Source: a virus
UHGV virus genome: UHGV-0133447
DNA: 28,245 nucleotides
Reading direction: 5' to 3' (one strand)
Shown: positions 1 through 28,245 of the stretch, one piece after another
Layout: the number at the start of each line of letters is the position of its first letter
Position numbering within the stretch: the stretch's first letter is position 1
Notes under the pieces: model-generated
The model's input: only the letters and a program-made list of their open reading frames with translations
Told to the model about the DNA's origin: nothing
Database searches by the model: none
Made by a program: the position numbers and the translations under genes

Positions 1-205
1 AAGTCGCGATGGTTTCGGATAACAGCCTTACACATGACCACACTGCCGATAACTGCAGGGCTTTATCAACCGTAACGGATTTGCCTGCTGCGGACTGCCC
101 ACCAGCATAAGCAGCCCATAATTCACCGTCGGTAAGTGAGATGGGTACGCCGAGCCACCGGCGAACGGCGCTTTTTATCCGGCCTGGCTTCTTCTCTTTA
201 TTCAT
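1..205 (-). CDS. phage portal protein (HK97-family-like), N-terminal fragment; gene continues past window start
   Basis: Minus-strand ATG at 203-205, just downstream of the TerL stop (212-214), open to position 1. Translation MNKEKKPGRIKSAVRRWLGVPISLTDGELWAAYAGGQSAAGKSVTVDKALQLSAVWSCVRLLSETIAT resembles portal N-termini (memory). Position after terminase fits head-module synteny. Absent from the ORF track because truncated. Confidence 0.7.
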   Translation of the reverse strand, partial: MNKEKKPGRIKSAVRRWLGVPISLTDGELWAAYAGGQSAAGKSVTVDKALQLSAVWSCVRLLSETIAT

Positions 206-211
206 GGTGAC

Positions 212-1948
212 TCACACAATGATGGGATTACTGAAAAAGTCGTCGATATCGCCAGAATCATCCTCATAGCCTTCGGAGGCACCGATTGCCATAGCGCCCG
301 CTACAATGCCGTCGATACGCCCGGTACTTTTTTTCTTGGCAAAAATTCGGTTTTCTTTCTGATCAGCCTCCGTCACTGCTGAAGCCGCATTCCAGCGAAG
401 ACAAGGGTTCGTCCTGATGATAATGACACTGTCATCAAGCAACTCTTCAAACAATTCGATGGAGTGAGGCATCCACAGCCCGGAATCTTTCGCTTTGTAA
501 TACCCTTGCCCATGAGGGATTAACGGAACAGAAACAGATGCTTCCTCAAGCTCCGGCTCAAGATATTTAATGCGATACTGGTCGAAGGCGATGGCCTTGA
601 TATCAAACTTCTGAGTCAGATCTGCAATGCGCTGGGCAACAAAGCCGTATTTCACTGCTTTGCCAGGTGTGGTGTGGATGTGACCATCTCGCTCCCAGGC
701 GTCATAAGGTACCCGGTCCGTTTTGGCCCGTTCCAGTAACGTATCTTTCGGGGTCCAGAACTCCACCAGCAACTTACGTTGTTTTGGAAAAAACAACGCC
801 AGTGCCGTCAAATCACGCGATCCGGACAGGTCTAAACCGCCATAGCATTCCTCACCTTCCAGTTCATCTGGATCAAAGCTCTCCTCACAACCCATCCAGA
901 CATCACTGCTCATCCACGGATTAGCCGCGTCAACCCACTGACAGAAGTTAAGACGTCTGACGATGCTCTCTTTCGATGGCATCCCGCGGGCCTGAGTCAC
1001 CTGCTCACGAAGATAGCTTTCTTCAAAGGTGTGACCCAGCGAAGGGTTAGCTTTCTTCCAGCAGGACTCATCCTTGAAAGGATCGTCTCCTTCATCCAGA
1101 GAACAAATGAAGGCAAAAAAGCTGTCATCTTCTATCGAACCGGCAGAAACCTTTCGGCCGTATTCGTGATAGTCATAGCAGACACTCGTTTTATCGTGCC
1201 CACTGTTGGTGATCATGAAAATCAGCGCCTGCCGACGACCTTTGGTACCGGCACGCATCATTTCAACAACCTGATTGCTTTTATGCTCGTGAACTTCATC
1301 AATAAGAGCACAATGCGGTCGCGGGCCGGACTGCCCGTCATCTGAACTGATTGGACGAAAGAAGGAACCAGACTGAAGAAAAGCCAGGTTCCATTCCTTC
1401 CCGGCACCACCTGATTTCTGAATACGTGCGGAAAGAGCTGGAGACTGATCGACCATCGCCACCGCATCACGGAAAAGGACCATTGCCTGGTCTTTCTTCG
1501 TGGCAGCGGCATAAACTTCAGCGCGTGCTTCTTTATCCGCAGTGAGACAGTAAAGCCCTATACCCGCAGACAGAGGGGATTTACCGGATCCCTTCCCGGA
1601 CTCCACATAGACCATTCGGAACCGGCGAAAACCTCTGGCGTTTTTCCAGCCAAAAATCGAACCGACGATGAAGCACTGCCATGGCAGCAACACGAAAGGC
1701 TCGCCTTCGAAATCACCACCATTGAGCTTCAGAACTTTCGCAAAATAGTCAATCGAGCGTTGCGCCGCCTCAACATCCCAGTGCAGACCACGGGCATGAC
1801 ATGACTGCAGATCGTTGAGGTGGCGCTGGCATGAGTTACGTATGTCAGGACCAGCCAGTTCTTTGCCCGAGGTTACATCCATCGCATATTGGGTTGCTGG
1901 ATCAACCGAAGAACTTATCGAGCGTGTCCTCTTCGGGGTCTTCGCCAT
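212..1948 (-). CDS. terminase large subunit (HK97-like)
   Basis: 578-aa ORF with Walker-A-like GKGSGKS and ATPase/nuclease-sized architecture. GGTGA Shine-Dalgarno 8 nt upstream of the ATG. Sits between the small terminase and portal genes. Confidence 0.9.
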   Translation of the reverse strand: MAKTPKRTRSISSSVDPATQYAMDVTSGKELAGPDIRNSCQRHLNDLQSCHARGLHWDVEAAQRSIDYFAKVLKLNGGDFEGEPFVLLPWQCFIVGSIFGWKNARGFRRFRMVYVESGKGSGKSPLSAGIGLYCLTADKEARAEVYAAATKKDQAMVLFRDAVAMVDQSPALSARIQKSGGAGKEWNLAFLQSGSFFRPISSDDGQSGPRPHCALIDEVHEHKSNQVVEMMRAGTKGRRQALIFMITNSGHDKTSVCYDYHEYGRKVSAGSIEDDSFFAFICSLDEGDDPFKDESCWKKANPSLGHTFEESYLREQVTQARGMPSKESIVRRLNFCQWVDAANPWMSSDVWMGCEESFDPDELEGEECYGGLDLSGSRDLTALALFFPKQRKLLVEFWTPKDTLLERAKTDRVPYDAWERDGHIHTTPGKAVKYGFVAQRIADLTQKFDIKAIAFDQYRIKYLEPELEEASVSVPLIPHGQGYYKAKDSGLWMPHSIELFEELLDDSVIIIRTNPCLRWNAASAVTEADQKENRIFAKKKSTGRIDGIVAGAMAIGASEGYEDDSGDIDDFFSNPIIV

Positions 1949-2366
1949 TCACTTTCACCTTCGTCCTTGCCGCTGGCGTCAGACCGAATTCAACCAGGTA
2001 ACTTTTAAAACGGCGGTCGGCATCGGCCAGCATCGAAACGGCCGGGTTAGCTTTGATAAGAAAACCACCCTCGGTCTGGACGGTATAGGTTCTTCCCTCT
2101 ACTGCGATAGTGTCGCGCAACTGAAGAATATCAGCGTAAATATCGCATAGCCGTTCAAGGGCTAAGGTGTCGGCAACCGTTAAAACCCCCATCCCGTCAA
2201 GGAGAACAGTCAACCTTCCCCAGGCGACCTTTCCCCAGTCGGTCAGGTGCGCCGGCGGGCTTGGAATTTCTCGCGCCGGAGTCGGTTCTTTATCGTTGAG
2301 TTTACGTTTGCCCGGGTTGCCGGAGACCACTTTGAGGTGGGTCGGTTTCGGGCGTCGTCCTGCCAT
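1902..2366 (-). CDS. terminase small subunit (P27-family-like)
   Basis: 154-aa ORF directly upstream of TerL with a 47-nt overlap. GGGAGG RBS upstream of the ATG. N-terminal basic region and LTPAARTKV-type C-terminus typical of P27-type TerS (memory). Confidence 0.8.
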   Translation of the reverse strand: MAGRRPKPTHLKVVSGNPGKRKLNDKEPTPAREIPSPPAHLTDWGKVAWGRLTVLLDGMGVLTVADTLALERLCDIYADILQLRDTIAVEGRTYTVQTEGGFLIKANPAVSMLADADRRFKSYLVEFGLTPAARTKVKVNGEDPEEDTLDKFFG

Positions 2367-2414
2367 CGGAACCTCCCGGAAAAAAACTTTTCATTTCGCG
2401 GTTGTGCACAAAAA

Positions 2415-2470
2415 GGAGGGGCGGCGGTCATTTCGGGTCAGACTTCTGAACTTTTGACCCGCCCCTCCCC
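2415..2470. other. long nested imperfect palindrome in the HNH-TerS intergenic region; candidate cos / terminase recognition element or terminator
   Basis: ggaggggcgg (2415-2424) pairs with ccgcccctcc (2459-2468), and inner gggtca (2435-2440) pairs with tgaccc (2455-2460). Location between the HNH endonuclease and TerS matches where HK97-type phages keep cos. Confidence 0.3.
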
Positions 2471-2483
2471 TATGGAATTGACG

Positions 2484-2825
2484 TCATCTGAACCAGTGAG
2501 AATTTGGATCAAGCGGAATACCGTTTTCATCGCAGCCGATTACGGTGCCGCGCTTCTCCATTCGCTGCTTCGTTGAGTCATGGTGCTGCTTACACAGCCC
2601 TTGCCAGTTCTTCCGGCTCCAGAAAAGCTTTTGCGCTTTCGCTATTGCCTGGCTGTCACCAGAGCGCAGAGCCTCTTTCAGTTTGTGCGGGATGATGTGG
2701 TCAACCACAGTGGCCGCTGTCACCCTGCCTTGCTCCTGGCACATGACGCATAAGGGGTGCGCACGAAGGAATATAAGGCGCTCACGGTCCCATTTGCTGC
2801 CGTATATGCGCGGTTCTTTGTTCAT
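2484..2825 (-). CDS. HNH endonuclease (terminase-associated type)
   Basis: 113 aa with Cys pairs (CVMCQEQG ... CKQHH) and VVDHIIPH HNH core. AAGGGG RBS. Immediately upstream of the terminase genes, as for HK97 gp74-like proteins. Confidence 0.85.
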   Translation of the reverse strand: MNKEPRIYGSKWDRERLIFLRAHPLCVMCQEQGRVTAATVVDHIIPHKLKEALRSGDSQAIAKAQKLFWSRKNWQGLCKQHHDSTKQRMEKRGTVIGCDENGIPLDPNSHWFR

Positions 2826-3191
2826 GTTATCGCCCCTTGAGCATTATCACAGGCACTCAGTGAATGCCTGCTGTAATGCCTTAGCTGGACTGTTCAGCGC
2901 TAGTATCGAATAGCGGCAGCGCTTCAGTTGCTTCCTGCACTGCTTTCATCGTCTTTGCCACCACTTCAGTCTCTGATGTGACACGGCTGTATTGCTGGAT
3001 GAATAACTGATACTTGAGCGTACTATCCTGAACAAATTCTACAGCGACCTTTGCAGCGGCAGTGTCTTAGTTCAGGGTGGAAAGTAGGTTAAGACGAATC
3101 TGCTGGGCGTCGGTGATTTCGACCATGTCGTACCTCTATGCGATGTGGGGAGCATTATCGAAGCCATTCGGCAGAATGGCTCCTGTAATGC

Positions 3192-3392
3192 CTACTGTCG
3201 TTCCAGGTGTTCGTAACGTGAAATTGTCTTGCCGTTTGCGTTCATCACGTAGGCAATCTCTCCCTGCTTCAGGAATACGTTCTGGTCCATTCCAGACACC
3301 GCGATACTCTGCTGGTTGGGGTTGAAACCAACGCTCAGGCCACAATGGATTTCTTCGCCACCATCTGGTGACATCACTTTTACTGTTAACAT
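3192..3392 (-). CDS. hypothetical small protein (66 aa)
   Basis: ORF preceded by AGGAG with about 8-nt spacing. Lies between the lysis cassette and the HNH gene on the late strand. No family recognised. Confidence 0.45.
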   Translation of the reverse strand: MLTVKVMSPDGGEEIHCGLSVGFNPNQQSIAVSGMDQNVFLKQGEIAYVMNANGKTISRYEHLERQ

Positions 3393-3527
3393 GCTTCTTC
3401 TCCTGCTTCTGGTAATAAAAAGCCCCGCTATTGCGAGGCATCACGATTAAAGGCTTCTACAGGGTGGCGGACAACATTTCTCCTCTATACTGTTAAATCG
3501 TCGAACTCAACAGAACAGGTAGAAAAT

Positions 3528-3812
3528 ATGATCGATCATTACTACGTAACTCACGCTCAAATCCTGGCGCTGAGAAACGTTGTTGCTTTTATCGTGCAAA
3601 CGATGCCCGAAGAACAAAAAGAAAATGTCCTTCAGGTTTTGAGAAAATTTGCTGAAATAGAATTAATGGATGGTATCGACACGCCGCCTACGAGTGATAT
3701 CACCCCGAAAACAGTTGAAAAGTTAAATAAAGCCTACAAGGCAGTCTTCAATGACATTATCGATCTTTCAACGCCTGGCAGGGAATCTGCTTCAGCAAGC
3801 TACCTGCAATAG
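3528..3812 (+). CDS. hypothetical protein (94 aa), opposite strand to surrounding late genes
   Basis: Only sizeable ORF in the 3445-3900 gap. Followed by hairpin ggccaga/tctggcc (3835-3857) and a T-rich tail. No family recognised. Confidence 0.4.
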   Translation: MIDHYYVTHAQILALRNVVAFIVQTMPEEQKENVLQVLRKFAEIELMDGIDTPPTSDITPKTVEKLNKAYKAVFNDIIDLSTPGRESASASYLQ

Positions 3813-3834
3813 TTCTCGACCTTATCTCCATGAT

Positions 3835-3857
3835 GGCCAGAACGTTCTTGTCTGGCC
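3835..3857 (+). terminator. hairpin with T-rich tail after the 3528-3812 ORF (weak intrinsic-terminator candidate)
   Basis: 7-bp stem ggccaga/tctggcc with 9-nt loop, followed by ctttctcaagttt. Confidence 0.3.
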
Positions 3858-3902
3858 CTTTCTCAAGTTTGCTCAGTCGAAATTCAATATTCTTTGCCTT
3901 GA

Positions 3903-4133
3903 TCATCGCGTAACCCTGCCGGTTGGTTGCGGGCAGTTAGCCTGCACTGATTTGTTGTGCGCCAGAATGTCGCGCTTCGTCTGCTTATCCAGCACATCGA
4001 TATCGTGGTCAGTAAGGTAGATGATCCGCACCCAGCTGCACGCGGTATCAACCACCACCGGGGCGGGTAAACTTTTCGCGCAGCTCGCGATCAACATCGT
4101 CATCGCCCATACGCTTAACGCTCTCTTCAACAT
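3903..4133 (-). CDS. putative outer-membrane spanin (Rz1-like lipoprotein), overlapping the i-spanin in another frame
   Basis: Internal ATG of the 3903-4292 ORF gives MLKRALSVWAMTMLIASC...: basic n-region, hydrophobic core, lipobox-like IASC. About 76 aa with several Pro and Cys in the mature part. Sits just downstream of the endolysin. Confidence 0.5.
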   Translation of the reverse strand: MLKRALSVWAMTMLIASCAKSLPAPVVVDTACSWVRIIYLTDHDIDVLDKQTKRDILAHNKSVQANCPQPTGRVTR

Positions 4134-4329
4134 CGCTGGCCCCTTTCGTGGCTTCTGCTTTACGTTCTGCCGCGGCGACGCTGGCGGCCGCCTTCTCTTC
4201 GGTGCGCTGCCGGCTGGCTTTCGCTTCTGCTTTACTGGTGCCTCGCGCATGGCCAATGCCGAACGCGCCAGCAATAGCGCCCAGAATGACAACCACCAGC
4301 CCCGCGATAGCTTCTATTCCCATGATCAT
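4048..4329 (-). CDS. putative inner-membrane spanin (Rz-like)
   Basis: 93 aa with N-terminal transmembrane segment (IAGLVVVILGAIAGAFGI) then a charged Ala/Glu/Lys-rich helical region. Start overlaps the endolysin stop (ATGA). The following lipoprotein ORF overlaps its 3' end. Confidence 0.45.
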   Translation of the reverse strand: MIMGIEAIAGLVVVILGAIAGAFGIGHARGTSKAEAKASRQRTEEKAAASVAAAERKAEATKGASDVEESVKRMGDDDVDRELREKFTRPGGG

Positions 4330-4955
4330 CCCACCAGTACCGATTTTGCTTTCAGGAATCGGGCGCGTCGGTCATCAATGCCGTTCTGCCCGCCGTTGAT
4401 AATCTGGGTCACGCGCACTAAATCTCCGTGGTATTTCAAACATCCGTTTGAGGTGTAAAACCAGGCTGCGCTGCGGGCCGCATTAATATATTTCTCCAAC
4501 AACTCAGGGTTGCTGACTAAATCCAGTTTCAGTGCATTACCGCACTTCATATAATTTTCGAGGAAGGTGATCCCGATAATTCCACGCCCGCGGTATTTCC
4601 AGCCATCGCCCGCAGCCTTATTGCCAAAACGATTGTTGTAGACGAGATTAGCGATCGCTCGTTGACGTTCGATCGGTAAAACCTTTTCGTAAGTTTTACG
4701 CCCCAGGGTGTTCGCCTGGTCCTGCGTGATGCGCTTTGCCTTCACAAAACCAGCCAGGCCGGCAACGCTATAGTTAAAACTTTCGACCATCTGGGTAAAT
4801 GACGTGCTTTCGTGTCCACACTGCGCTATGAACATCGCCTGATCGAGTGGAGCTGTAATGCCGAATTCTTTCATCGCAGCATCAATATGCGGAAACCAGC
4901 GCGCAGCTAACCCGGCGCTGATACCAGCCGCCCTTTGAAATTGTGATTGGTTCAT
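4326..4955 (-). CDS. endolysin, glycoside hydrolase family 19 (chitinase-like lysozyme)
   Basis: 209 aa with FIAQCGHESTSF-type motif and overall GH19 endolysin pattern (memory). Flanked by holin-like and spanin-like genes. Confidence 0.85.
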   Translation of the reverse strand: MNQSQFQRAAGISAGLAARWFPHIDAAMKEFGITAPLDQAMFIAQCGHESTSFTQMVESFNYSVAGLAGFVKAKRITQDQANTLGRKTYEKVLPIERQRAIANLVYNNRFGNKAAGDGWKYRGRGIIGITFLENYMKCGNALKLDLVSNPELLEKYINAARSAAWFYTSNGCLKYHGDLVRVTQIINGGQNGIDDRRARFLKAKSVLVG

Positions 4956-5233
4956 CAGTGCCTCAGTGCATCAACCAGTCGCGCCACATTCCCCCTGAAC
5001 CAGAGAACCGCGCCGCAGATAAGAATGTTAGCCAGCACCACCAGCCAGTGGGATGACTCGTACAGGCCAAACAGGAAACGGAAAGGGATGCTGGCATAAA
5101 CCAGCACCATGAGATAAGCCAGAACGGATATGCCCGGACGGTGTCTCGCACTACCTCGTTGGTAGAACATCAATGCCAGCACAATGACGGCGCAAATGAC
5201 TGCATTGGCCAGCGCTGAAGGATCATTTACCAC
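4955..5233 (-). CDS. holin-like small membrane protein
   Basis: 92 aa with three predicted hydrophobic segments and a basic C-terminus. Immediately upstream of the endolysin with a 1-nt start/stop overlap. Confidence 0.55.
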   Translation of the reverse strand: MVNDPSALANAVICAVIVLALMFYQRGSARHRPGISVLAYLMVLVYASIPFRFLFGLYESSHWLVVLANILICGAVLWFRGNVARLVDALRH

Positions 5234-5612
5234 TTGAACCTCCTCCCCGGAACCGGGTCAGCATATTGAACAAGCTATTTAGATCCTGGCTGTTGAGAAA
5301 CGTCAGAACTTTGATGATAAGCGCTGATATTAATACGGCTCCCAACGCATCAAGCGGACGGTCGCTGTAGCCAGTCCAGCTTGAAAGCTTGGAACCCACC
5401 AGACCGGCGCCCAGAACACCAACAATGAATGACGTCATAAAGTATGCCACCAGCTTACCGCGCGATATGTTAGCTGCCGTGGCCACGTAAAAAACCGCCC
5501 CGGCGAACGCACCAAATACCACGCCGTAATCTATTCCGGTAGCCAGACCGAACATGCTAGCCCCCATCAGGCCGCCGGCCGCAACTGAAGTACCAGAGAC
5601 AGGATCGGACAT
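5223..5612 (-). CDS. holin-like membrane protein (possible holin/antiholin partner)
   Basis: 129 aa, Gly/Ala-rich hydrophobic segments, GAGGGGG RBS. First gene of the lysis cassette. Confidence 0.55.
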   Translation of the reverse strand: MSDPVSGTSVAAGGLMGASMFGLATGIDYGVVFGAFAGAVFYVATAANISRGKLVAYFMTSFIVGVLGAGLVGSKLSSWTGYSDRPLDALGAVLISALIIKVLTFLNSQDLNSLFNMLTRFRGGGSSGK

Positions 5613-5657
5613 TTAGCCCCCTCTATTGCTGTGGATCCTCTCAGAACGAGGGGAAAA

Positions 5658-5671
5658 TAGGATGGCCGCCA
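5658..5671. repeat. 14-bp direct repeat copy 1 (taggatggccgcca)
   Basis: Exact 14-mer also at 6271-6284. The two copies bracket an AT-richer segment carrying the opposite-strand ORF 5855-6265. Confidence 0.7.
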
Positions 5672-5854
5672 TGTGACAGCCACCAAAAATCACTGTAAAA
5701 ATATCAGGATTCACCACCCTCTCAGACGGATTTATTCTTCTTGTTCAGTCTCGTCCGCGTACGAAGCCAAGGATGTATCCAAGACCAAAACAAGAAAAAC
5801 CGAATCCCACCACGGGTAATACTGAATAAATAAAATCAGGCATAGGGAAATCTC

Positions 5855-6265
5855 ATGGAAATTATTTCAGTAATCGGAGTGATACTGACACTGCTAGGGC
5901 TCTTTATTCCGTCACTAATCAGTAACCATTCGTCACGTAAGGCAGAGTTCAGGAAGCATTCCGCACCACTGCTGGGAAAGTTGCTAAGCGAAATTGAGGC
6001 TATTGAAGGAGGCTCTTATCCATTCAGGCTTATCAGCGATGCTGATTTCAACCAGTTGCTACCTTACGCCCCGAGGCGCAGGAAAAACGCTCTCCTTGAT
6101 GCTTACACCAGTTATCTCGACGCTCATACGATGGCCACCACGAAGCACTGGCACGATGAACATCCATCCGATGGAATGCTATTTTTCCCGACGGGTTTCT
6201 CAGTCACTAATTCAGATGAGGTACTGAAGAAAATGCAACCTCTGAAAAAAGAACTCAGCAGATAG
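5855..6265 (+). CDS. hypothetical membrane-anchored protein (136 aa), moron candidate
   Basis: N-terminal hydrophobic segment IISVIGVILTLLGLFIPSLI. AGGGAAA upstream of the ATG. Opposite strand to the late operon, in visibly AT-richer DNA bracketed by the 14-bp repeats. Confidence 0.5.
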   Translation: MEIISVIGVILTLLGLFIPSLISNHSSRKAEFRKHSAPLLGKLLSEIEAIEGGSYPFRLISDADFNQLLPYAPRRRKNALLDAYTSYLDAHTMATTKHWHDEHPSDGMLFFPTGFSVTNSDEVLKKMQPLKKELSR

Positions 6266-6270
6266 TCCTT

Positions 6271-6284
6271 TAGGATGGCCGCCA
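6271..6284. repeat. 14-bp direct repeat copy 2 (taggatggccgcca)
   Basis: Exact match to 5658-5671; lies 6 nt after the stop of ORF 5855-6265. Confidence 0.7.
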
Positions 6285-6330
6285 GATGGATTAACGACAA
6301 AGCACAGAGTGAATGATGCTCTGGTGGCAC

Positions 6331-6358
6331 AAATAAAAAAGCCATGCAAATGCATGGC
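6331..6358 (-). terminator. intrinsic terminator-like hairpin (minus strand)
   Basis: Perfect palindrome gccatgca-aa-tgcatggc (6341-6358). On the minus strand it is followed by TTTTTTATTT (complement of 6331-6340). Confidence 0.5.
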
Positions 6359-6462
6359 CTTGTGGTTTGAATCCGTTATTTACAAAATGTATTCGAGACA
6401 GTATCTTTCGACTTCCGGACAAAAAAACATATACCGGGACAAAATCTAAATGTAACTGCCTT

Positions 6463-6493
6463 GCCTGCATGAAACCATGCGGGCTTTTTTTTT
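6463..6493 (+). terminator. intrinsic terminator (plus strand)
   Basis: Stem gcctgcatg/catgcgggc (one mismatch) with loop aaac, followed by nine T (6485-6493). Confidence 0.55.
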
Positions 6494-6496
6494 GGC

Positions 6497-6522
6497 CAAA
6501 GAAAAAGCCCACCGAAGTGGGC
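6497..6522 (-). terminator. intrinsic terminator (minus strand) with UUCG-type tetraloop
   Basis: Minus-strand reading ggcccac-ttcg-gtgggc followed by TTTTCTTTGG. Lies downstream of the TerB-like gene. Confidence 0.5.
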
Positions 6523-6896
6523 CTTACAGCTATCATCATTTTTTATTAGGTGTGGTGCCGGGTGCCTCCCGGTAAGTCGCCGCCAGTCCACAGACGACTC
6601 GCAATGCGCAAAAAAACATATCAGACTGGCAATGCCCCTCCGCATAGGGGGATTCACCACACGGATAATTTAGGATGTAGTCATAGGCGGCGTCAATAAC
6701 TGACACTCTGTCAAAGGCATCATTACGATGCCTTTTGCACAGTGCTAATCACTGGATCTAATAAGGGGCCAGAGCAAAGCGATTACCCCGGCTACCAGCA
6801 CGCCATCAGCCAGGATTGACATCATTTTGCTGGTGAAGTCGATAGCAACCACCAGAAACAAAAGCACCCCGGCTGCGGCCCAGCGAAGTTTACCGA

Positions 6897-7322
6897 TCAC
6901 AGGTACTGGTCCAGAGGAAGTTGCAGAGCCTGGGCAATTTTCTTCAGCTGTTTCTCTTCTTCTTCCCCGATGCCGTCGTTATCAGCTACATCAAGACACA
7001 GGCAAAGAACATCGACAGCGTCATCCGTCCCGGCAACGTCAGCCAGTTCGCGCAACGCCTGAGCGTTGGCTGAACGTGGTGATGCTTCATAGCGAGCGCG
7101 AATATTCGAACTCATCTGGGCAATTTCACCAGCAAATGGCGCGAATGCCGGGAGGGCCGAAATAGTCTTCTCCAGCACTGCAATCTCTTTTGCATCGCAG
7201 GTACCATCGGCGTATGCAATCGAGTACGCTCCCCAGACCGTGGCTTCTACGGCATCGCGGTTTTCCATTTTTTTTACTTCAACAACGGCTTTACGGGCTT
7301 TCTTTTTAAAAATACCGAACAT
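6897..7322 (-). CDS. TerB-like domain protein (tellurite-resistance TerB fold), moron candidate
   Basis: Using the ATG for MFGIFKKK...: two acidic motifs (AYADGTCDAKEIAVLEK and VADNDGIGEEEEKQLKKIAQAL) matching the TerB pattern from memory. The track ORF extends to 7403 with an alternative upstream start. Confidence 0.5.
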   Translation of the reverse strand: MFGIFKKKARKAVVEVKKMENRDAVEATVWGAYSIAYADGTCDAKEIAVLEKTISALPAFAPFAGEIAQMSSNIRARYEASPRSANAQALRELADVAGTDDAVDVLCLCLDVADNDGIGEEEEKQLKKIAQALQLPLDQYL

Positions 7323-7341
7323 AATTACGTCTCTCTTTAGT

Positions 7342-7404
7342 GGTGAGCCAACGCTCAGGGATGGTAACCACAAGGCGACGTAATACCGTCCCTCTTGGCT
7401 CACC
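7342..7404 (-). promoter_or_regulatory. long composite hairpin in the leader of the TerB-like gene
   Basis: Outer 10-bp stem ggtgagccaa (7342-7351) / ttggctcacc (7395-7404). Inner 8-bp stem agggatgg (7357-7364) / ccgtccct (7386-7393) with one wobble. Sits between the HNH-AP2 stop and the TerB-like start. Confidence 0.35.
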
Positions 7405-7453
7405 CTGAAAAGTTGTGGTTTTGATTTTTCCGCCGAGCGAGGCGGCTATGAGC

Positions 7454-7954
7454 TTAAATAGATGAAAAATCACCATGGTACTGCCTGGAAGCAGCTACAT
7501 ACGCCCTGTGCGCTTCTTCTTTAGTGTGGAAGCGACCAAGTCGAATTTTTTTCTTTGCAATACTTATTTGCGCAATCCATTTTTTTCTATTGCGGGGGGA
7601 ATCGTTGAAATAGACCCCTTTAAGTCCAGCTGCGTTATTGCTGTGTATCCGTCGATTGCGAGTGTTCTGGTTTTGTGTGCAGAGCCTGAGATTTGTAATA
7701 CGGTTATTCAACTTGTCGCCATCAATATGATCAACAACAAGGGTTGACGGAATTTCACCGTATTTCAAGACCCAAATTATTCGGTGCACACGTATATTCT
7801 TTCCATTGAAGAATACCCTTAAATACCCAGTATCAGTCTTGACGCCAAGAGTGTCGCCAGGACTTTTACTCCCAAAAGGTGACTTGCAATAAAGGATGCC
7901 CGTAGTTTCATCGTATGAAAAAAAGTTCCTAACCGTTTCAAGAGATAGATTCAT
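7454..7954 (-). CDS. HNH homing-type endonuclease with C-terminal AP2-like DNA-binding domain
   Basis: 166 aa. HNH core VVDHIDGDKLNNRITNLRLCTQNQN. C-terminal GVYF...KKWIAQISIAKKKIRLGRFHTKEEAHRAYVAASRQYHGDF resembles AP2 domains (memory). AGGAG RBS. Gene is visibly AT-richer than its flanks. Confidence 0.8.
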   Translation of the reverse strand: MNLSLETVRNFFSYDETTGILYCKSPFGSKSPGDTLGVKTDTGYLRVFFNGKNIRVHRIIWVLKYGEIPSTLVVDHIDGDKLNNRITNLRLCTQNQNTRNRRIHSNNAAGLKGVYFNDSPRNRKKWIAQISIAKKKIRLGRFHTKEEAHRAYVAASRQYHGDFSSI

Positions 7955-8008
7955 GCCTACTCCTGGTATGGGTCCTGTGCTTAAATAACGCCGAGCGTGG
8001 CGCAGATA

Positions 8009-8033
8009 CGAAAAAGGCCCGCGAATGCGAGCC
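8009..8033 (-). terminator. intrinsic terminator-like hairpin (minus strand) upstream of the HNH-AP2 gene
   Basis: Minus-strand reading ggctcgc-attc-gcgggcc (7-bp stem, one G-U pair) followed by TTTTTCG. Confidence 0.45.
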
Positions 8034-8246
8034 TGATGGATCCGCTTACTGATACGGAGCGACCAACCTAAGTTGTCGCAGATTCAAATTGTGGCCCTGC
8101 CTTTAAGTCACTTTGCGCGCAGCTGGGACATGTAGTTTTCGCATCGTGATCGGGATTCGCTTCAGACGCTGGCCCCGCAGCCATTTAAGTGCCGGTTACG
8201 TTTATCCGGCGGCTTTCGCCCGGTTAAGCCCTAAGGTAAGGGATTT

Positions 8247-8393
8247 GGTTGTGACACCAGGCCGTTACGCCTGCTTACTTCCTGCCGCTCTGTTTTGGTA
8301 TTGGCCGCCAGTAACTGCGACTCAGCCGATTTACAGGTCTTTGCGTCGGCCGGCGCTGCAGCCCACTTGAGCACATCACAACGGAAAGAGCGC
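8247..8393 (-). ncRNA. candidate structured tRNA-like element, copy A (degenerate)
   Basis: Minus-strand leader gcgctctttccgttgtgat resembles the leaders at 21901 and 22159. gttgtga can pair with tcacaac about 130 nt downstream to close the element. Contains gcgccggccgacg internal motif. Region 8036-8505 has no credible ORF. Confidence 0.3.
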
Positions 8394-8505
8394 TTAGTGC
8401 ATTTAAGCCAAACCCCATGTAGGAAGCACTCTTACCTGTTGTGCGCTCCGTTTCGTGGAGCAGACGCCGCCGGAATCGCACCGGCAGAATCATCACATTG
8501 GTATA

Positions 8506-8581
8506 TGGTGCTGGTTGACGGAATCGAACCGCCGACATCCTGCTTACAAGGCAGGCGCTCTACCAGCTGAGCTAAACCAGC
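8506..8581 (-). tRNA. tRNA-Thr (anticodon UGU), phage-encoded
   Basis: Minus-strand 76-nt cloverleaf GCTGGTT-TA-GCTC-AGCTGGTA-GAGC-G-CCTGC-CTTGTAA-GCAGG-ATGTC-GGCGG-TTCGATT-CCGTC-AACCAGC-A-CCA. Acceptor 7 bp, D-loop GG, anticodon loop with U33 and A37, canonical T-loop, encoded CCA. Confidence 0.8.
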
Positions 8582-9621
8582 AAATTACGCATTTCACTGA
8601 CCGTCTGTTCAAATCTCTCGGTTTCCAGTTCGACACCTAGTCCCCTTCGCCCGAGAAGAGCAGCCTGCTTGAGCGTTGAGCCTGATCCAAAAAAGAAATC
8701 AGCTACAACATCACCCGGGCGGCTACTCGCTGTGATTATCTGCTCCAGCATATCCGCAGGCTTTTCACATGGGTGTTTACCTGGATAAAACTGAACAGGC
8801 TTATGAGTCCAGACGTCGGTATATGGCACCGTGACCGATACGCTGAATGGTCGCCGTAAACGGTAATATTCCTGCTGGAGTTCAGAATATTTTCGGCTTA
8901 ACGATTGCCAGGTGCCGACAAGCTGGTGGTGAGGTTTTCCCAGTTCGTTGCGTGAGTGCTTATCCATGGCGATTGTTTGAAACAAAGCCTGCAACTTTAA
9001 ATAATCGGCTTCGTTCGGTAGCTGCCACTGACTAAGGCCAAACCAGTGGGAAACCATATTTTTCTTACCTGTGGCTTCTGCAATCTGAGCCGACGTCACG
9101 CCAAGAGATTCCCGTGCATCACGGAAGTAAGAAATTAAAGGCGTCATGACGTGTTGCTTTAACTCATTACACTTTGCGGCATATCCATCGTCTTTGGGCC
9201 TGTATGGCCCCTGATAATGGTCGGCAAAAATGATACGCTCAGTGGCCGGGAAATAAGCGCGTAAGCTCTCCTTATTGCAGCCGTTCCATCGCCCTGATGG
9301 CTTAGCCCAGATGATATGGTTGAGCAGGTTAAACCGCTCTCTCACCAACAGCTCAATATCCGCTGCCAGGCGGTGCCCACAGAACAGATACATGCTGCCG
9401 GCAGGTTTTAACACTCGCCAGAACTGTGCCAGACAGCTATCCAGCCAACGTAAATAGTCTTCGTCCCCCTTCCATTGGTTATCCCAGCCGTTTGGCTTCA
9501 CCTTAAAATAAGGCGGATCGGTAACAATAAGATCAATGGAGTTATCGGGTAGCGATGGGAGGTATTGCAGGCAATCAGCATTGATTAACTCAATACTGGA
9601 TATTTTTACAGTATTTTTCAT
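8572..9621 (-). CDS. orphan DNA methyltransferase, N6-adenine/N4-cytosine (beta) class
   Basis: 349 aa with TDPPYF catalytic motif near the N-terminus. No adjacent restriction endonuclease. The ORF's last codons overlap the 5' end of the tRNA. Confidence 0.85.
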   Translation of the reverse strand: MKNTVKISSIELINADCLQYLPSLPDNSIDLIVTDPPYFKVKPNGWDNQWKGDEDYLRWLDSCLAQFWRVLKPAGSMYLFCGHRLAADIELLVRERFNLLNHIIWAKPSGRWNGCNKESLRAYFPATERIIFADHYQGPYRPKDDGYAAKCNELKQHVMTPLISYFRDARESLGVTSAQIAEATGKKNMVSHWFGLSQWQLPNEADYLKLQALFQTIAMDKHSRNELGKPHHQLVGTWQSLSRKYSELQQEYYRLRRPFSVSVTVPYTDVWTHKPVQFYPGKHPCEKPADMLEQIITASSRPGDVVADFFFGSGSTLKQAALLGRRGLGVELETERFEQTVSEMRNLLV

Positions 9622-9770
9622 AGATCAGTAAGCGTAACTCTGATAGGCTCACTTTGCTTTTGCGCTAAAGCAGTGGGCCGTGGTTAGCTTGTGACCTGAA
9701 AGCATGAGCTGATGGCTGGCCGGGTGCTACAACACCCACCAGCCGCCCATTTTCACAGCAAAAGCCCCCA

Positions 9771-9992
9771 TTACTGGAGGCGCTTATAACATCCGAACTG
9801 ATAATCAGATAACCCCGCCATTACCAGCTGCGTAAGTATGAGCTGGCAGCGTTCGCGGCTCAGGTGAGTATTCTGAGCAATCTCCCCAGCCGTAGCCGGT
9901 TTGTCACTTAACTCATCAAAAACAGCCTTGGCTGTTTCCGTCATATCTTGCTGATTTAGCATGTCTTTTATCTCAAATAAGTGGTGTGACAT
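9771..9992 (-). CDS. small winged-helix-like DNA-binding protein (hypothetical; PapI/FaeA-like fold only suspected)
   Basis: 73 aa from the ATG (MSHHLFEIK...); the track's longer ORF starts at a TTG. Segment ATAGEIAQNTHLSRERCQLILTQLVMAGL has an HTH-like pattern. First ORF downstream of the late promoter/terminator. Confidence 0.35.
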   Translation of the reverse strand: MSHHLFEIKDMLNQQDMTETAKAVFDELSDKPATAGEIAQNTHLSRERCQLILTQLVMAGLSDYQFGCYKRLQ

Positions 9993-10063
9993 ACAGATAA
10001 CTCTGGTGACGGTATCCAGCAAGAACTAATTGAAAGAGAAGAAGATTTTATCGATTTTATCCC

Positions 10064-10089
10064 ATAAAAAAACCCGCTCGCTGGCGGGT
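10064..10089 (-). terminator. intrinsic terminator just downstream of the putative late promoter (tR'-like)
   Basis: Minus-strand reading acccgc-cagcga-gcgggt followed by seven T (complement of 10066-10072). Confidence 0.5.
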
Positions 10090-10127
10090 TAATCAACGTT
10101 GAACATACAAAGCCCATCGTTATAAAT

Positions 10128-10156
10128 AAAATTACACAAAAGCGGCAACTTTGCAA
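10128..10156 (-). promoter_or_regulatory. candidate late promoter (PR'-like) immediately downstream of Q
   Basis: Minus-strand TTGCAA (10151-10156), 17-nt spacer, TAATTT (10128-10133). About 40-60 nt upstream of the terminator at 10064-10089, analogous to the lambda PR'-tR' arrangement. Confidence 0.35.
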
Positions 10157-10172
10157 GTAACGTGTCGCTAAA

Positions 10173-11003
10173 TTATGCGATATTTATCAAATCAGGCACC
10201 TTTGTCACACGTTTAAGCTGTGAGTCGGTATAACTCTCTTCCTCAAAGCATCTTGTAACCAGACTTTCATAGAAAGGTTTCCAGCTATATCGCCAGGTAC
10301 GTTCTGGCAGACCAGGCAGCTCAGAGAGCATACCCCTGTATGCATTCGAAGACTTAGGACGACTATAACCGCGGCCTTCACAACGTTTACACACTTTGTA
10401 GACAGGCACTCCCTGCAGCTCTGACTCTTTACGGTCCAGGGTTTTTCCCGTACCGCCACACTGGCATCGCTTGCTGATTTTCCCGGTGCCGCCACATTTG
10501 AAGCAAAGAACATGGTCAACCTCTTCCACCTGACGTTTTACTTCAAAATCCGAAGGTGACTGCCTGAGGTCTTTTGCCCATTGCGGTAATCTCATTGTGT
10601 AGTGGCTTTTTTCCACCATTGAGGTTTTTTTTATGAAGCCTGAACCAGAACACTTCCTGCAATCTACGCTGTCAGCTGCAGACGAGGCATAGTCGTTATA
10701 AGCGAACCGAGCTATTATCAGCATACACAGCGGGAACTTCTTCCCTGCTGCTTTTCTTATCGATCGAGGCGCTTTTGATTTTGCATATTCAGCCAACCAA
10801 CTGACGGATGCCTTTCTGTCGTGTTCGCTGATTCCAGCTTTACCCAAAAACATTGACAGGCCTATTCCTGCCTCTGCCTGTGTCATCCCCAGAGCCGCCA
10901 TTACATCTGTCACAGTAAGTTGCTCGCTGGCGGTTGCAAGACCGCTATCGGAAATATGCATTCCTTTGGGCGCAAAAAATTTGGGAATTGATTCAATATT
11001 CAT
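10173..11003 (-). CDS. late-gene antitermination protein Q-like (Cys-rich, zinc-binding type)
   Basis: Repeated Cys pairs CRKCSGSG / CFKCGGTGK / CQCGGTGK / CKRCEGRG. Position directly upstream of promoter plus terminator and adjacent to DUF968 resembles Qin-type Q (memory). ATG at 11003 has a GGAG RBS; the track's GTG at 11021 is an alternative start. Confidence 0.65.
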   Translation of the reverse strand: MNIESIPKFFAPKGMHISDSGLATASEQLTVTDVMAALGMTQAEAGIGLSMFLGKAGISEHDRKASVSWLAEYAKSKAPRSIRKAAGKKFPLCMLIIARFAYNDYASSAADSVDCRKCSGSGFIKKTSMVEKSHYTMRLPQWAKDLRQSPSDFEVKRQVEEVDHVLCFKCGGTGKISKRCQCGGTGKTLDRKESELQGVPVYKVCKRCEGRGYSRPKSSNAYRGMLSELPGLPERTWRYSWKPFYESLVTRCFEEESYTDSQLKRVTKVPDLINIA

Positions 11004-11021
11004 GCTCAGTACTCCATACAC

Positions 11022-12077
11022 TCAAGCTTTTACAATGACGCCGATACCCATTACCCGATCCAGAAAACGAGCCCACAGCTCTAACTGAGTGCCATATTTC
11101 TTTTCGAACTCTGATGTATTGGCGTGTAATTCATCGTGATGCACTCTGCACAGTGGTATCACGAAGAGATCATGGGCCTTGGTGCCAGTTCCCCCCAGAC
11201 CATTCCCTATTATATGGTGTGGATCGTCTGAAGGTTGCCTACAGCATTCACATGGCTGAGTTTTAACCCAACGTGTGTAAACTTCGCAGGTCCAGCGCCG
11301 GCGCTTTGGGCGGCGCATAAATGATTCGGGGCTGTTCGGATCGACACTAAGCCTCAGAATGGGTTTACTTTCAATCTGAGGTTGCTCAATGAGTACACTG
11401 GCGTCCGCCAGGTCTATGCCCTCGACAAGATCCTGAAGGATTTCACCTGCAGCTAATGACGGGACAATATCGCTATCCTTATAAACGGACAGGAAAGGTT
11501 CCTCAGGCAGTCTTAAGGCCTGTTGCGCCATCGTCTCGGTTATTGCGTCAGCAATGCCGGATTTCACGGCCCACCAGCAGAGCTCCGCCATCGATAATTC
11601 GCGCTCCTTATTGTATCCAAGGCTGATCAACACCCTTTCAATCACCCACTGAACCAGATTCTGATAAGCCAGCTCTGACAACATTTCGGTGGTCTGCTCA
11701 CGTAATTCATTATCACAATGCCAGCAGACAACCATGGCGCCAGGCGGATGCCGCATAGTCACTAATTCATGGTGGTGATAGTGGGAATGCGGGTACTGGC
11801 ACTCTCTGACATGTCGTAGAAGCCAGGCCTCAAGAGCGTTAATTCCACCAGCTGCGTTAATAACCCTCTCATCCCTCATGAAAAAACGCAGAATGTCCAT
11901 TTCTGCAAGCGGCTGACGTGCATCGGCGATCCGCCCAGTGGGCAGTGTTTTCATCTTCTCTGGCTGGCGCTCTATCAGGACACGACCGCCGGTAAAGAGA
12001 GACATCAATTCGCGGCCTGGTTTAAAAAGAACAACGCCCAGGCGCGGAACAATTTCCGGAGTTAGCAATGCCCGCAC
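11022..12077 (-). CDS. DUF968-family phage protein (YdfU-like) with C-terminal HNH-like Cys/His motif
   Basis: 351 aa from a GTG start. C-terminal CECC...DPHHII...IPLCRVHHDELH motif. Length and position before Q resemble YdfU of lambdoid prophages (memory). Confidence 0.6.
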   Translation of the reverse strand: MRALLTPEIVPRLGVVLFKPGRELMSLFTGGRVLIERQPEKMKTLPTGRIADARQPLAEMDILRFFMRDERVINAAGGINALEAWLLRHVRECQYPHSHYHHHELVTMRHPPGAMVVCWHCDNELREQTTEMLSELAYQNLVQWVIERVLISLGYNKERELSMAELCWWAVKSGIADAITETMAQQALRLPEEPFLSVYKDSDIVPSLAAGEILQDLVEGIDLADASVLIEQPQIESKPILRLSVDPNSPESFMRRPKRRRWTCEVYTRWVKTQPCECCRQPSDDPHHIIGNGLGGTGTKAHDLFVIPLCRVHHDELHANTSEFEKKYGTQLELWARFLDRVMGIGVIVKA

Positions 12078-12085
12078 AATACCCC

Positions 12086-12610
12086 CTAAACAGTCAGATC
12101 TTTAAGCTTCTGCACGGCTTTTCCAACTTCAGCCATAGCATCTACGAACTCGTCAAACTTCCTGCTGGCCATTCCATATGCCTGGAGAATCTCCAACTTC
12201 AAGGGATCGAGCTGTTTCTTAATTTCTGCACGATCCCCGGCTTTTTTCTCCGCTTCCTCTGCCGCTTTGATCAAGGCGTCGGCCTGTTTACGTAATGCTT
12301 CCGGAGTTACTTCGAGCTGTTTATTCATTTTGCATTCCATCGTCGGCTGAGGAGGTCTCATTACAGGCGCCACAGATTTGTGACCATATTTAGGGTGGTG
12401 CAAGGTAGTAGACCTTCCATCATCTATCACGCAGAGCAGCCCGCTTTCCCGGATAATATCAATCAGAGTCTCTTTGTCTTTTCGATTGAGCCCGCTATAT
12501 GCCGCCACTTTGTGCGTCAGGTGGGTTAGCGTTGCGCCTTCTGGTTGCTTCTCTACAAAACGCTTTACCCTGGAGAGAACTGGTTGCAGGTGTGGAGGTG
12601 TCATTCTCAT
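12086..12610 (-). CDS. hypothetical protein with C-terminal coiled-coil
   Basis: ATG at 12608-12610 preceded by AAGGGG; the track start at 12616 is a GTG. No family recognised. Confidence 0.45.
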   Translation of the reverse strand: MRMTPPHLQPVLSRVKRFVEKQPEGATLTHLTHKVAAYSGLNRKDKETLIDIIRESGLLCVIDDGRSTTLHHPKYGHKSVAPVMRPPQPTMECKMNKQLEVTPEALRKQADALIKAAEEAEKKAGDRAEIKKQLDPLKLEILQAYGMASRKFDEFVDAMAEVGKAVQKLKDLTV

Positions 12611-12619
12611 GTTCACCCC

Positions 12620-13450
12620 TTACTGCGTGACAACGCCAATGAGCTTTAAAAGCTCAGGAAATTTCGATTCGAAGAAGTGCGGTTGCGTCTCACGTGGATT
12701 TGCCGGGCTGGTGATGTTTTTACCGTACAGACAACCTTTTGCCGTAACAGACCAGAATCTTTTCACGCCATTGATACCCGTTCGGCTGCGGCGCTCCTTC
12801 TGCTCGACTATGCCGTGACCAGCCATAAGGTGATAAGCCTGGTTCGCGGTCATTCTGATGTTGTTAGCTTTAAGCAAAGCGCTAAGAGACAGCGTTGGTC
12901 TGCTGGAACCATCCTGCGCGCCAGCTGGTGCATCAATGGCATATGAAGGCATTAAATCAGGCAGCCCTGCTACCTGCTGAAGCTTCTGATATGCCCCGAG
13001 CTTTGACGAATTAGAGAGATTGAGCATTTTGGATGCAGATTCCAGGAGGATTATGCCAGCCTGAATGCGATCGGTATTGACGGTTGCAGCCCCAGCAGTG
13101 TGGAGCGCGTCAAACGTTCTGATGACCTTCAGATTAAAAACAGCGCTGATCCACATCGCGTAGGCATACACCAACTCACGGCAAACATAGGTACCTTGCT
13201 CATTTCCGCCGCGGATGACACTTACAGGTTCTGAAATATCCGAGTTGCTATTTTGCAACTCGCCTATCAATTGCGCAGTTTGTTCGTTACGGAGCCAGAA
13301 TGCAGGCTTATGGCGGTCAAGGGAGCCGGAAGCACGATGGAGATCGTTTAGGCAATAACGACCAAGGACATCACGACGAACAGAAATACCATCAATAACA
13401 AAAAAAGTGTGATTATTGGATGCAGCAGCACCCATGACGTGGTTAGTCAT
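12620..13450 (-). CDS. KilA-N domain protein (antirepressor-like)
   Basis: N-terminal FFVIDGISVRRDVLGRYCLNDLHRASG...KPAFWLRNEQTAQLI matches the KilA-N pattern (memory). ATG at 13450 has a GGAG RBS; the track start 13462 lacks one. Confidence 0.7.
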   Translation of the reverse strand: MTNHVMGAAASNNHTFFVIDGISVRRDVLGRYCLNDLHRASGSLDRHKPAFWLRNEQTAQLIGELQNSNSDISEPVSVIRGGNEQGTYVCRELVYAYAMWISAVFNLKVIRTFDALHTAGAATVNTDRIQAGIILLESASKMLNLSNSSKLGAYQKLQQVAGLPDLMPSYAIDAPAGAQDGSSRPTLSLSALLKANNIRMTANQAYHLMAGHGIVEQKERRSRTGINGVKRFWSVTAKGCLYGKNITSPANPRETQPHFFESKFPELLKLIGVVTQ

Positions 13451-13538
13451 AGCTTTCTCCATACATTTTTATGTGACGAAGGGCCTGCACGCCCGTTTCG
13501 TTTGCACCCTTTGAGATTACTGGCAAGTTGCATAGACT

Positions 13539-13937
13539 TCAACCTACCACTGAACAAACATCCAGCGTTTTTTTATACGCCGATATGGTGATTTCTACCC
13601 GCCCGCCTTTAACATTCTCACCCCACTCTATAGCCATGCGCTTTACCTGGTTGTCGTCCTCCCAGATACCGGCATAAGTCAAAGCATCAAGAAGTGCCTT
13701 GTTGTAATTGTCCAGGTCACGCCGGCGATAGTCTGGCGGATAGAGAATAATTTCTACAGCTGCTGGCGCGGTAGATGGTTTTGGTATTGCACGCAGTTGC
13801 TCAATGATCGCTGAACGTACTGCATGTTTGAATTTACGGCCGGCTGCGCTGACAAGGTGTTTACCTTTTGCGGGCCCCTTATTTGGGGACCGCCAGTAGG
13901 TGTTCACGCTGGGTGGGAATGGAAGAATAAATTTCAT
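13539..13937 (-). CDS. rusA: Holliday-junction resolvase RusA
   Basis: 132 aa. N-terminal MKFILPFPPSVNTYW plus acidic catalytic region typical of RusA. Start overlaps the upstream stop (ATGA). Confidence 0.9.
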   Translation of the reverse strand: MKFILPFPPSVNTYWRSPNKGPAKGKHLVSAAGRKFKHAVRSAIIEQLRAIPKPSTAPAAVEIILYPPDYRRRDLDNYNKALLDALTYAGIWEDDNQVKRMAIEWGENVKGGRVEITISAYKKTLDVCSVVG

Positions 13938-14410
13938 TCTGCCTCCAGCACTATTTTCAACTCAAACGGAACATCTCCTCCGCAATAGCAGAGCGGGCCA
14001 AGGTCAGACATGAGGCTCCACAGGGTCATTGACGTATAGCCATTTTCGTCTGTTATCGGGGGCGAAAAGTCTCCGAAGATCGCCGGGTGCTGGATTCGAT
14101 TCTCTTCGTGCTGGCTTCTCAAGTAACTTAGAGCTTCGGCAGTAAGTTTCACTTTTACGATGCTGTTGAGATTGACCGATATTTCTCTGGCCAACAGCGA
14201 AGAGGTGATACTGATACCGCGAGAAACCCCGCGGGTAATCTTGATGGCCCCTTTTCTCTCCAGCGCCTTGAGGTGCGTTGCTGCTGCATTGGGGGACCGG
14301 CACCCCAGCATGCCGGTCAGTTCGTAAGTTGTAGGCGGAAAACCATGTTTACGCTGATATTCGATCAGGAGGTCAAGGACCTCCTGCTGCCTTAAGGTCA
14401 AGGAAGTCAT
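13934..14410 (-). CDS. LexA-type N-terminal DNA-binding domain protein lacking the S24 peptidase domain
   Basis: From ATG 14410: MTSLTLRQQEVLDLLIEYQRKHGFPPTTYELTGMLGCRSPNAAATHLKALERKGAI closely follows the LexA DNA-binding-domain pattern. The ~90-aa C-terminal part has no Ser/Lys peptidase motifs. Start overlaps the C5-MTase stop (ATGA). Confidence 0.6.
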   Translation of the reverse strand: MTSLTLRQQEVLDLLIEYQRKHGFPPTTYELTGMLGCRSPNAAATHLKALERKGAIKITRGVSRGISITSSLLAREISVNLNSIVKVKLTAEALSYLRSQHEENRIQHPAIFGDFSPPITDENGYTSMTLWSLMSDLGPLCYCGGDVPFELKIVLEAE

Positions 14411-16389
14411 GCTGCCTGCTCCTCTCTGTTCACGCACATTTCGGGTAAGTTGGCGCGTACCAGCGCTTCGGCGAACGGCGGCGGGACGGCATTGCCACAG
14501 CGCGCGACCTGCTTATCTTTCGCGTATTTCACGCCGCGGTAATCCTGGTCAATGATGTACCACTCCGGAAAGCCCTGCGCCCGATAGAGCTCGTGCGGCT
14601 GCAGCATGCGCATGCCGATATCAACGATGCGGTAAGTCACTCCGCCGATTTCCACCAGCCCGGTGCATTCCTCTCCGCAGTATTCCTGCAGGAACGACAG
14701 CACCTGCTGCGCTCGCTCTTCGTCATAGTCCTCGACCGCCAGAGTCGTTTTAACCTCCCCTACATGCTGGCCACCGGCAGTGATAGTCGGCATCGGCTCG
14801 TCAGTTCGCTGGCCATCGCGGCAGGTTCCGCGCAGCTTAACCAGATGAGAAGCGACTAATGCATGGTGATCGACAGTCGTTACTGAATGCGCTGGCTCAT
14901 CCAGCCCCACGCCAGCGCCCTGATAATTCCCTCCGTAGTGTTTTGCCAGGAACGCACCAACTACAGCATGTTTCCCGCCACCAGCCACAACGGTGCCCAG
15001 CGGCTTATCCAGTCCTGGCACGCGAGGTGCCTGTCCTGGCCGTTCCCCGTATCCCATTTGAATGAGCGTCGGCACAACCAGCTGCGATTTACCTCCGCCG
15101 CCCGCGGTGATTGTTGCGCTAGGCTCATCCGCCCGGTGTCCGATGCTGGCGCCGAACTGCCGGGCGATAACCGGAGCGACGACACAGGCGCGCGATTCTT
15201 TCAGGATGGTGTGAGCGGGTTTATCGAGCGGGCGTGGTTTAGCCTGGTACTCGCTGCCGCCATTGCCAGCCAGGAACGGCGCCAGCTCTGCTTCAACAAT
15301 ACCCAGAGCGTGACCATTCCCGCCCGGGCGTTTTGCGGTACCGGCCGTCACCGTCGGCAACGGATCGGTGACTTCCTGCCCGGTAGCTCCAGTTCGGAAT
15401 TTTGTCAGATGAGGTACCGCAATTGCGTAGCCGTGGGTTTTCGTAATCGTCTGTAGCGGATCGTCCAGCGCCTGTCCCCGGAAACAGTCGTATTTGCCGC
15501 GTGTCGTTGTGTGATTGCACTTCACGATGAACGGCGAAGCGCTTTCGATAACAAAGCGCTGAATGCCGCGGGCAATCCGTTTTAGCGTATTCTCTGCCAG
15601 TGACTTTTTGCGACCGAAGATGCTCGGCGCGGGGATTGACCAGTCTATGCATTCCGCAGCTGTACGCCACGGCTCAAGCTGGCCCGCCAGCACGGCGGCA
15701 GACTTCGGATCCCCGTGCGTGGCTTCCGGCCAGACTATCAGTTTCCCGTCCCGGCGCATCACCATGAAGAACCGCTTACGGATGGTCGGCGCGCCATAAT
15801 CGCAGGCGCGCAGCTCGCGAAAATCGACGACATAACCCAGCCCGGCAATTAAGCGCTTGGCCTGCTCGCTATCCGGTGAAAACTCCAGAAACTCGCAACA
15901 CTCCACCAGTGCAGGATGATCTGCTGGAATACCGGTGGTAAGCATCCCGACAAATGCATTGAAAGTTTCACCGATGCGTGCCGGATCCGGTCGCATTTCT
16001 GCCGCGAGTAACGGACCCCACGTCTTAAACTCTTCGACGTTTTCCAGCATCATGACTCGCGGGCCAACATCCAGCGCCCAACGAATGACGATCCATGCCA
16101 GCCCTCGAATAGCTTTCTCTACTGGTTTAGCACCTTTCGCTTTAGAAAAGTGACGACAGTCAGGCGAGAACCATGCCAGGCCGACAGGCTTGCTACTGGT
16201 AGCGGCTAATGGGGATACATCAAACACACTTTCGCAATAGTGAAGCGTGTCGGGATGGTTAGTGCGGTGCATAGCAACGGCGTTAACATCGTGGTTAATA
16301 GCGATATCAACACTGCGCCCTATTGCCAGTTCAATACCTGTACTGGCTCCACCGCCGCCAGCGAAATTATCGACAATAATCTCACGCAT
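14407..16389 (-). CDS. DNA (cytosine-5)-methyltransferase with long repeat-containing variable region
   Basis: 660 aa. DNFAGGGG (motif I), SPDCRHFS (catalytic Cys), MMLENVEEF (ENV), C-terminal QGFP and GNAV motifs. The intervening ~250 aa carries about six related modules of the form P-x-x-T-I/V-T-A-G-G. GAGGGGG RBS. Confidence 0.8.
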   Translation of the reverse strand: MREIIVDNFAGGGGASTGIELAIGRSVDIAINHDVNAVAMHRTNHPDTLHYCESVFDVSPLAATSSKPVGLAWFSPDCRHFSKAKGAKPVEKAIRGLAWIVIRWALDVGPRVMMLENVEEFKTWGPLLAAEMRPDPARIGETFNAFVGMLTTGIPADHPALVECCEFLEFSPDSEQAKRLIAGLGYVVDFRELRACDYGAPTIRKRFFMVMRRDGKLIVWPEATHGDPKSAAVLAGQLEPWRTAAECIDWSIPAPSIFGRKKSLAENTLKRIARGIQRFVIESASPFIVKCNHTTTRGKYDCFRGQALDDPLQTITKTHGYAIAVPHLTKFRTGATGQEVTDPLPTVTAGTAKRPGGNGHALGIVEAELAPFLAGNGGSEYQAKPRPLDKPAHTILKESRACVVAPVIARQFGASIGHRADEPSATITAGGGGKSQLVVPTLIQMGYGERPGQAPRVPGLDKPLGTVVAGGGKHAVVGAFLAKHYGGNYQGAGVGLDEPAHSVTTVDHHALVASHLVKLRGTCRDGQRTDEPMPTITAGGQHVGEVKTTLAVEDYDEERAQQVLSFLQEYCGEECTGLVEIGGVTYRIVDIGMRMLQPHELYRAQGFPEWYIIDQDYRGVKYAKDKQVARCGNAVPPPFAEALVRANLPEMCVNREEQAA

Positions 16390-17335
16390 GAGCGGTCCCC
16401 CTCATGCTGCCGACCAGCCCACCAGCAACGGTGATGATTTCGCTGGTGGGCACGCGCTCCAGCCACAACTGGTTAATGTGGGCCTTCAGCTTGTTCTGCT
16501 GGGAGAACTCCAGATCCTCTGCGCCTTGTACCTGTCCAAAGACGAGTCCAACTTCCAGTGGCCAGATCCGGGATTCAGGCTCAGCCAATGATGCAACAGC
16601 ATCGGGGATGATCACTTCAGGAGACTGAACTGGCGAAACTGGTGACAGGAATTTTCCTGCAGCAAACTCAGCCAGCGCCATACTTGCGCGCCCTTTTGCT
16701 TCCAGCTCAACGCGATCGATATAGCTAAAATGTTCACCGCGCCAGGTCTTATCAAATACCGCAATGGCCCCGGCAAAGAATGCGCTGGTGGGCTTCTGCT
16801 TTTCGTCGGCCGGCACAAACCACGTTGGGAGATCGAATCCAATACGACCACGAATAAACATGATGTGATCGGCATATTCCGGCCACCATGTTTCACTTGT
16901 TGCTGACTTCACGAGGTAAATGTAACGACCACCCTTTTCACGCTGCTCGGCGGTATAGTTCATAATATGAGTCATGCCAGTGATGGCTTGTTTTTCATGG
17001 TACTGCGAACGGCTATACGGCGGATTAGCAAAGGCCGCTCCTCCGAGTTCTACCAAACGACCAGACCAGTCCTGCGTCAGCGCATTATCTTCAGCGGTAT
17101 ACCATGCCGGACATTTTGTATTGCTGTCGTCTGCAAACAGGTCCAGTACCAGCGGGCCAAACATAGCGTTAACGCCCCAGAACAGCAGATCAGGGGTACG
17201 CCATTGATCCCCGACTTCTTTTAAATAATGCGCACTACGCTGGCGCTGTTCCTCAAGTGCCAGGCAATAAGGGCTGACGGTTTTTGTTAAAGTTTGCTCT
17301 TCTGCGGTCATAGCTTCTTGTACTTCCTGACTCAT
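16382..17335 (-). CDS. phage Dam-like N6-adenine DNA methyltransferase with C-terminal extension
   Basis: 317 aa. WRTPD...FANPPYS motif characteristic of the phage N6-adenine methyltransferase family (memory). AGGGGA RBS. Confidence 0.8.
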   Translation of the reverse strand: MSQEVQEAMTAEEQTLTKTVSPYCLALEEQRQRSAHYLKEVGDQWRTPDLLFWGVNAMFGPLVLDLFADDSNTKCPAWYTAEDNALTQDWSGRLVELGGAAFANPPYSRSQYHEKQAITGMTHIMNYTAEQREKGGRYIYLVKSATSETWWPEYADHIMFIRGRIGFDLPTWFVPADEKQKPTSAFFAGAIAVFDKTWRGEHFSYIDRVELEAKGRASMALAEFAAGKFLSPVSPVQSPEVIIPDAVASLAEPESRIWPLEVGLVFGQVQGAEDLEFSQQNKLKAHINQLWLERVPTSEIITVAGGLVGSMRGTAHA

Positions 17336-17513
17336 AGTTTTCCCCTGCGCTGATCAGCATCAACAAGTGCTCTCAGTAACCAGTAACGGCGATCAAAGCT
17401 GAAAAGGTCATTTCTGAGGAGTGCATATTTTCTGCGAAAAATAACGTCGTGCTGCCACCAGTAACGCCAGTGATGCAAACGCATAAGGCGCCGGAGACTT
17501 ATCAAAATCTTCT

Positions 17514-17972
17514 TCAATCGGAGCACAAGTCACCTCCGCAGTAATTTCCGGCCAGATAGCATGACCCGGCGGAATCATTCATGTTTCTGGCGTTTCGAAC
17601 AGAAGCATTCTTAAGACGCAGGTATCGCTCTCTTGCTTTAGCCGTACAGTTGCTGTCACAAAGTTGCTGCCATACCGTCGCCGCACGGCGGTAATAGCGT
17701 TTCTCTTCCAGCTTTTTGGCTGTCGCTTCAAGGGCGAGAATCTCCCCCGAAAGCCCACCTGGCAGGTACTCTTCAATATCAATGGATCCCGCTACGAAGT
17801 AGATAAACCCACCAGTAACTTCAACGCTGGCAAGTTCCCCGTCGTAGTAAAGGCGATGAACAGCGCTCTTCACTGTTACCGGTTTGGTTTCAGGAAATGC
17901 CGCAGTGATATCGCGCAGCATTTTGCCTGGATTCTTCTCAATAAATTCAAAGATCGACTTGGCTATGTTCAT
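17514..17972 (-). CDS. hypothetical protein with PerC-like C-terminal motif
   Basis: KRYYRRAATVWQQL resembles the RRAA-x-RW signature of PerC-family activators (memory, uncertain). Start overlaps the replication-protein stop (ATGA). Confidence 0.4.
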   Translation of the reverse strand: MNIAKSIFEFIEKNPGKMLRDITAAFPETKPVTVKSAVHRLYYDGELASVEVTGGFIYFVAGSIDIEEYLPGGLSGEILALEATAKKLEEKRYYRRAATVWQQLCDSNCTAKARERYLRLKNASVRNARNMNDSAGSCYLAGNYCGGDLCSD

Positions 17973-18880
17973 CCCCGGAACCCCCGTGGAATCGTGGTTT
18001 GTACTGGACTAATTGAATTAACATCCCGCGGTCTGGTTTTGTCCCACGACTCCCTTGGCGGGCGGCCTTTAGCATCCCAGCGGATGGCGCTTTGCAGATA
18101 TCCCTCGAATTTTTTAGGGCCGAAAAGTGTCTCGGGTCGCATGTACTGGTATTGCTCGTCGTTGCCATGCCAGTGCTCATGCTTGACGTCGATTACCAGA
18201 TTCAAGTCGCTAACGGTATGACCTTCGCGGAGGCGGGCGCGAATGTTCTCCAGTGAGGTCTTAGATTTCTGGTAACGGGAACCGCTGACCAGATTCAGGT
18301 GTGCCAGAACTTCGATCGCGTTATCGGTAATAACAACTTCAGGATCCGGCTTATCGTCGGGTTCCGCAGGAGCCCGACAAGAAGGTTTTTTAGATGACGG
18401 ATCTAATGACGGATCTAATGACGGATCGCCTTCAACCATTGAGGGGTCCTCCCGCAATATTTGAGGGGGTACAGACCCATTATTTGAGGCATCAGAATTT
18501 GACCCCTCAAATTTTGAACCCTCAAATTCTGAGGCATCAAATTTTGATTGTTCACGTGGCGTTGCGTAGAAGATTTTTGCTTCAGCTGCTGCACGTTCAA
18601 GCATGTCCACATTGAGTTTATAAACGTTCGAATTATTCTTTCCACCCACGCGCCGTTCCTGCTTCTTCAGCCAGCCTTTAGCCTGAAGCTTTTTGATAGC
18701 GCTGCGGACAGTATTCTCGCTCTTGGCGCCGATCTGTCGCTGAATAGTGGTTACCGCTGGCCATGACACACCTTCGTCATTACTGAAATCTGCCAGGCGA
18801 GCCATGACCGCTATTTCTGAGATTATCAGCCCTTTGAAAGCGCATGCTTCCCATACGAGGCCGTGTAATTTACTGCTCAT
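17969..18880 (-). CDS. replication initiator / replisome organiser (lambda O-like) containing the origin iterons
   Basis: N-terminal winged-HTH-like domain, low-complexity linker (DPSLDPSLDPS), conserved-looking C-terminal domain. The linker-coding DNA carries tandem and inverted short repeats. GAGGG RBS. Confidence 0.65.
   Translation of the reverse strand: MSSKLHGLVWEACAFKGLIISEIAVMARLADFSNDEGVSWPAVTTIQRQIGAKSENTVRSAIKKLQAKGWLKKQERRVGGKNNSNVYKLNVDMLERAAAEAKIFYATPREQSKFDASEFEGSKFEGSNSDASNNGSVPPQILREDPSMVEGDPSLDPSLDPSSKKPSCRAPAEPDDKPDPEVVITDNAIEVLAHLNLVSGSRYQKSKTSLENIRARLREGHTVSDLNLVIDVKHEHWHGNDEQYQYMRPETLFGPKKFEGYLQSAIRWDAKGRPPRESWDKTRPRDVNSISPVQTTIPRGFRG
18393..18540. repeat. iteron cluster (candidate origin of replication) inside the replication gene
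   Basis: Tandem 12-mers atgacggatcta (18393-18430, about 2.5 copies). Multiple ATTTGAGGG-type repeats in both orientations, e.g. tttgaggggg 18460-18469, ccctcaaatt 18503-18512 and 18519-18528, tgaggcatca twice. Confidence 0.5.
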
Positions 18881-18889
18881 GGCTGCCCT

Positions 18890-19216
18890 CTACTTCCCTG
18901 AACTTGCGTTGAAACTGATCGAGTGGGCTAAAGCACTCGTGGGAATAGCCTTCCCGCAGGTAGATGACGCGACGTGTCTCAGGCTCCCAGCGGATAACTC
19001 TGACTGGATTGCCATAGTGGTCTTTGAACTTCCGGTTAACTTCTCGCATAACGCTTTTGCCCTCCGGTTAAAGACCCCCACAACTCCGCGTGCCCGACTG
19101 TGGTTACACTCGACCCATTTACCGCATACCATGCGCTCATACCGAAACGACGAAACGCCCGGGATCGGGTACATCCGTAGTTGCGGTAATTGAAGATTTA
19201 CGATTAAATTGCTCAT
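18890..19216 (-). CDS. hypothetical protein
   Basis: ATG at 19216 with GGAG RBS; the track start at 19237 is a GTG. Lies between the CII-like and replication genes. No family recognised. Confidence 0.35.
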   Translation of the reverse strand: MSNLIVNLQLPQLRMYPIPGVSSFRYERMVCGKWVECNHSRARGVVGVFNRRAKALCEKLTGSSKTTMAIQSELSAGSLRHVASSTCGKAIPTSALAHSISFNASSGK

Positions 19217-19221
19217 GCGGA

Positions 19222-19773
19222 TTATTTCTCCATACACAAAGATTTATTCGCCACGACGCCCGGAGCTGCACACTCGCGGGCGTCACTCTTTTCTGGCTGA
19301 CAAAAGACACGGAACAGTAACGTTAAATGTTCCTGCCATTTCGCCATCACCTGATAGCTGTTCTCCTCAATTTGCTCGCGTTCTGCCTGGTCAATTACCC
19401 CATCAGCTGTAGCTTTACGCAGGTACTGCGAGTGTTTTCCTATCCACTCAATGGACTCCATAAGACGCTGGTTAATATCTGCGTTGTCCACGTCTTCAAT
19501 ATCTGCCAACGGAACAAAAACGCCGTTCGAGTGACGCGCTATAGCATTGGCAATATGATTTGACCCACCAGCACGCTGCAGCACCATTGCCCAGCCGAGA
19601 GGGAAAATCTGATCACCATCGGCACGTAAACGGTTAAACAATGCGTTTTCAGTAACGCCCAGCCACTCCGCAGCTTCCACGTAACCACCGTCCAGTTCGG
19701 TGATAGTCTTTTTAATCGCGGCCACCAGCCACGCCGGTTGCTTCTCTACTTTCCATTCAGGTTCTATACCCAC
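19222..19773 (-). CDS. CII-like / YdaT-like early regulatory protein
   Basis: GTG start with strong AGGAGG RBS. Segment ITELDGGYVEAAEWLGVTENALFNRLRADGDQIFPLGWAMVLQ matches the CP76/CII-like HTH pattern (memory). Position immediately after cro. Confidence 0.5.
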   Translation of the reverse strand: MGIEPEWKVEKQPAWLVAAIKKTITELDGGYVEAAEWLGVTENALFNRLRADGDQIFPLGWAMVLQRAGGSNHIANAIARHSNGVFVPLADIEDVDNADINQRLMESIEWIGKHSQYLRKATADGVIDQAEREQIEENSYQVMAKWQEHLTLLFRVFCQPEKSDARECAAPGVVANKSLCMEK

Positions 19774-19817
19774 GGCTTACCTCCTACTTCTGTGGTTAAC
19801 GCTGCTAAAACCAAATG

Positions 19818-20018
19818 TTATTGTTTGGAATAGATATCTGGTCGGAGATCAAACTTGGTGATCGCACCGGATGTGCTTTTTTCCAGTTTTTTTGCCAGAT
19901 CAAATCCAGCTTTTTTGTAGCCGTTAAAAACTAAACGCAGATAACCGGGTGTAGAGCCAACGTTTGCAGCTAAATTGCTCTGTTGCTCTTTAGTTAATGA
20001 ATCCCAGAACTCTTTCAT
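19818..20018 (-). CDS. cro: Cro-like repressor
   Basis: 66 aa from the ATG at 20018, preceded by AGGAGG. Divergent from cI across an operator-rich spacer. Small HTH-like protein. Confidence 0.7.
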   Translation of the reverse strand: MKEFWDSLTKEQQSNLAANVGSTPGYLRLVFNGYKKAGFDLAKKLEKSTSGAITKFDLRPDIYSKQ

Positions 20019-20029
20019 ATATGTACCTC

Positions 20030-20105
20030 CTGTGTACATATTACACGAAAGAAATGAACCTTCAAGGTACTTGTACCTTGAAGGTACACACGGTTTAATT
20101 TCAAT
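20030..20105. promoter_or_regulatory. divergent cI/cro promoter-operator region
   Basis: Palindromic operators gtaccttgaaggtac (20074-20088) and accttcaaggtac (20058-20070). Minus-strand TTGAAG-16-TAATAT promoter candidate toward cro. Plus-strand TTTAAT -10 candidate immediately before the cI ATG. Confidence 0.5.
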
Positions 20106-20780
20106 ATGAAAACAATCCAGGAAATCAGGCGGTTAAACGCCAGAAAATTGCGTGATGGTGTTGGCGGTAATATTTACTTCGCCAATATGATTGATCGCGA
20201 GCCTACTCAAACCAGCCGGTTCATGGGAGATGGCGCCACTAAAAACATCGGCGATGCAATGGCAAGGCACATTGAAAAGTGTTTTGACTTACCTACTGGG
20301 TGGTTAGATCAGGAACATCAAACCACTAATGTTGCTAAAACGCCCGATGTCTCTGATACAAATAGAAATATCACCATGGTTCCGGTTATATCCTGGGTAC
20401 AAGCAGGAGCATGGACCGAAGTTGGCTATGCTGAGGTTGATTTGAATAGCACTGAAAACTATCCATGCCCTGTGCCTTGTGGGCCGATGACTTATATTCT
20501 TCGTGTTATTGGCGACTCAATGATCGACGAATATAGGCCCGGTGATATGATTTTTGTTGATCCCGAAGTTCCAGCAGTGCATGGAGATGATGTGATCGCC
20601 TTAATGCACGCTTCTGGTGAGACTACATTTAAACGGTTGATTGAAGATGCAGGACAACGCTATCTAAAAGCACTTAACTCAAATTGGCCAGAACCTTACA
20701 TCAAAATCAATGGTAATTGCTCTATCATTGGCACCGTAATTTTTTCCGGTAAACCAAGACGATACCGAACGAAAACATAA
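20106..20780 (+). CDS. cI: CI-like phage repressor (HTH plus S24 LexA-type peptidase domain)
   Basis: 224 aa. C-terminal VIGDSMIDEYRPGDMIFVD...FKRL carries the Ser/Lys S24 signature. N-terminal HTH region. Divergent from cro. Confidence 0.9.
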   Translation: MKTIQEIRRLNARKLRDGVGGNIYFANMIDREPTQTSRFMGDGATKNIGDAMARHIEKCFDLPTGWLDQEHQTTNVAKTPDVSDTNRNITMVPVISWVQAGAWTEVGYAEVDLNSTENYPCPVPCGPMTYILRVIGDSMIDEYRPGDMIFVDPEVPAVHGDDVIALMHASGETTFKRLIEDAGQRYLKALNSNWPEPYIKINGNCSIIGTVIFSGKPRRYRTKT

Positions 20781-20794
20781 CAAAGACTATTAAA

Positions 20795-20815
20795 CCTGCT
20801 TCGGCGGGTTTTTTT
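20795..20815 (+). terminator. intrinsic terminator after cI
   Basis: cctgc-ttcg-gcggg (5-bp stem with one G-U pair, UUCG loop) followed by seven T. Confidence 0.55.
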
Positions 20816-20819
20816 ACAC

Positions 20820-20848
20820 TTGACAATGTACCTCAACGGTACATAATG
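20820..20848 (+). promoter_or_regulatory. strong sigma70-like promoter with embedded operator (PL analogue driving the early-left operon)
   Basis: TTGACA (20820-20825), 16/17-nt spacer, CATAAT/ATAATG (20842-20848). The spacer contains gtacctcaacggtac, the same GTACC-N5-GGTAC operator type as in the cI/cro region. Confidence 0.55.
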
Positions 20849-20953
20849 TACCTAAAAGAAACAGCGAACAGGCAGGACGCCCACGAAGTAGCCGCCCGGG
20901 GCATATGAAGTCCGGGATGATTCGCTGACAGATAAACCAAATAGGAACAGATC

Positions 20954-21187
20954 ATGGCAAGCAAAGGCATTGAAAACCTTATCAAGGACGCATTGGCAAA
21001 CGGCTGTCATGTAGTCCGTAAAGCGCATCGCTTCGAGGTAAGCAAGAAAGGCCAAAAATCAATCACTCTTATTATTTGTGAAGATGGCACAGCTTACCGG
21101 GGAGATATTGACCTAACGATCGCCATAGCCATTCGCACTCAAAAAGAAATGCGCAGAATCCTCGGCCTGCCAGCCAAGGCAAGTTAA
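20954..21187 (+). CDS. hypothetical early protein (77 aa)
   Basis: First ORF after the PL-like promoter; AGGA about 8 nt upstream. No family recognised. Confidence 0.45.
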   Translation: MASKGIENLIKDALANGCHVVRKAHRFEVSKKGQKSITLIICEDGTAYRGDIDLTIAIAIRTQKEMRRILGLPAKAS

Positions 21188-21900
21188 TTACCACAGGTGT
21201 CTTCGGGAGGGGTTGCGGAGCTGGATTGACCACCAGCAACAGAAACTCACCCGACATACAGCAGCCGTTTAGCCCACGGCGTCGGGGGTCCAGTAGACCT
21301 GGATTAATACTGTAGGGGTTGTGCCGGTTGGTCGCCGGCGCCCCGCCCGAAGATTCCTGATCGAACATGGCGAAAGCCGACAGCGTTGAAGGCGATTTTC
21401 TCGGTTTGCGCGCTAAACAATAGCGGGGGTGAAATCGGGGCGGAGAAGCAGAATCCGCGATGTCGGGACTTGATACTTCCGGCCAGACCAACAAGCCGAA
21501 TGATCGCGTAACGGTCCTTTGCATCTGCCCCGGCGAGGTGGCGCCGCCGGACCGGGGCAGATGAATCGTACACAACATGAAAGCGCATTCCATCTTCATC
21601 CGTCGTGGGGACTGGTTTGTAACTGAAGGAGTGCGCTTCCAGTTGTGAACGGCAATATTCACGACCGTTGTATGGCACATGCAGCGTTAGCAGCCCGGAT
21701 GGTTCCCTTGAAGTTCCATGCGCTATCCGGACAACTGGAATGTGCAAGCCAAGTGTTTCAGGCACGACGTGCGCCCCACCAGCGCGGCGAAAAGGTGTGA
21801 CCCCCGGGAAGAGTCCGGGACACAACAGGAAAGAGTACTGAAGATGCCAGGAAACGCCCTACCGCCAGGCAGATAGACGGGTTATCCCGCAAGGGGTGGC

Positions 21901-22043
21901 GGCAGTGCTCTTACCGTTGTGGTGTAGCTCAAATGGATAGAGCGCCCCTTATGTGGGGAGTTGAGCACTAACCAATGTTCGCAACACAGGTTATCTCATG
22001 CGGCCGGCCGGACGTTATGCGGGTTCAAATCCCGTCACCACAG
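21901..22043 (+). ncRNA. candidate tRNA-like structured element, copy B1
   Basis: Leader ggcagtgctcttaccgttgtggt. TGTGGTG (21918-21924) pairs with CACCACA (22036-22042). D-arm-like GCTC-AAATGGATA-GAGC. T-arm-like GCGGG-TTCAAAT-CCCGT (22019-22035). About 60 extra nt between the anticodon-like region and the T-arm. No encoded CCA. Confidence 0.3.
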
Positions 22044-22080
22044 CGCACAACGATGAGGGCATTGACGAGCAAGGCACAGA

Positions 22081-22099
22081 GTCTGGTTCGATTCCAGAC
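22081..22099 (+). other. tRNA T-arm-like hairpin (loop TTCGATT)
   Basis: gtctgg-ttcgatt-ccagac, a 6-bp stem with a loop identical to the tRNA-Thr T-loop at 8506-8581. Confidence 0.4.
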
Positions 22100-22138
22100 G
22101 CCAGGATAGCTCTATATCTGGTGATGGGCAGGGAAAAG

Positions 22139-22155
22139 GTCCGTTCGATTCGGAC
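22139..22155 (+). other. tRNA T-arm-like hairpin (loop TTCGATT)
   Basis: gtccg-ttcgatt-cggac, a 5-bp stem with the same loop sequence. Confidence 0.4.
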
Positions 22156-22158
22156 ACC

Positions 22159-22290
22159 GGCAGTGCTCTCTTCGTTGTGGTAATTGCGGCTATGCGCACG
22201 TGACGAGCCAACCCGTTCATGGAATGCGTTTCCGGGCAGTGTACGTCGCCGGTTATGGCTTAACCCGGCAGGTGGAGGCACCACCGCCAC
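22159..22290 (+). ncRNA. candidate structured element, copy B2
   Basis: Leader ggcagtgctctcttcgttgtggt matches the 21901 leader at 20 of 23 positions. gttgtgg (22173-22179) can pair with ccacaac (22284-22290). Internal cgtcgccgg motif. Confidence 0.25.
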
Positions 22291-22529
22291 AACCTAGTTA
22301 ACTGTGCTGTGTGTAGTCTTGGCGGTTATCCAGTTTTCCACTATCCAAAGGAGGAAGAGGATAACGTTCTGATGGATAACCGCCCTTTTTACACAATACA
22401 AAAGAGCATCACCGGGCGACGGGCTCATTACCCAATCCACCCGGGCGGCGTCCTAACCGCAGGTGCTCTTCTGTGTTGTGTACGGAGAAATTCCCGGCGG
22501 TGGCAGCCGCCTTTCGAGAGGGTAAAACC

Positions 22530-22901
22530 ATGAGTAATGATCGCATGACAGTAGTGCCCGATTTCCTGGGTGAACTGGACGCCGGCGTATTCATGAACAA
22601 GATTGCGGCGGCTCTTAATACCACCGCGCTCGGCGTTCTGAACAACGGCAACAAAGGCAAGGTTGTCCTCACCTTTGATTTTGAGCGTATGGGCAACTCT
22701 GTTGAAGAGAAGCGCGTCAAGATTAAGCACAAGCTGAACTACAGCACCCCAACTCCCCGCGGCAAAGCGTCGGAGGAGGACACCACCGAAACACCAATGT
22801 GGGTTAACAAAGGTGGCAAGCTCACAATCCTGCAGGAGGATCAGGGGCAACTCTTCGGTATCACCGGCGCGGTGGACGGAAAGCTTAAAGCGGCTCAGTG
22901 A
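22530..22901 (+). CDS. conserved phage early-region protein (possibly YfdP-like)
   Basis: 123 aa from ATG 22530 (GAGAGGG upstream); the track ORF starts earlier at 22473. Precedes the DUF2303-like and HD-domain genes, as in the CPS-53 yfdPQR block (memory, uncertain). Confidence 0.5.
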   Translation: MSNDRMTVVPDFLGELDAGVFMNKIAAALNTTALGVLNNGNKGKVVLTFDFERMGNSVEEKRVKIKHKLNYSTPTPRGKASEEDTTETPMWVNKGGKLTILQEDQGQLFGITGAVDGKLKAAQ

Positions 22902-22957
22902 ACCGCACGTACAAATTCACTGATACCACTTCGCTAATCAGTTAATAAGGAATTTTT

Positions 22958-23785
22958 ATGTCTCAGTTAGACAGCGGTACTTTTCAGCAGGTTAAAGATC
23001 TGGTGCTTTCCGGTTATCACCTGAACGATATCCCCGGCCTGGCCTGTCCGACCGCCCTGCTACCGCAGAATACCAGCATTGAAAGCCTGGAGCGTTTTGC
23101 TCTTGAGCGTTTCCGTTTCCGCGGTGCAATGGACACGACTAGCATTGATGATTTCGTTCGCTATTCTGTCGCTTATGCCCTGGAAGAAGAAAAAGCACGT
23201 TGCTTTATTGATGCCGATAACATGCTGGCTCGTTCTATCTTCAACATCGGTACGCTGGATAATCCCGGCCACGCTGATAACGTCGCCTCGATCAAGCTAA
23301 AGAAAACAGCGCCCTTCCGCGCGTTACTGGCGATCAACGGCGATCACCTTAATCAGAAGCAAATCGCCGAATGGCTTGAAGACTGGAGCGACTATCTCAC
23401 TGCGTTCGATGCTGACGGTAACACGATGAAAATCGCCCAGGCCGCTCAGGCAGTTCGCCGCGTCACCATCCAGCAAACTAATGCCTCCGACCATGAAGAT
23501 GGTGATTTCAGTGGCAAAAAATCGCTGATGCAGAGTATTGAAGCCAGCAGTAAAGAGGTTATGCCGGTAGCGTTTGAGTTTAAGTGTGTACCCTATGAAG
23601 GCTTGGGCGAACGTCGTTTCAGTCTGCGCAACAGTCTGCTGAAAAGTAATGACCCGGTATTCGTCCTGCGTATCGTCCAGTTGGAAGCCCAGGAAGAAGC
23701 GATCGCCAATGAGTTCCGTGATCTGCTGGTTGGCAAGTTCGCCGGCAAGCCGGTAGAAACCTTTATCGGCAACTTCAAGGCCTGA
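22958..23785 (+). CDS. DUF2303-like protein (YfdQ-like)
   Basis: 275 aa with AAGGA RBS. Size and position relative to the HD-domain gene match YfdQ-type prophage proteins (memory). Hairpin aaatccccg/cggggattt follows at 23797-23822. Confidence 0.55.
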   Translation: MSQLDSGTFQQVKDLVLSGYHLNDIPGLACPTALLPQNTSIESLERFALERFRFRGAMDTTSIDDFVRYSVAYALEEEKARCFIDADNMLARSIFNIGTLDNPGHADNVASIKLKKTAPFRALLAINGDHLNQKQIAEWLEDWSDYLTAFDADGNTMKIAQAAQAVRRVTIQQTNASDHEDGDFSGKKSLMQSIEASSKEVMPVAFEFKCVPYEGLGERRFSLRNSLLKSNDPVFVLRIVQLEAQEEAIANEFRDLLVGKFAGKPVETFIGNFKA

Positions 23786-23917
23786 TTGCTCTCCATTAAA
23801 TCCCCGTCGTTGCGGGGATTTATTAAAGCGTAATCCTGCAATTAATCGCCACCTGGCGAGGGATTCCTACACCCAAAAATCAGCGCTGTGCAGAGCGCAA
23901 TTAAATGGAGAAATACG

Positions 23918-24445
23918 ATGAGCTTTATTCAAACGTTCACAGGCAAGCACTTTAACTATCTCGATATCCAGCTGGATGCCATTGAGATCGAAGATATCGC
24001 TAACGCACTCTCGAATATTTGCCGCTTTGCTGGCCATCTTCCGGAGTTCTACAGCGTCGGTCAGCACAGCGTGTTAACCAGTCACCTGGTACCACAGGAG
24101 TTTGCACTTGAAGCACTGCTGCACGATGCCGCAGAGGCTTATTTGCAGGATATTCCAGCACCGCTTAAACGCCTGCTCCCGGACTACCGCGCCATTGAGG
24201 ATCGGGTTGATGCTGCTATCCGTCAAAAATTTGGCCTGCCATCTGAGCAGCACCCGACCGTGAAGTATGCCGACCTTGTGATGCTGGCCAGCGAACGTCG
24301 CGACTTTGAAATCGACGACGGCACCCACTGGCCGATGCTCGAAGGCATTATTCCTACCGACCAATTTGTGATTAATCCCGTCCGACCTGGTCAGTCTTAC
24401 GGCATGTTTATGAACCGCTTTAACCAACTGATGGAGCGGCGCTAA
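23918..24445 (+). CDS. HD-domain phosphohydrolase (YfdR-like 5'-deoxynucleotidase)
   Basis: About 175 aa from ATG 23918 (GGAG 7 nt upstream). H...HD motif LLHDAAEAY and downstream Asp residues typical of HD-domain hydrolases. Confidence 0.7.
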   Translation: MSFIQTFTGKHFNYLDIQLDAIEIEDIANALSNICRFAGHLPEFYSVGQHSVLTSHLVPQEFALEALLHDAAEAYLQDIPAPLKRLLPDYRAIEDRVDAAIRQKFGLPSEQHPTVKYADLVMLASERRDFEIDDGTHWPMLEGIIPTDQFVINPVRPGQSYGMFMNRFNQLMERR

Positions 24446-24645
24446 TGGCACATGTGAAAGTGAAAGAATTGGTTGCTGCAGCATACGCTGCAGCACCTGA
24501 CCTACCACCAGCAGCAGCACAATTAATGCAAGACATAGCGTCAAGGCTGGATGTGACCTTTGTCGCCCTTACAGAGGCAATGGACCAGAACACCGCTATG
24601 GCCGCGATGATAGCGAACCTGAGCGAGGAAAACAGAAATGGCTAA
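24445..24645 (+). CDS. hypothetical small protein (66 aa)
   Basis: Start overlaps the upstream stop (TAATG) and its own end overlaps the ParB-like start by 8 nt, so it is translationally coupled on both sides. Confidence 0.45.
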   Translation: MAHVKVKELVAAAYAAAPDLPPAAAQLMQDIASRLDVTFVALTEAMDQNTAMAAMIANLSEENRNG

Positions 24646-25426
24646 AAACTCGATCGATGCTTATGGCGCCAGCGGCAAGACAAACGTTCTGATGTTCGAG
24701 CCGAAAAATCTGCATATTGTCACTGACAAGGCTCACCCGCTTTACGATGAGCGTATTCACTTACCTCTCAGTGAGGCAATGGTGCTGAACATCATGGATC
24801 AAGGTGTTCTGGAGCCGATTATTGTGTGGAAAGACCCGGAAACGGGGCTGTCCTGTGTGGTCGATGGCCGTCAGCGTGTCCGCCATACCCTGGAAGCTAA
24901 CAGGCGTCTGGCAAAAGAGGGAAAAACCCCACTGCTGGTTCCGGCTGTCACTAAACGCGGTTCTGCTGTTCGTATGGCGCAGGCAATGGTCAGCGCAAAC
25001 GAAATCCGCCAGGCCGATACACCGCTGGGCCGAGCCAAAAAGATGGCTGATGCACTGGAGCGCGGGCATGACGAGGAAGACCTCGCGCTGATGTTCGGCG
25101 TCAGCGTCCCCACTGTACGCGCTACGCTATCCCTTCTGGATGCCACTCAGGCAGTCAAAGACGCGGTAGAGTCCGGCACAGTAACAGTTACCCAGGCACG
25201 TCAACTGGCATCACTAAAACCCGAAGAACAGCGGGAAAAGGTAGCCGAAATCGAAGCGGCGACCGCTGGCACTACTGGTCATGAAAAAGCGCGTCGTCAG
25301 CGCCAGGTTCTCGGCGATAAGAAACCGCGCCTTAAAACTCGCAAAGAAATCACTAAAGCCCTCGAAGCTGCCAGCGGTGAATACGCTGATGCTCTCCGCT
25401 GGGTACTTGGGGAGGTAACATTATGA
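24638..25426 (+). CDS. ParB-like nuclease-domain protein with HTH
   Basis: 262 aa. N-terminal LEPIIVWKDPETGLSCVVDGRQRV matches the ParB/Srx GxxR core. Central EEDLALMFGVSVPTVRATLSLL is HTH-like. GAGGAA RBS. Confidence 0.7.
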   Translation: MAKNSIDAYGASGKTNVLMFEPKNLHIVTDKAHPLYDERIHLPLSEAMVLNIMDQGVLEPIIVWKDPETGLSCVVDGRQRVRHTLEANRRLAKEGKTPLLVPAVTKRGSAVRMAQAMVSANEIRQADTPLGRAKKMADALERGHDEEDLALMFGVSVPTVRATLSLLDATQAVKDAVESGTVTVTQARQLASLKPEEQREKVAEIEAATAGTTGHEKARRQRQVLGDKKPRLKTRKEITKALEAASGEYADALRWVLGEVTL

Positions 25427-26499
25427 GTAAAGTAGGAGATCATTTCTTTGAGTTTCCTGCATCACGTGGAACTCAGGGCGTTTCAATCGTCCTGATGCTG
25501 AGTGTTCCTGCACGGACCCTTACGCGAGTTCTCGCCAGCGATAATTACGGGGACACTCTTGAACGCTCGCAGCGAGAACTGAACCCAGCCAGGGCGAAAA
25601 AGTTTTATCAGTATCTTGTTGAAGCATACGAAAACAAAGAGCCATTTATCATTCCACCGCTGGTAGGTAACTGCGATTCGTATGTTGAATTCGAAGAGTT
25701 CGGAAACACTAATGTCGGGGTGGCCCGATTCCCAATGGATGCAGAGATTAAATTGTTTGATGGTCAGCATCGCGCAGCAGGTATTGCGGAATATTGTCGC
25801 ACCATTGATGAACCGATCCATGTCCCGATGATGCTTACTCTCCAGTTGCCACTGAAAACGCGGCAGCAGTTTTTCTCGGACATTAACAACAATGTTTCGA
25901 AGCCATCTGCGGCAATCAACATGGCCTATAACGGGCGCGATAAGAACGCGCAGGTGATGGTCAGCTTTATCAGTTCACACGACGTCTTTTCTGAAGTCAC
26001 CGATTTTGAGCATAACGTCGTTCCCGCGAAAAACGATAAGTGGGTGAGCTTCAAGGCCCTTAGTGATGCCACAGCAAAATTTTCAGGTTCCTGCTCGCAG
26101 GATGATCTTGAAGGATTATGGAATGCGTGGCTTATGCTGACAGGTTTAGATGATATTCGCCGCGGTACGAATCAAGCCGAATATAAACGCGAGTATATCC
26201 AGTTCCATGCCGTGATGATTAATGCCTTCGGTTACGCAGTGCAGCGGCTAAGCGAAGGCCGGGGAGTTCGTGGGGTCACGCTGATGATTGAGGATCTGGT
26301 AATGAATACCGGCATTGCCGATCGTGAAGATTTCTTTCTTATTTCATCATGGGTCGGAATTTGCGCCAGCTGTGAGAAAGCTAGGCCAACGGTCATTGCG
26401 AATGTATCCGCTCAAAAGGCTGCAGCATCACGCCTGATGGATGCCATCGTGAATAAAAGCTTGTCTGTTAGTCGCGGTAAGGAGGCCAGCCATGACTGA
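25423..26499 (+). CDS. DGQHR-domain protein (DndB-like)
   Basis: 358 aa with the literal motif LFDGQHRAAGIAE. Size similar to DndB-family proteins. Start overlaps the ParB-like stop by 4 nt. Confidence 0.7.
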   Translation: MSKVGDHFFEFPASRGTQGVSIVLMLSVPARTLTRVLASDNYGDTLERSQRELNPARAKKFYQYLVEAYENKEPFIIPPLVGNCDSYVEFEEFGNTNVGVARFPMDAEIKLFDGQHRAAGIAEYCRTIDEPIHVPMMLTLQLPLKTRQQFFSDINNNVSKPSAAINMAYNGRDKNAQVMVSFISSHDVFSEVTDFEHNVVPAKNDKWVSFKALSDATAKFSGSCSQDDLEGLWNAWLMLTGLDDIRRGTNQAEYKREYIQFHAVMINAFGYAVQRLSEGRGVRGVTLMIEDLVMNTGIADREDFFLISSWVGICASCEKARPTVIANVSAQKAAASRLMDAIVNKSLSVSRGKEASHD

Positions 26500-27073
26500 G
26501 GCTGAATTAGCGCTTGAACGAGCAAAAAAGCTGGCGTTCTTAATGACAGAGCGTTTCAGTATGAACCCCATTAGCGCCAAACTGCTTAATGAAGCATGGC
26601 GTCTTGCATTCCCTGACGAAGTTGCAGTGGCCAGGCGCATGAGGGCGCTGGTAGAGGCGCTGGAGAAGGCGCAGACCAAAAACGCACTCGTTGCCGGCGG
26701 CATTGAGGCTACAGCAAAGCTACATGAGCGCATCGCCGAGCTGGAAGAAGCAGAGCAAAAACTCTGTGCCGCTAACGTGACGCTTGATGCTCGCGCGGAA
26801 TTGGCTGAGCGCCGGTTGGCAGAGATGGAGTCCCGTACCGTCACCATTGAGCCATTCCGCTCGTTTGTCACTGATGCCGACTTAGCAGCGCTCCACCGCT
26901 TCGCCGAATGCTGTGATGACCCTGAATCTGGCGGTCACGATTTGGAACAAGAGCAGGTAAGGCGGCTTGAGGCAATCGGAGCATTGCAGCGTTCGGGGCG
27001 AATTAGCTACATCACGAGCTTTGGTGATGTCCTGATTTCGATTACCGCTGGCATCAAGTGGGAGGCTAAGTGA
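26492..27073 (+). CDS. hypothetical coiled-coil protein
   Basis: 193 aa. Start overlaps the DGQHR stop by 8 nt. Ala/Glu/Leu-rich heptad-like central region. Confidence 0.45.
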   Translation: MTEAELALERAKKLAFLMTERFSMNPISAKLLNEAWRLAFPDEVAVARRMRALVEALEKAQTKNALVAGGIEATAKLHERIAELEEAEQKLCAANVTLDARAELAERRLAEMESRTVTIEPFRSFVTDADLAALHRFAECCDDPESGGHDLEQEQVRRLEAIGALQRSGRISYITSFGDVLISITAGIKWEAK

Positions 27074-27249
27074 TGGCAGAACGCTGGAAAATTTATCTCA
27101 CTATCGCATTCATCGCCCTTGGCGCTACACCGATAAGCATGGTAGCTGCAAAGATTTATGTACCCTCATGGGCGCTTATTTGCGGGCACTGTGGCGCGAT
27201 AATAGCCGGATTTATTTGTGCAGAATTAGGAAGGGGAGCCGACCAATGA
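27073..27249 (+). CDS. small hydrophobic protein (58 aa)
   Basis: ATG overlaps the upstream stop (TGATG) and its stop overlaps the next ATG (ATGA). Two hydrophobic segments and a CGHCG motif. Below the ORF-track size cutoff, translated by hand. Confidence 0.35.
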   Translation: MAERWKIYLTIAFIALGATPISMVAAKIYVPSWALICGHCGAIIAGFICAELGRGADQ

Positions 27250-28154
27250 CCAGCAAAATATCCATAACCGACGAGCGACTTGCATCAATCCAGGCGACAA
27301 CAGTCGGGGTAAAACAGCGCGGGGCAATGCCGCGTGGTTTTTCAAAGTATCTTGTTGAAAACCTGGCCGCAATACTGGCAGAGCTACAGGAACGTCGCAA
27401 TGCCGCAAAAGGTCTTGACCTGGCGGGCTGGCAATTCAAATCAGTAAACGGTGACTGGTTGGGCCTAATTGACGAACACGGAAAGAATCAGGCCTTTCGT
27501 GAGGGTTGCGAAGTTCGCGAGGTTTTCGCTATGGCCGATGGCGTCAATGAACGCGACCAGGTACGCCGCGAGCACGCCGAGTGGTCACAGGCTACATTCG
27601 GCAATGTTGGTCCGGTTGGCCCATTGAAGCACCTGAGCAAAGAAGCGCTGGAAGCTGCTGCCGAGCCTGGCGACCTGTCGGAGTTTGCTGATATGCAGTT
27701 CCTGCTTTGGGACGCCCAGCGCCGGGCTGGTATCACTGATGATCAGATTACCCAGGCGATGATCGAGAAACTGGCGGTGAACAAACAGCGCGAATGGCCT
27801 GAGCCGAAAGACGGTGAGCCACGGTTGCACATTAAAGATCAGCCATCGGCGGTAGGGCCAGTAACAGACGCTATGGCTTACGCATTCCATCATGCGCTAA
27901 CCGATGGTCCCCTGGGTGATGACGATGTGGAGGATATTAAGATCGGATTGAGAGCAGCTTTCGCTAATGTAACCACCTATCAGCCATTACCAGTAGTGCT
28001 GAAAGAGCATCAAATCCGCGAACTAGTCAATAAACTGCGTGATATAGCTATTGAATATCACGGTACACAACAATTGCGTGAGCATATTGCTTGTGTTGTC
28101 CGCGCCGCTATGATCGCGGTCGCACAACCAGCGCCAAAAAGCGAAGTGAATTAG
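27246..28154 (+). CDS. DUF550-like (MazG-type dATP/dGTP pyrophosphohydrolase domain) protein
   Basis: About 302 aa from ATG 27246; the track ORF starts upstream at 27168. Central HAEWSQATFGN...LSKEALEAAAEPGDLSEFADMQFLLWDAQRRAGI has MazG-like acidic spacing (memory). Confidence 0.5.
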   Translation: MTSKISITDERLASIQATTVGVKQRGAMPRGFSKYLVENLAAILAELQERRNAAKGLDLAGWQFKSVNGDWLGLIDEHGKNQAFREGCEVREVFAMADGVNERDQVRREHAEWSQATFGNVGPVGPLKHLSKEALEAAAEPGDLSEFADMQFLLWDAQRRAGITDDQITQAMIEKLAVNKQREWPEPKDGEPRLHIKDQPSAVGPVTDAMAYAFHHALTDGPLGDDDVEDIKIGLRAAFANVTTYQPLPVVLKEHQIRELVNKLRDIAIEYHGTQQLREHIACVVRAAMIAVAQPAPKSEVN

Positions 28155-28196
28155 TAATATTCCCCGGGTGCAGCCGGGCTGTATGGAGATCCTGTC

Positions 28197-28245
28197 ATGG
28201 CAAAACTTATGAAAGCGAGTCAATGGGGAAAACGCGAATTTACCA
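28197..28245 (+). CDS. start of a further ORF (MAKLMKASQWGKREFT...), truncated by window end
   Basis: ATG at 28197 with GGAG about 9 nt upstream, after hairpin cccgg-gtgcag-ccggg (28163-28178). Confidence 0.3.
   Translation, partial: MAKLMKASQWGKREFT

Follow-up and report, generated by a model that had tools for sequence, protein, structure and literature searches.

A probable HK97-like cos region, with a near-invariant candidate small-terminase box, in the HNH-TerS gap of a temperate siphophage-type prophage

Which function is carried by the short non-coding gap that separates an HNH endonuclease gene from the small terminase gene in the virus genome UHGV-0133447 (28,245 nt, hereafter the window)? 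The original prediction had pointed to a nested palindrome within this gap and read it as a cos or terminase recognition element of the HK97 type, with a simple terminator as the alternative. On the minus strand the order is HNH (2825-2484), a gap of 117 nt (2483-2367), TerS (2366-1902) and TerL (1948-212), and both flanking genes turned out to be as described, on the minus strand, with the gap being an intergenic region of a temperate phage. The genes and the translation signal of TerS are the following:

2484..2825, minus strand, HNH endonuclease gene (113 aa), homologue of HK97 gp74 (74% identity, E = 4e-61)
1902..2366, minus strand, small terminase gene TerS (154 aa), Pfam Terminase_4 / P27 family (E = 1.5e-24)
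212..1948, minus strand, large terminase gene TerL (578 aa), Pfam TerL_ATPase and TerL_nuclease
2372..2377, minus strand, Shine-Dalgarno sequence GGGAGG of TerS, by direct reading of the sequence

The Pfam HNH match of the endonuclease is weak, and TerL is 30% identical to HK97 gp2 over about 530 aa (E = 5e-66). Upstream of HNH come holin and endolysin genes, and the closest public sequences are Klebsiella prophage-derived records with at most 98% identity. This gene set and order (HNH, gap, TerS, TerL) is that of HK97, in which, as in its HK022-type relatives, cos lies between HNH and TerS. The gap had also been taken to be the only intergenic one, which does not hold, as the stretch 2826-3191 upstream of HNH is equally devoid of an intact ORF. 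Between the HNH start and the next gene (2826-3135), the coding strand holds only fragments of 27-31 aa, and this DNA may be a decayed gene or non-coding DNA with hairpin elements.

Three phage genome ends served as anchors for the cut: those of Escherichia phage HK97, which are known, those of Pantoea phage AH07, mapped from virion reads, and those of Proteus phage Pm34, given by the boundary of its linear record. All three align to GAC-N10-C(C/A)TTT with the cut within the gap, which places the following elements:

2417..2426, minus strand, predicted 10-nt cohesive end CGCCGCCCCT, aligned to the HK97, AH07 and Pm34 ends
2427..2429, minus strand, conserved GAC directly 5' of the predicted bottom-strand nick (2427/2426), identity 0.77
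2410..2416, minus strand, predicted left genome end with first bases CCTTTTT, matching the AH07 start; the T-run is a possible terminator tail

The alignment predicts a nick of the coding (top) strand at 2417/2416 and one of the opposite (bottom) strand at 2427/2426. The predicted cohesive end CGCCGCCCCT aligns with the terminal CGCCGCCAAA of HK97, with 10 nt that are absent from the AH07 record and with the first 10 nt of Pm34, while the GAC recurs in each anchor: the AH07 right end stops at ...CTGAC, the Pm34 boundary reads ...AGGAC, and in HK97 the last 10 nt come after ...ATGAC. On the other side of the cut, conservation of the TTT at +3 to +5 reaches 90% or more.

The ends of HK97 are 10-nt 3' overhangs (PMC9410871, PMC11331095), and its record is numbered consistently with the published TerS contacts (T16, C:G21 and the A-tract 24-29; PMC11331095), so that base 1 of the record corresponds to +1 of the cos cleavage site. 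Its right end, ...AAATGACCGCCGCCAAA, aligns to ...AAATGACCGCCGCCCCT in the window; it reads ...CCCCAAATGACCGCCGCCAAA, and the minus strand of the window ...CCCGAAATGACCGCCGCCCCT/CCTTTTTG, with the slash marking the cut. Over the 60 nt to the left of the cut, 44 positions are identical to the HK97 right end (z = 7.2 against shuffles), and AAATGACCGCCGCC is the same in both.

For AH07, the ends come from an analysis of virion reads by PAUSE and PhageTerm (PMC8567787), and the TerS of this phage is 89.6% identical to that of the window. The AH07 record starts with CCTTTTTATG (CCTTTTTATGCACAACC), its base 1 corresponding by DNA search to position 2416 of the window, and ends with ...CCTCCTGAC. When end and start are joined, the sequence is short of exactly 10 columns (CGCCCGCCCC), which Pantoea prophages and a metagenomic contig of otherwise identical sequence (L104) do contain. 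Such a loss would follow from end repair of a 3' overhang, as a 5' overhang would be filled in and kept. The cohesive end of AH07 is thus inferred here, from our own alignment, to be CGCCCGCCCC, the end type not being given in PMC8567787. A 3' overhang is likewise expected in the window, its polarity deriving from HK97 and from the 10 nt lost in the AH07 assembly. Finally, the linear record of Pm34 breaks as AGGAC/CGCCCCCTTA CC (...AGGAC/CGCCCCCTTACCTCTTTT), i.e., at the same boundary between GAC and N10.

Two further phage records were considered as end anchors and discarded: that of Klebsiella phage P7641 ends exactly at the TerS start codon, an arbitrary linearisation, and for Providencia phage PSTRCR_117lys a circular record had been opened within the conserved box described below. 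A literature search with six overhang sequences, within literature of incomplete coverage, returned nothing phage-related and no earlier description.

The match to the HK97 right end and the coincidence of the AH07 and Pm34 ends uphold the reading of the HNH-TerS gap as a cos or terminase recognition region of the HK97 type, and the comparison with HK97 cos that had been proposed as a check gave clear homology to the left of the cut. The support for cos is by homology, through these three phages. On this basis the 117-nt gap is very likely the cos region of a temperate siphophage-type prophage with HK97-like packaging, the cut positions and the 3' polarity being transferred from homologues.

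The resemblance to HK97 is confined to one side of the cut at the sequence level. To the left, the window shares with HK97 the homologous 60 nt, the GAC followed by a C-rich 10-mer, and a G-run about 45 bp upstream, although the last three bases of the cohesive end are CCT here and AAA in HK97. To the right, no similarity between the window and HK97 was detected (z = 0.5), and the small terminase, a Terminase_4 (P27) protein, has no detectable sequence relation to HK97 gp1. In both, nevertheless, a C:G patch and then an A/T tract lie 10-40 bp in from the left end, and TerS starts at a similar distance from the end (50 nt in HK97, 51 here). The locus is in effect a mosaic, with an HK97-like left half, a P27 / Terminase_4 right half, and the joint at or next to the cleavage site. 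AH07 (MZ501270) resembles the window in its TerS family, in the conserved box and in the left end CCTTTTT, and differs in the spacer and in its inferred cohesive end. Proteus phage vB_PvuS_Pm34 (KY420199) shares the upstream G-box and the GAC-N10-CC arrangement, whereas its TerS is only 44% identical and its box is diverged. The cos site is treated in neither of the two publications.

To locate what is conserved around the predicted cut, a scan for TerS relatives with one genome per species gave 80 loci. About 40 belong to Gammaproteobacteria, among them Klebsiella, Pantoea, Serratia, Proteus, Providencia, Pectobacterium, Erwinia, Plesiomonas and Pseudomonas. Viral contigs, scanned by pattern, contributed some 120 further loci carrying the box; the IMG/VR loci were found by exact match to the box, so that only the 33 distinct loci selected by TerS protein similarity count for conservation. 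Across these 33, mean pairwise identity at positions relative to the predicted cut is as follows:

-80 to -58, 0.28
-57 to -30, G-box block, 0.68
spacer, 0.40
GAC, 0.77
10-nt cohesive end, 0.57
+1 to +9, 0.76
+10 to +38, 29-bp box, 0.978
TerS gene, all positions, 0.67
TerS gene, third codon positions, 0.45

The conserved blocks span at least ten genera, and two of them lie on either side of the cut:

2447..2470, minus strand, upstream block at -54 to -31, made of the G-box GGGGAGGGGCGGG (2470-2458) and then TCAAAAGTTCA (2457-2447), identity 0.675 against 0.28-0.40 in neighbouring non-coding DNA
2379..2407, minus strand, near-invariant 29-bp box GCACAACCGCGAAATGAAAAGTTTTTTTC (+10 to +38), 97.8% identity in 33 loci

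The G-box stands at an equal distance from the end in HK97 and Pm34, and the upstream block is a candidate cosQ-like or nuclease-positioning element. The most conserved element of the region is however the 29-bp box, which lies inside the 2367-2483 gap and outside the palindrome that had drawn attention to it. With 97.8% identity against 67% for TerS as a whole and 45% for its third codon positions, the box is constrained far more than the gene that follows. HNH homologues (60-100% identity) lie upstream of the box in all related loci with sufficient flank, and TerS follows it in 155 of 157 box loci, starting at +51 in 141.

From its conservation and position, the 29-bp box is probably the small-terminase binding site, analogous to cosB. 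The mapped TerS site of HK97 is at +15 to +29 (PMC11331095); the conserved box of the window is longer and of different sequence, and its position and its combination of an A/T tract with a C:G patch parallel that site. In the Pm34 lineage, with its distant TerS, the box is related but diverged (CACATCACCGCAGGTTAGAAAACTTTTTTT), as expected if TerS and its site co-evolve. The box could instead be a control element of the terminase operon—a promoter, an operator or a 5'-UTR signal—and in most loci it does stand directly upstream of the TerS ribosome-binding site, and it contains a weak GAAAA/TTTTC dyad. However, in 7 of the 157 loci an insertion of about 77 nt puts the TerS start at about +128, and the box nonetheless stays 10 nt from the cut, which argues against a purely translational role; a scan of the gap for sigma-70-like promoters made no call, and Rfam gave no match in 2367-2483 at the gathering threshold or at E <= 1. 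Given also the parallel with the HK97 site and the co-divergence with TerS, a control element in place of a terminase binding site appears very improbable. The insertion is AT-rich and was seen in L016, L043, L045, L046, L170 and others, among them Pseudomonas, Symbiopectobacterium and Arsenophonus prophages.

A search for boxes lacking TerS, made to test the idea of satellites raised below, gave a single case. In this short IMG/VR metagenome contig (L147, 5243-6501) the ORF that comes after HNH and a complete cos region is tail-fibre-like (279 aa); the locus could represent an orphan cos, a prophage rearrangement or an assembly error. At a contig end of Raoultella scottii (L007), a TerS 97% identical from residue 4 onwards is preceded by AT-rich DNA with neither box nor G-box, which suggests that the cos-TerS junction of this prophage is disrupted.

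Sequence and profile searches with TerS against HK97 gp1 and PDB chains found no relation, so that details of DNA recognition may differ between the two, and for the Terminase_4 / P27 family the searches made found neither a DNA site nor a solved structure. A single-sequence AlphaFold model has a mean pLDDT of 69, with core residues 40-130 mostly at 73-92, and the topology helix, helix, beta-hairpin, helix; it links TerS to HK97 gp1 by fold comparison only, with a weak Foldseek E-value (0.36) for this single-sequence model. Conservation within the family is highest in the N-terminal arm, which is basic, and in the motif EFGLTPAAR, which contains an invariant arginine. These would loosely parallel the HK97 clamp, in which TerS holds DNA by its N-terminal arm and an arginine of the C-terminal helix (PMC11331095); the invariant R134 and the basic arm are candidate residues for such a clamp.

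What, then, of the palindrome? It consists of a perfect 10-bp inverted repeat whose arms are separated by 34 nt:

2415..2424, no strand assigned, left arm GGAGGGGCGG (plus-strand letters), overlapping the predicted cohesive end
2459..2468, no strand assigned, right arm CCGCCCCTCC (plus-strand letters), within the G-box

An inner 7-bp repeat (CGGGTCA at 2434-2440, TGACCCG at 2455-2461) and a small TCAGA/TCTGA pair are also present. The nested palindrome of the original prediction thus stands as regards the perfect 10-bp repeat and the existence of inner repeats, but the 7-bp pair shares 3 nt with the outer right arm, so that the two are partly exclusive and the nesting is not clean. The minimum-energy fold of the gap is a single long bulged stem (13+4 bp, plus a 4-bp tip). 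Perfect inverted repeats of at least 10 bp with a loop of 3-60 occur in 1.4% of 3000 dinucleotide-preserving shuffles of the 117-nt gap (p about 0.014), and ten such repeats are found across the whole 28-kb window; the palindrome is therefore unusual locally and not globally. Folding of the whole gap is unexceptional (z = -1.8 as RNA, z = -1.4 as DNA), while the 57-nt hairpin segment alone, on the minus strand, reaches -27.9 kcal/mol (z = -3.2). Elsewhere in the window, 18439-18532 holds three overlapping perfect inverted repeats of 10-11 bp within about 95 nt, and perfect repeats of 12 bp are also present at 20058-20085, 21522-21563 and 22321-22384.

With ten perfect repeats in the window and an ordinary fold of the gap, the palindrome might be a chance feature of a non-functional spacer in a prophage that packages its DNA otherwise or is defective. 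This is extremely improbable in view of blocks conserved in at least ten genera and of three phage genome ends that coincide at the site.

The palindrome could also be a recognition element in itself, either an inverted repeat read by the nuclease or a cruciform or hairpin needed at cos for cleavage. Complementarity between the G-box and the C-rich cut site is indeed found throughout the family, with a mean duplex energy of about -20 kcal/mol even for non-cognate pairs; in this register-free test cognate pairs do slightly better (-20.8 vs -20.0 kcal/mol, Wilcoxon p = 0.016), although the permutation takes no account of shared ancestry, and HK97 and Pm34 have the same arrangement of a G-run and a C-rich segment. 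Yet the helix itself is not maintained. Among 30 relatives, 62.4% of cells are paired according to the structure of the window; shuffles average the same 62.4%, and sliding the register by one gives 62.5%. A column-wise covariation test on the same 30 gave no excess of compensatory changes, and RNAalifold on the relatives did not recover the palindrome helix. Individual relatives often pair the G-box with the C-rich end in shifted registers, with per-sequence z values from +0.5 to -3.2, and lineages with overhangs such as CGCCGCTTGT or CGACCGTAGT have little or no complement to the G-box. The viral contig L121, identical in its left flank, has A where the window has C at minus-strand position 2418, which breaks the 10-bp match, so that the perfect match in the window hinges on this one base. 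The allele of L121, CGCCGCCCAT in place of the CGCCGCCCCT of the window, is the commonest of the Klebsiella type. The centre of symmetry moreover lies about 25 bp from the cut, unlike a dyad of the cosN type. A recognition role of the palindrome as such is accordingly improbable. The complementarity is mainly compositional, a G-rich block facing a C-rich end, and the palindrome is mostly a by-product of two conserved blocks, not maintained as a hairpin and not itself the conserved signal.

A related reading takes the minus-strand hairpin with its T5 run as a rho-independent terminator in a secondary role, which could coexist with cos and would end transcripts of HNH and the lysis operon in the lysogen or when RNA polymerase is not antiterminated. 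The GC-rich stem is stable, many relatives fold a stem that ends beside a T-rich stretch, and the statement that the gap has no clear U-run has to be reversed: TTTTTG (2414-2409; UUUUUG in the transcript) directly follows the hairpin on the coding strand, so that the terminator alternative had been dismissed for the wrong reason. Unlike a rho-independent terminator, however, the stem encloses 34 nt, far from the canonical form, and a consensus scan made no call; the compact and conserved hairpin with a short loop followed by a U-run is not what is found here, as no helix is conserved, the minimum-energy fold allows the three Us beside the stem to pair with its 5' side, and several lineages have an interrupted T-run (CATTAACG, CATTCGTG). 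The TTT after the cut is moreover present in HK97, which has no strong hairpin, so that these bases belong to the conserved genome end and can be explained as part of the cleavage site, and the terminase and head genes downstream still need to be transcribed. A terminator function is for these reasons rather unlikely.

The arrangement can also be set against the cos of lambda (cosQ, cosN, cosB). Lambda has 12-nt 5' overhangs at a partly symmetric cosN, three R sites, an IHF site and a gpNu1 protein with a winged helix-turn-helix, and no HNH partner. The window resembles it in having an upstream element tens of bp before staggered nicks and, as predicted here, a small-terminase binding region between the nick site and the small terminase gene, and the G-box may by analogy be a counterpart of cosQ. 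No sequence similarity to lambda cos was found, nor any repeated, R-site-like sites in the gap beyond short chance matches. A TerS of the Terminase_4 family and asymmetric flanks of the predicted nicks further set the locus apart from a lambda-type cos.

Under the preferred reading of the gap as an HK97-like cos region, the coding strand would present in order the G-rich block (2470-2447), a variable spacer, GAC/CGCCGCCCCT/CC and the near-invariant box (2407-2379). By analogy with HK97, and given the conservation, position and fold described above, a ring of TerS subunits would bind the box and, once bound, would position TerL and the HNH protein to nick both strands upstream; staggered by 10 nt, these nicks would leave the 10-nt 3' cohesive end. 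In HK97 itself, cleavage is assisted by the HNH protein gp74. Packaging would run toward TerS, TerL and the head genes, i.e., toward lower window coordinates, and each round would stop at the next cos; the G-rich block upstream may, speculatively, aid termination as cosQ does in lambda. The palindrome would then result from a chance complementarity of the G-rich block with the C-rich cohesive end.

The locus is very probably an HK97-type cos module of a well-known kind, with nothing categorically new and unsurprising to a specialist, in which the candidate TerS box and the mosaic joint are modestly interesting. The predicted ends and packaging direction are useful for annotating the prophage and for predicting cos-dependent transduction in Klebsiella, the comparative set provides a testable candidate recognition site for the widespread Terminase_4 / P27 small terminases, and the locus offers a clean example of module exchange exactly at the cos cleavage site. 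A wider reading, which we regard as tentative and rather doubtful, is that cos sites of the HK97 type consist of two exchangeable halves meeting at the nick site: the left one (HNH gene, G-box and cohesive end) could travel with the nuclease partner, and the right one (box and P27-family TerS) could be passed on almost invariant from Klebsiella to Pseudomonas. The shared box could then be a signal for cross-genus transduction or be exploited by cos-carrying satellites, and the complementarity of G-box and cohesive end could, instead of being compositional, be a cosQ-like termination signal read in the opposite orientation.

Some other elements of the window deserve mention. Two copies of a hairpin element of roughly 45 nt lie upstream of HNH on the minus strand, at 2841-2885 and 3150-3195 (RNA fold z = -3.5 and -3.6). 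Their outer stem GCAUUA/UAAUGC is conserved, whereas the inner stems differ and are still complementary (CAGGCA.../...UGCCUG in one, GAGCCAUUC/GAAUGGCUUC in the other). A 40-nt core of the hairpin is 97-100% identical in phi80, mEp390, Pectobacterium ZF40 and an Elizabethkingia phage, and Rfam gives only a sub-threshold STnc450 match (20.5 bits, cut-off 37); the element could act as a terminator or regulatory RNA, or represent a mobile intergenic hairpin. Upstream of the holin and lysis genes, positions 6494-6691 (minus strand) give a full-length match to the Rfam sRNA STnc100 (100.7 bits, E = 4e-21), a position that suggests the late-operon leader region of a lambdoid phage. A 126-nt Rfam tRNA match at 21918-22043 (plus strand, 40 bits), not confirmed by ARAGORN, may mark an attachment site with an interrupted or partial tRNA, and a tRNA-Thr (TGT) gene lies inside the prophage at 8506-8581 on the minus strand.

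Follow-up and report, generated by a model that had tools for sequence, protein, structure and literature searches.

The window, by which we mean the whole 28,245-nucleotide stretch of DNA analysed (virus genome UHGV-0133447), is a lambdoid prophage of the Klebsiella type. On the minus strand, gene order starts with the Q antiterminator (11021-10173), an N6/N4 methylase, tRNA-Thr, HNH-AP2, TerB-like, and DUF3927 genes, continues with a PR'-like promoter, a leader RNA of the STnc100 family, further terminators, and a cassette enclosed by the right and left copies of a short direct repeat, and ends with the holin leader, a Phage_holin_8 holin, a second holin-like gene, a GH19 endolysin, spanins, and the terminase. 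An earlier note on this DNA had placed the repeat-bounded element between the holin gene and upstream late genes. Its position next to the holin holds, but the interval runs from the late promoter and leader RNA to the holin, which is itself the first late gene.

Consensus scans placed the PR'-like promoter at 6696-6667 and leader terminators at 6525-6504 and 6361-6338, all on the minus strand. The late leader RNA (6494-6691, minus strand), of the PR'-to-tR' type, matches the STnc100 family (Rfam RF02076) with 100.7 bits (gathering score 47) over model positions 1-206 of 206, and the late leader is 99% identical to that of Klebsiella phage ST974-OXA48phi18.2. We take this STnc100-type leader to correspond to the lambda PR'-tR' leader. 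About 170 nt further downstream of the end of the STnc100 match at 6494, RNAalifold predicted a second structure, a stem-loop at the end of the leader (6278-6328, minus strand; hereafter, leader-end stem), for which no Rfam family match was found. Its 5' arm is GCCACCAGA (6320-6328, plus-strand letters) and its 3' arm, TCTGGCGGC (6278-6286), overlaps the right repeat copy. Across 15 distinct variants, the predicted stem GCCGCCAGA/TCTGGCGGC contains nine pairs, two of which show compensatory double changes between the two main variants. In L055, a related phage contig with the same holin type (Phage_holin_8), the same leader, and one copy of the repeat sequence, the leader-end stem has a predicted fold of -26.7 kcal/mol (z -3.2).

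On the other side of the cassette, alignment defined a holin leader (5613-5657, minus strand) consisting of a hairpin, CCTCTCagaacGAGGGG (5637-5653), and a ribosome-binding site, and this leader is common to all Phage_holin_8 lysis cassettes, with or without the intervening element. The holin (5223-5612, minus strand; Pfam Phage_holin_8) is the first gene of the lysis cassette and is followed by the second holin-like gene (4955-5233), the GH19 endolysin (4326-4955), and then spanin-like ORFs.

The 613-bp interval had been described as AT-richer than its surroundings, and the GC content of 5672-6270 is 0.451, compared with 0.54 in the lysis genes and 0.51 in the window. It carries ORF136 (5855-6265, plus strand), which lies antisense to the late transcript and had been proposed to encode a membrane-anchored protein of 136 aa. 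This ORF proved to be real: its homologues form 23 clusters (49-99% identity) across Enterobacterales, with hosts in Klebsiella, Kosakonia, Escherichia, Leclercia, Enterobacter, Mixta, Erwinia, and Salmonella, and the nearest genomic match to the cassette comes from Klebsiella michiganensis DSM 25444 (locus L004, contig NZ_PRDB01000013.1). The predicted protein has an N-terminal hydrophobic helix and a helical domain modelled with confidence (AlphaFold pLDDT 86). Foldseek returned no fold match in PDB and one weak match in BFVD, an unnamed 223-aa viral protein (Q8W646).

We found a second conserved gene in the interval, absent from the earlier note, that encodes a 32-aa hydrophobic peptide, MPDFIYSVLPVVGFGFSCFGLGYILGFVRGRD (5745-5843, minus strand). 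It is oriented like the late operon, and it and ORF136 diverge from start codons 11 nt apart. The peptide translation is kept in all cassette lineages, including the groups with 54% (L024) and 49% (Salmonella) identity. Its variable columns are distributed 14/6/22 over the three codon positions, with most variation at third positions, and the ORF was called by the gene caller in L239. The pair always lies between the Q gene and the lysis cassette, with ORF136 in the opposite orientation and several holin and Q families adjoining. By these sequence comparisons the cargo is a real, conserved divergent gene pair. Searches of both proteins against Pfam, NCBIfam, PHROGs, and PADLOC gave nothing significant, a tblastn search for the cassette proteins in 50,697 phage records gave no match, and a DNA search of E. 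coli complete genomes gave no copy of the cassette. A candidate upstream ORF starting from an ATG at the left repeat copy (minus strand, ATGGCGGCC...) was rejected, this ATG being present in the window alone. A promoter-like site was identified at 5673-5702 (plus strand), and in the clade of the window the first plus-strand terminator for ORF136 is at 6463-6484; the promoters of both genes and the activity of the terminators are predictions from consensus scans.

The 14-mer TAGGATGGCCGCCA occurs exactly at 5658-5671 and 6271-6284 (plus strand), as the earlier note had reported. The left, holin-proximal copy, read as TGGCGGCCATCCTA on the minus strand, is the 3' arm of a terminator-like hairpin described below, whereas the right, leader-proximal copy belongs natively to the conserved late-leader module, whose end it forms, and comprises the 3' arm and 6-nt tail of the leader-end stem; the transcribed minus strand of the repeat reads TGGCGGCC followed by ATCCTA. 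All 30 other locus entries with a left junction, which are overlapping stretches from about 18 distinct contigs, have a 15-bp repeat, TAGGATGGCCGCCAG, and if extended in these relatives it is identical at 17 of 18 positions. The window alone has a T at 5672, a private G>T change, and the repeat was probably 15 bp long ancestrally. Beyond the two exact copies and one near-copy (12-13 of 14 positions) at 6127-6140 inside ORF136, no further copies were found in the 28-kb window. In shuffled windows, matches with up to two mismatches averaged 0.09 per window, and none of 100 shuffles reached three. The explanation that we favour below leaves the near-copy without account, and we count it against that explanation. 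By our own calculation, about 1.5 exact 14-mer pairs are expected anywhere in 28 kb and about 0.1 within 1 kb, and the window contains four other, unrelated exact pairs (five distinct pairs in all). Because such pairs are not rare in 28 kb, the exact pair alone is weak evidence, and its significance therefore comes from comparison with relatives and not from the window alone.

With positions 5672-6284 removed, the window is colinear with L055, and the junction aligned without a gap. The empty site of L055 reads ...GAGGGGAAAT-TAGAAAGGCCGCCA-GATGGATTAACG..., its copy of the repeat matches the 14-mer except for 2 of the 14 positions, and its flanks share 79-91% identity with those of the filled site. 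When a filled relative (L004) was compared with L055 by BLAST, the same 19 bases of L055 (7895-7913) aligned to both flanks, which is the signature of a target duplication. The cassette is also missing from L001 and L002, which have the same holin type, and from about 70 leader-bearing contigs. Colinearity with the one-copy L055 shows this to be a 613-bp insertion (5672-6284) with target duplication. The earlier note's designation of the element as a moron is in keeping with this, the extra DNA being absent from the colinear L055 and from L001/L002, and the empty-site comparison that it suggested did recover single-copy sites (the 12/14 copy of L055), with the flanking repeat being a true target duplication. 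An exact single-copy 14- or 15-mer between the Phage_holin_8 leader and the late leader was not found in IMG/VR, where L055 with its 12/14 copy was the only such site, and two scans of metagenome contigs gave none. The immediate ancestor is absent among the sampled sequences, which we also count against our favoured explanation.

The target itself is widespread. A homologous single copy lies 35-45 bp upstream of the holin start in the moron-less phages KO-TP1 (GAGAATGGCCGCCAGATGGATTAACGACAAAGC), SEN34, and SPN3UB (both TAGGAAGGCCGCCCGGTGGATTAACGACAAAAC), and it adjoins TGGATTAACGACAAA in these three phages and in 85 IMG/VR stretches; the leader-end element GGCCGCCNGRTGGATTAACGACAAA was likewise found in 85 IMG/VR stretches. 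In about 85 contigs of lambdoid phages, the late leader (PR'/STnc100-type) closes with the target stem-loop shortly before the holin genes. The target element was recorded 87 times in IMG/VR and reference phages; of these occurrences, about 61 directly abut the holin, about 15 carry the ORF136 cassette, about 10 have an extra segment of about 95 nt, and one is the empty Phage_holin_8 site of L055; the ORF136 cassette is the only gene cargo at this site among the 87. Empty sites are the majority state and are found with several holin types, in Klebsiella and Salmonella, and in diverged sequence versions, and so did not arise by recent deletion from this allele. These data bear on the idea that the repeat is a coincidence, or that a chance 14-mer pair mediated deletion of the cassette and so produced the 'empty' forms. 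The excess of exact 14-mer pairs in the window (five distinct, against about 1.5 expected) speaks for it, but the repeat matches both indel boundaries base for base and the empty sites are too numerous, diverse, and diverged, making a chance origin very improbable.

To the holin-proximal side, a consensus scan detected a 10-bp terminator-like hairpin, GGTGGCTGTC-ACAT-GGCGGCCATC followed by CTATTTT (5661-5684, with the tail at 5650-5660; minus strand), with a predicted fold of -16.5 kcal/mol (z -2.1). Its 5' arm is borne by the cassette and its 3' arm is the left repeat copy, and the hairpin would insulate the holin from cassette transcription. Diverged cassettes with about 70% amino acid identity (L005, L019, L020, L021, L023, L031, L239), found in at least four other left contexts, all start with AATAAAAAAGGCC(G/A)CC-loop-GGCAGCC, which read on the minus strand is a compact intrinsic-terminator-like element after the small ORF, with GGCTGCC-loop-GG(C/T)GGCC-T6 at the hairpin position. 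The leader-end stem has the same 3' arm as this terminator, GG(C/T)GGCC, and the GGCCGCC arm is held in common with the target; the 14-mer itself is absent from the diverged cassettes (about 70%, 54%, and 49% amino acid identity). Since the left copy pairs with a cassette arm and the cassette terminator and leader-end stem have the same 3' arm, the holin-proximal joint would lie within an 8-nt microhomology of two terminator-like stems. No homology is seen at the leader-proximal joint, 5 bp past the ORF136 stop codon, and on the recipient the joints are offset from each other by 14-15 bp.

This likeness between the arms raises the possibility that nothing was duplicated, and that convergent GC-rich arms of the cassette terminator and the leader-end stem were homogenised by gene conversion or selected to identity. 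Diverged cassettes with AAAAAAGGCC(G/A)CC at the left position have 7-8 nt already in common with the leader-end element, which would provide a starting point. However, the left copy carries the leader-specific TAGGAT and not the cassette-typical AAAAAA, the identity of the two copies extends over 15 nt and takes in 6-7 bases outside the stem, both flanks align to the empty site of L055, and sharp-edged conversion tracts of 15 bp are themselves unlikely. We consider convergence improbable on these grounds.

The same sequences bear on the proposal in the earlier note that the repeat is a site-specific recombination core. The target duplications known for IS elements are shorter than 14-15 bp, which counts against a transposon-type origin. 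A direct repeat of this length around a discrete cargo, together with single-copy empty sites, is what would be expected from an att- or attC-like core used by a tyrosine or serine recombinase encoded elsewhere, or from a target-site duplication made by a transposase acting in trans. Against such a dedicated system, no recombinase or transposase domain was found in the cassette (Pfam, NCBIfam, PHROGs, PADLOC), no inverted repeat joins its two ends, the diverged cassettes lack the core, and the sequence of the repeat is accounted for by its role as a stem arm. Nor does the core flank any other cargo among the matches listed from IMG/VR, where single copies were scattered as chance would predict and two copies occurred only at the known moron loci. 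Two-copy relatives show no variation in cargo and the repeat lies within a conserved regulatory element, two outcomes that the earlier note had itself named as refuting, and the mosaic breakpoints of the locus lie elsewhere. We thus have very little confidence in a dedicated site-specific system and do not retain the recombination-core claim.

In our view, short-homology or illegitimate recombination probably put the two-gene moron into the end of the late-leader module, with no dedicated recombinase. A self-contained moron would have been inserted in the last bases of this module, immediately upstream of the holin leader, bringing with it a peptide gene that shares the late strand, ORF136 facing the other way, and a minus-strand terminator of its own. 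At the holin-proximal junction, a crossover or template switch may have occurred in the 8-nt microhomology of the GG(C/T)GGCC arms, and at the leader-proximal junction, 5 bp beyond the ORF136 stop codon, sequences without homology would have been joined. The stagger of 14-15 bp between the joints on the recipient would then have duplicated that stretch. We infer the order and nature of the two joining events, which may have been two short-homology or illegitimate events, or a single template switch in which replication left the recipient and later returned to it. Both the leader-end stem and a terminator before the holin would afterwards have been retained by selection, the right copy leaving the leader-end stem intact and the left copy together with the 5' arm of the cassette rebuilding a terminator-like hairpin. 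In the lysogen, this hairpin would keep transcription of the small ORF from reaching the holin, whereas during lytic growth Q-modified polymerase from PR' would read through it.

Present-day exchange at the locus follows other boundaries. At seven loci, the holin is only 71% identical to that of the window, yet 5613-6331 is 98-100% identical, and the holin leader (5613-5657) is 100% identical in loci with the 71% holin. The mosaic breaks are located at the holin leader/start codon on the left and within the leader on the right, and none is at the 14-mers. Given the position of these breaks, the block of holin leader, moron, and leader (about 1.07 kb) probably spreads today by homologous recombination in larger conserved flanks, with the holin leader apparently acting as the left homologous anchor.

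An orthologous gene pair (49% identity) with an extra small ORF is present in Salmonella prophages, where it is flanked by an unrelated, imperfect direct repeat of about 125 bp (L237, 2657-2788 and 3430-3566; about 80% identity), each copy of which ends in a plus-strand terminator. L241 contains a single hybrid repeat copy and no cassette within the stretch examined, and L242 contains a single repeat copy without the gene pair; the single-copy element was absent from the sequenced-phage collection and was found only in IMG/VR. Two lineages have different repeats, and thus repeat-bounded gain and loss of the module recurs, which is the outcome expected under the PeSL model of T4-type phages (PMC2839356). 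The Salmonella pattern would not follow from a one-off illegitimate event alone; this recurrence counts against our favoured explanation and hints that the flanking regulatory repeats may be more than a by-product.

Under a mobility of the PeSL kind, a circle would loop out between the flanking repeats and re-enter by short-homology, Campbell-type recombination at the leader-end element, regenerating the repeats. This idea draws on the repeat-bounded occurrence of the same gene pair in Klebsiella (15 bp) and Salmonella (about 125 bp) with unrelated repeats and single-copy empty sites in both, on repeats that are pieces of terminator-like elements, and on the precedent in T4-type phages (PMC2839356). 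The extra non-coding segment of about 95 nt at the same Klebsiella junction (about 10 contigs, two holin types; no match to a tRNA or known sRNA in the L065-type loci) also ends in a leader-end-like sequence, GGCCGCCnATTCCT. Excision would produce the circle junction ...AGATAGTCCTT-TAGGATGGCCGCCAG-GTGACAGCC..., and precise deletion would produce ...GAGGGGAAAA-TAGGATGGCCGCCAG-ATGGATTAAC.... No circle or tandem junction (TCCTT-15mer-GTGACAGCC) was found in IMG/VR, and no exact empty site was found there or in the metagenome contigs. In addition, identity is limited to 15 bp, each genome holds two copies and no dispersed family, the gene cargo is a single one among 87 occurrences, and the mosaic breakpoints lie away from the repeats. 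Looping-out and re-entry is for these reasons unlikely as the origin of the window's cassette.

A more general form of the idea, which we offer as a speculation and also think unlikely to hold, is that terminator-arm repeats, far from being a passive scar, serve lambdoid phages as active ends in a form of mobility that is guided by hairpins and needs no recombinase, much as in the T4 PeSL cassettes. If true, the module, possibly a toxin- or modulator-type pair acting at the membrane beside the holin, would change place within the Q-holin interval when its terminator stem pairs with leader stems already there, recreating both repeats and insulation, and this would account for the repeats that bound the cassette in Klebsiella (15 bp) as well as in Salmonella (about 125 bp).

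Insertion by short-homology or illegitimate recombination, which remains our preferred reading, can be set against known systems. The interval between Q and the holin is a classic cargo zone, with stx as an example. STnc100 and PasD are described as prophage sRNAs that adjoin Q (bioRxiv 10.64898/2026.05.13.724894), and the module that received the cassette at its end matches STnc100 over its full length; the match concerns the neighbouring leader, and the stem that supplied the repeat is outside it. Integron cassettes with attC sites and phage att cores resemble the element in being discrete cargo bounded by a short repeat that can fold into a hairpin, but here there is no integrase, no attI/attC architecture or array, only one cargo, and diverged copies lack the core. 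IS elements and MITEs share the direct target duplication around the insert, but the element has no terminal inverted repeats or transposase, and its duplication is longer and in part microhomology with the insert. On the features tested, the element therefore fails the definitions of att/attC cassettes and of transposons.

PeSL sequences are regulatory cassettes of T4-type phages (Arbiol et al. 2010, PMC2839356). In them, stem-loop or terminator sequences flank non-essential ORFans at indel boundaries, no dedicated recombinase is known, and the module is insulated, features that our locus may share in part. PeSLs are dispersed, multi-copy units of a promoter and stem-loop, tens of bp in size, with detectable mini-circles, whereas here the repeated sequence is only the 3' arm and tail of a stem (15 bp) present twice per genome, with no circle-type junctions in IMG/VR; in Salmonella a whole terminator-bearing element of about 125 bp is repeated.

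The closest fit is the moron concept developed for lambdoid phages (Hendrix/Juhala; reviewed in 'The moron comes of age', PMC3594210). Judged from its sequence, the element fits the definition of a moron as extra DNA of different GC content, with a predicted terminator of its own and presumably independent transcription. As with other morons, some phages carry it while colinear relatives do not, its GC content is unlike that of its neighbours, and its orientation is opposite to the surrounding operon; a terminator and promoters of its own are predicted. It differs in carrying two divergent genes instead of one and in its legible scar, a 14-15 bp target duplication and a hairpin made from one cassette arm and one target arm. 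The entry of morons into phage genomes is still attributed to undefined, perhaps illegitimate, recombination (PMC2839356), and clean scars with matching empty sites are therefore useful. Read in this way, the locus is a base-resolution example in which the target is the tail of a leader stem-loop, the joint lies in a common GC-rich terminator arm, and the product keeps the leader structure and a terminator before the lethal lysis genes. It suggests a rule whereby terminator stems are preferred microhomology joints, because products formed there would remain transcriptionally insulated. The locus also defines an uncharacterised, widespread gene pair directly before the holin in prophages of eight Enterobacterales genera.

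The late leader, a PR'/STnc100-type RNA, has at its end a stem-loop (window 6278–6328, minus strand) that is conserved in 85 IMG/VR stretches, contains two covarying pairs and matched no Rfam family. In many Klebsiella and Salmonella lambdoid phages, this leader-end stem-loop lies 35–45 bp upstream of the holin start, and it might be an RNase III/processing site or a control element for holin expression. The junction occupied by the cassette, i.e., the insertion between the late leader and the holin gene, holds a non-coding segment of ~95 nt in other related loci (L065, about 1610–1760; also L075, L082, L087, L089, L091, and L105), where it separates the leader-end stem from the holin leader and is found with two different holin types. 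This segment terminates in GGCCGC(C/T)(C/T)ATTCCT, resembling the leader-end GGCGGCCATTCAT. A tRNA was ruled out as its identity, and an Rfam search of the segment gave no family match.

Orthologous cassettes in Salmonella prophages are bounded by an imperfect direct repeat of ~125 bp (L237: 2657–2788 and 3430–3566), which bears a plus-strand terminator. Of two related loci with one copy of this repeat, L241 has a single hybrid copy (1–200), with no cassette found within the stretch available, and L242 contains only an extra 28-aa ORF. Two IMG/VR contigs (L032 and L036 [=L022]) carry an inserted element that truncates ORF136, the gene for the 136-aa membrane-anchored protein of the cassette, at residue ~35. 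The small-ORF side of the Mixta cassette (L007/L025) adjoins sequence that, as judged by eye, looks like an IS21-family (IstB-like) element.

The left, holin-proximal copy of the direct repeat that brackets the cassette is directly adjoined by a G>T substitution at window 5672, which is private to the window and was not found in the 30 other locus entries (~18 distinct contigs) containing the same junction. This substitution leaves only 14 bp of what was ancestrally a 15-bp repeat and generates a minus-strand ATG, at which an ORF of 19 codons would begin and overlap the holin start. Within ORF136, there is a third, imperfect copy of the repeat, TACGATGGCCACCA (window 6127–6140; 12 of 14 positions identical in the window, 13 of 14 in L015/L028), and the surrounding 26 nt (6125–6150) show 73% similarity to 5670–5695. 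This region is coding sequence (translated as HTMATTK), and the resemblance may be due to chance.

In lambda, the late promoter is located just downstream of the gene for the antiterminator Q. In the window, ~3.5 kb separate the PR'/STnc100 leader from the Q gene upstream of it, and this intervening region (window 6700–10170, minus strand) contains a DNA methylase gene, tRNA-Thr, and HNH-AP2, TerB-like, and DUF3927 genes. Downstream of Q in the Salmonella prophage L237, there are three tandem STnc100-family matches (3639–3851, 4129–4311, and 4399–4598, minus strand), with a tRNA (4081–4154) between them. Elsewhere in the window, a 126-nt Rfam tRNA match (21918–22043, plus strand; 40 bits) has discernible acceptor, D, and T arms and ~50 nt inserted past the anticodon region. 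ARAGORN called no tRNA at this site, which could represent a phage tRNA that is interrupted or contains an intron, or else a remnant. The window is heavily loaded with DNA-modification functions: besides early-left genes (24638–28154, plus strand) for ParB-HTH, DndB-like, and dATP/dGTP pyrophosphohydrolase-domain proteins, it has three DNA methyltransferases (Dam: 16382–17335; C5: 14407–16389; N6/N4: 8572–9621). Within a replication-region ORF (17969–18880), a 12-bp unit (ATGACGGATCTA) is perfectly duplicated in tandem (18394–18417).

Besides ORF136, the cassette encodes a conserved, hydrophobic 32-aa peptide (MPDFIYSVLPVVGFGFSCFGLGYILGFVRGRD; window 5745–5843, minus strand), whose gene is retained together with ORF136 in all lineages. 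The two genes are divergent, with start codons 11 nt apart in the window and overlapping as CATG in Salmonella. Given this divergent layout, the promoter and 5' region of either gene should overlap its partner, an organization reminiscent of type I toxin-antitoxin or mutual-interference pairs.

Follow-up and report, generated by a model that had tools for sequence, protein, structure and literature searches.

Modular cargo between the late antiterminator Q and the lysis genes of a lambdoid Klebsiella prophage, in the arrangement of an Stx2c-converting phage

In Stx phages the late promoter PR' is constitutive and its transcript is terminated in lysogeny; expression of stx is driven from this promoter, which adjoins the gene of the antiterminator Q (PMC7547250). 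The distance from stx2 to the STnc100 element that follows it is 75 nt (PMC12370729). Some of these phages also encode relatives of the methyltransferase M.EcoGII, which is silent in lysogens and harmful if expressed constitutively (PMC5778455), and whose homologues are likewise inactive in O111 lysogens (PMC6602927). Here, we analysed the corresponding region of a Klebsiella prophage within a window (the whole stretch of DNA studied) of 28,245 nt. An earlier note on this DNA had described positions 6266-10172 as a Q-to-lysis interval packed with accessory cargo, like the toxin locus of Stx phages.

The minus strand carries, in this order, Q, PR', the terminator tR', a winged-helix ORF, a methyltransferase, tRNA-Thr(UGU), an HNH(-AP2) gene, a TerB-like gene, a DUF3927 gene, STnc100 and, beyond an antisense ORF on the plus strand, the holins. 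Apart from the antisense one, all cargo ORFs share their strand with Q and with the lysis and terminase genes. The interval spans 4,560 nt, which exceeds all 61 measured species-representative loci with the same Q family (median 1,582 nt), whereas the Q-to-S distance of lambda is ~680 bp without accessory genes. The coordinates of the earlier note stop at 6266, but the interval extends to 5613 and includes the antisense ORF. The methyltransferase, tRNA, HNH-AP2 gene, TerB-like gene and terminators that the note listed are all present on the minus strand (profile, ARAGORN and Rfam matches); the winged-helix ORF, DUF3927, STnc100 and the antisense ORF had been missed. The locus probably represents the leader of the late operon in a lambdoid Klebsiella prophage, where several independently mobile cargo modules have accumulated.

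The assignment of Q was borne out by homology and by what directly follows the gene. Q (10173-11021, minus strand) matches PF03589 (152 bits), PHROG 127 (E 2e-94) and lambda Q (PDB 7ubm, E 2e-42). It is a member of the lambda-Q family, 30% identical to lambda Q, with an additional ~55-aa DnaJ-like CxxC zinc-finger segment inserted at about residues 129-184. PR' (10113-10156, minus strand), located by alignment to lambda PR' and relatives, adjoins Q directly on its 3' side. Its elements are a -35 box TTGCAA (10156-10151), a -10 box TAATTT (10134-10129) and the sigma-70 pause element AACGATGGG (10121-10113); lambda PR' has TTGACT, 17 nt, TAAATT, 6 nt and AACGATGGG, the pause element being identical in both. 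Matching PR' elements occur in mEp460, Klebsiella phage 5 LV-2017 and the Stx2c phage. Among 76 related loci carrying the same Q family, 37 have ACGATGG 22-81 nt after Q, where the background rate is 0.016 per 250 nt. The intrinsic terminator tR' (10064-10090, minus strand) has a 7-bp GC-rich stem followed by U7 (-14.1 kcal/mol, z = -2.5), and its hairpin, AACCCGCC...GCGGGTTTTTTT, also follows PR' in many relatives. This strong, conserved terminator is expected to limit the constitutive PR' transcript to ~55-60 nt, compared with 194 nt in lambda, where the late switch (Q, PR', 6S RNA and tR') shares the same architecture of promoter, pause element and terminator.

We propose that PR' (10156-10113) would be constitutively active and that in the lysogen the polymerase would stop at tR' (10090-10064), yielding the short RNA only. 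Upon induction, Q would load onto polymerase paused at the AACGAT element, and the modified polymerase would pass tR' and four or five internal terminators. One long transcript would then include the winged-helix ORF, the M.EcoGII-like methyltransferase, tRNA-Thr, the HNH gene, the TerB-like gene, DUF3927 and STnc100, cross the plus-strand ORF in antisense, and continue into the holin, endolysin and terminase genes. The likely payoff would be to confine production of a toxic and probably non-specific adenine methylase to the late phase, when it can methylate progeny DNA against host restriction. Both the read-through of the internal terminators and the Q-dependence of cargo expression are inferred, the former from homology. 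Early transcription from upstream of Q could also contribute to the expression of the cargo.

A close counterpart is the Stx2c-converting phage LC727876 (Stx2c_PV98-693) of E. coli. It has DUF968, Q (PF03589), PR'/tR', the winged-helix ORF, the methyltransferase, tRNAs, cargo and STnc100 in the same order and orientation. PR' with AACGATGGG, the initial transcribed region and tR' are near-identical in the two phages, whereas the winged-helix ORFs are 53% and the methyltransferases 77% identical (aa), and the Q proteins only 35%. The Stx2c phage encodes two tRNAs, tRNA-Met(CAU, an ARAGORN call) and tRNA-Arg(UCU), and the Klebsiella prophage a single tRNA-Thr(UGU). The main difference is in the cargo after the tRNAs: the Stx2c phage has stx2A and stx2B, with nanS-p following these genes and STnc100, whereas the HNH, TerB-like and DUF3927 genes take the place of stx2AB between tRNA and STnc100 in Klebsiella. 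TerB and DUF3927 hold the slot of the toxin genes. We found no toxin gene in the Klebsiella prophage, whose cargo the earlier note had described as DNA modification and TerB-like. Because the Stx2c phage has the same scaffold, the resemblance goes beyond analogy to shared ancestry, and is stronger than had been proposed.

Each cargo module was found again in other lambdoid phages. The winged-helix ORF and methyltransferase occur without the other cargo in mEp460 and the Nissle prophage, tRNA, TerB and DUF3927 occur together in phage 5 LV-2017, and TerB and DUF3927 alone in LMessi. Two IMG/VR contigs with Q stack the winged-helix ORF, methyltransferase, tRNA, TerB and DUF3927; a third is cut off upstream of the methyltransferase. 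Klebsiella phage Kp4866-6 (OK490421) is 98-99% identical in nucleotides over Q, PR', the winged-helix ORF, the methyltransferase and the HNH, TerB-like and DUF3927 genes, but lacks a 323-bp tRNA segment, which makes its methyltransferase 11 codons longer, and a 978-bp segment bearing the antisense ORF. In the lysis genes identity drops to 64-84%. The presence and absence of these genes among relatives show that the cargo is modular, and the tRNA, HNH and TerB/DUF3927 are passenger modules. The slot between Q/PR'/tR' and the holin is an already known cargo hotspot, of which the Klebsiella interval is a well-stocked but ordinary case.

The first cargo gene is the small winged-helix ORF (9771-9992, minus strand; PHROG 331, E 3e-33, and a weak DprA_WH match), whose mechanical ORF begins at TTG 10022. 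It is always paired with the methyltransferase gene, and precedes it in mEp460, the Nissle prophage, the Stx2c phage and many other loci. A terminator-like hairpin of moderate strength (9764-9781, minus strand; -14.4 kcal/mol, U-tract of 4) overlaps its stop codon. The methyltransferase (8572-9621, minus strand; PF01555, 139 bits) is an orphan N6-adenine DNA methyltransferase that belongs to the beta class and to the M.EcoGII family. Its DPPY motif occupies residues 35-38 and its FxGxG motif residues 310-314, and no restriction-enzyme gene lies next to it. It shares its length of 349 aa, motif order, orphan status and prophage location with M.EcoGII and M.EcoGI of E. coli O104:H4 prophages (PMC5778455). 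It is 76% identical over the full length to M.EcoGII, a non-specific adenine methylase (sequence printed in the supplement of PMC11551740), and 77-79% to the enzymes of Stx2c/Stx2a phages, phiP27, SfV and mEp460. At 76% identity its specificity cannot be equated with that of M.EcoGII, and non-specific adenine methylation is predicted as probable.

The tRNA-Thr(UGU) gene (8506-8581, minus strand; CCA encoded; ARAGORN, and Rfam RF00005 at 74 bits) overlaps with its first 10 nt the last codons and TAG stop of the methyltransferase. The earlier note had recorded both genes but overlooked that one ends inside the other. This embedding sets the Klebsiella/Enterobacter lineage apart from M.EcoGII and M.EcoGI; in the Stx2c phage there is no overlap, and 40 nt separate the end of the methyltransferase from the first tRNA. 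The tRNA is identical at 74/76 positions to that of phage 5 LV-2017, which shares with the Klebsiella prophage the terminator downstream of the tRNA segment (8015-8034, minus strand; 8-bp stem, -21.1 kcal/mol, z = -3.9; 95% conserved). The tRNA core is present in 63 IMG/VR contigs, and wherever lysis genes were detected in these they are downstream on the same strand. An internal promoter for the tRNA inside the methyltransferase gene could escape a simple scan.

The several intrinsic terminators of the earlier note amount to five credible ones on the late strand (10090-10071, 9781-9764, 8034-8015, 6525-6504 and 6361-6338), with a weaker sixth at 5684-5661 and a seventh match inside the TerB-like gene (7029-7014) that is probably due to chance. 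Raw matches are in modest excess within the interval (9, against 5.2 +/- 2.7 in shuffled sequence) and number 16 in 5000-11200 (5.9 +/- 2.5). The credible terminators coincide with gene boundaries, and relatives have conserved three of them. Such boundaries would also be expected if the cargo consisted of classical morons with their own lysogen promoters and terminators, independent of Q, the internal terminators separating transcription units. PHROGs does class both TerB and DUF3927 as 'moron', other species express STnc100 in lysogens without induction (PMC5331693, PMC10794520), and the antisense ORF must be autonomous. Yet, on the late strand the scan found no sigma-70-like site upstream of the winged-helix ORF, methyltransferase, HNH or TerB genes. 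Promoter-like sites within the interval are at chance level (6, against 5.7 +/- 2.4 expected); besides that of STnc100, the sole minus-strand match is a weak 9/12 site inside the HNH gene. Since methyltransferase and tRNA overlap, neither terminator nor promoter can fit between them, and in LMessi TerB/DUF3927 directly follow tR', with no space for a separate unit. M.EcoGI/II-type methyltransferases are, moreover, silent in lysogens (PMC5778455, PMC6602927). We therefore regard autonomous morons as unlikely and favour expression of the cargo from PR'.

The HNH gene (ORF 7454-7954, minus strand) had been called an HNH-AP2 endonuclease. The HNH part is clear (HNH_3, 74 bits; PHROG 99, E 1e-62; PADLOC homing endonuclease models), but the AP2 domain scores below the cutoff (30.1 vs 33.3 bits). 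This homing-endonuclease-like gene looks like a mobile insertion: the ~558-bp cassette (7431-8002) is flanked by an imperfect 14-nt direct repeat (7989-8002 and 7431-7444), and the uninterrupted site is present in phage 5 LV-2017 and LMessi. By tblastn at >=50% query coverage, HNH was found neither in the two stacked IMG/VR contigs nor in the cut-off third one. In the OK490421 record of Kp4866-6 it reads as frameshifted.

The TerB-like gene (6897-7322, minus strand) matches PF05099 (29 bits, cutoff 24.4) and PHROG 632 (E 7e-64, residues 28-168). Its mechanical ORF extends over 6897-7403 from a GTG at 7403; translation probably begins at the ATG at 7322. The stop codon is overlapped by the start of DUF3927 (6745-6900, minus strand; PF13064, 52 bits; PHROG 1470, E 2e-22), a small membrane protein labelled 'TciB-like'. 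The label 'TciA-like / tellurite resistance' of the TerB-like protein comes from annotation only, and any function of the pair is inferred. LMessi and 5 LV-2017 encode both proteins (90-96% aa identity, 95% for TerB) immediately upstream of Phage_holin_8, holin_3_7 and GH19, with TerB directly after Q/tR'. Unlike the Klebsiella prophage, they lack the methyltransferase, winged-helix ORF, HNH gene and antisense ORF, and their Q-holin intervals are only ~1-1.4 kb.

STnc100 (6494-6691, minus strand, including the terminator 6525-6504; RF02076, 100.7 bits, gathering 47, E 1e-21) belongs to a prophage sRNA family. In the Stx2c phage a member comes just after stx2B, and Kp4866-6 has one as well. Similar matches occur downstream of Q on the same strand in 12/80 Q-family loci. 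A candidate sigma-70 promoter, TTGACG-18-TAAATT, is found beside it at 6696-6667. Given this site and the transcription of STnc100 copies in uninduced lysogens of other species (PMC5331693, PMC10794520), the element probably has its own promoter and is not purely Q-dependent. The same site carries the -10 hexamer of lambda PR' and is followed by a terminated ~170-nt RNA, resembling the 6S RNA arrangement of lambda, and in some loci STnc100 is ~250-300 nt from Q. One could thus place the true late promoter in or near STnc100 (6696-6494), by the lysis genes, and view the genes from Q to STnc100 as the nin-region-like tail end of early transcription. We consider this highly improbable: the sigma-dependent pause element AACGATGGG adjoins Q in a conserved position, the STnc100 region has no AACGAT-like element, and in Stx2 phages STnc100 is downstream of stx2B (PMC12370729), with stx driven from PR' (PMC7547250). 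PR' next to Q remains our preferred late promoter.

The lysis cassette (4326-5612, minus strand; Pfam and PHROG matches) comprises Phage_holin_8 (5223-5612), Phage_holin_3_7 (4955-5233) and a GH19 endolysin (4326-4955). Between it and STnc100, the antisense ORF (5855-6265, plus strand) encodes 136 aa, including a transmembrane helix at the N terminus and the conserved motif HWHD. The ORF is convergent with the late operon and must have its own promoter. Its family is unannotated, with no match in Pfam, PHROG, NCBIfam or PADLOC, but has 23 homologue clusters in Enterobacterales; homologues lie between Q and holin, also in antisense, in Leclercia, Salmonella and Mixta prophages. The hairpin between STnc100 and this ORF (6338-6361) is a bidirectional terminator (minus strand -17.9 kcal/mol, z = -3.5), and on the plus strand it is accompanied by a second one at 6463-6484 (-15.8 and -17.9 kcal/mol). 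Together with its two plus-strand terminators, the ORF could stand in the way of late transcription.

The window is a lambdoid prophage of Klebsiella, with its genes on the minus strand from about 20 kb down to position 212 (in order: cytosine methylase, LexA-like ORF, RusA, KilA-N, DUF968, Q, the interval considered here, two holins, GH19 endolysin, HNH, TerS and TerL), so the late transcript proposed in the earlier note runs from high to low coordinates. The first holin starts at 5612, which leaves 4,560 nt between the stop of Q and the start of the lysis genes. Among the 61 species-representative loci of this Q family with a locatable lysis gene, the median distance was 1,582 nt and the longest 3,922 nt, approximate numbers from a survey that rests on lysis-protein queries of our own choosing. 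By the standard of this Q family, the interval thus deserves to be called packed, although Stx phages exceed it (more than 6.7 kb). In the 80 Q-family loci that we scanned, the methyltransferase and TerB modules never occurred together. The locus belongs to a known kind, of which it is a richly loaded example: the hotspot and each of its modules were known before, and the genome of a near-identical phage is public. This is the Klebsiella phage Kp4866-6, to which positions 8577-14100 and 6634-8253 are 98-99% identical, and relative to which the window has an extra 323-bp segment with the tRNA and an extra 978-bp segment with an antisense ORF.

The protein assigned as Q (10173-11021, minus strand) matched lambda Q in the Q-loaded complex (PDB 7ubm, E 2.2e-42), the profile PF03589 (152 bits) and PHROG 127 (E 2e-94). 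Directly after its stop codon lies the predicted late promoter PR' (10156-10113, minus strand), made of TTGCAA (10156-10151), a spacer of 16 nt, TAATTT (10134-10129) and, after 7 nt, the pause element AACGATGGG (10121-10113). The PR' of lambda has TTGACT, 17 nt, TAAATT, 6 nt and an identical pause element. In lambda the sigma-70 holoenzyme pauses at AACGAT, a -10-like element, which allows Q to load. The predicted terminator tR' (10090-10064, minus strand) follows about 22 nt past the pause element, as a hairpin AACCCGCCAGCGAGCGGGTT (10090-10071) and a run of U7; it is conserved in relatives. The same layout of PR' and tR' was found after Q in mEp460, in Klebsiella phage 5 LV-2017 and in one Stx2c phage. 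More broadly, 37 of the 76 species-representative loci of this Q family had ACGATGG 22-81 nt past Q, for a background of 0.016 per 250 nt. The homology of Q, the alignment of PR' and the conserved layout in relatives make the Q assignment and the predicted position of PR' and tR' well supported at the sequence level. Residues ~129-184 of Q form an insert absent from lambda Q, with extra CxxCxGxG zinc-finger repeats that resemble the DnaJ central domain (sub-threshold), and this insert is common to the whole PF03589-type group that we sampled.

The earlier note had likened the interval to the toxin locus of Stx phages. In the Stx2c-converting phage LC727876 the order is DUF968, Q (PF03589), PR' with the same AACGATGGG, tR', a 141-aa ORF, a winged-helix ORF, a methyltransferase, two tRNAs (tRNA-Met(CAU) and tRNA-Arg(UCU)), stx2A (RIP domain), stx2B (SLT_beta), the sRNA STnc100 (149 bits) and nanS-p. 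The initial transcribed region and tR' are almost identical to those of the window, the winged-helix ORF is 53% identical at the amino acid level and the methyltransferase 77%. Since the common elements (PR'/tR', winged-helix ORF, methyltransferase, tRNAs and STnc100) come in the same order, the analogy reflects a real shared scaffold. The tRNA and accessory genes announced between PR'/tR' and the holin are indeed there, on the late strand. The difference lies in the slot between the tRNA(s) and STnc100, which holds stx2AB in the Stx2c phage and HNH, TerB-like and DUF3927 genes in the window. No ORF of the interval has a RIP or SLT_beta domain. In Stx phages PR' is constitutive and terminated in lysogeny (PMC7547250). 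The scaffold of Q, PR'/tR', winged-helix ORF, M.EcoGII-like methyltransferase, tRNA, slot and STnc100, which drives the expression of Shiga toxin in E. coli Stx2c phages, is thus found in circulation among Klebsiella prophages too, loaded with cargo other than toxin, so that the "toxin slot" is a general, exchangeable cargo position. This is useful as context when one judges how readily cargo passes between enterobacterial phages, and when M.EcoGII-like methylases are to be annotated as late genes.

The first cargo gene is the winged-helix ORF (9771-9992, minus strand; PHROG 331), whose stop codon is overlapped by a terminator-like hairpin (9781-9764, minus strand). It is followed by a methyltransferase of 349 aa (8572-9621, minus strand; PF01555), with DPPY at residues 35-38 near the N-terminus and FxGxG at 310-314 near the C-terminus, i.e., the motif order of the beta class. 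It aligns over its full length with M.EcoGII, with 266 of 350 positions identical (76%), an approximate figure because the supplement in which the sequence is printed was machine-read (PMC11551740). For M.EcoGII itself, which methylates adenine whatever the context, silence in the lysogen and harm to cells under constitutive expression have been reported (PMC5778455). The neighbours of the gene are the winged-helix ORF and the tRNA, with no restriction gene nearby, and the label "orphan" is therefore correct; the nearby HNH gene is missing from most relatives that have the methyltransferase. With tblastn we found the methyltransferase in 94 records of phages, among them SfV, phage cdtI and many Stx2a, Stx2c and Stx2d phages. 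In mEp460 and in the Nissle 1917 prophage, the winged-helix ORF and the methyltransferase make up the whole cargo between Q and the holin.

The methyltransferase overlaps the next gene, a tRNA-Thr(UGU) (8506-8581, minus strand): its last three codons and TAG stop fall within the first 10 nt of the tRNA (8572-8581, minus strand), the TAG occupying tRNA positions 8-10. The exact 30-mer of this junction had no match in IMG/VR, perhaps owing to two bases that differ in the D-loop of the tRNA. Searching instead with the tRNA core, we recovered 63 IMG/VR contigs, in which the lysis genes detected, of several types, were always downstream and on the same strand. The junction (...EMRNLLV* inside GCTGGTTTAGC) recurs at the end of methyltransferase ORFs of about 350 codons in at least 11 IMG/VR contigs: of the 53 contigs with enough upstream sequence, 11 had an ORF with DPPY and at least 300 codons that ended in the tRNA-internal TAG, and one further ORF was cut by the edge of the locus. 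Four contigs without the methyltransferase retain its last codons (...MRNLLV) before the tRNA. Given the position of the TAG, RNase P, in processing the late transcript, would sever the methyltransferase mRNA from its stop codon. The product of the resulting non-stop mRNA would then be tagged by tmRNA and degraded, which would cap the amount of methylase. That the overlap is such a dosage brake on a toxic, non-specific methylase, rather than an accident, seems to us a rather improbable reading. Codon usage gives no clear argument either way on the need for the tRNA, as ACA makes up 15% of the Thr codons in 20 genes of the window. A strong terminator follows the tRNA (8034-8015, minus strand).

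The slot opens with the HNH gene (7454-7954, minus strand), a candidate HNH-AP2 homing endonuclease, which matched HNH_3 (74 bits) and PHROG 99 (E 1e-62) and gave an AP2 match of 30.1 bits, just under the cutoff of 33.3 bits. Imperfect 14-nt direct repeats, CGCCGAGCGAGGCG and CGCCGAGCGTGGCG (7431-7444 and 7989-8002), bound it as a cassette of about 558 bp. The site is uninterrupted in the phages 5 LV-2017 and LMessi. Our searches found no HNH gene in two IMG/VR contigs that have Q, the winged-helix ORF, the methyltransferase, the tRNA, TerB and DUF3927, nor in a third with the same order from the methyltransferase on, which is cut off upstream of this gene. Because relatives have a single copy of the repeat and no HNH gene, the cassette looks like a recent insertion. 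The HNH gene reads as frameshifted in the record of Kp4866-6.

The TerB-like gene (6897-7322, minus strand) matched PHROG 632 (E 7e-64) and PF05099 (29.2 bits for a cutoff of 24.4), the latter over profile positions 64-106 of 118 only. It is followed by a DUF3927 membrane peptide (6745-6900, minus strand). These proteins owe the names "tellurite resistance" and "TciA-TciB" to transferred annotation; the literature on TciA/TciB yielded nothing usable, just Trypanosoma papers on other subjects and P1-plasmid annotations. The TerB and DUF3927 genes come directly after Q and tR' in LMessi, and after the same tRNA-Thr and terminator in 5 LV-2017. Immediately past the stop codon of DUF3927, and a short way upstream of STnc100, lies a very stable hairpin (6705-6745, minus strand; -23.1 kcal/mol, z = -5.1), without U-tract.

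STnc100 (6494-6691, minus strand) scored 100.7 bits with RF02076, for a gathering score of 47, and has its own terminator (6525-6504); a bidirectional terminator follows at 6361-6338. A TTGACG-18-TAAATT site lies just upstream of STnc100. The real late promoter might thus be located at STnc100, which would then be the short transcript of PR', and the model of the earlier note would fall. This reading is contradicted, and we dropped it, because the pause element adjoins Q, not STnc100, and because STnc100 is downstream of stx2B in Stx phages, where it has been placed 75 nt downstream of stx2 (PMC12370729). Copies of STnc100 are transcribed in uninduced lysogens of EHEC and Salmonella (PMC5331693, PMC10794520). 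Using an nhmmer profile, we located two to four tandem STnc100-like copies downstream of Q in three related loci from Enterobacter and Phytobacter (L016, L021 and L082).

Between STnc100 and the holin, the opposite strand encodes an ORF of 136 aa (5855-6265, plus strand). Its product has a transmembrane helix at the N-terminus and a conserved HWHD motif, and three of its histidines are invariant. It matched no family in Pfam, PHROG, NCBIfam or PADLOC, and had no tblastn match in 50,697 phage records. Its homologues form a small unannotated family of 23 clusters, from Enterobacterales wherever the source names the organism. Prophages of Leclercia, Salmonella and Mixta have it in the same place and orientation, although the neighbouring Q families and lysis cassettes differ. 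Its AF2 model had a mean pLDDT of 84; Foldseek returned nothing at E ≤ 0.001 against the PDB, and one borderline match in BFVD (Q8W646, an unnamed protein of 223 aa; E 9e-4, TM 0.62). The ORF lies between the two copies of a perfect 14-nt direct repeat, TAGGATGGCCGCCA (5658-5671 and 6271-6284), which may mark the junctions of that inserted segment.

The observation of the earlier note is confirmed by these results, and its interpretation, a cargo interval like the toxin locus of Stx phages, is supported. Before induction, PR' would yield only a short RNA ending at tR'; after induction, Q-modified polymerase would pass tR' and the internal terminators to transcribe the cargo, then the lysis and packaging genes. 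This is the most likely working model, on support that is indirect: the genes share one strand, promoter-like sites are no more numerous in the interval than in shuffled sequences (6, for 5.7 ± 2.4), and enzymes of the M.EcoGI/II type are silent in lysogens (PMC5778455, PMC6602927). Terminators in the interval were only modestly above expectation (9, for 5.2 ± 2.7 in shuffles), and they are credible because of their placement and conservation, not their count. Alternatively, each cargo gene could be an autonomous moron. This is possible for STnc100 and for the antisense ORF, which must have its own promoter, and unsupported for the rest. Expression through Q remains the preferred explanation for the cargo, with STnc100 and the plus-strand ORF as likely exceptions.

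The early region encodes a second methyltransferase, of 660 aa, which overlaps the ORF resembling the LexA DNA-binding domain (13934-16389, minus strand). It appears to be of the cytosine-5 type, judging from a reading of the translated sequence and from ORFs annotated as PF00145 that occupy the equivalent position in two Salmonella loci (L009 and L010). Together with the late adenine methyltransferase, this would equip the phage with two distinct DNA methylases, differently controlled in time.

Follow-up and report, generated by a model that had tools for sequence, protein, structure and literature searches.

Positions 6379-6493 on the plus strand of the window (the whole stretch of 28,245 nt that was analysed, UHGV-0133447, which is a Klebsiella lambdoid prophage) probably constitute an autonomous small RNA (sRNA) gene that is convergent with the sRNA gene STnc100. 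The initial annotation had proposed a possible small RNA gene here, and judged from sequence this reading is supported: the unit is non-coding, its promoter hexamers are invariant, it behaves as a discrete mosaic cassette, and it lies in a slot that holds proven sRNAs in other prophages. The candidate is unannotated, absent from Rfam and restricted to Klebsiella; the kind of element it represents, the convergent prophage sRNA of the late-leader moron slot, is already known. A specialist would hardly be surprised by it, and it opens no new category.

The unit starts with a promoter-like site, of which the initial annotation had recognized the two hexamers and their 17-nt spacing correctly but had placed them 2 nt too low (6377-6382 and 6400-6405; corrected positions in Table 1). 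The site has nine of the 12 consensus matches and a weak -10, and as a match alone it is at chance level, with four promoter-like sites found in 2 kb against 2.5 +/- 1.6 expected from shuffled sequences. The chance that such a site lies 40-150 nt upstream of a given terminator is estimated at about 7%. Terminators are mildly denser than expected in the consensus scan (six versus 2.5 +/- 1.6). The plus-strand terminator had been located exactly; its hairpin, GCCTGCATG-AAAC-CATGCGGGC, has nine pairs, six of them G-C, closed by a 4-nt loop and followed by nine T residues. Terminators for the opposite strand do lie on both sides, as had been noted. The one on the right is that of STnc100, a known sRNA, while the one on the left, here called term2, has a hairpin of ten pairs followed by TTTTTTATTTG and bounds the conserved cassette block on the left. 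The predicted 80-nt RNA has a minimum free energy of -21 kcal/mol (z = -3.1 versus shuffled sequences), and its predicted fold consists of a 5' hairpin, a 24-nt single-stranded linker and the terminator.

Table 1. Positions of the candidate sRNA unit, its neighbours and the overlapping reading frames in the window.
Feature	Position	Strand	Basis and details
-35 hexamer TTTACA	6379-6384	+	Consensus scan and sequence reading
-10 hexamer TATCTT	6402-6407	+	Consensus scan; 17-nt spacer to -35
Predicted sRNA, about 77-80 nt	6414-6493	+	Start from promoter geometry, +/- 3 nt; 3' end inside U tract
5' stem-loop	6414-6438	+	Predicted fold; 5 bp UCCGG/CCGGG, 15-nt A-rich loop
CCUUGCC, putative seed	6459-6465	+	Straddles 5' base of terminator stem; invariant in 37 variants
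Candidate intrinsic terminator	6463-6493	+	Hairpin 6463-6484, then U9 at 6485-6493
Second late-strand terminator (term2)	6328-6361	-	Hairpin 6338-6361, U tail to about 6328
STnc100 sRNA (RF02076)	6494-6691	-	Rfam; terminator hairpin 6504-6525, tail to 6494
STnc100 promoter TTGACG, 18 nt, TAAATT	6667-6696	-	Consensus scan
Lysis cassette: two holins and GH19 endolysin	5612-4326	-	
Q antiterminator	10173-11021	-	
Overlapping listed ORFs	6367-6549; 6309-6449	+	Cross terminators
Overlapping listed ORFs	6291-6539; 6376-6660	-	Cross terminators

The absence of a meaningful open reading frame between promoter and terminator holds on closer analysis: none fits inside the unit, the overlapping ones all run across terminators, and length variants of the A-runs and T-runs in homologues frameshift every one of them. 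Since no frame is contained in the unit and these indels break the frames that overlap it, the unit is non-coding. Coding for a small protein was considered and rejected, as the internal AUGs give only Met-stop or would require read-through of the terminator.

Rfam identified the right-hand neighbour as STnc100, and when positions 6100-6800 were scanned with cmscan under permissive filters, the candidate itself matched no Rfam family even at E <= 10; the proposed Rfam check thus gave a name to the neighbour and none to the candidate. L10_leader, STnc560, Leu_leader and MicC were rejected for the candidate as sub-threshold matches driven by terminators. Its sequence is not mentioned in the supplements of the Klebsiella RIP/RIL-seq paper, nor did a literature search bring up anything relevant on the candidate sequence or on sRNAs of Klebsiella prophages.

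Two of these sub-threshold matches, Leu_leader (27.9 bits, E = 0.0014) and MicC (24.8 bits), fall on the minus strand, where they could point to a functional RNA of the opposite orientation, either a longer read-through form of STnc100 or a separate sRNA that ends at the term2 hairpin. The strength of that terminator and a fold z-score of -2.1 are in keeping with such an RNA. However, both matches are far under their gathering scores of 50 and 90, respectively, and their signal comes from the terminator hairpin. The consensus scan detects no minus-strand promoter-like site between 6362 and 6493, and a minus-strand RNA would leave the strong plus-strand terminator unexplained. We therefore consider this reading extremely improbable.

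At least 135 viral contigs carry the 162-bp cassette, as do four Klebsiella phage genomes, three K. pneumoniae "plasmid" records and K. grimontii. The phages that carry it include those of carbapenemase-producing K. pneumoniae clones; ST11-VIM1phi8.2, ST974-OXA48phi18.2 and KPP5665-2 are among the carriers, and so is K. grimontii 06D021. It was seen in Klebsiella only, apart from one contig labelled as Halomonas, and sensitive blastn did not detect it in 5,426 complete E. coli genomes. The exceptional contig (L235, Halomonas elongata NODE_128, 377 bp, coverage 0.73) is 98.7% identical to the cassette and STnc100 block, and is probably assembly contamination. Neither exact-pattern scans of viral and GTDB sequences nor blastn searches of phages, plasmids and E. 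coli recovered diverged homologues. Identity among the copies is 95% or higher throughout, and because of this there is no genuine covariation among them. The degenerate pattern GTTATTTACAAB-N55-85-CTTGCC retrieved chance matches only, among the matches listed.

Within this narrow range of divergence, the distribution of substitutions is uneven. Among 37 distinct sequence variants, drawn from 128 loci, none of the 19 positions of the -35, the -10 and CCUUGCC is variable, compared with 30 of 111 positions elsewhere (27%), including five of 17 in the spacer, four of six in the discriminator, five of 15 in the hairpin loop and five of 15 upstream. With sites taken as independent and shared ancestry ignored, the chance of invariance at the 16 of those 19 positions that lie outside every search pattern is crudely 0.73^16, or about 0.007. 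The invariance of the hexamers and of CCUUGCC thus lends the candidate gene moderate support only. As for the predicted structure, the substitutions in the 5' hairpin stem (6416 C>T and 6435 C>T) preserve G-U pairs, and the A-run indels are located in the loop of this hairpin. One of the changes in the terminator stem also preserves a G-U pair, but around one third of the unique variants carry uncompensated A-C, U-U or C-U mismatches in the terminator 3' arm, and the evidence from stem substitutions is therefore mixed.

The cassette also behaves as a mosaic element. It is joined to eight different left flanks, mostly leaders of differing holin genes, and on its STnc100 side to five variants of the STnc100 body, with 13 contexts upstream of STnc100. 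Its linkage with STnc100 itself is retained in 124 of 126 copies. A minus-strand holin leader without any plus-strand gene makes up the left flank in 101 of 123 loci.

These patterns bear on the reading that there is no gene here at all, with the plus-strand terminator serving as an insulator against stray plus-strand transcription antisense to STnc100, such as might come from reverse-oriented morons, and the promoter being a chance match in AT-rich DNA. Such an account would accommodate the weak -10, the frequency of promoter-like sites, which is no higher than in shuffled sequences, and the uncompensated terminator variants; in the window, moreover, a plus-strand reading frame (5855-6265) does lie upstream. 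It is weakened because most loci have no upstream plus-strand gene to terminate, and because the hexamers are invariant despite a variable spacer and discriminator. Further points against it are that the equivalent slot elsewhere holds proven sRNA genes, and that the -35 module is conserved in the cassette of another locus, L174, described below. A mere insulator is, in our judgement, quite improbable.

The reading frame at 5855-6265, which lies between the cassette and the holin in reverse orientation, encodes 136 amino acids with a hydrophobic N-terminus and matches nothing in Pfam or PHROG. At 5673-5702 there is a promoter-like site whose -10 is of the extended type. Of 123 loci with the cassette only 13 have this frame, which therefore resembles an orphan moron.

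In lambdoid prophages, STnc100 is produced immediately upstream of the lysis genes as a short RNA that binds Hfq. It differs from the candidate in being encoded on the other strand as a separate transcript, and is best seen as its partner. In the window the match to the STnc100 model is full length (1-206) and scores 100.7 bits, above the gathering threshold of 47 (E = 4e-21), and the transcript probably starts near 6660. Among homologues the -10 of its promoter is almost invariant and the -35 is mostly TTGAAA. On the minus strand, Q is followed in order by a DNA methylase, tRNA-Thr, an HNH-AP2 protein, TerB, DUF3927, STnc100, the holins and the endolysin. Four deposited Klebsiella phages share the block 6332-6672 at 97-98% identity, located between Q and the holin gene, and on this basis STnc100 is the short leader RNA that terminates ahead of the lysis genes. 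Flanked by the STnc100 terminator and term2, the candidate lies within this lysis/late operon leader and opposes late transcription. The two sRNA units converge such that the 3' ends, at 6493 and 6494, are a few nucleotides apart and do not overlap. The predicted duplex between the two RNAs is no better than those of shuffled sequences (-35.7 versus a mean of -38.5 kcal/mol).

Several other features of this region may be recorded. The two holin-family genes are distinct (PF16931 at 5223-5612 and PF05449 at 4955-5233, both on the minus strand) and are followed by the GH19-type endolysin gene at 4326-4955 on the same strand. Directly upstream of STnc100, at 6745-7403 on the minus strand, are genes for a DUF3927/TciB-like protein of 51 amino acids and a TerB-like protein of 168 amino acids. 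In EPEC E2348/69 PasD2 is likewise preceded by a DUF3927 and TerB pair, which appears among the "PasA/PasC conserved genes" (preprint 10.64898/2026.05.13.724894). STnc100 has relatives in the Hfq-dependent sRNAs PasD1 and PasD2 (10.64898/2026.05.13.724894). The conserved 5' part of STnc100, GGUGAAUCCCCCU..GCGGAGGGGC, is common to PasD2 of EPEC (L230). A separate short unit, at about 10071-10150 on the minus strand, follows immediately after the Q gene, whose stop is at 10173. It has a promoter-like TTGCAA-16-TAATTT, read by eye only and absent from the scan calls, and is closed at 10090-10071 by a strong terminator, AACCCGCCAGCGAGCGGGT followed by T7. With this separate terminated unit beside Q, the phage may have two late-leader-like units, the second being STnc100, 3.4 kb further down. 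Elsewhere in the window, an Rfam tRNA match of 40 bits at 21918-22043 on the plus strand carries a 68-nt insertion at the anticodon region and is not called by ARAGORN; a tRNA that is disrupted or contains an intron is one possibility, and what is left of an attachment site near the end of the prophage is another.

The position convergent with STnc100 has known occupants. Convergent sRNA pairs 3' of PR' were described in eight Sakai prophages, as "convergent sRNAs in the moron site at PR'", and include the validated Hfq-dependent anti-sRNAs AgvB and AsxR, which antagonize GcvB and FnrS, respectively (Tree et al. 2014, PMC4104026). Rfam matches confirm this arrangement in two viral contigs: in L079, AgvB at 2840-2901 (minus strand) adjoins STnc100 at 2647-2839 (plus strand), and L114 is organized likewise. 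In prophage PP6 of EPEC E2348/69, the 3' end of the RIL-seq sRNA candidate E2348C_1409-1408.IGR (NC_011601:1444797) is one base from an STnc100 match (L229). This sRNA is EcOnc08/21/42 according to Pearl Mizrahi et al. 2021 (PMC8550237), and EcOnc42 has been detected in EHEC by Northern blot and Hfq-CRAC (PMC7873438). In a sample of 126 STnc100 copies from viral contigs, anchored on STnc100 alone, a convergent terminator abuts STnc100 in 27. All 27 belong to three cassette types, namely the EcOnc42 type (20), AgvB (four) and the type seen in the window (three), and in each of these types a late-strand terminator lies just upstream of the cassette's own promoter. Tandem STnc100 copies occur in some of the viral contigs, with five in L011 (2265-3380).

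The slot upstream of the holins, with its terminator/antisense sRNA cassette/terminator layout, is filled by at least three cassettes that are unrelated in sequence. That unrelated cassettes share one layout argues for selection on the architecture and not on a particular seed, and it raises the alternative that the candidate RNA is real but has its main job in cis. Being perfectly antisense to the late transcript between the two late-strand terminators, it could, along with convergent transcription, be a fail-safe that keeps read-through from the STnc100 promoter out of the holin genes in the lysogen, or an element of lysis timing, with no regulation of host genes in trans. The location of the cassette agrees with this, as it lies between two tandem late-strand terminators and, in most loci, directly upstream of the holin genes. 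Against a role confined to cis, the E. coli occupants of the slot have partners in trans that are demonstrated or supported by RIL-seq (GcvB for AgvB, FnrS for AsxR, and cfa and tir for the EPEC sRNA); a purely antisense function needs neither an invariant CCUUGCC nor a single-stranded linker; and the candidate does not overlap with terminated STnc100. As the main function of the RNA, action in cis appears unlikely, but it is a live alternative and is compatible with a role in trans.

The two roles could also be combined. The recurring layout might represent a selected "lysis safety lock" acting in cis, whereby the antisense promoter and its RNA could suppress leaky read-through into the lysis genes of lysogens. 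In addition, CCUUGCC would have been convergently retained as a host-targeting seed, which could target GGCAAGG, a conserved host motif that occurs, for instance, in the leader of cfa. On this view the cassette in Klebsiella would have solved the same dual problem independently. We regard this combination as very doubtful.

Under the preferred reading, that of an autonomous sRNA gene, host sigma-70 RNA polymerase would initiate in the lysogen about 7 nt downstream of TATCTT and stop at the U9 terminator, yielding an RNA of around 80 nt. This would consist of the 5' stem-loop, an A/U-rich single-stranded linker and the terminator hairpin with its long U tail. Such a succession of stem-loop, linker and terminator with a long U tail is the usual design of Hfq-binding RNAs, and the candidate may likewise depend on Hfq. 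By analogy with the known occupants of the slot, it would most likely act in trans, with its linker and the invariant CCUUGCC element at the foot of the terminator pairing with mRNAs or sRNAs of the host.

This putative seed has a counterpart in EPEC, where E2348C_1409-1408.IGR carries an identical CCUUGCC just 5' of its terminator, whereas the heptamer of the window extends with its last three bases into the terminator stem. The EPEC heptamer, the inferred seed of that sRNA, is complementary to GGCA(A/G)GG, the MEME motif of the RIL-seq targets of this sRNA, which include cfa, tir, emrA, pcm and yagU (PMC8550237). CCUUGCC is the sole notable element common to the candidate and the EPEC sRNA, and as it was noticed post hoc, the shared heptamer is a lead and not a test. 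In the window itself GGCARGG is not enriched (11 sites versus 8.8 expected).

A second Klebsiella-type cassette, in L174, is paired with its own copy of STnc100. It shares with the candidate the 11-mer GTTATTTACAA, which spans the -35, has CUUGCC at nearly equal spacing (72 versus 74 nt), and shows the same layout of 5' hairpin, linker and terminator built from different stem sequences (z = -4.5). This suggests that the two cassettes may form a family, with the one in L174 as the single relative. Two complete pairs of STnc100 and antisense cassette, with tRNA-Thr between them, are present at 976-2100 of L174.

Comparison with named sRNAs shows how far the analogy extends. AgvB, AsxR and EcOnc03 occupy the same slot in the same orientation, convergent with and abutting the 3' end of STnc100, and each has its own sigma-70 promoter and intrinsic terminator, an architecture that the candidate appears to share on its predicted elements. 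However, there is no covariance-model match of AgvB (RF02702), AsxR (RF02703) or Esr41 to the candidate at E <= 10 in 6100-6800; as a positive control, cmscan finds AgvB at 96.5 bits in L079 and L114. The likeness to AgvB is limited to the terminator 3' arm (15 of 17 nt, E = 0.55). The candidate is also longer, at about 80 nt predicted as compared with 51-60 nt for the anti-sRNAs, and has a predicted 5' stem-loop, which AgvB, AsxR and EcOnc03 lack. AgvB and AsxR combine a conserved 3' region of about 42 nt with a variable 5' end of 14-18 nt, a pattern different from that of the candidate, and their hosts are E. coli and not Klebsiella.

The EcOnc42/EcOnc21/EcOnc08-type sRNA likewise abuts STnc100 convergently. 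An nhmmer --max profile of six members reached a best E of 6.2 with the candidate, in the terminator tail only, and the 5' bodies are unrelated (...GCUGAAAUAUUACUUCACGUUUU... versus UCCGGACAAAAAAACAUAUACCGGG...). PasA and PasC are Hfq-dependent sRNAs encoded immediately upstream of the holin operon and directed against late transcription (Pearl Mizrahi et al. 2021; Zhu, Shabalina & Storz 2026, 10.64898/2026.05.13.724894), and are linked to PasD, a relative of STnc100, as well as to TerB and DUF3927, all of which have equivalents in the window. Between PasA and PasD2 there is an esterase gene, whereas the candidate and STnc100 abut directly, and blastn-short against the PasA and PasC loci of E2348/69 gave only scattered, non-colinear 6-10-mers.

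As none of the AgvB/AsxR, EcOnc42-type or PasA/PasC sRNAs is homologous to the candidate, the functional analogy rests on position and architecture. The cassette is a concrete candidate for experiments in Klebsiella lysogens, which would let CCUUGCC be judged as a shared seed. In pathogenic E. coli, host regulation is rewired by prophage sRNAs of this slot, AgvB acting against GcvB and AsxR against FnrS; should the cassette be expressed, Klebsiella prophages would follow the same strategy. We propose that the candidate is an analogue, in position and in architecture, of AgvB and the EcOnc42-type sRNA.

Follow-up and report, generated by a model that had tools for sequence, protein, structure and literature searches.

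The 63-nt hairpin ahead of a tciA-like gene of the TerB family is very probably only the P1/P2 core of a non-coding leader RNA of ~125 nt, specified by the minus (coding) strand; that this structured RNA is real we have little doubt. The leader stands before many unrelated genes and probably acts in cis, after transcription, on whichever gene lies downstream. "The window", as used below, is the whole stretch of DNA that was analysed, 28,245 nt of UHGV virus genome UHGV-0133447. The elements of the leader within it, taken in the direction of transcription, are these:

7323-7445, minus strand: the whole leader RNA, starting with P0 and ending on the base that precedes the AUG (covariance model R1)
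7430-7445, minus strand: P0, a 5' hairpin, CCGCC-UCGCUC-GGCGG; all 5 pairs compensatory, 99% of cells paired
7413-7420, minus strand: PK1 5' strand, AACCACAA (core CCACAA), the reverse complement of UUGUGGUU
7409-7412, minus strand: pyrimidine tract CUUU, candidate anti-Shine-Dalgarno (anti-SD) element and linker; pairs with AAAG 7338-7335 in the MFE fold
7404-7342, minus strand: 63-nt hairpin (P1, P2 and apical region); fold z = -5.14
7404-7395 and 7351-7342, minus strand: P1, part of the hairpin
7392-7389 and 7361-7358, minus strand: P2, part of the hairpin
7366-7373, minus strand: PK1 3' strand, UUGUGGUU, in the apical region, complementary to the PK1 5' strand
7352-7356, minus strand: PK2 3' strand, GAGCG, pairing with the P0 loop CGCUC; 3 of 5 pairs compensatory
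7323-7341, minus strand: Shine-Dalgarno (SD) region, ACUAAAGAGAGACGUAAUU, between P1 and the AUG

Model R1, with which the fetched loci were searched, matches the window at 7320-7451 (99.1 bits, E 2e-24). PK1 joins the 8-nt strand between P0 and P1 to the apical region of the hairpin, while the loop bases of P0 (7439-7435, CGCUC) are the 5' strand of PK2, whose 3' strand occupies the 3' side of the asymmetric internal loop separating P2 from P1. Most relatives have CCUUU in place of the window's CUUU. In every copy, 12-20 nt separate P1 from the AUG, and the leader usually follows directly on a tRNA gene or an intrinsic terminator. (The original prediction described the hairpin and overlooked the larger, doubly pseudoknotted leader of which it is the core.)

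The hairpin was predicted as a two-tier structure, with an outer stem of 10 bp (GGUGAGCCAA/UUGGCUCACC) and an inner stem of 8 bp including one mismatch (GGGA.GGUA/UACC.UCCC). It is non-random: its MFE is -31.4 kcal/mol, compared with -17.6 +/- 2.7 for 200 dinucleotide shuffles (z = -5.14), none of which folds as well. Non-conservation had been named as the finding that would count against it; relatives were checked, and the hairpin is kept in them. What does not carry over is the GGUA/UACC inner extension: the corresponding segment in relatives either forms an optional P3 hairpin or belongs to PK1. The suggestion of an attenuator falls away, in that the hairpin is absent from the calls of the terminator scan and is no intrinsic terminator, since a U-tract is missing 3' of it: the bases after P1 are ACUAAAGAGAG in the window and CGCUAAAAGG in relatives.

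The weight of the argument for an RNA is borne by covariation, evaluated in a set of 56 model-aligned hits, 54 of them distinct: 1) Cells of the proposed pairs are paired in 91.7% of cases; with partners slid, the figure drops to 37-47%. 2) Pairs changed on both sides number 23, compared with 14.8 +/- 1.7 in shuffles (0 of 500 reach 23), and there are 155 cells with double changes as opposed to 44 +/- 6. 3) Compensatory pairs make up five of the eight in PK1 and three of the five in PK2, of which one column pair (16/139) reads CG 31 times, UA 20 times and AU three times, and is never unpaired. Neither pseudoknot is part of the covariance model, and the support for both is consequently independent of the method of alignment. 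4) At least 12 covarying PK1 classes occur across the loci, among them CCACAGAG/CUCUGUGG, CCUCAGAG/CUCUGAGG, CCAUGGAG/CUCCAUGG, CCUGCAGA/UCUGCAGG, CCGUAGAG/CUCUACGG, CGCAGAG/CUCUGCG, CAGAGAG/CUCUCUG, CUGAGAA/UUCUCAG, CGAUAAC/GUUAUCG and CGAGAG/CUCUCG, together with the window's own CCACAA/UUGUGG. PK2 classes include CGCUC/GAGCG, CGCCC/GGGCG, GUGCC/GGCAC, UGCCC/GGGCA, UUCCC/GGGAA, UCGCAC/GUGCGA and UGACAC/GUGUCA. 5) The signal belongs to one strand: R1 matches score 80-156 bits in the forward orientation and 13-25 bits in reverse, and G-U pairs are abundant in the leader's helices. (A technical note: a control pitting cognate against non-cognate PK1 strands, with G-U allowed, was uninformative and was discarded because chance helices of at least 6 bp are common; reliance is placed instead on the compensatory, slid-partner and shuffle tests and on the lists of classes.)

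P1 departs from this pattern. Its sequence is near-invariant, yet with compensatory changes in divergent copies; its GUGA/UCAC is constant throughout the set, and the junction sequences are likewise invariant, while all other helices covary. Such constancy points to a protein or nuclease that recognizes P1, or else to a tertiary contact, and is not explained by the gating model that is taken up below.

Known families offer no name for the leader. Rfam 15 yields nothing for it at gathering score, no leader family at E <= 10 across 7200-7600 of the window, and none at E <= 5 in five variant loci; nothing on the leader was found in the full-text literature.

The gene that follows is much less of a novelty:

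6897-7322, minus strand: tciA-like gene, TerB family, 141 aa (start ATG 7322-7320, stop 6897)

The program-made open reading frame (6897-7403) has its first codon, a GTG, within the hairpin. Homologues place the true start at ATG 7322: all of them begin, precisely there, with MFG(I/F)FKKK. Hairpin lengths range from 54 to 68 nt among copies and differ by numbers that are not multiples of 3, from which it follows that the hairpin region is non-coding; a coding extension from GTG 7403 is ruled out on both counts. The protein was rightly recognized as TerB-like: it matches Pfam PF05099 at 30.0 bits (gathering cutoff 24.4, E 7.1e-7), albeit over a partial alignment of residues 15-57 with profile positions 64-106 of 118; it matches PHROG 632 ("tellurite resistance") over its full length at E 3.6e-64; and it is 84.4% identical to phage P1 TciA. 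TerB paralogues linked to the leader score 48-58 bits against PF05099, over profile positions 3-109. A phmmer search of PDB sequences returned no TerB structure, only spurious matches to centrin. Judged by its sequence, the protein is thus an ordinary, known phage tciA/TerB moron, the orthologue of P1 tciA, and this part of the analysis is routine. The accompanying contention that TerB proteins are not usual in phage late regions does not stand up: the protein has an orthologue in P1 and a PHROG of morons, and tblastn with the TerB/tciA protein finds 82 phage records. Nor is the gene out of place, for many lambdoid phages, LMessi, JLK-2012, Evi and Klebsiella phages 1 and 5 LV-2017 among them, likewise carry tciA between Q and the lysis cassette.

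The surroundings of the leader, from upstream to downstream, are as follows:

10173-11021, minus strand: Q-like late antiterminator (phrog_127, E 1.8e-94)
8034-8011, minus strand: intrinsic terminator (terminator scan)
8003-7988, minus strand: remnant P0, identified by sequence within a partial R1 match (7944-8009, 29 bits)
7980-7971, minus strand: degenerate PK1 strand, identified by sequence within the same partial match
7454-7954, minus strand: HNH_3 + AP2 endonuclease gene (Pfam HNH_3 74 bits; AP2 30.1 bits, under its cutoff of 33.3)
6745-6900, minus strand: tciB-like small membrane protein, DUF3927 (Pfam 51.7 bits; phrog_1470 "TciB-like", E 1.9e-22)
6494-6691, minus strand: STnc100-family RNA, closing the cassette (Rfam RF02076, 100.7 bits; gathering score 47)
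4326-5612, minus strand: lysis cassette (Phage_holin_8 143 bits; Glyco_hydro_19 31 bits)
5223-5612, minus strand: holin (Pfam Phage_holin_8)
4326-4955, minus strand: GH19 endolysin (Pfam Glyco_hydro_19)

A terminator-like site (10090-10071) lies just downstream of the Q-like gene, and ARAGORN finds a single tRNA gene in the window, tRNA-Thr at 8506-8581. The endonuclease gene is an insertion into an older copy of the leader, pieces of which remain on both of its flanks. The tciB-like frame overlaps the tciA stop codon, so that a small DUF3927 membrane protein comes straight after a TciA orthologue, in the arrangement of the P1-type moron; the first hairpin of an STnc100-family RNA comes after every cassette. 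No sigma-70-like promoter is seen upstream of the leader in the window. The spacers between terminators and leader are short, leaving little room for a promoter of its own.

Is the leader, then, an appurtenance of TerB? It is not. The leader is absent upstream of TerB genes in P1, in an N4-like Salmonella phage and in Pseudomonas and Pantoea phages, and it is found upstream of unrelated cargo from 13 or more families. These comprise an NMT1_3 periplasmic protein, two subfamilies of TerB and no fewer than 10 further unrelated proteins, such as tail-tip-like proteins, a GT2-like enzyme, a Rha regulator and a NinF-like peptide. A leader common to so many unrelated genes cannot be a TerB-specific feature, and that possibility is ruled out. 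Among unrelated cargo genes, and likewise among TerB proteins sharing no more than ~40% identity, the leader keeps a constant distance to the AUG, and leader variants of identical sequence precede different cargo. (That many unrelated genes share the leader had also been overlooked at first reading.) It occurs in lambdoid phages, in phi80 (two copies, also carried by the phi80 prophage of DH5alpha/TOP10-type strains) and in lytic Erwinia jumbo phages. Its sites are the two classic moron positions, the interval between Q and the lysis genes and that between the lysis genes and terminase; these are the same slots that phage tRNA genes occupy, and the leader often comes directly after a tRNA or a terminator. 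The taxonomic range is narrow: a genome-wide pattern scan matched only 10 species representatives, of which nine are Enterobacterales and the tenth is a 700-bp contig labelled Kocuria, probably a contamination.

We propose that the leader would serve as a portable cis-acting module that gates translation of an accessory gene, in this instance tciA and then tciB. The key element would be the (C)CUUU tract directly 3' of the PK1 strand, for which two alternative uses can be envisaged. In a rod conformer, the tract would pair with AAAG(G) of the SD, lengthening P1 and occluding the ribosome site; in a pseudoknot conformer it would be the linker that lets PK1 reach the apex, leaving the SD free. 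Tract-SD pairing and PK1 engage adjacent nucleotides at opposite ends of a ~20-bp rod, and should for that reason exclude each other; this is an argument from geometry rather than a computation. The fold would thereby set what share of the late, Q-antiterminated transcript is translated into cargo protein. MFE folds of the window copy and of one type-A copy do pair the tract with AAAG(G), and in the nested ensemble the probability that SD bases pair with the tract exceeds 0.5 for 179 of 216 unique leaders. Covariation of the anti-SD helix is close to nil (one of five pairs), as a consequence of the constraint on the SD itself, and conservation of the helix could equally be attributed to a linker or tertiary role. 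Gating of the SD as the specific mechanism is accordingly a tentative proposal, to which we give somewhat less than even weight.

What else might the leader do? One possibility, worth entertaining even if we consider it unlikely, is that it is a processing or insulation signal, putatively cut by RNase III (acting on a long imperfect rod), by RNase P (acting on a mimic of a tRNA acceptor/T-arm), by RNase E or by itself, in which last case it would be a new ribozyme. Cutting would separate the accessory mRNA from the long late transcript, give it a defined 5' end and take away its anti-SD tract. A generic element before at least 13 unrelated cargo families is what one expects of an insulator, and residence in tRNA gene slots, often right after a tRNA or terminator, fits as well. 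The nested fold, a loop-interrupted rod of ~22-27 bp, has a length compatible with RNase III (about two helical turns, at least 20 bp), and the sequence conservation of P1 exceeds what pairing needs. Small ribozymes are brought to mind by the compactness of the double pseudoknot and its wealth of conserved unpaired bases, and in topology the contact between hairpin loop and internal loop recalls pistol. Against these points, models of pistol and other self-cleaving ribozymes do not match the leader, nor does any other Rfam family at E <= 5-10; ARAGORN calls no tRNA-like gene at the leader, where the Rfam tRNA model also has no match; and the likeness to RNase P substrates is numerology, inconsistent between the two subfamilies. 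A bolder reading, which we regard as rather unlikely, makes the leader a new class of catalytic or switchable RNA, whether a natural RiboJ-like insulator that cleaves itself or a double-pseudoknot riboregulator that responds to a factor. Enterobacterial phages, phi80 and the Erwinia jumbo phages among them, would employ it as a universal adaptor for plugging promoterless accessory genes into late transcripts.

Less probable still is a protein-binding translational operator, in which a phage or host protein reads the invariant bases of P1 and the junctions and thereby traps or releases the ribosome. The constancy of GUGA/UCAC and the junctions amid covarying helices favors such a reader, the double pseudoknot adjoins the SD, and the presence of the leader on many genes of one stage of the life cycle (in phi80, twice) suggests a shared regulator; but no candidate binding protein co-occurs consistently, the hosts of the leader being lambdoid phages with different Q types together with jumbo lytic phages. 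A constitutive 5' stabilizer and translation enhancer, which does not switch, and in which the knot and P0 block 5'-end-dependent RNase E and present the SD, would suit generic cargo, the situation of P0 at the extreme 5' end immediately past terminators or tRNAs, and an SD outside the fold. It leaves the conserved propensity for anti-SD pairing unexplained and has no need of two covarying pseudoknots for simple protection, and we think it improbable.

A metabolite or ion riboswitch tied to the chemistry of TerB (tellurite or metal stress, or a nucleoside-like ligand) is very improbable. The leader has an aptamer-like complexity, with two covarying pseudoknots and conserved junctions at a fixed distance from the AUG, and its SD-occluding alternative resembles an expression platform; what is missing is a coherent class of downstream genes (TerB, the NMT1_3 binding protein, tail-tip-like, GT2-like, Rha and NinF-like proteins are functionally unrelated), several phage TerB genes do without it, and it matches no riboswitch family in Rfam. 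Finally, a DNA-level element with no RNA function, a recombination linker or homing site at the boundary of an exchangeable cassette, could account for identical leader variants with different cargo and for the HNH endonuclease gene inserted in the window, but is scarcely credible as the sole explanation, which is largely refuted by features that selection on DNA does not predict (covarying helices with G-U pairs, a strand-specific signal and two covarying long-range pairings), although it may be an added role.

The leader is, in sum, a strongly covarying, doubly pseudoknotted RNA that lies outside all Rfam 15 families and yet is present in classical, heavily used phages, phi80 among them. It provides a testable handle on the expression and insulation of promoterless, terminator-bracketed phage accessory genes. 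Synthetic biology would gain a ready-made part from nature if the leader turned out to process or insulate transcripts, or to work as a general switch of translation.

How does it compare with systems already described? The nearest relative of the cassette is tciA-tciB(-tciC) of P1 (PHROG 632 and 1470; tellurite/colicin resistance, cell division inhibition), with a TciA that is 84% identical, an overlapping DUF3927 TciB-like gene and the annotation of a moron; there, however, the upstream region is a different one, from which the leader is absent. (The function of P1 tciA is assigned by homology only, according to a note in the P1 record.) TerB genes have been described near the PasA and PasC sRNAs in a preprint (bioRxiv 10.64898/2026.05.13.724894), whose accessible part concerns these neighboring sRNAs and leaves the 5' leader unmentioned. 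The STnc100/PasD prophage sRNA family (RF02076) shares a cassette with the leader: in relatives as in the window, it comes straight after tciB on the 3' side. It is nonetheless an RNA distinct from the leader, closing the cassette at its 3' end and carrying a terminator of its own.

RNase III sites such as those of the lambda N leader and the T7 intercistronic regions are long imperfect hairpins with internal loops, situated upstream of a cistron. Cleavage there could unmask an SD, as is conceivable (putatively) for the leader; two covarying pseudoknots and a 5' hairpin are features of the leader that are foreign to them. HK022 put and the Bacillus EAR element, which are cis-acting antiterminator RNAs, are structured like the leader and, like it, sit within phage or operon transcripts near terminators. 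The leader differs from both in lying downstream of a terminator, in abutting an SD and in occurring also in jumbo lytic phages, and Rfam registers no similarity. The pistol (RF02679), twister and hatchet ribozymes are like the leader in size (~60-110 nt), in association with phages and in having internal-loop pseudoknots. In pistol, too, the loop of a 5' hairpin pairs with an internal loop, although the partner strand is on the other side of that internal loop; the leader matches none of these in Rfam and has a second pseudoknot. Mu Com, acting on the mom leader, is one known parallel for a protein-binding translational operator. Others are S4 on the alpha-operon leader of E. coli and S15 on that of rpsO, whose nested or double pseudoknots lie beside the SD and can control access of the 30S subunit. 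It is with these last two operators that the leader shares a nested/double pseudoknot immediately 5' of the SD; they are unrelated to it in sequence and autoregulate one operon, whereas the leader is portable and stands before many unrelated genes.

The 63-nt hairpin (7404-7342, minus strand) has the two tiers originally predicted, an outer stem of 10 bp and an interrupted inner stem of 8 bp, and it folds with a minimum free energy of -31.4 kcal/mol (z = -5.14), a stability that none of 200 shuffled sequences reaches. The expected conservation is also there: an exact scan of IMG/VR for the outer stem (GGTGAGCCA N30-55 TGGCTCACC) finds it at no fewer than 120 loci and, among the matches listed, the start codon always lies 17-20 nt past the hairpin's end. 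Upstream of the hairpin the conserved block goes on for about 45 nt, and it usually starts just past an intrinsic terminator of variable sequence. The hairpin is part of a structured RNA family, undescribed, well supported and widespread in enterobacterial phages; it is on this leader RNA, and not on the TerB gene, that the interest of the locus rests.

Elements of the leader (P, helix; PK, pseudoknot; all from variants compared side by side)
7445-7430, minus: P0, a hairpin of 5 bp with a 6-nt loop
7420-7413 (AACCACAA) with apical region 7373-7366 (UUGUGGUU), minus: PK1
7412-7409, minus: pyrimidine tract CUUU (CCUUU elsewhere), directly 3' of the upstream strand of PK1
7404-7395 with 7351-7342, minus: P1
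7392-7389 with 7361-7358, minus: P2, to which some variants add an optional P3
7439-7435 (CGCUC, P0 loop) with 7356-7352 (GAGCG, 3' side of the asymmetric internal loop), minus: PK2

The Shine-Dalgarno sequence (SD) and then the AUG come 3' of this fold on the minus strand. A side observation: the 3' strand of P1, ...GGCUC-A-CC (7342-7356 and relatives), resembles the acceptor 3' strand of a tRNA with its discriminator and CC, and if PK2 (5 bp) stacks on the upper part of P1 (6-7 bp), the result would be a stack of about 12 bp like an acceptor/T arm.

Judged from aligned sequences, both pseudoknots covary repeatedly. PK1 occurs as CCACAGAG/CUCUGUGG, CCUCAGAG/CUCUGAGG, CCAUGGAG/CUCCAUGG, CCUGCAGA/UCUGCAGG, CCGUAGAG/CUCUACGG, CGCAGAG/CUCUGCG, CAGAGAG/CUCUCUG, CUGAGAA/UUCUCAG, CGAUAAC/GUUAUCG and CGAGAG/CUCUCG, among others; PK2 as CGCUC/GAGCG, CGCCC/GGGCG, GUGCC/GGCAC, UGCCC/GGGCA, UUCCC/GGGAA, UCGCAC/GUGCGA and UGACAC/GUGUCA. 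When 27 representatives are aligned with MAFFT, 90.5% of cells pair, against 39-46% with the partners slid, and both sides change in 12 pairs, where shuffles give 5.4 +/- 1.7 (0/500). A second set, 56 hits aligned to R1 (the covariance model built for the leader, which includes neither pseudoknot), gives 91.7% against 37-47%, 23 pairs changed on both sides against 14.8 +/- 1.7 (0/500), and double changes in 155 cells against 44 +/- 6. Compensatory pairs in this set number 5/5 in P0, 5/8 in PK1, 3/5 in PK2 and 4/9 in P1, whose lower half (GUGA/UCAC) is invariant. Selection acts on the coding-strand RNA, since R1 scores are 80-156 bits on the forward strand versus 13-25 on the reverse, the helices hold many G-U pairs, and leader lengths differ by other than multiples of three.

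A lambdoid prophage of Klebsiella makes up the window; over this stretch it is 99% identical to Klebsiella phage Kp4866-6.

Gene order around the leader, in minus-strand order
10173-11021, minus: Q-like antiterminator, then a terminator
between that terminator and tRNA-Thr, minus: phrog_331 gene and N6/N4 methylase
8034-8011, minus: terminator that follows tRNA-Thr
7954-7454, minus: HNH_3+AP2 endonuclease, between terminator and leader
3' of the HNH_3+AP2 gene, minus: leader, tciA, tciB
ATG 7322 (mechanical ORF 6897-7403), minus: tciA-like gene, 141 aa, N-terminus MFGIFKKK, start position common to all homologues
6745-6900, minus: DUF3927 or "TciB-like" membrane peptide, its ORF overlapping the tciA stop codon
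6494-6691, minus: STnc100-family RNA (RF02076, 100.7 bits), directly 3' of tciB
3' of the STnc100-family RNA, minus: holin and GH19 endolysin

The tRNA-Thr(TGT) gene (8506-8581, minus), in the Q-to-lysis accessory region, overlaps the final bases of the N6/N4 DNA methylase ORF (8572-9621). A second, large HNH endonuclease gene (11022-12077, minus; phrog_96, E 1e-150) sits just upstream of Q, which gives the region two free-standing HNH genes. Elsewhere, the Rfam tRNA model makes a 126-nt, 40-bit match at 21918-22043 (plus) where ARAGORN makes no call; candidates are a tRNA that is disrupted or holds an intron, and a tRNA-like remnant of an att site.

The gene behind the leader is of a kind already known. 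The GTG start of its mechanical ORF falls within the hairpin; ATG 7322 is the true start because all homologues start there and the length upstream varies by non-multiples of three. That the protein is TerB-like is upheld by Pfam PF05099 (30.0 bits against a curated threshold of 24.4, the alignment limited to residues 15-57), by an end-to-end match to PHROG 632 "tellurite resistance" (E 3.6e-64), and by 84.4% identity to phage P1 TciA. The original prediction held such a gene to be out of place in a phage late region; it is in fact ordinary there, since the same Q-to-lysis slot holds tciA in three E. coli phages (LMessi, JLK-2012, Evi) as well as in Klebsiella phages 1 and 5 LV-2017, and a tblastn search brings up TerB homologues in 82 phage records. 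In LMessi and JLK-2012 the gene after tciA is annotated as tciB; in Evi it is a small ORF with no name.

The accessory gene behind the hairpin, its "cargo", varies by locus: the window's type of TerB, a second subfamily of TerB with an identity of only about 40%, or an unrelated secreted protein of 280 aa, NMT1_3 (PF16868). A small hydrophobic ORF follows every cargo gene examined for it, and after most comes the first hairpin of STnc100 (UGCAAAAGGCAUC...GAUGCCUUUGACAGA), which stands after most cassettes in other loci, TerB and NMT1_3 alike. Searches with R1 place the leader before almost all fetched lambdoid NMT1_3 genes, and also find it in phages JLK-2012 and Evi. In lytic Erwinia jumbo phages (~240 kb) a tRNA gene is directly followed by the leader and then TerB (L419 1362-1503; L273 681-822; L281 701-829; L285 682-824); in ChrisDB, TerB is in turn followed by a TciB-like gene. 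TerB and NMT1_3 are alternative cargo in lambdoid phages, yet they co-occur here, Huxley- and Caitlin-like contigs having an NMT1_3 gene slightly downstream of TerB.

In many lambdoid contigs a more divergent subfamily 2 (P1 GUGAGCCUG/CAGGCUCAC; layout of P0, PK1, PK2 and SD unchanged) lies a few kb away from the first copy. It precedes at least 10 unrelated protein clusters, including tail-tip-like, GT2-like, HNH-like and small proteins. The phi80 prophage of E. coli TOP10 / DH5alpha has two such leaders past its lysis cassette (L299 1407-1543 and 3001-3120), one before a Rha-family regulator and the other before a 242-aa protein with a weak tail-tip match; the RNA is thus present in common laboratory strains. 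Megablast detects subfamily 2 in 123 and the type-A form in 13 of 5426 complete E. coli genomes; with one genome per species, the exact type-1 pattern is found in only ten contigs, nine from Enterobacterales and one a probable contaminant. Conversely, the leader is absent from the TerB genes of P1, of an N4-like Salmonella phage and of Pseudomonas and Pantoea phages. In contig L223 (1440-1503 and 2147-2282) the TerB gene comes after a terminator and has no leader; the divergent leader there (PK1 CGAGAG/CUCUCG) lies instead before a Cys-rich, NinF-like peptide of 50 aa. A leader tied to TerB is ruled out by these two facts, diverse cargo and leaderless TerB genes, which make it a portable accessory-gene module.

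Past the terminator at 8034-8011 (minus) come a type-A P0 remnant (8003-7988), a degenerate PK1 strand (7980-7971) and the HNH ATG (7954); a second, complete leader (type B) follows the HNH stop codon (gene 7454-7954). The HNH gene is thus inserted in a leader copy; the layout recurs in several IMG/VR contigs (L009, L044, L089, L130, L149, L143), and L208 has a type-B leader with no HNH gene. This suggests that leader DNA may act as a site of insertion or homing. Recombination at the leader boundary is suggested by leader variants that are identical yet stand before different cargo.

And what does it do? A conserved double-pseudoknot RNA lies at a short fixed distance 5' of the start codons of diverse genes, in units typically bracketed by terminators; no recognisable sigma-70 promoter is found at the window copy, the one copy scanned, and in relatives the leader begins only a few nt past the upstream terminator. 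In lambdoid phages these genes would be transcribed mainly by Q-modified polymerase reading through terminators, and the leader would act post-transcriptionally. The attenuator of the original prediction fails as an intrinsic terminator, because no U-tract comes after the hairpin. In nested folds the pyrimidine tract 3' of the PK1 strand pairs with the SD AAAG(G), and in 179 of 216 unique leaders the probability of this pairing exceeds 0.5. This tract-SD helix would lengthen the base of P1, while PK1 would engage the apex of the rod; because the two strands are contiguous and go to opposite ends of the rod, only one of the two pairings should form at a time. In the pseudoknotted fold the SD would be free, in the rod occluded. 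Such a translational gate is, tentatively and on these modeled folds, the likeliest mechanism. A role as processing or insulator signal, whether cut by RNase III, in an RNase P-like manner or by itself, is rather unlikely; the leader could, speculatively, mimic an RNase P substrate, an idea inconsistent between subfamilies. The invariant bases of P1 and the junction suggest a protein-binding operator, which is nevertheless doubtful; a passive stabilizer is more doubtful still. A metabolite riboswitch, disfavored by the unrelated cargo, is highly improbable, and a site that acts purely at the DNA level, as a boundary or for homing, runs counter to the covariation and can practically be dismissed.

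No Rfam 15 family matches the leader at gathering score, nor at E <= 5-10 in the window and five variant loci, where the searches did find STnc100 and tRNAs, as expected; full-text literature searches return no description of it. A 2026 preprint on prophage Pas sRNAs, whose consulted passages do not mention the leader, reports TerB genes close to PasA and PasC and links PasD with STnc100.

Follow-up and report, generated by a model that had tools for sequence, protein, structure and literature searches.

Phages, cyanobacteria and protists have long been known to encode proteins that join an HNH nuclease to an AP2 domain (PMC2248197, PMC10448857). Their genes are treated as homing endonuclease genes (HEGs; PMC10448857, PMC2248197), and Magnani et al. 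(2004) is cited for the wider HNH-AP2 family. The enzyme that best matches the protein described here, in sequence and in fold, is I-HmuI of the Bacillus phage SPO1 (PDB 1U3E), whose catalytic residues have been named as D74, H75 and N96 (PMC12724721). The two are alike in their extended N-terminal beta region, in an HNH(N) site with its D-H/N/N residues, and in being monomeric enzymes with a modular DNA-binding tail, yet they share ~26% sequence identity only. They differ in their setting as well: a group I intron encodes I-HmuI, whose last domain is a helix-turn-helix, whereas the gene analyzed here is free-standing in an intergenic leader and its product ends in AP2. In Skunavirus, I-HmuI-like enzymes have been shown to cause marker exclusion (PMC12724721).

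The closest named phage homologs (40-44% amino acid identity) are the HNN-AP2 genes of the Xanthomonas phages Xp10, OP1 and Xop411, which have the same architecture and size and include degenerate copies. These are multi-copy genes scattered over lytic phages, their flanks are not conserved, and the authors who described them inferred a sequence-independent spread (PMC2248197). In contrast, our phage is temperate and has a single copy of its HNH-AP2 gene, at one site that is precisely conserved and for which empty counterparts are defined. Homologs of the gene product were found in 3,895 phage records. Annotated phage genomes contain HNH-AP2 genes in their thousands, and to our knowledge almost none of them has a defined target.

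The nuclease gene and its phage

The window, as we call the whole stretch of 28,245 nt analyzed here (UHGV-0133447), is a lambdoid prophage closest to Klebsiella phages, and the closest protein cluster carries a name from Klebsiella oxytoca. All genes and leader elements described below are read on the minus strand, where the order is a Q antiterminator (10173-11021, PF03589), a small winged-helix-like ORF, an N6/N4 methylase (8572-9621), a tRNA-Thr(UGU) (8506-8581), a terminator, the HNH-AP2 gene (7454..7954) and a TerB-like gene (6897..7322), followed by DUF3927 (6745-6900), the STnc100 sRNA (RF02076, 6494-6691), holin, GH19 endolysin, a small HNH gene (2484-2825), TerS and TerL. The terminator is an intrinsic-terminator-like hairpin (8010..8034) of 8 pairs, 6 of them GC, followed by TTTTT; it closely precedes the leader of the TerB-like gene in empty and filled sites alike (conserved in L108, L002 and L105). 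Because of this gene order, we place the HNH-AP2 gene within the late operon, past the terminator, and infer Q read-through from lambdoid biology. The TerB-like gene is the constant downstream neighbor of every HNH-AP2 ortholog in the neighbor gene tables. It encodes 141 aa; Pfam TerB and phrog_632 align to the ORF from residue 28, the true start being the ATG at 7322 rather than the GTG at 7403. STnc100, between DUF3927 and holin, scores 100.7 bits against a gathering score of 47. The small HNH gene, directly upstream of TerS/TerL, reaches 21.2 bits for PF01844, just under the cut-off of 21.4, and likely encodes a packaging cofactor. A weak Trp-leader-like Rfam match (10064-10153; 25 bits, E=0.07) lies just downstream of Q in a stretch of 38% GC, and is probably a late promoter or terminated leader region rather than a trp element.

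The HNH-AP2 gene is an ORF of 166 aa with an ATG start, preceded at 5 nt by a Shine-Dalgarno motif (AGGAG, 7960-7964). Its product consists of an N-terminal beta region and HNH(N) nuclease domain (residues ~1-100) and an AP2 DNA-binding domain (residues ~112-161). A sequence-only reading of the window had claimed HNH and AP2 domains, and the Pfam, PHROG, family-profile and Foldseek searches bear it out. The Pfam family HNH_3 matched residues 55-99 (E=7e-21; 74 bits, above the cut-off of 24.8), and the PHROG search returned phrog_99, "HNH endonuclease", at 1e-62. The Pfam AP2 match (residues 112-161) has E=6e-7, yet its 30.1 bits lie below the cut-off of 33.3, and because AP2 was sub-threshold there, we searched solved structures with a profile built from a 30-member family alignment of the protein. 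This profile matched I-HmuI (1U3E) at 2.9e-16 and plant AP2 domains in four matches between 3.7e-14 and 1e-6, including WRI1 (3.7e-14), TEM1 (1.2e-8) and AtERF1 (1e-6). An AlphaFold2 model of the protein has a mean pLDDT of 92.5; its top PDB match in Foldseek is again I-HmuI (1u3e_M, probability 1.00), with the beta-beta-alpha-metal fold. The C-terminal domain of the model superposes on the AP2 domains of TEM1 and AtERF1 at 1.4-1.5 A over 51-54 residues, and this superposition, together with the profile matches, gives it the three-stranded sheet packed on a helix of the AP2 fold. Residues D75, H76, N88 and N97 align with D74, H75, N87 and N96 of I-HmuI; among the 30 homologs, D75 and H76 are invariant and N97 is at least 90% conserved. 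The dN/dS against orthologs of 70-84% amino acid identity is 0.11-0.19, which indicates that the protein has been maintained. We conclude that the product of positions 7454-7954 is an I-HmuI-like HNH nuclease, intact and joined to an AP2 domain, with an activity predicted from its sequence.

The gene had been described as AT-richer than its flanks, and this is so: the GC content of the ORF is 41.3%, ~10 points below that of the flanks (51-55%; window mean 51.0%), and falls at the 0.21 percentile of all 501-nt windows. The same reading had taken this composition as consistent with a recent insertion. The insertion itself stands, as near-isogenic phages lack the gene, but the low GC is no sign of recency, because orthologs in other phages (70-84% identical) are likewise of 40-41% GC, beside TerB genes of 54-57% GC. 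The gene is thus not a fixture of all relatives at matching GC: empty relatives exist, and its GC remains ~10 points lower.

The position next to a "tRNA region" holds in part. A tRNA is present, as a single tRNA-Thr(UGU) ~550 nt from the HNH-AP2 gene, and the proximity is incidental, tRNA presence being uncoupled from that of the nuclease gene. The segment that carries it (8254-8576, 323 nt) is itself an indel, with 12 nt in its place in close HNH-bearing relatives; since all close carriers lack this segment, it is the tRNA, and not the HNH gene, that varies in the lineage. Carriers without the tRNA (L019, L022, L181-L184) and HNH-less relatives with it (L107, L105, L002) both occur, and we therefore rejected a functional link between the two. 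Some HNH-less relatives have a tRNA-Arg or tRNA-Gly beside their tRNA-Thr, and in the window the 3' end of the methylase ORF overlaps the tRNA-Thr by 10 nt.

The insert and the RNA leader that it splits

The HNH-AP2 gene was found in eight IMG/VR contigs and in Klebsiella phage Kp4866-6, with flanks 96-99% identical, and in 8 of these carriers the protein is 99-100% identical (the protein of the window matches L019 at 100% and five others at 99%). Relatives lacking the gene, which had been expected to define the insertion site, do so: filled sites (L001, L019-L024, L026) can be set against empty ones (L108, L106, L107) at 95-99% flank identity, and the insert comes out as 7413-7970. The empty locus L108 matches the window at 96.3% from 11223 to 8579, at 96.4% from 8253 to 7975 and at 93% from 7444 to 6634, and 28 of its bases match on both sides of the HNH-AP2 gene. 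A global alignment breaks at ~7971/7970, after ...gcgccacgctcggcgttatataaccacagagcc and before tttcaggggtgagcc..., which leaves 558 extra bases in the window (7413-7970). The uninterrupted leader of L108 reads gcgccacgctcggcg...ccacagagcc and continues, across the insertion point, with tttcaggggtgagcc; the empty-site sequence around this point is ...CCACAGAGCC followed by TTTCAGGGG..., and the uninterrupted 25-mer site has 0 matches in the window at up to 3 mismatches.

In order, the insert holds a 16-nt UTR that includes the ribosome-binding site, then the ORF and a further 8 nt, and it closes with a duplicate, now diverged, of the bases lying just ahead of the break. Its 5' end, the short UTR of the HNH-AP2 gene (7955..7970), begins at the break in the L108 alignment, and the same 5' UTR (cttaccaggagtaggcATG) is found in all diverged HNH-bearing loci. 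Its 3' tail (7413..7453) holds the 8 nt, a second small hairpin (CCGCC-TCGCTC-GGCGG, 7430-7445), an A-rich linker and AACCACAA (7413-7420), and stands in for the displaced 5' part of the leader. That displaced part, the resident leader start (7971..8003), is the remainder of the uninterrupted site 5' of the insertion; it comprises the hairpin GCGCC-ACGCTC-GGCG(U) at 7988-8003, whose core is identical in HNH-less loci, and the remnant ...gcacaggacc. The duplication is visible as the direct repeat D2 (7431-7444 and 7989-8002; 13/14 identical, spaced by 558 nt), the 14-nt core of which sits within a ~34-nt diverged duplicate of leader sequence. On comparison at 7955-7975, 21 nt (tttaggctcgccacagagtg) that the HNH 5' UTR has kept in the diverged carriers L179, L181 and L182 are missing from the window lineage; in those carriers they form a GAGCC-UUUA-GGCUC hairpin, after which comes a second CCACAGAG. 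We rejected a transposon or IS insertion, as there is no transposase ORF and no terminal inverted repeat, and the repeat is long, diverged and leader-derived. A second short repeat, D5 (TGAGCTTAAATA and TGTGCTTAAATA), was judged to be at chance level, because many families of 10-15 nt occur in the same kilobase.

The gene had been called free-standing, and it is, lying between the terminator and the TerB leader with no Rfam match to intron families in 5500-10500. That nothing is interrupted holds for coding genes and introns, but not for RNA: the insert splits a conserved structured leader of ~125 nt between its 5' strand (CCACAGAGcc-uuu) and its main stem, and partly rebuilds it. This leader lies between the intrinsic terminator and the start codon in all ~175 TerB loci that we collected (in the window at 7323-7445; also at L099-L264), and is common to two TerB alleles that are only 39% identical in amino acids. 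It consists of a 5-bp GC hairpin, the string CCACAGAG, a helix P0 (CCUUU/AAAGG) that covers the Shine-Dalgarno sequence, a helix P1 (GGUGAGCCA/UGGCUCACC) and an inner helix P2 with CUCUGUGG in its loop. The loop string is complementary to the upstream CCACAGAG, which suggests a pseudoknot. Each pair of this putative pseudoknot is canonical in 49-52 of the 52 distinct leader sequences, and fully compensated changes affect three of its pairs in two lineages (L151, CCAUGGAG/CUCCAUGG; L173/L200, CCGCAGAG/UCUGCGG); P2 and the small hairpin covary too among the 52 sequences. The leader may control translation of the first late gene. Neither it nor the two spacers around the HNH-AP2 gene had an Rfam match at E<=1 over 5500-10500, RefSeq gives CDS only at the TerB locus, and the sequence strings of the leader were not found in the searchable literature. 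PasA and PasC sRNAs have been reported near TerB genes, and STnc100 has been related to PasD sRNAs (bioRxiv 10.64898/2026.05.13.724894); we rejected PasA/PasC as the TerB leader, as they end in terminators.

Both spacers had been read as hairpin-rich, which is right for the downstream one (7320-7456), with a fold of -46.8 kcal/mol and z=-3.57 against shuffles. The upstream spacer (7952-8253) is no more structured than its shuffles (z=-0.32), although it still holds the terminator-like hairpin (8015-8034) and the 5-bp hairpin (7988-8003).

Wherever the HNH-AP2 gene is present, the leader that follows it is of a distinct type, which we call B-type. In the window its body (7323..7412), which contains the inverted repeat I5, has a P0 of CUUUU/AAGAG over the ribosome-binding site and a P1 at 7395-7404 and 7342-7351; UUGUGGUU (7366-7373), in its loop, is complementary to the AACCACAA of the insert tail (7413-7420), and the hairpin of the B-type leader, CCGCC-TCGCTC-GGCGG, shows a compensatory flip of the closing pair. 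Identity to L108 is 95.1% in the upstream flank, 58.9% in the leader body, 97.2% in the TerB CDS and 99.2% further downstream. A leader-specific 17-mer, with which we sought B-type loci in IMG/VR, occurs at 8 leader loci, and all eight have the HNH-AP2 gene directly upstream; no ortholog was found at the ~165 loci with other leader types. This flank, with its full linkage and a 59%-identity tract ending at the TerB ATG, is compatible with co-conversion or with plain recombination.

Orthologs with 84% (Cronobacter), 73% (Franconibacter) and 70% (metagenomes) amino acid identity have an identical position, upstream remnant and tail, all of them ~130 nt upstream of a TerB-like gene, in backgrounds with at least 3 different terminators, differing Q genes and lysis cassettes and, in some cases, the 39%-type TerB. 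The HNH-less loci L185 and L188, which have this latter background, carry an ordinary leader and the same TerB 5' codons as the carrier L182, so that the downstream boundary is the TerB start in two backgrounds. A co-conversion reaching ~70 nt into TerB in the L182 lineage was considered and rejected on the same ground: because L185 and L188 have the same codons, the similarity reflects conserved N-terminal coding sequence. The insert 7413-7970 is thus a precise 558-nt unit, fixed in position across mosaic backgrounds and linked to one leader allele.

Two related prophages of IMG genome 2718218255 (L022 and L026) both carry the cassette, one copy being intact. The copy in L026 has a 1-nt deletion in a C-run (codon ~120), and that of L001 (Kp4866-6, an "UNVERIFIED" record) a 1-nt frameshift near codon 45; these may reflect decay or sequencing error. 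Unrelated HNH-family genes, 30-40% identical in amino acids to the HNH-AP2 protein, are found between Q and TerB in L113, L114, L122, L170, L172 and L215 (~200 nt upstream of TerB), in L239/L250, in L157 and in L211, and in one such group the gene has landed between a sigma-70-like late promoter (TTGACT-17-TATGCT, which L110/L136 have intact) and the terminator belonging to it. The Q-to-TerB interval is a recurrent landing zone for nuclease genes.

Proposed homing and its alternatives

We consider it rather probable that the insert is a site-specific homing endonuclease cassette, active at the TerB leader site through a predicted cleavage. The HNH-AP2 gene would be transcribed late, by Q-dependent read-through of the upstream terminator, and its product would bind the uninterrupted leader DNA of HNH-less relatives and nick or cut it near the insertion point. 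By analogy with the extended binding of I-HmuI and with the GC preference reported for AP2 domains (PMC10448857), the AP2 domain would probably sit on the GC-rich palindrome GCGCC-N6-GGCGC, with the HNH domain ~25 nt downstream. Repair off the HNH-bearing genome would then transfer the cassette and the leader variant that matches it, in a co-conversion tract that stops close to the start codon of TerB. A genome carrying the cassette would itself be immune, as the insertion has split its site and the rebuilt copy is mutated: the intact palindrome would now run into cassette sequence, and the rebuilt site would present a changed palindrome and a shifted junction. The insertion would cost the phage little, since the duplicated tail would keep the TerB leader foldable, and this tail plausibly exists because it gives the leader back its hairpin and its pseudoknot strand. 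Enzymes of the I-HmuI type are nickases, and the route from a nick to homing is less well established.

A further proposal, which we put forward tentatively, is that the insertion target is a pseudoknotted cis-regulatory RNA, not described before, which stands at the head of the first late-operon gene in many lambdoid phages of enterobacteria, and that the cassette has evolved to carry a matching substitute for the 5' hairpin and pseudoknot strand of this RNA. If so, the nuclease gene and one leader allele would have to travel together to keep the RNA foldable, the unit of selection of this mobile element would include the compensatory half of an RNA structure, and "immunity" would arise from the splitting of the AP2-bound palindrome away from the cleavage region.

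The distribution of the cassette tempers the homing proposal. It is rare (8 of ~680 TerB candidate loci in IMG/VR), and a megablast against 5,426 E. coli genomes gave no match, which counts against efficient homing, since such an element might be expected to be commoner. A protein scan of species-representative genome contigs returned distant homologs only (<=48%), the carrier strains being outside that set. The divergences of the HNH and TerB proteins rank alike (84%/95% and 70-73%/39%), so that the pattern could partly be vertical co-inheritance. The boundaries of the cassette, moreover, coincide with the small hairpin and the 5' end of TerB, which are its best-conserved surroundings, and ordinary homologous recombination would place its crossovers there too.

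This rarity and these boundaries would equally suit a passenger gene (moron) moved only by ordinary homologous recombination at conserved lambdoid module boundaries, with a nuclease that serves, for example, to degrade competing phage or host DNA or to counter defence; the Q-to-lysis interval is in addition a known hot spot for morons, and here also houses tRNAs, a methylase and the other unrelated HNH genes. We nevertheless hold this explanation to be unlikely, though the most serious of the alternatives, as it accounts poorly for a position fixed to the nucleotide in every lineage and for the perfect linkage to one leader variant (8/8). The sharply localized tract of 59% identity likewise fits a site-specific element with co-conversion, whereas a generic moron would need no such properties.

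That the gene always lies beside the same leader might also be expected of a domesticated regulator, whose AP2 domain would act on the TerB-like gene or on late transcription by binding the leader DNA or its GC-rich hairpin, the nuclease being irrelevant. The AP2 domains of phage CasPR proteins do act as transcription silencers, but CasPRs have no HNH domain (bioRxiv 10.64898/2026.02.23.707548). Here the catalytic D-H...N...N residues are invariant or nearly so and under purifying selection, and ~165 TerB loci function without an HNH-AP2 gene, which makes this role quite improbable.

We give marginally less credence still to the idea that the gene is left over from a past invasion, inactive and decaying and with no function today. 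The frameshifts of the L026 and L001 copies and the truncated protein P0006 (97 aa) point in this direction, and degeneration after invasion has been described for the HNN-AP2 genes of Xanthomonas phages (PMC2248197). Yet the copy in the window is of full length with all catalytic residues and is matched at 100% in L019 and at 99% in five others, and its dN/dS of 0.11-0.19 extends over a deep divergence. Finally, HNH proteins are common packaging cofactors in cos phages, which is the sole support for a terminase-associated packaging HNH of the HK97 gp74 type, and we dismiss this explanation: the gene is ~5 kb from the terminase genes, its family is HNH_3 plus AP2 and not PF01844, the position directly upstream of TerS/TerL belongs to the separate small HNH gene (2484-2825), as in L179, and most relatives lack the HNH-AP2 gene and are still complete phages.

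Relation to other free-standing endonuclease genes

Seen as a homing cassette, the insert resembles T4 MobE and other free-standing HEGs (PMC2790892, PMC2988022), which are likewise intergenic HNH-family genes with presence/absence polymorphism, and whose spread brings with it the co-conversion of adjacent sequence to which we liken the leader tract of our cassette. The difference lies in the target and in the state of proof: cleavage and homing are proven for MobE, with nrdB as a coding target, whereas the target proposed here is a non-coding RNA leader, in a temperate phage. A second likeness is to the I-HmuI-like HEGs of Skunavirus and the IPA-HNH HEGs of ICP1 (PMC12724721, PMC10448857), which form phylogenetic clusters tied to insertion locations and lie at boundaries of genetic exchange, those of ICP1 having an AP2 tail as well. 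These are genes of virulent phages, and a duplication that rebuilds an RNA structure has not been described for them.

As the site can be compared in its empty and filled states at 95-99% flank identity, with the insertion point placed within a few nt, the locus offers a convenient case for the study of recognition by AP2-tailed HNH enzymes, and the empty-site sequence provides a concrete substrate that can be synthesized. The cassette would also suit the question of whether homing runs between temperate lambdoid phages and co-resident prophages.

Within this company, the HNH-AP2 gene is a fairly ordinary member of the known I-HmuI-like HNH(N) nucleases and of the known HNH-AP2 architecture. 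The newer parts are the definition of its site at the nucleotide level, the duplication that restores a structure, and the uncharacterized leader RNA, this leader being the more novel by-product of the analysis.

Follow-up and report, generated by a model that had tools for sequence, protein, structure and literature searches.

Background

Phage T4 has stable non-tRNA RNAs, 'species 1 and 2', inside its tRNA cluster, and in 3'ETS-leuZ the 3' external transcribed spacer of a tRNA serves as an sRNA sponge. RNAs of the lambda 6S/StxS type start at the late promoter by Q, end at the first terminator and range from tens to ~200 nt. Among phage-encoded sRNAs, PasD1 and PasD2 of EPEC accumulate in an Hfq-dependent manner (PMC8550237); the PasD sRNAs are abundant and their presence has been confirmed by Northern blot (PMC8550237; bioRxiv 10.64898/2026.05.13.724894). 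AgvB and AsxR are primary transcripts of 51-60 nt, and the CACAAC(A) motif in AgvB, which as CACAACA is single-stranded (PMC4104026), mimics GcvB targets (Tree et al. 2014, PMC4104026). The sRNA genes at the PR' moron site are convergent, as stated for EcOnc02 (= AsxR) and EcOnc27 (PMC4104026).

Phage genomes are usually annotated one gene at a time, and blank stretches in them are left unannotated or given doubtful small ORFs. We report that one such blank, situated in the 28,245-nt virus genome UHGV-0133447 (the whole analysed stretch, referred to as the window), contains three RNA motifs that are clearly under selection for structure. Judged from sequence comparisons, and with a probability that we set at roughly 0.5, this spacer would make up, apart from the tRNA, a small RNA island that a lambdoid prophage of the Klebsiella type carries in its late operon, and the RNAs of the spacer would be excised and act in trans.

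Organization and coding potential of the spacer

The spacer comprises 470 bp without a credible ORF and is part of a minus-strand island with the order tRNA-Thr, two small hairpins (A1a and A1b), A2, B, C1, C2 and an intrinsic terminator (Table 1). The earlier note had named the tRNA-Thr and the terminator as its borders, and both were confirmed using ARAGORN, Rfam and a terminator scan. The tRNA-Thr overlaps the last codons of a DNA methylase gene (8572-9621; Pfam N6_N4_Mtase), and the terminator is 95-100% identical across three loci (L001, L002 and L010). The description of the spacer as GC-rich holds only weakly (0.545 vs 0.51 for the window, corresponding to the 81st percentile of 470-nt windows). 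The minus-strand spacer RNA folded better than shuffled sequences (z = -2.7), and the corresponding value for the plus strand was -1.0.

Table 1. Positions of features in and around the RNA island of the window
Feature	Position	Strand	Basis	Remark
Q gene	10173-11021		Pfam Antiterm, 3.5e-45	pR'/tR' just downstream
Candidate pR' (TTGCAA-17-TAATTT) and first terminator tR'	10064-10153	-	pR' by eye; terminator scan	
tRNA-Thr, anticodon UGU	8506-8581	-	ARAGORN; Rfam tRNA, 74.1 bits	First member of the RNA island
A1a, T-arm-like hairpin GCCGG-UGCGAUU-CCGGC	8469-8485	-	Sequence	Kept in L002 and L277
A1b, hairpin GCUCC-ACGAAAC-GGAGC	8445-8462	-	Sequence	Precedes A2 in several phages
A2, ~68-nt hairpin RNA	8377-8443	-	48 distinct variants aligned	
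B, 135-nt multi-helix RNA	8248-8382	-	35 distinct sequences	Closing helix GUUGUGAY/RUCACAAC
C1, CACAAC followed by hairpins CCCU-UACCUU-AGGG and GCCGG-AUAAACGUAA-CCGGC	8189-8253	-	Alignments	
C2, 148-nt structured trailer	8041-8188	-	57 IMG/VR loci	
Intrinsic terminator	8009-8034	-	AGGCTCGC-ATTC-GCGGGCCT, stem 8034-8015, then T-run	Closes the island
STnc100 (RF02076)	6494-6691		Rfam match	1.3 kb downstream, same late leader
Early-left leader, ~1.35 kb, non-coding	21190-22530	+		Site of the remaining 'repeated element' copies

That the spacer is free of credible ORFs, as had been claimed before, agrees with our data. Mechanically called ORFs are 38-91 aa long, some of them overlap the tRNA, and the longest stop-free stretch (90 aa) is at chance level (shuffle mean 91). 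It is highly improbable that one of these ORFs is translated, e.g. an Arg-rich or Plp-like frame antisense to the tRNA, in spite of a 46-aa hypothetical protein annotated over B in ST147-VIM1phi7.2, 'plp' annotated over A2 in P1-family records and peptide-like conservation in two frames in three phages. Specifically, Pfam and PHROG searches of the spacer gave zero matches, and homologues of B are separated by 1-nt indels that shift every frame, such that the 'conserved' peptide moves from one frame to another. Moreover, translating each of the 35 B variants from its own end leaves no frame open in all of them, the phiNP frame carries a stop, and the substitutions are compensatory in helices rather than synonymous.

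BLAST searches identified the spacer as a mosaic, its individual pieces having matches in unrelated phages. Positions 8254-8576 are missing from Kp4866-6, which over 8253-8000 is 99.6% identical. The piece 8472-8428 is common to P1, Enterobacter phage CobraSix, Cronobacter phage ES2 and Klebsiella phage 6 LV-2017, and a 40-nt piece of C1 is common to Sasha-like and Magnus-like phages. Stx-phage tRNA arrays, suggested by the earlier note for comparison, are not the closest relatives; the modules are shared with lambdoid prophages of Klebsiella, Escherichia and Citrobacter, P1/P7 and Felix O1-like phages. The window joins units that elsewhere are found alone, such as C2 after tRNA-Thr, A2 after Q, and B after Q. 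Only five matches were detected in a scan of genome contigs since this collection has one genome per species, and a search of the accessible literature with sequence strings of the modules returned no matching paper.

A2, B and C2 are separate conserved structured units

A2, B and C2 are separate conserved structured units, each having its own closing helix, a near-fixed length and compensatory changes. They recur in other phages in varied combinations and always on the transcribed strand. Because exact conserved cores served as seeds for the alignments, the conservation of these cores is partly built in, and since the sequences are related several of the compensatory changes may trace to few events. 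No Rfam 15 match was found in 8036-8505 (E up to 10), and copies of A2, B and C2 from other loci (L296, L042, L004, L168, L137 and L010) gave none at gathering score.

Every A2 variant folds into one long hairpin with a three-way tip, where two small hairpins have anticodon-loop-like shapes. The long closing helix covaries (at least nine different sequences), the apical invariant sequence is ~30 nt, and the tip, ..CCyuaAUGGGGyUUGGCUUAAAUGCA.., is the same in all members of a collection that was seeded on the tip core. In divergent members CACAAC/GUUGUG is wholly replaced with the pairing retained, and the UGCUCUU segment is base-paired and covaries, e.g. to UGCGCUUC and UACCCUUU.

A2 is present after Q/tR', in P1/P7-like tRNA loci, in Felix O1-type tRNA arrays and in the P1 ban operon, and A1b also lies upstream of it in four other loci (L002, L255, L277 and L330). 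The order in P1/P7-like phages is tRNA-Asn, tRNA-Thr, A2, with a gap of 4 nt to tRNA-Thr (ARAGORN ends), and in Felix O1-like phages tRNA-Ile, A2, tRNA-Arg, where the next tRNA starts 1-3 nt on depending on which tool defines the tRNA end. In the window A2 starts 62 nt after tRNA-Thr. Among 87 distinct A2 contexts, all 14 tRNAs within 200 nt are on the same strand as A2, and 72 contexts have no tRNA within this distance, i.e. the link to tRNA genes is partial. A2 is the only module that we found embedded in a co-oriented tRNA array, as expected for a stable RNA of a tRNA cluster.

The B alignment was derived from 61 IMG/VR loci (35 distinct sequences), which differ in length by 1-nt indels. 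The predicted architecture includes four internal helices, one long-range helix and a tentative pseudoknot, and the invariant single-stranded stretch corresponds to GCCAAUACCAAAACAGAGCGGC. In total 96.9% of the cells are paired (20-46% in slid controls), ten pairs are changed on both sides, and the observed covariation score was reached by none of 500 shuffles. Helix 1, CACAAC with GUUGUG, is 99% paired, and the pseudoknot pair 48-106 is CG in 22, UA in 12 and UG in one of the sequences. The invariant G-U pairs at 10-24 and 32-59 make sense only as minus-strand RNA. A mutual-information scan for extra tertiary pairs was confounded by two main clades. The B covariance model gave 153.9 bits on the window copy, which is the single real copy in the window. 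B occurs in two contexts: either it follows an S24 repressor gene and precedes sb37/DUF2303 (early-left leader), or it follows Q and precedes the holin gene (late leader); it is always co-oriented with transcription and rarely has a tRNA as neighbour. In the window A2 and B have GUUGUG in common, and hence both closing helices cannot form together.

In most relatives (30 of 43 distinct contexts, same strand) C2 begins right behind the CCA end of tRNA-Thr, and in the window 317 nt of other modules are positioned between the two. All 14 distinct long forms are exactly 148 nt, and compensatory changes were detected for five of the 30 predicted pairs. Of the three modules, only C2 has a U-tailed terminator right behind it; A2 and B lack one. 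For C1 (..GCCGCCGGAUAAACG..) we considered a CRISPR-repeat mimic, and rejected it as the likeness to type I-E repeats is too weak.

The module boundaries fall on shared hexamers, an HNH_3+AP2 gene (Pfam) adjoins the island and has homologues directly upstream of A2 in nine other loci, and the region is polymorphic for presence/absence relative to Kp4866-6. These features would be consistent with selection at the DNA level, with CACAAC and GCTCTTxCCGTTGTG acting as recombination linkers, or with the invariant cores being targets of the neighbouring HNH homing endonuclease, and with the folds as incidental. However, divergent A2 members swap CACAAC/GUUGUG entirely while the pairing stays, the G-U pairs, invariant or variable, and the strict co-orientation point to RNA, and linkers leave the internal compensating helices unexplained, all of which makes this alternative quite improbable. 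Judged by sequence alone, an integron attC-like reading of the CACAAC...GTTGTG palindromes was also rejected; they do not follow the core-site consensus, and the loops rather than the ends are conserved.

Late-operon setting and the early-left leader

The candidate pR' next to Q was read by eye (a consensus promoter scan missed it), and the transcript that includes the island presumably starts there. From the pR' region to the spacer the distance is ~1.6 kb, across two ORFs and a second terminator-like site, and no promoter-like site was detected by scanning inside the spacer on either strand.

The spacer had also been said to contain copy A of a repeated element. This element is real, although short (15-16 nt): GCTCTTTCCGTTGTG recurs three more times, at 21633-22179(+) (four matches vs 0.83 expected), GCACAACAGGTAAGAG has a second copy at 21820(+), and no spacer repeat of ≥25 nt was found elsewhere in the window. 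In the early-left leader, where these copies are located, the units are closed by CACAAC...GCUCUUxCCGUUGUG, the same helix motif as in the spacer.

The positions of A2 and B bear on the possibility that the modules are cis-acting leader elements working only on the transcript that carries them, be it by rendering RNA polymerase resistant to terminators or Rho (in the style of put or nut/boxA), as RNase cleavage sites, or by protecting tRNA and mRNA from exonucleases. Both modules are promoter-proximal in two regulated operons, the early-left (after the repressor) and the late (after Q), and often start within the U-tract of the first terminator or immediately behind it. Moreover, the early-left leader of the window, 1.35 kb of untranslated RNA, would otherwise invite Rho, and the conserved 3' motif UGCUCUUU resembles the boxA core. 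However, the UGCUCUU segment is paired and covaries, which boxA would not tolerate, and as the segment covaries as a helix we rejected boxA/nut, i.e. UGCUCUUU plus hairpin, as the primary reading. In addition, virulent Felix O1-like phages carry A2 within tRNA arrays and P1 carries it in the ban operon, settings in which a leader role is unexpected. An invariant apical sequence of ~30 nt is not needed for a barrier or a cleavage site, and the late operon is already served by Q. On balance we consider a cis role possible but rather unlikely.

Traces of tRNA in the spacer

The earlier note proposed, as the first of two options, that the spacer is a degenerate tRNA array, and listed a T-arm-like hairpin, GCCGG-TGCGATT-CCGGC. 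The hairpin itself was recovered (8485-8469 on the minus strand; A1a) and its core is identical to the T-arm of tRNA-Thr at 12 of 13 bases, a match reached by 12 of 2000 shuffles of the 61-nt segment and by 22 of 500 shuffles of the whole spacer. A1a is probably a relic of a tRNA T-arm. The 3' end of C1 (8200-8189) resembles the 3' end of tRNA-Thr; this likeness is weak and not significant alone (reached by 660 of 2000 shuffles), and only the alignment of relatives, where the two line up, backs it. The early-left leader, which can be viewed as a sister array, has at 21918-22043 a tRNA-like element that carries a 68-nt insertion (Rfam tRNA, 40 bits) and to which the B covariance model aligns weakly (12.5 bits, E about 0.08, not significant).

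These traces would fit remains of former tRNA genes with no present function, but within the spacer they are small, i.e. the T-arm-like hairpin and the weak 3'-end likeness only. The Rfam tRNA model has no match in 8036-8505 at E up to 10 (its sole match is 8509-8581), and ARAGORN, both with default and relaxed settings (-ps, -ps80), reports only tRNA-Thr plus one overlapping artefact; calls made using -ps70 with introns are implausible. As a description of the present state, a degenerate array is thus unsupported. A2, B and C2 retain folds that are not cloverleaves, with fixed lengths, and the maintenance of such folds by compensation across many phages indicates purifying selection and not decay. 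Decay of an array therefore seems improbable and, as far as the alignments tell, largely refuted by the covariation.

Proposed expression and function

The earlier note offered, as a second possibility, a processed non-coding RNA cluster within the late transcript. The strand of the late operon and modules with compensatory and G-U pairs are in keeping with a cluster of this kind; the processing itself is inferred. According to our preferred reading, an RNA island whose products act in trans, the island would be transcribed from the promoter next to Q and would consequently be made in quantity only when Q allows read-through of tR' and the next terminator-like site, such that its RNAs would mainly be produced late in lytic growth. 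RNase P, E or III, by which the host processes tRNA and rRNA precursors, may cut the units from the long transcript, as suggested by gaps to tRNAs of 1-4 nt, as in arrays, and by paired 5' and 3' ends. The freed, stable RNAs might then act in trans on a conserved host partner via their invariant unpaired segments, candidates for which are the A2 tip GGCUUAAAUGCA and the B stretch GCCAAUACCAAAACAGAGCGGC. Within the window, no complement of ≥10 nt to the invariant loops was found.

A more far-reaching suggestion, which we put forward as speculative and unlikely in its specifics, is that A2, B and C2 are phage 'accessory RNAs' that travel with tRNA genes across the lambdoid, P1 and Felix O1 families and act in trans on the host tRNA world, e.g. 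by decoying or inhibiting defence nucleases that cleave tRNAs, or enzymes that process or modify them. If so, they would be counter-defence or takeover factors at the RNA level. The motifs span enterobacterial phages of both lifestyles, temperate and virulent (including P1/P7, Felix O1 and clinical Klebsiella/E. coli prophages), and the modules can be tested as candidate phage RNAs of high abundance in lytic growth. Moreover, they give an entry to a long-standing question, the role of the non-tRNA RNAs in phage tRNA clusters, and covariance models built from the present alignments would improve phage annotation.

Comparison with known RNA systems

A2 resembles the T4 species 1 and 2 RNAs in being tRNA-sized, on the same strand as the tRNAs and only a few nt from them (in Felix O1-like, P1/P7-like and other phages). 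It has, however, no sequence relation to these RNAs, and most A2 copies are located away from tRNAs. C2 is in most relatives a trailer reaching from the tRNA 3' end to a terminator and in this respect is similar to 3'ETS-leuZ; it differs in being much longer and highly structured and, in the window, in being set apart from the tRNA by A (A1a to A2), B and C1. A lambda 6S/StxS-type pR'-tR' leader RNA was rejected, since the window has a separate pR'/tR' at 10153-10064 and the spacer lies far beyond it. The same applies to YrlA/bacterial Y RNA: there is no Rfam match, and the TROVE domain is absent in the ten neighbouring proteins scanned.

HK022 put and nut/boxA share with A2 that they are folded RNAs of ~70 nt, co-oriented and just downstream of regulated phage promoters (PMC9378689). 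In contrast to put, which has two hairpins, A2 is one long hairpin and is also found in tRNA arrays; HK022 is absent among the BLAST matches to the spacer.

The spacer occupies the same niche as AgvB and AsxR, the moron site downstream of the Q-dependent PR' (PMC4104026), and CACAAC(A) of AgvB is identical to the boundary motif of the spacer modules. Unlike the single-stranded motif of AgvB, CACAAC in the spacer pairs with GUUGUG, and the modules are co-oriented with the late operon. Given these differences, and that the spacer has neither an internal promoter-like site nor an Rfam match to AgvB or AsxR, we rejected an anti-sRNA of this type. An AgvB-like mimic of GcvB based on CACAAC/GUUGUGAUGU was also set aside, the motif being paired and absent in divergent A2, and is kept as a lead. 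PasA and PasC share the niche (TerB, tRNAs, holin), but none of the Pas probe sequences occurs in the window; that PasA is convergent to its neighbours and PasC is on the minus strand (Table S6 of the Pas paper) also argues against identity with either.

Finally, STnc100/PasD share with the spacer modules that they are non-coding, co-oriented and located in lambdoid prophages between Q and the lysis genes, and in one locus (L168) STnc100 is positioned directly after B. They differ from the spacer, which has no RF02076 match, and the folds of A2, B and C2 are not those of STnc100/PasD. The STnc100 family, with its member in the window, is related to PasD, and since the PasD RNAs accumulate as sRNAs, co-oriented RNAs of the late-leader region can accumulate as sRNAs.

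Results

RNA modules between the tRNA-Thr and the terminator

Comparative analysis shows that the spacer at 8036-8505, between the tRNA-Thr and an intrinsic terminator, is a chain of separately conserved RNA units with predicted folds on the transcribed strand, and that this chain is built from cassettes found singly elsewhere. The tRNA, the terminator and the hairpin GCCGG-TGCGATT-CCGGC lie where an earlier note had placed them (ARAGORN, Rfam and the sequence itself), and its view of the spacer as ORF-free is borne out: mechanical ORFs within it are 38-91 aa, the longest stop-free stretch is 90 aa vs a mean of 91 in shuffled sequences, and the ORFs gave zero matches in Pfam and PHROGs. The spacer had also been called GC-rich; its GC content is higher than that of the window (0.545 vs 0.51), though only at the 81st percentile. 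The suggested degenerate tRNA array is not supported: tRNA-Thr(UGU) is the sole tRNA called by ARAGORN in the window and no tRNA or pseudo-tRNA was predicted in the spacer by ARAGORN, even with relaxed settings, or by Rfam at E up to 10. Other Rfam families had no match in the spacer.

Features of the late operon and the early-left leader
Feature	Position	Strand	Basis or remark
Q antiterminator	10173-11021	-	Pfam
Candidate late promoter TTGCAA-17-TAATTT and strong terminator AACCCGCCAGCGAGCGGGTTTTTTT	10064-10153	-	Directly after Q; promoter by eye; terminator 10090-10064
Small winged-helix protein	9771-10022	-	Pfam
N6/N4 DNA methylase	8572-9621	-	Pfam
tRNA-Thr(UGU)	8506-8581	-	ARAGORN; Rfam tRNA model, 74 bits
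Hairpin GCCGG-TGCGATT-CCGGC	8485-8469	-	
Terminator-like hairpin AGGCTCGC-ATTC-GCGGGCCT then TTTTT	8034-8009	-	
HNH_3+AP2 endonuclease	7454-7954	-	Pfam
TerB-like protein	6897-7403	-	Pfam
STnc100 (RF02076)	6494-6691	-	Rfam, 100.7 bits; between TerB-like and holin genes, further down the late leader
Holin	5223-5612	-	Pfam
GH19 endolysin	4326-4955	-	Pfam
Early-left leader	21190-22530	+	~1.35 kb without credible gene
tRNA-like element between leader units	21918-22043	+	Rfam tRNA, 40 bits, above gathering score; not called by ARAGORN

BLAST searches of phage records and E. coli genomes gave no match to the spacer as a whole; short pieces match unrelated phages, and the phage matches cover Klebsiella, Escherichia, Salmonella, Shigella, Citrobacter, Enterobacter and Cronobacter. 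Positions 8583-8374 are common to the window and phage 5 LV-2017, and 8394-8242 to the window, Citrobacter phiNP and Klebsiella ST147-VIM1phi7.2, while 8197-8041 is present in an E. coli prophage (L010) and 8185-8137 in phage KpF5, each directly 3' of its own tRNA-Thr. The breakpoints in these shared pieces delimit modules A1, A2, B, C1 and C2. Klebsiella phage Kp4866-6 is 99.6% identical across 8253-8000 and lacks 8254-8576, a presence/absence polymorphism of the cassette block. In this near-identical prophage (L001 3290-3320) the tRNA-Thr, A and B are missing and the junction retains only GCTGG|AGCACC, which looks like both ends of an internally deleted tRNA-Thr.

Module A2

For A2 (8377-8443), two scans seeded with its tip sequence gave at least 48 distinct members. 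The tip (..CCyuaAUGGGGyUUGGCUUAAAUGCA..) is identical among all members listed, but the seeded core is fixed by construction and the flanks are the only independent evidence. The closing helix of ~17-20 bp occurs in at least nine sequence versions, all paired, e.g. CACAAC.GGUAAGAGCAUUC/GAGUGCUCUUaUCGUUGUG, CACAU.GAUAACCCCAC/GUGGGGUUAUC.AUGUG, CAACAUU.UAAAGGGUA/UACCCUUUA.AAUGUU and CACAACGAUA.UGGCGUC/GGCGUCA.UAUCGUUGUG. Because MAFFT misaligns divergent members, the RNAalifold pair table was left out of the evidence.

The settings of A2 differ. In P22-like and lambdoid E. coli prophages it lies just behind a terminator, ~280 nt downstream of Q, and in P1/P7-like phages 4 nt 3' of tRNA-Thr (ARAGORN ends). 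It also occurs behind a small hairpin, GCUCC-ACGAAAC-GGAGC, as in the window, and Felix O1-like phages have it within their large tRNA arrays, with the next tRNA 1-3 nt downstream (tool-dependent tRNA end). Among the matches listed, a tRNA lies ≤200 nt from A2 in only 15 of 87 distinct contexts, always on the same strand. In public records A2 is unannotated or lies beneath an opposite-strand 'plp' CDS (P1-family phages). In P1-family records (e.g. FO818745.1 76580-76650; NC_005856.1, plp at 69472-69849) this 'putative lipoprotein Plp' CDS, on the strand opposite the tRNAs, covers both the A2 motif and the 3' end of tRNA-Thr in part, and may, judging from the sequence, be a mis-annotation. Likewise, the hairpin is unannotated within the arrays of Felix O1-like virulent phages (L296 3645-3718(-); NC_005282.1 25864-25948, Felix O1).

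Module B

An exact 21-nt core identified 61 IMG/VR loci carrying 35 distinct sequences of module B (8248-8382), 133-141 nt long. In the hand-drawn structure GUUGUGAY/RUCACAAC forms the closing helix, alongside four local helices and a single long-range one. Across the 35 sequences 96.9% of cells are paired and both sides have changed in 10 pairs (101 cells), the sequences being related so that independent compensatory events are fewer than cell counts imply. The covariation score was reached by 0 of 500 shuffles, and with slid partners just 20-46% of cells are paired. Compensatory changes include GUAC/GUAC to GCUC/GAGC to GUUC/GAAC, GGUCGA/UCGACU to GGCCGA/UCGGCU, GCCGCAG..CUGgCGGC to GCAACAG..CUGgUUGC and GUUGUGAC/GUCACAAC to UUUGUGAC/GUCACAAA. 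The structure also accommodates a pseudoknot of four pairs (46-49 with 105-108), in which 48-106 is CG in 22 sequences, UA in 12 and UG in one, a covariation that may trace to a single evolutionary event. Read from the opposite strand, the G-U pairs 10-24 and 32-59, both invariant, would become A-C mismatches, so B is predicted to fold as the transcript strand; 1-nt indels among the variants displace all reading frames.

The covariance model of this alignment finds exactly one B copy in the window (153.9 bits; E-values of custom models are rough). B always points the same way as its neighbours and recurs in two positions. In the early-left leader it follows an S24-type repressor gene, with sb37/DUF2303 genes ~300 nt further downstream; in the late leader it lies between Q (upstream) and the holin gene (downstream), and in five of these late-leader loci it starts inside the U-tract of a terminator. 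Such module positions in leaders would suit the main rival explanation, in which the modules would work solely in cis (antitermination, anti-Rho action, processing or stability). Against it stand the boxA-like segment, which covaries, and the presence of A2 within tRNA arrays as well. The B core is present in Klebsiella, Superficieibacter, Buttiauxella and Phytobacter genomes and in one cyanobacterial MAG contig; the latter (JANNDV010000120.1, L343, Acaryochloridaceae), an exact match to the 21-nt core, probably comes from an enterobacterial phage by mis-binning or contamination.

Modules C1 and C2

Together C1 and C2 cover 8041-8253. A 22-nt core detected 57 loci with C2, which starts directly at the tRNA-Thr CCA end in 30 of 43 distinct contexts; in the window and in Kp4866-6-type prophages, C1 stands where the tRNA would be. 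The C1 3' end (CCGGAUAAACGUAACCGGCAC) was aligned opposite the tRNA-Thr 3' end, a likeness not significant by itself. In all 14 distinct sequences of its long form, C2 measures 148 nt without indels, and for these RNAalifold predicts 30 pairs, five with compensatory change, e.g. GCGACAAC..GUUgGUCGC to GCGACAGC..GCUgGUCGC and GAGCAAAC..GUUgAGCUC, and UCCG..CGGA to CCCG..CGGG. Seeding by exact cores means that core invariance in these alignments is in part built in.

Shared cassettes in the early-left leader

The repeated element of the earlier note survives as a boundary motif: the A2-type CACAAC-aGG-uAAGAGCA ... UGCUCUU-uCC-GUUGUG recurs at 21571-22480(+), while no long copy of the spacer was found elsewhere in the window. 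This leader reads as a chain of CACAAC...GUUGUG-closed units whose interiors all differ; upstream of it lie a terminator, an operator-flanked promoter (about 20820-20850) and the S24 repressor gene (20106-20780). One interior contains a pair of T-loop-like hairpins near 22094-22157 (GUCUGG-UUCGAUU-CCAGAC and GUCCG-UUCGAUU-CGGAC); a DicF-like match at 22308-22385 is weak (16.5 bits). The tRNA-like element has an acceptor stem (UGUGGUG/CACCACA), a D-arm and a T-arm, and its 4-bp anticodon-like hairpin is followed by a 68-nt insertion. Leaders in phiNP and ST147-VIM1phi7.2 have the same build and their helix covaries, e.g. GAAGCGCA/UGCGCUUC. Boundary-helix units in both regions suggest that the late spacer and the early-left leader draw on one RNA-cassette pool.

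Elsewhere in the window, four tandem 15-bp repeats (TTTGAGGCATCAGAA / TTTGACCCCTCAAAT ...) at 18483-18557, which also make up an inverted repeat, lie inside the ORF at 17969-18880(-) and look like replication-origin iterons.

Late-operon setting

All genes surrounding the spacer are on the minus strand. By its sequence, the promoter-like site and terminator behind Q correspond to the usual pR'-tR' pair, and the leader RNA made from them would be short (~55 nt), like 6S/StxS. The scan found no minus-strand promoter-like site between this region and the tRNA-Thr, from which we infer that the Q-dependent late transcript carries both tRNA and spacer. STnc100 also directly follows module B in locus L168 (7707-7896), and in L010 it is found downstream of tRNA-Thr and C2.

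The HNH_3+AP2 gene lies just past the terminator of the island, and homologues are directly upstream of A2 in nine other loci (e.g. L334, L340), suggesting that it is a free-standing homing endonuclease common around such RNA islands.

Discussion

We propose that Q permits read-through such that the spacer would be transcribed along with the tRNA-Thr, and that nucleases maturing tRNA precursors would release the units, as the tRNA-like spacing, paired ends and fixed lengths suggest. Through their invariant unpaired segments the units might then act on a conserved host partner. Within the window, no target of the invariant loops was found. Indirect support comes from STnc100, a neighbouring co-oriented RNA in the same leaders grouped with PasD: it was linked to the Hfq-bound PasD sRNAs of EPEC in a 2026 preprint (bioRxiv 10.64898/2026.05.13.724894), and PasD sRNAs accumulate and bind Hfq (PMC8550237; bioRxiv 10.64898/2026.05.13.724894).

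Identity with Pas, AgvB or AsxR was ruled out (Rfam, Pas probe comparison). The three motifs matched no family in Rfam 15, and their sequence strings had no match in the searchable literature. The site downstream of PR' is already known to hold prophage sRNA genes (PMC4104026), and loci of this type, carrying ncRNAs and tRNAs either in the Q-to-lysis moron region or within phage tRNA clusters, are likewise known; as judged from these searches, what is new is the three motifs themselves.

Follow-up and report, generated by a model that had tools for sequence, protein, structure and literature searches.

INTRODUCTION

Late-region tRNA genes are a familiar component of Stx-converting phages, and those of the 933W/Sakai type are named ileZ-argN-argO. 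In these lambdoid phages, tRNAs for codons that are rare in the host are encoded between the Q/pR'/tR' region and the lysis genes, where morons such as stx can also reside (PMC7547250). The layout of lambdoid late operons places the late promoter directly after Q (PMC7547250), and in a Stx2a phage the tRNAs are expressed from a separate promoter located between tR' and stx (PMC7547250). Among temperate enterobacterial phages, a single tRNA gene for a host-rare codon in the Q-to-lysis slot is nothing new, and close relatives of the gene described below have been annotated.

We analyzed a 28,245-nt viral sequence (UHGV-0133447; hereafter, the window, i.e., the whole stretch of DNA examined), which represents a lambdoid (lambda-like) Klebsiella prophage. 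A preliminary description had pointed to a phage-encoded tRNA-Thr(UGU) whose 5' end is overlapped by a methyltransferase open reading frame (ORF). Our main reading, to which we assign a probability of about 80%, is that the gene encodes a phage-borne tRNA-Thr(UGU) that is functional and modestly boosts the decoding of ACN codons, that it is optional late-operon cargo between Q and the lysis genes, and that the overlap is a recombination scar. The tRNA is real but ordinary phage cargo, and the overlap is a minor structural curiosity explained by recombination.

RESULTS

A complete tRNA-Thr(UGU) gene

The only tRNA that ARAGORN detected in the window was tRNA-Thr(tgt), encoded on the minus strand (8581..8506, i.e., 8506..8581; 76 nt with CCA encoded). 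The call was supported by Rfam, in which the elongator type I tRNA cloverleaf (RF00005) scored 74.1 bits (gathering score, 29; E = 1e-14), with 71/71 model positions matched and no non-canonical pairs (i.e., all pairs were canonical or G-U). With such a score, a pseudogene call by tRNAscan-SE, which the preliminary description had named as a refuting outcome, is unlikely. Read 5' to 3', the gene is GCTGGTT TA GCTC AGCTGGTA GAGC G CCTGC CTTGTAA GCAGG ATGTC GGCGG TTCGATT CCGTC AACCAGC A CCA. The acceptor stem has 7 bp and the D arm carries G18G19; these are followed by an anticodon loop (CUUGUAA) with U33, a 5-nt variable loop, and a T arm with a GGCGG/CCGUC stem and a TTCGATT loop; the discriminator is A73, and the encoded CCA occupies 8508..8506. 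A complete cloverleaf with an encoded CCA on the late strand, as the preliminary description had it, was confirmed; the late strand is the minus strand of the window, on which Q, the holins, the endolysin, and the terminase are also encoded.

The identity set recognized by Escherichia coli threonyl-tRNA synthetase (ThrRS) consists of G1-C72, C2-G71, G35, and U36. All of these elements are present here, as G1-C72, C2-G71, and U34 G35 U36, together with A73. On this basis, the tRNA is predicted to be chargeable by an enterobacterial ThrRS.

Position in the late operon

On the minus strand, the cro-like and replication genes are followed by Q, an 83-aa ORF, the methylase, and the tRNA. An ORF-free stretch of 550 nt separates the tRNA from a gene for an HNH_3/AP2 endonuclease; then come a TerB/TciA-like gene, STnc100, two holins, a GH19 endolysin, and the terminase. 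The Q-type late antiterminator (282 aa; 10173..11021, minus strand) matched PF03589 (3.5e-45) and phrog_127 (1.8e-94). Directly after its stop codon (10173) lies a region resembling pR'/tR' (10061..10160, minus strand). Its candidate pR' hexamers are TTGCAA (10156..10151) and either TAATTT (10134..10129) or TGTAAT (10136..10131), a weak match read by eye at a place where a consensus promoter scan made no call. A terminator scan placed a strong tR'-like hairpin, AACCCGCCAGCGAGCGGGTT followed by T7, at 10090..10071 (minus strand). The succession of Q, a weak promoter-like site, and a strong terminator corresponds to the pR'/tR' layout of lambdoid late operons.

The 83-aa ORF (9771..10022, minus strand) was assigned to phrog_331, a family of unknown function, and it accompanies the methylase downstream of Q in phages of the phiNP, SfV, mEp460, and cdtI types. 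The scan flagged further terminator-like hairpins at 9781..9764 and 8034..8015; the latter, an intrinsic-terminator-like hairpin with a T-run (8015..8034, minus strand), separates the tRNA region from the free-standing HNH_3 and AP2 endonuclease gene (7454..7954, minus strand), which is an insertion relative to Klebsiella phage 5 LV-2017. The TerB/TciA-like gene (6897..7403, minus strand) shares 77% DNA identity with P1 tciA over window positions 7322-6896, and the order from the tRNA to this gene is collinear with trnT...tciA in P1. The prophage small RNA STnc100 (6691..6494, minus strand; 100.7 bits) precedes the lysis cassette of two holins and a GH19 endolysin (4326..5612, minus strand), which forms the downstream end of the Q-to-lysis cargo slot. 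On the plus strand, an S24-type repressor (20106..20780) is followed by a pL-like promoter (20820..20847), which overlaps operator repeats, and by a leftward operon. An exact look-up of the 328-aa ORF at 27168-28154 returned no match, perhaps because its start codon was wrongly assigned.

Lying downstream of Q, the pR'/tR'-like pair, the small ORF, and the methylase and upstream of the holins, endolysin, and terminase, the tRNA is internal late-operon cargo. It occupies the position of a moron, i.e., after Q with a putative promoter and a terminator, before the holin and endolysin genes, and on the same strand as these. The phage genes on both flanks (Q and the methylase upstream; holins, endolysin, and terminase downstream; all on the minus strand) agree with the earlier view of the gene as internal cargo.

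The consensus scan found no minus-strand promoter between the tR'-like terminator and the tRNA, and hence none within the methylase gene that could serve the tRNA specifically. A weak TTGAAC-17-CGTAAT seen by eye in the methylase gene was rejected as such a promoter since it would initiate inside the tRNA. From the pR'/tR' layout and the lack of a consensus promoter up to the tRNA, we therefore consider it a reasonable inference that the tRNA would most simply be made from the Q-antiterminated late transcript, with the caveat that the late-region tRNAs of a Stx2a phage are driven by a promoter of their own (PMC7547250).

The methylase ORF ends inside the tRNA gene

Upstream of the tRNA is a 349-aa ORF (9621..8572, minus strand; ATG start; ending ...MRNLLV*) for a Dam-like N6/N4 DNA methyltransferase (N6_N4_Mtase PF01555, 2.2e-40; phrog DNA methyltransferase, phrog_6025/67, 1e-96). 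Its last codons are AAT TTG CTG GTT TAG, and the TAG (8574..8572) coincides with tRNA positions 8 to 10, so that the overlap is exactly 10 nt (8572..8581, minus strand), i.e., tRNA positions 1 to 10 are the last 7 coding bases plus TAG. That the ORF ends 10 nt inside the tRNA, as first described, is borne out by the sequence and the ORF coordinates.

The exact 349-aa protein is recorded in 52 blocks of a public collection, including four NCBI Klebsiella assemblies, under the name "MULTISPECIES: DNA-methyltransferase [Klebsiella]." At all 8 of the 8 public loci fetched for this protein, the tRNA and its flanks were identical to those of the window. Given these 52 blocks and eight independent contigs with the exact junction, an assembly artefact at the junction is ruled out.

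A phage-borne tRNA-Thr lineage

Copies 95 to 99% identical to the tRNA were found in the Klebsiella temperate phages Kp4882-1, phage 5 LV-2017, ST974-OXA48phi18.2, and KpF5 and in the E. coli MLI106K4 prophage; in Klebsiella phages apart from this one, such copies are annotated as tRNA-Thr. Identity was 91 to 92% to trnT of P1/P7 and 88% to the tRNA-Thr of T4. E. coli thrU was about 77% identical in the aligned part and differed in its acceptor, anticodon-stem, and T-stem sequences; its anticodon loop, CUUGUAA, is the same. A 30-nt core of the tRNA occurred in only 7 of 185,579 species-representative genomes. The gene is thus more similar to its phage counterparts than to host thrU, and its occurrence in bacterial genomes is sporadic; from its phage-borne nearest sequences and this distribution we infer that it is a mobile rather than a housekeeping tRNA.

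Between the Klebsiella-type and P1-type genes, stem positions changed in pairs (U3-A70 to C3-G70 and G49-C65 to A49-U65), and the remaining variation falls mostly in the D loop. Such paired changes are the pattern expected of a working tRNA and indicate that the fold has been under structural constraint across lineages. Decaying relatives also exist, with two stem mismatches in KpF5 and one in ST974-OXA48phi18.2.

In four relatives (L002, L003, L006, and L007), the tRNA lies 170 to 230 nt after Q and ahead of the lysis genes. Most relatives have Q, tR', a conserved leader of about 80 nt ending in ...CAGATT|GCTGG, and then the tRNA, with no methylase. Phages phiNP, SfV, mEp460, and cdtI carry the small ORF and methylase module after Q without a tRNA. 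The window combines both arrangements, i.e., Q-leader-tRNA and Q-small ORF-methylase.

Presence or absence of the tRNA and origin of the overlap

Phage Kp4866-6 (L001) is 98.8% identical to the window across the region (blastn). In it, a 323-nt segment (8254..8576, minus strand), comprising tRNA positions 6 to 76 and 252 nt downstream, is swapped for 12 nt, and no tRNA gene was found in its whole 45.5 kb. Its methylase is 10 codons longer (359 aa) and ends in ...NLLEHRPPQPNPLP*; the 349-aa and 359-aa forms are both common in Klebsiella. When IMG/VR was scanned for the 3' end of the methylase, 9 relatives with that end were obtained, 8 of which have the tRNA-less form, so that the tRNA is absent from Kp4866-6 and from these 8 relatives alike. 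The remaining one (L014) has the same methylase|tRNA joint, with a methylase only 82% identical and a different 3' flank after the tRNA. An earlier scan of genome contigs for the methylase 3' end gave no match. In a third form (L034/L035), the methylase ends in ...TTGCTGGGTTAG, with no tRNA and then unrelated AT-rich DNA, and more distant methylase homologues end at 350 aa with unrelated tails.

Mosaic breakpoints in the relatives cluster at tRNA positions 5/6 and 10/11. The tRNA leader of other phages ends in ...CAGATTGCTGG and the methylase in ...AATTTGCTGG, and the string TTGCTGG(K)TTAG is common to the methylase end and to the leader and 5' end of the tRNA. Because the breakpoints follow tRNA position 5 or 10 and this string is shared, a recombination joint at a microhomology, one that spared both genes, is the best explanation of the overlap. 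In this process, a methylase end of ...AATTTGCTGG(K)TTAG would have recombined with a tRNA start of GCTGGTTTAG at 7 to 12 nt of microhomology, giving a fusion in which neither is damaged; the overlap would then be a by-product of cassette joining. GCTGG and AGCACC, similar to the two ends of the tRNA, are still present in the tRNA-less form, whose junctions are compatible with either insertion or loss. This form also matches a short hairpin-plus-CACCACAACC module that is common in other phage leaders. The HNH endonuclease was considered as an agent of tRNA mobility and not supported, as its gene is present in tRNA-plus and tRNA-less forms alike.

Threonine codon usage

The preliminary description had proposed comparing ACA usage between phage and host. 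On codon counts from a simple greedy ORF set, ACA accounted for 18.2% of Thr codons in the window (9.2 per 1,000 codons) and 23.6% in the whole genome of Kp4866-6 (12.2 per 1,000), versus 10.0% in 50 kb of E. coli K-12 (5.3 per 1,000) and 6.0% in 7 kb of host DNA flanking the prophage (3.3 per 1,000). ACA was thus 2 to 4 times commoner in the phage than in the host samples. AGG, ATA, AGA, and CGA were over-represented more than ACA. Within the window, ACA made up 13.6% of Thr codons in the late genes, which are few, and 19.6% in the early genes. Kp4866-6 uses ACA more than the window does, yet it lacks any tRNA, which argues that any decoding benefit would be modest at most. Overall, the ACA figures agree only weakly with a codon-supplementation argument.

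Structured RNA modules around the tRNA

A 67-nt hairpin of lambda late-leader type (8377..8443, minus strand; CACAACAGGUAAGAG...CUCUUUCCGUUGUG) begins 62 nt after the CCA. Its basal stem has the form CACAAC.GG.AAGAGYRCUU ... AAGYGCUCUU.CC.GUUGUG and recurs three times in the window (21571..21647, 21821..21921, and 22046..22179; chance expectation, 0.03 to 0.2). The hairpin at 8443..8377 has been transferred together with the tRNA, and it also follows trnT in P7, P1-like plasmids, and Klebsiella phages. An IMG/VR scan for the 3' arm gave at least 120 loci; among the matches listed, there were 104 distinct elements, whose apices (30 to 130 nt) were essentially unrelated to one another. In 3.1 Mb of fetched loci, we counted 122 elements with 45 distinct arm pairs, and a reversed-sequence control in the same 3.1 Mb gave 0 hits. 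Double compensatory changes occurred at five stem positions, and U-G wobble fixes the RNA orientation.

Among the 120 loci listed, 21 had tRNA genes within 400 nt of the hairpin, always on the same strand, and in five a tRNA-Arg(UCU) begins at the last bases of the hairpin 3' arm. The same element occurs in phage lambda (44787..44863), where six bases separate it from the T-run of tR'. Daniels et al. (1988) reportedly described sites at which RNase III processes the late transcript of lambda; RNase III may likewise process the hairpin family, which we regard as a lead and not a result.

Several other identities for these elements were rejected. A role as nut (boxA) sites was discounted, since the boxA-like UGCUCUUU of the 3' arm takes part in base pairing, cro is not followed by any copy, and no protein resembling N turned up. 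An HK022 put-like element, an integron attC, a Y RNA/YrlA, and a ribozyme were likewise dismissed, with no match to an Rfam family. Rfam at E <= 10 and low-threshold ARAGORN were also used to look for a degenerate second tRNA in the 550-nt stretch beyond the first, and they returned only junk. The "tRNA-Tyr" that PGAP calls by trnT in P1-like plasmids lies upstream of trnT and not in the homologous stretch.

Between two of the hairpins is a 126-nt tRNA-shaped RNA (21918..22043, plus strand; Rfam tRNA, 40 bits with a 68-nt insertion), a member of a family with at least 21 distinct versions in phage contigs. Every version combines an acceptor stem with D and T arms; a 4- to 5-bp hairpin with a 4- to 6-nt loop replaces the anticodon arm, and two extra hairpins are present. 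Of 32 predicted pairs, 13 are kept via changes on both sides. No Rfam model exists for the hairpin family or the tRNA-shaped family, and RefSeq has no annotation at the homologous E. coli sites. The tRNA flanks thus point to widespread unannotated RNA modules in lambda-type leaders, i.e., a hairpin family with hypervariable apices and a strongly covarying tRNA-shaped family.

The slots of such leaders hold real tRNAs (Thr, Arg-UCU, and Asn), the tRNA-shaped RNA of about 126 nt without an anticodon loop, and short hairpin-plus-CACCA pieces; the modules are bracketed by a conserved 18-bp stem (CACAAC...GUUGUG).

A speculative and, in our judgment, doubtful view is that the tRNA-Thr is an interchangeable module in structured-RNA arrays of lambda-type leaders, which would serve as RNase P/RNase III punctuation for cutting long early and late transcripts, with decoding secondary. 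If so, the methylase/tRNA overlap would couple the fate of the methylase mRNA to tRNA excision.

DISCUSSION

Proposed function and alternatives

Upon induction, Q-modified RNA polymerase would start at pR' and pass tR' and the later terminators, so that the small ORF, the methylase, and the tRNA would be transcribed as one RNA in which the tRNA folds. RNase P would cleave at 8582|8581, and 3' trimming would stop at the encoded CCA. Because G1-C72, C2-G71, G35, U36, and A73 are all present, host ThrRS is proposed to charge the product, which would add decoding capacity for ACA and other ACN codons. As a possible side effect, RNase P cleavage would strip the methylase stop codon from each cut transcript.

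The tRNA might instead be a neutral hitch-hiker, i.e., intact but of no measurable benefit, persisting in a recombination-prone leader and moving with neighboring modules. Its presence or absence among 98 to 99% identical prophages, the lack of a tRNA in Kp4866-6, the fact that ACA is not the most skewed codon, and the mismatched stems of some relatives would all fit such a history. The window copy is nevertheless perfect and identical in 8 independent contigs, the compensatory pairs between the Klebsiella and P1 types indicate long-term selection on the fold, and the same isoacceptor has been kept in P1, P7, T4, and many lambdoid phages, which makes pure hitch-hiking unlikely. Another possibility is that the tRNA serves mainly to direct RNase P to the late transcript, which would be cut where the methylase gene ends. 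Since the methylase stop codon is inside the tRNA, cleaved transcripts would become non-stop mRNAs, whose products would be tmRNA-tagged and degraded, thereby limiting or timing the methylase. The geometry is suitable, as the predicted cut at 8582|8581 falls inside the Leu347 codon, 7 nt before TAG, and after the joint in tRNA-less relatives comes a small stem-loop with CACCA (GCUGG-AGCA-CCRGC-CACCA) that resembles an acceptor minihelix, although RNase P acts poorly on a hairpin of 5 bp. Also in favor of such a role, tRNA-shaped RNAs and RNase III-type hairpins sit at equivalent leader positions in many phages. The idea is nonetheless entirely inferential and built on geometry; the three 3' ends seen in relatives (V*, G*, and the 10-codon extension) suggest a methylase C terminus that tolerates change, and the tRNA comes after Q without an intervening ORF in most relatives. 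We consider it quite unlikely.

A role in counter-defense, in which the phage tRNA would replace a host tRNA-Thr(UGU) cleaved or depleted by an anticodon nuclease or another tRNA-targeting defense, would draw on the divergence of the tRNA body from host thrU (about 77% identity, with different acceptor, anticodon-stem, and T-stem sequences) and on the precedent of phage tRNAs that resist tRNA-targeting defenses, documented for other isoacceptors. The phage tRNA shares its CUUGUAA anticodon loop with E. coli thrU, however, and would thus offer no escape from a nuclease directed at the loop. A Klebsiella nuclease specific for Thr(UGU) is not known to us, and a tRNA made from the late operon would appear late for this purpose. 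Together, these points render the role very unlikely. There is least room for the gene as an attachment-site remnant, or as one needed because integration destroys a host tRNA gene. Many integrases do target tRNA genes, and tRNA-dependent lysogeny is said to exist in mycobacteriophages. Here, the tRNA is of full length, lies between Q and the lysis genes about 20 kb from the integrase, and is not host thrU in sequence. The preliminary description had excluded an attachment site and named an adjacent integrase or att site outside the window as an observation that would count against it. A Klebsiella contig that has the methylase-tRNA junction (L023) together with the pL-side genes (L030) places the integrase about 3.7 kb past the right end of the window, with no tRNA beside it; the int-proximal prophage boundary of that contig has no tRNA gene and abuts host genes for an AI-2E transporter, ecotin, and mqo. 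With neither an adjacent integrase nor a tRNA at the int-proximal boundary, the attachment-site reading is effectively refuted, and the exclusion stands.

We therefore return to optional cargo with a modest decoding role. The locus is a natural experiment, offering near-identical prophages with and without the tRNA and three methylase 3' ends. The fitness value of a single phage tRNA is thus directly measurable, and the consequence of a stop codon buried in a tRNA is measurable likewise.

Comparison with known systems

The geometry of the overlap recalls mitochondria, in which tRNAs lie in polycistronic RNA, the upstream mRNA ends where the tRNA is excised, and the upstream ORF overlaps the tRNA. 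Mitochondria differ in that their incomplete stop codons are completed by polyadenylation, whereas a cleaved bacterial mRNA would be a non-stop substrate for tmRNA. The tRNA-Thr of T4 is 88% identical and has the same anticodon. Homing-endonuclease genes are associated with the T4 tRNA region, and the window has an HNH gene 550 nt downstream of its tRNA; this gene is present with or without the tRNA. T4 further differs as a virulent phage with an 8-tRNA cluster and its own promoters. Stx phages use the same slot but carry Ile and Arg isoacceptors instead of Thr, without a coding-sequence overlap, and a separate tRNA promoter like that of the Stx2a phage was not found in the window by consensus scan.

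Closer in sequence is trnT in the ban operon leader of P1/P7, which shows 91 to 92% identity with compensatory stem changes and is followed, as in the window, by the CACAAC...GUUGUG hairpin and tciA. P1 also has a DNA methyltransferase gene, dmt, upstream of trnT on the same strand, but its GenBank record shows no overlap between the two. It differs further in that trnT is expressed from the C1-repressed early promoter Pban, next to trnA (Asn), in a plasmid prophage that is not lambdoid. The closest counterparts are lambdoid prophages of Klebsiella and E. coli, which carry the 95 to 99% identical tRNA in the same Q-to-lysis slot and on the same strand; phage 5 LV-2017 shares with the window the downstream hairpin and the TerB-like gene as well. 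In these lambdoid relatives, no ORF lies between Q and the tRNA, which is preceded by tR' and a conserved leader of about 80 nt, whereas the window interposes a small ORF and a Dam-like methylase that runs 10 nt into the tRNA.

CACAAC hairpins

Four long hairpins in the window, and one in phage lambda, share a conserved 18-bp basal stem (CACAAC.GG.AAGAG...CUCUU.CC.GUUGUG) with one bulged A and one U-U mismatch. The window copies are located at positions 8377 to 8443 on the minus strand and at 21571 to 21647, 21821 to 21921, and 22046 to 22179 on the plus strand; the lambda copy (NC_001416, 44787 to 44863) lies immediately 3' of the late terminator tR'. The apices are hypervariable (30 to 130 nt), and compensatory changes were detected at 5 positions of the basal stem. 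The hairpin was present at at least 120 loci in IMG/VR and, in every case among the matches listed, had the same orientation as nearby tRNAs. Rfam has no family, and RefSeq no annotation, for these hairpins. RNase III sites were reportedly described in the lambda late leader by Daniels in 1988, and the CACAAC hairpins may be those sites.

A structured leader with a tRNA-shaped RNA

Downstream of a pL-like promoter (20820 to 20847), the plus strand carries an ORF-poor, GC-rich, highly structured stretch of approximately 1.3 kb (21190 to 22470), for which neither an N-like protein nor a nut site was recognized. It contains three CACAAC hairpins, a tRNA-shaped RNA, and a weak, below-threshold DicF-like match (22308 to 22385; 16.5 bits). 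The tRNA-shaped RNA (approximately 126 nt; 21918 to 22043, plus strand) sits between two of the hairpins in this pL operon leader. Its acceptor stem, D arm, and T arm are all perfect, a short tetraloop-type hairpin replaces the anticodon arm, two additional hairpins are present, and CCA is not encoded. It matched the Rfam tRNA model at 40 bits, the alignment containing a 68-nt insertion. Phage contigs, together with Cronobacter phage JK004, carry a family of at least 21 distinct versions of this RNA, and changes on both sides preserve pairing in 13 of the 32 predicted pairs.

The leftward operon also encodes ParB-like HTH and DndB-like (PF14072) proteins (24638 to 27073, plus strand, and beyond in loci L029 to L032), to which relatives add dATP/dGTP pyrophosphohydrolase-like proteins. 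These genes, all upstream of the integrase, may represent anti-restriction or DNA-modification-related cargo.

Late-region neighbors

The prophage sRNA STnc100 (6494 to 6691, minus strand; full-length RF02076 match, 100.7 bits) is flanked by the TerB-like gene and holins, with a promoter-like site at 6696 to 6667 and a terminator at 6525 to 6504. PasD sRNAs have been reported as its relatives (bioRxiv 10.64898/2026.05.13.724894). A free-standing endonuclease gene with HNH_3 and AP2 domains (7454 to 7954, minus strand) is inserted between a terminator and the TerB-like gene. It occurs in tRNA-bearing and tRNA-less relatives alike. Klebsiella phage 5 LV-2017 lacks it but is collinear in other respects.

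Many phage leader regions share a short conserved module, GCCGGAGAUCAGCACCGGCCACCACAACCAAAUC, comprising a hairpin and a CACCA-like tail (tRNA-less relatives L001, L009 to L013, and L015 to L017; also L052, L075, L087, L093, L103, L124, and L004). In the tRNA-less relatives, a shortened version directly 3' of the methylase gene is read as the 10-codon tail EH(R/Q)PPQPNPLP of that protein. The module resembles the part of the tRNA-shaped RNA that comprises the T arm and 3' acceptor strand, and in lambda a similar CCGGAAGCAGAACCGGAUCACCA follows the phage's own CACAAC hairpin. The P1 Pban leader, ordered as dicF-like region, trnA, trnT, hairpin, and tciA, has the same grammar as the 21190-to-22470 stretch.
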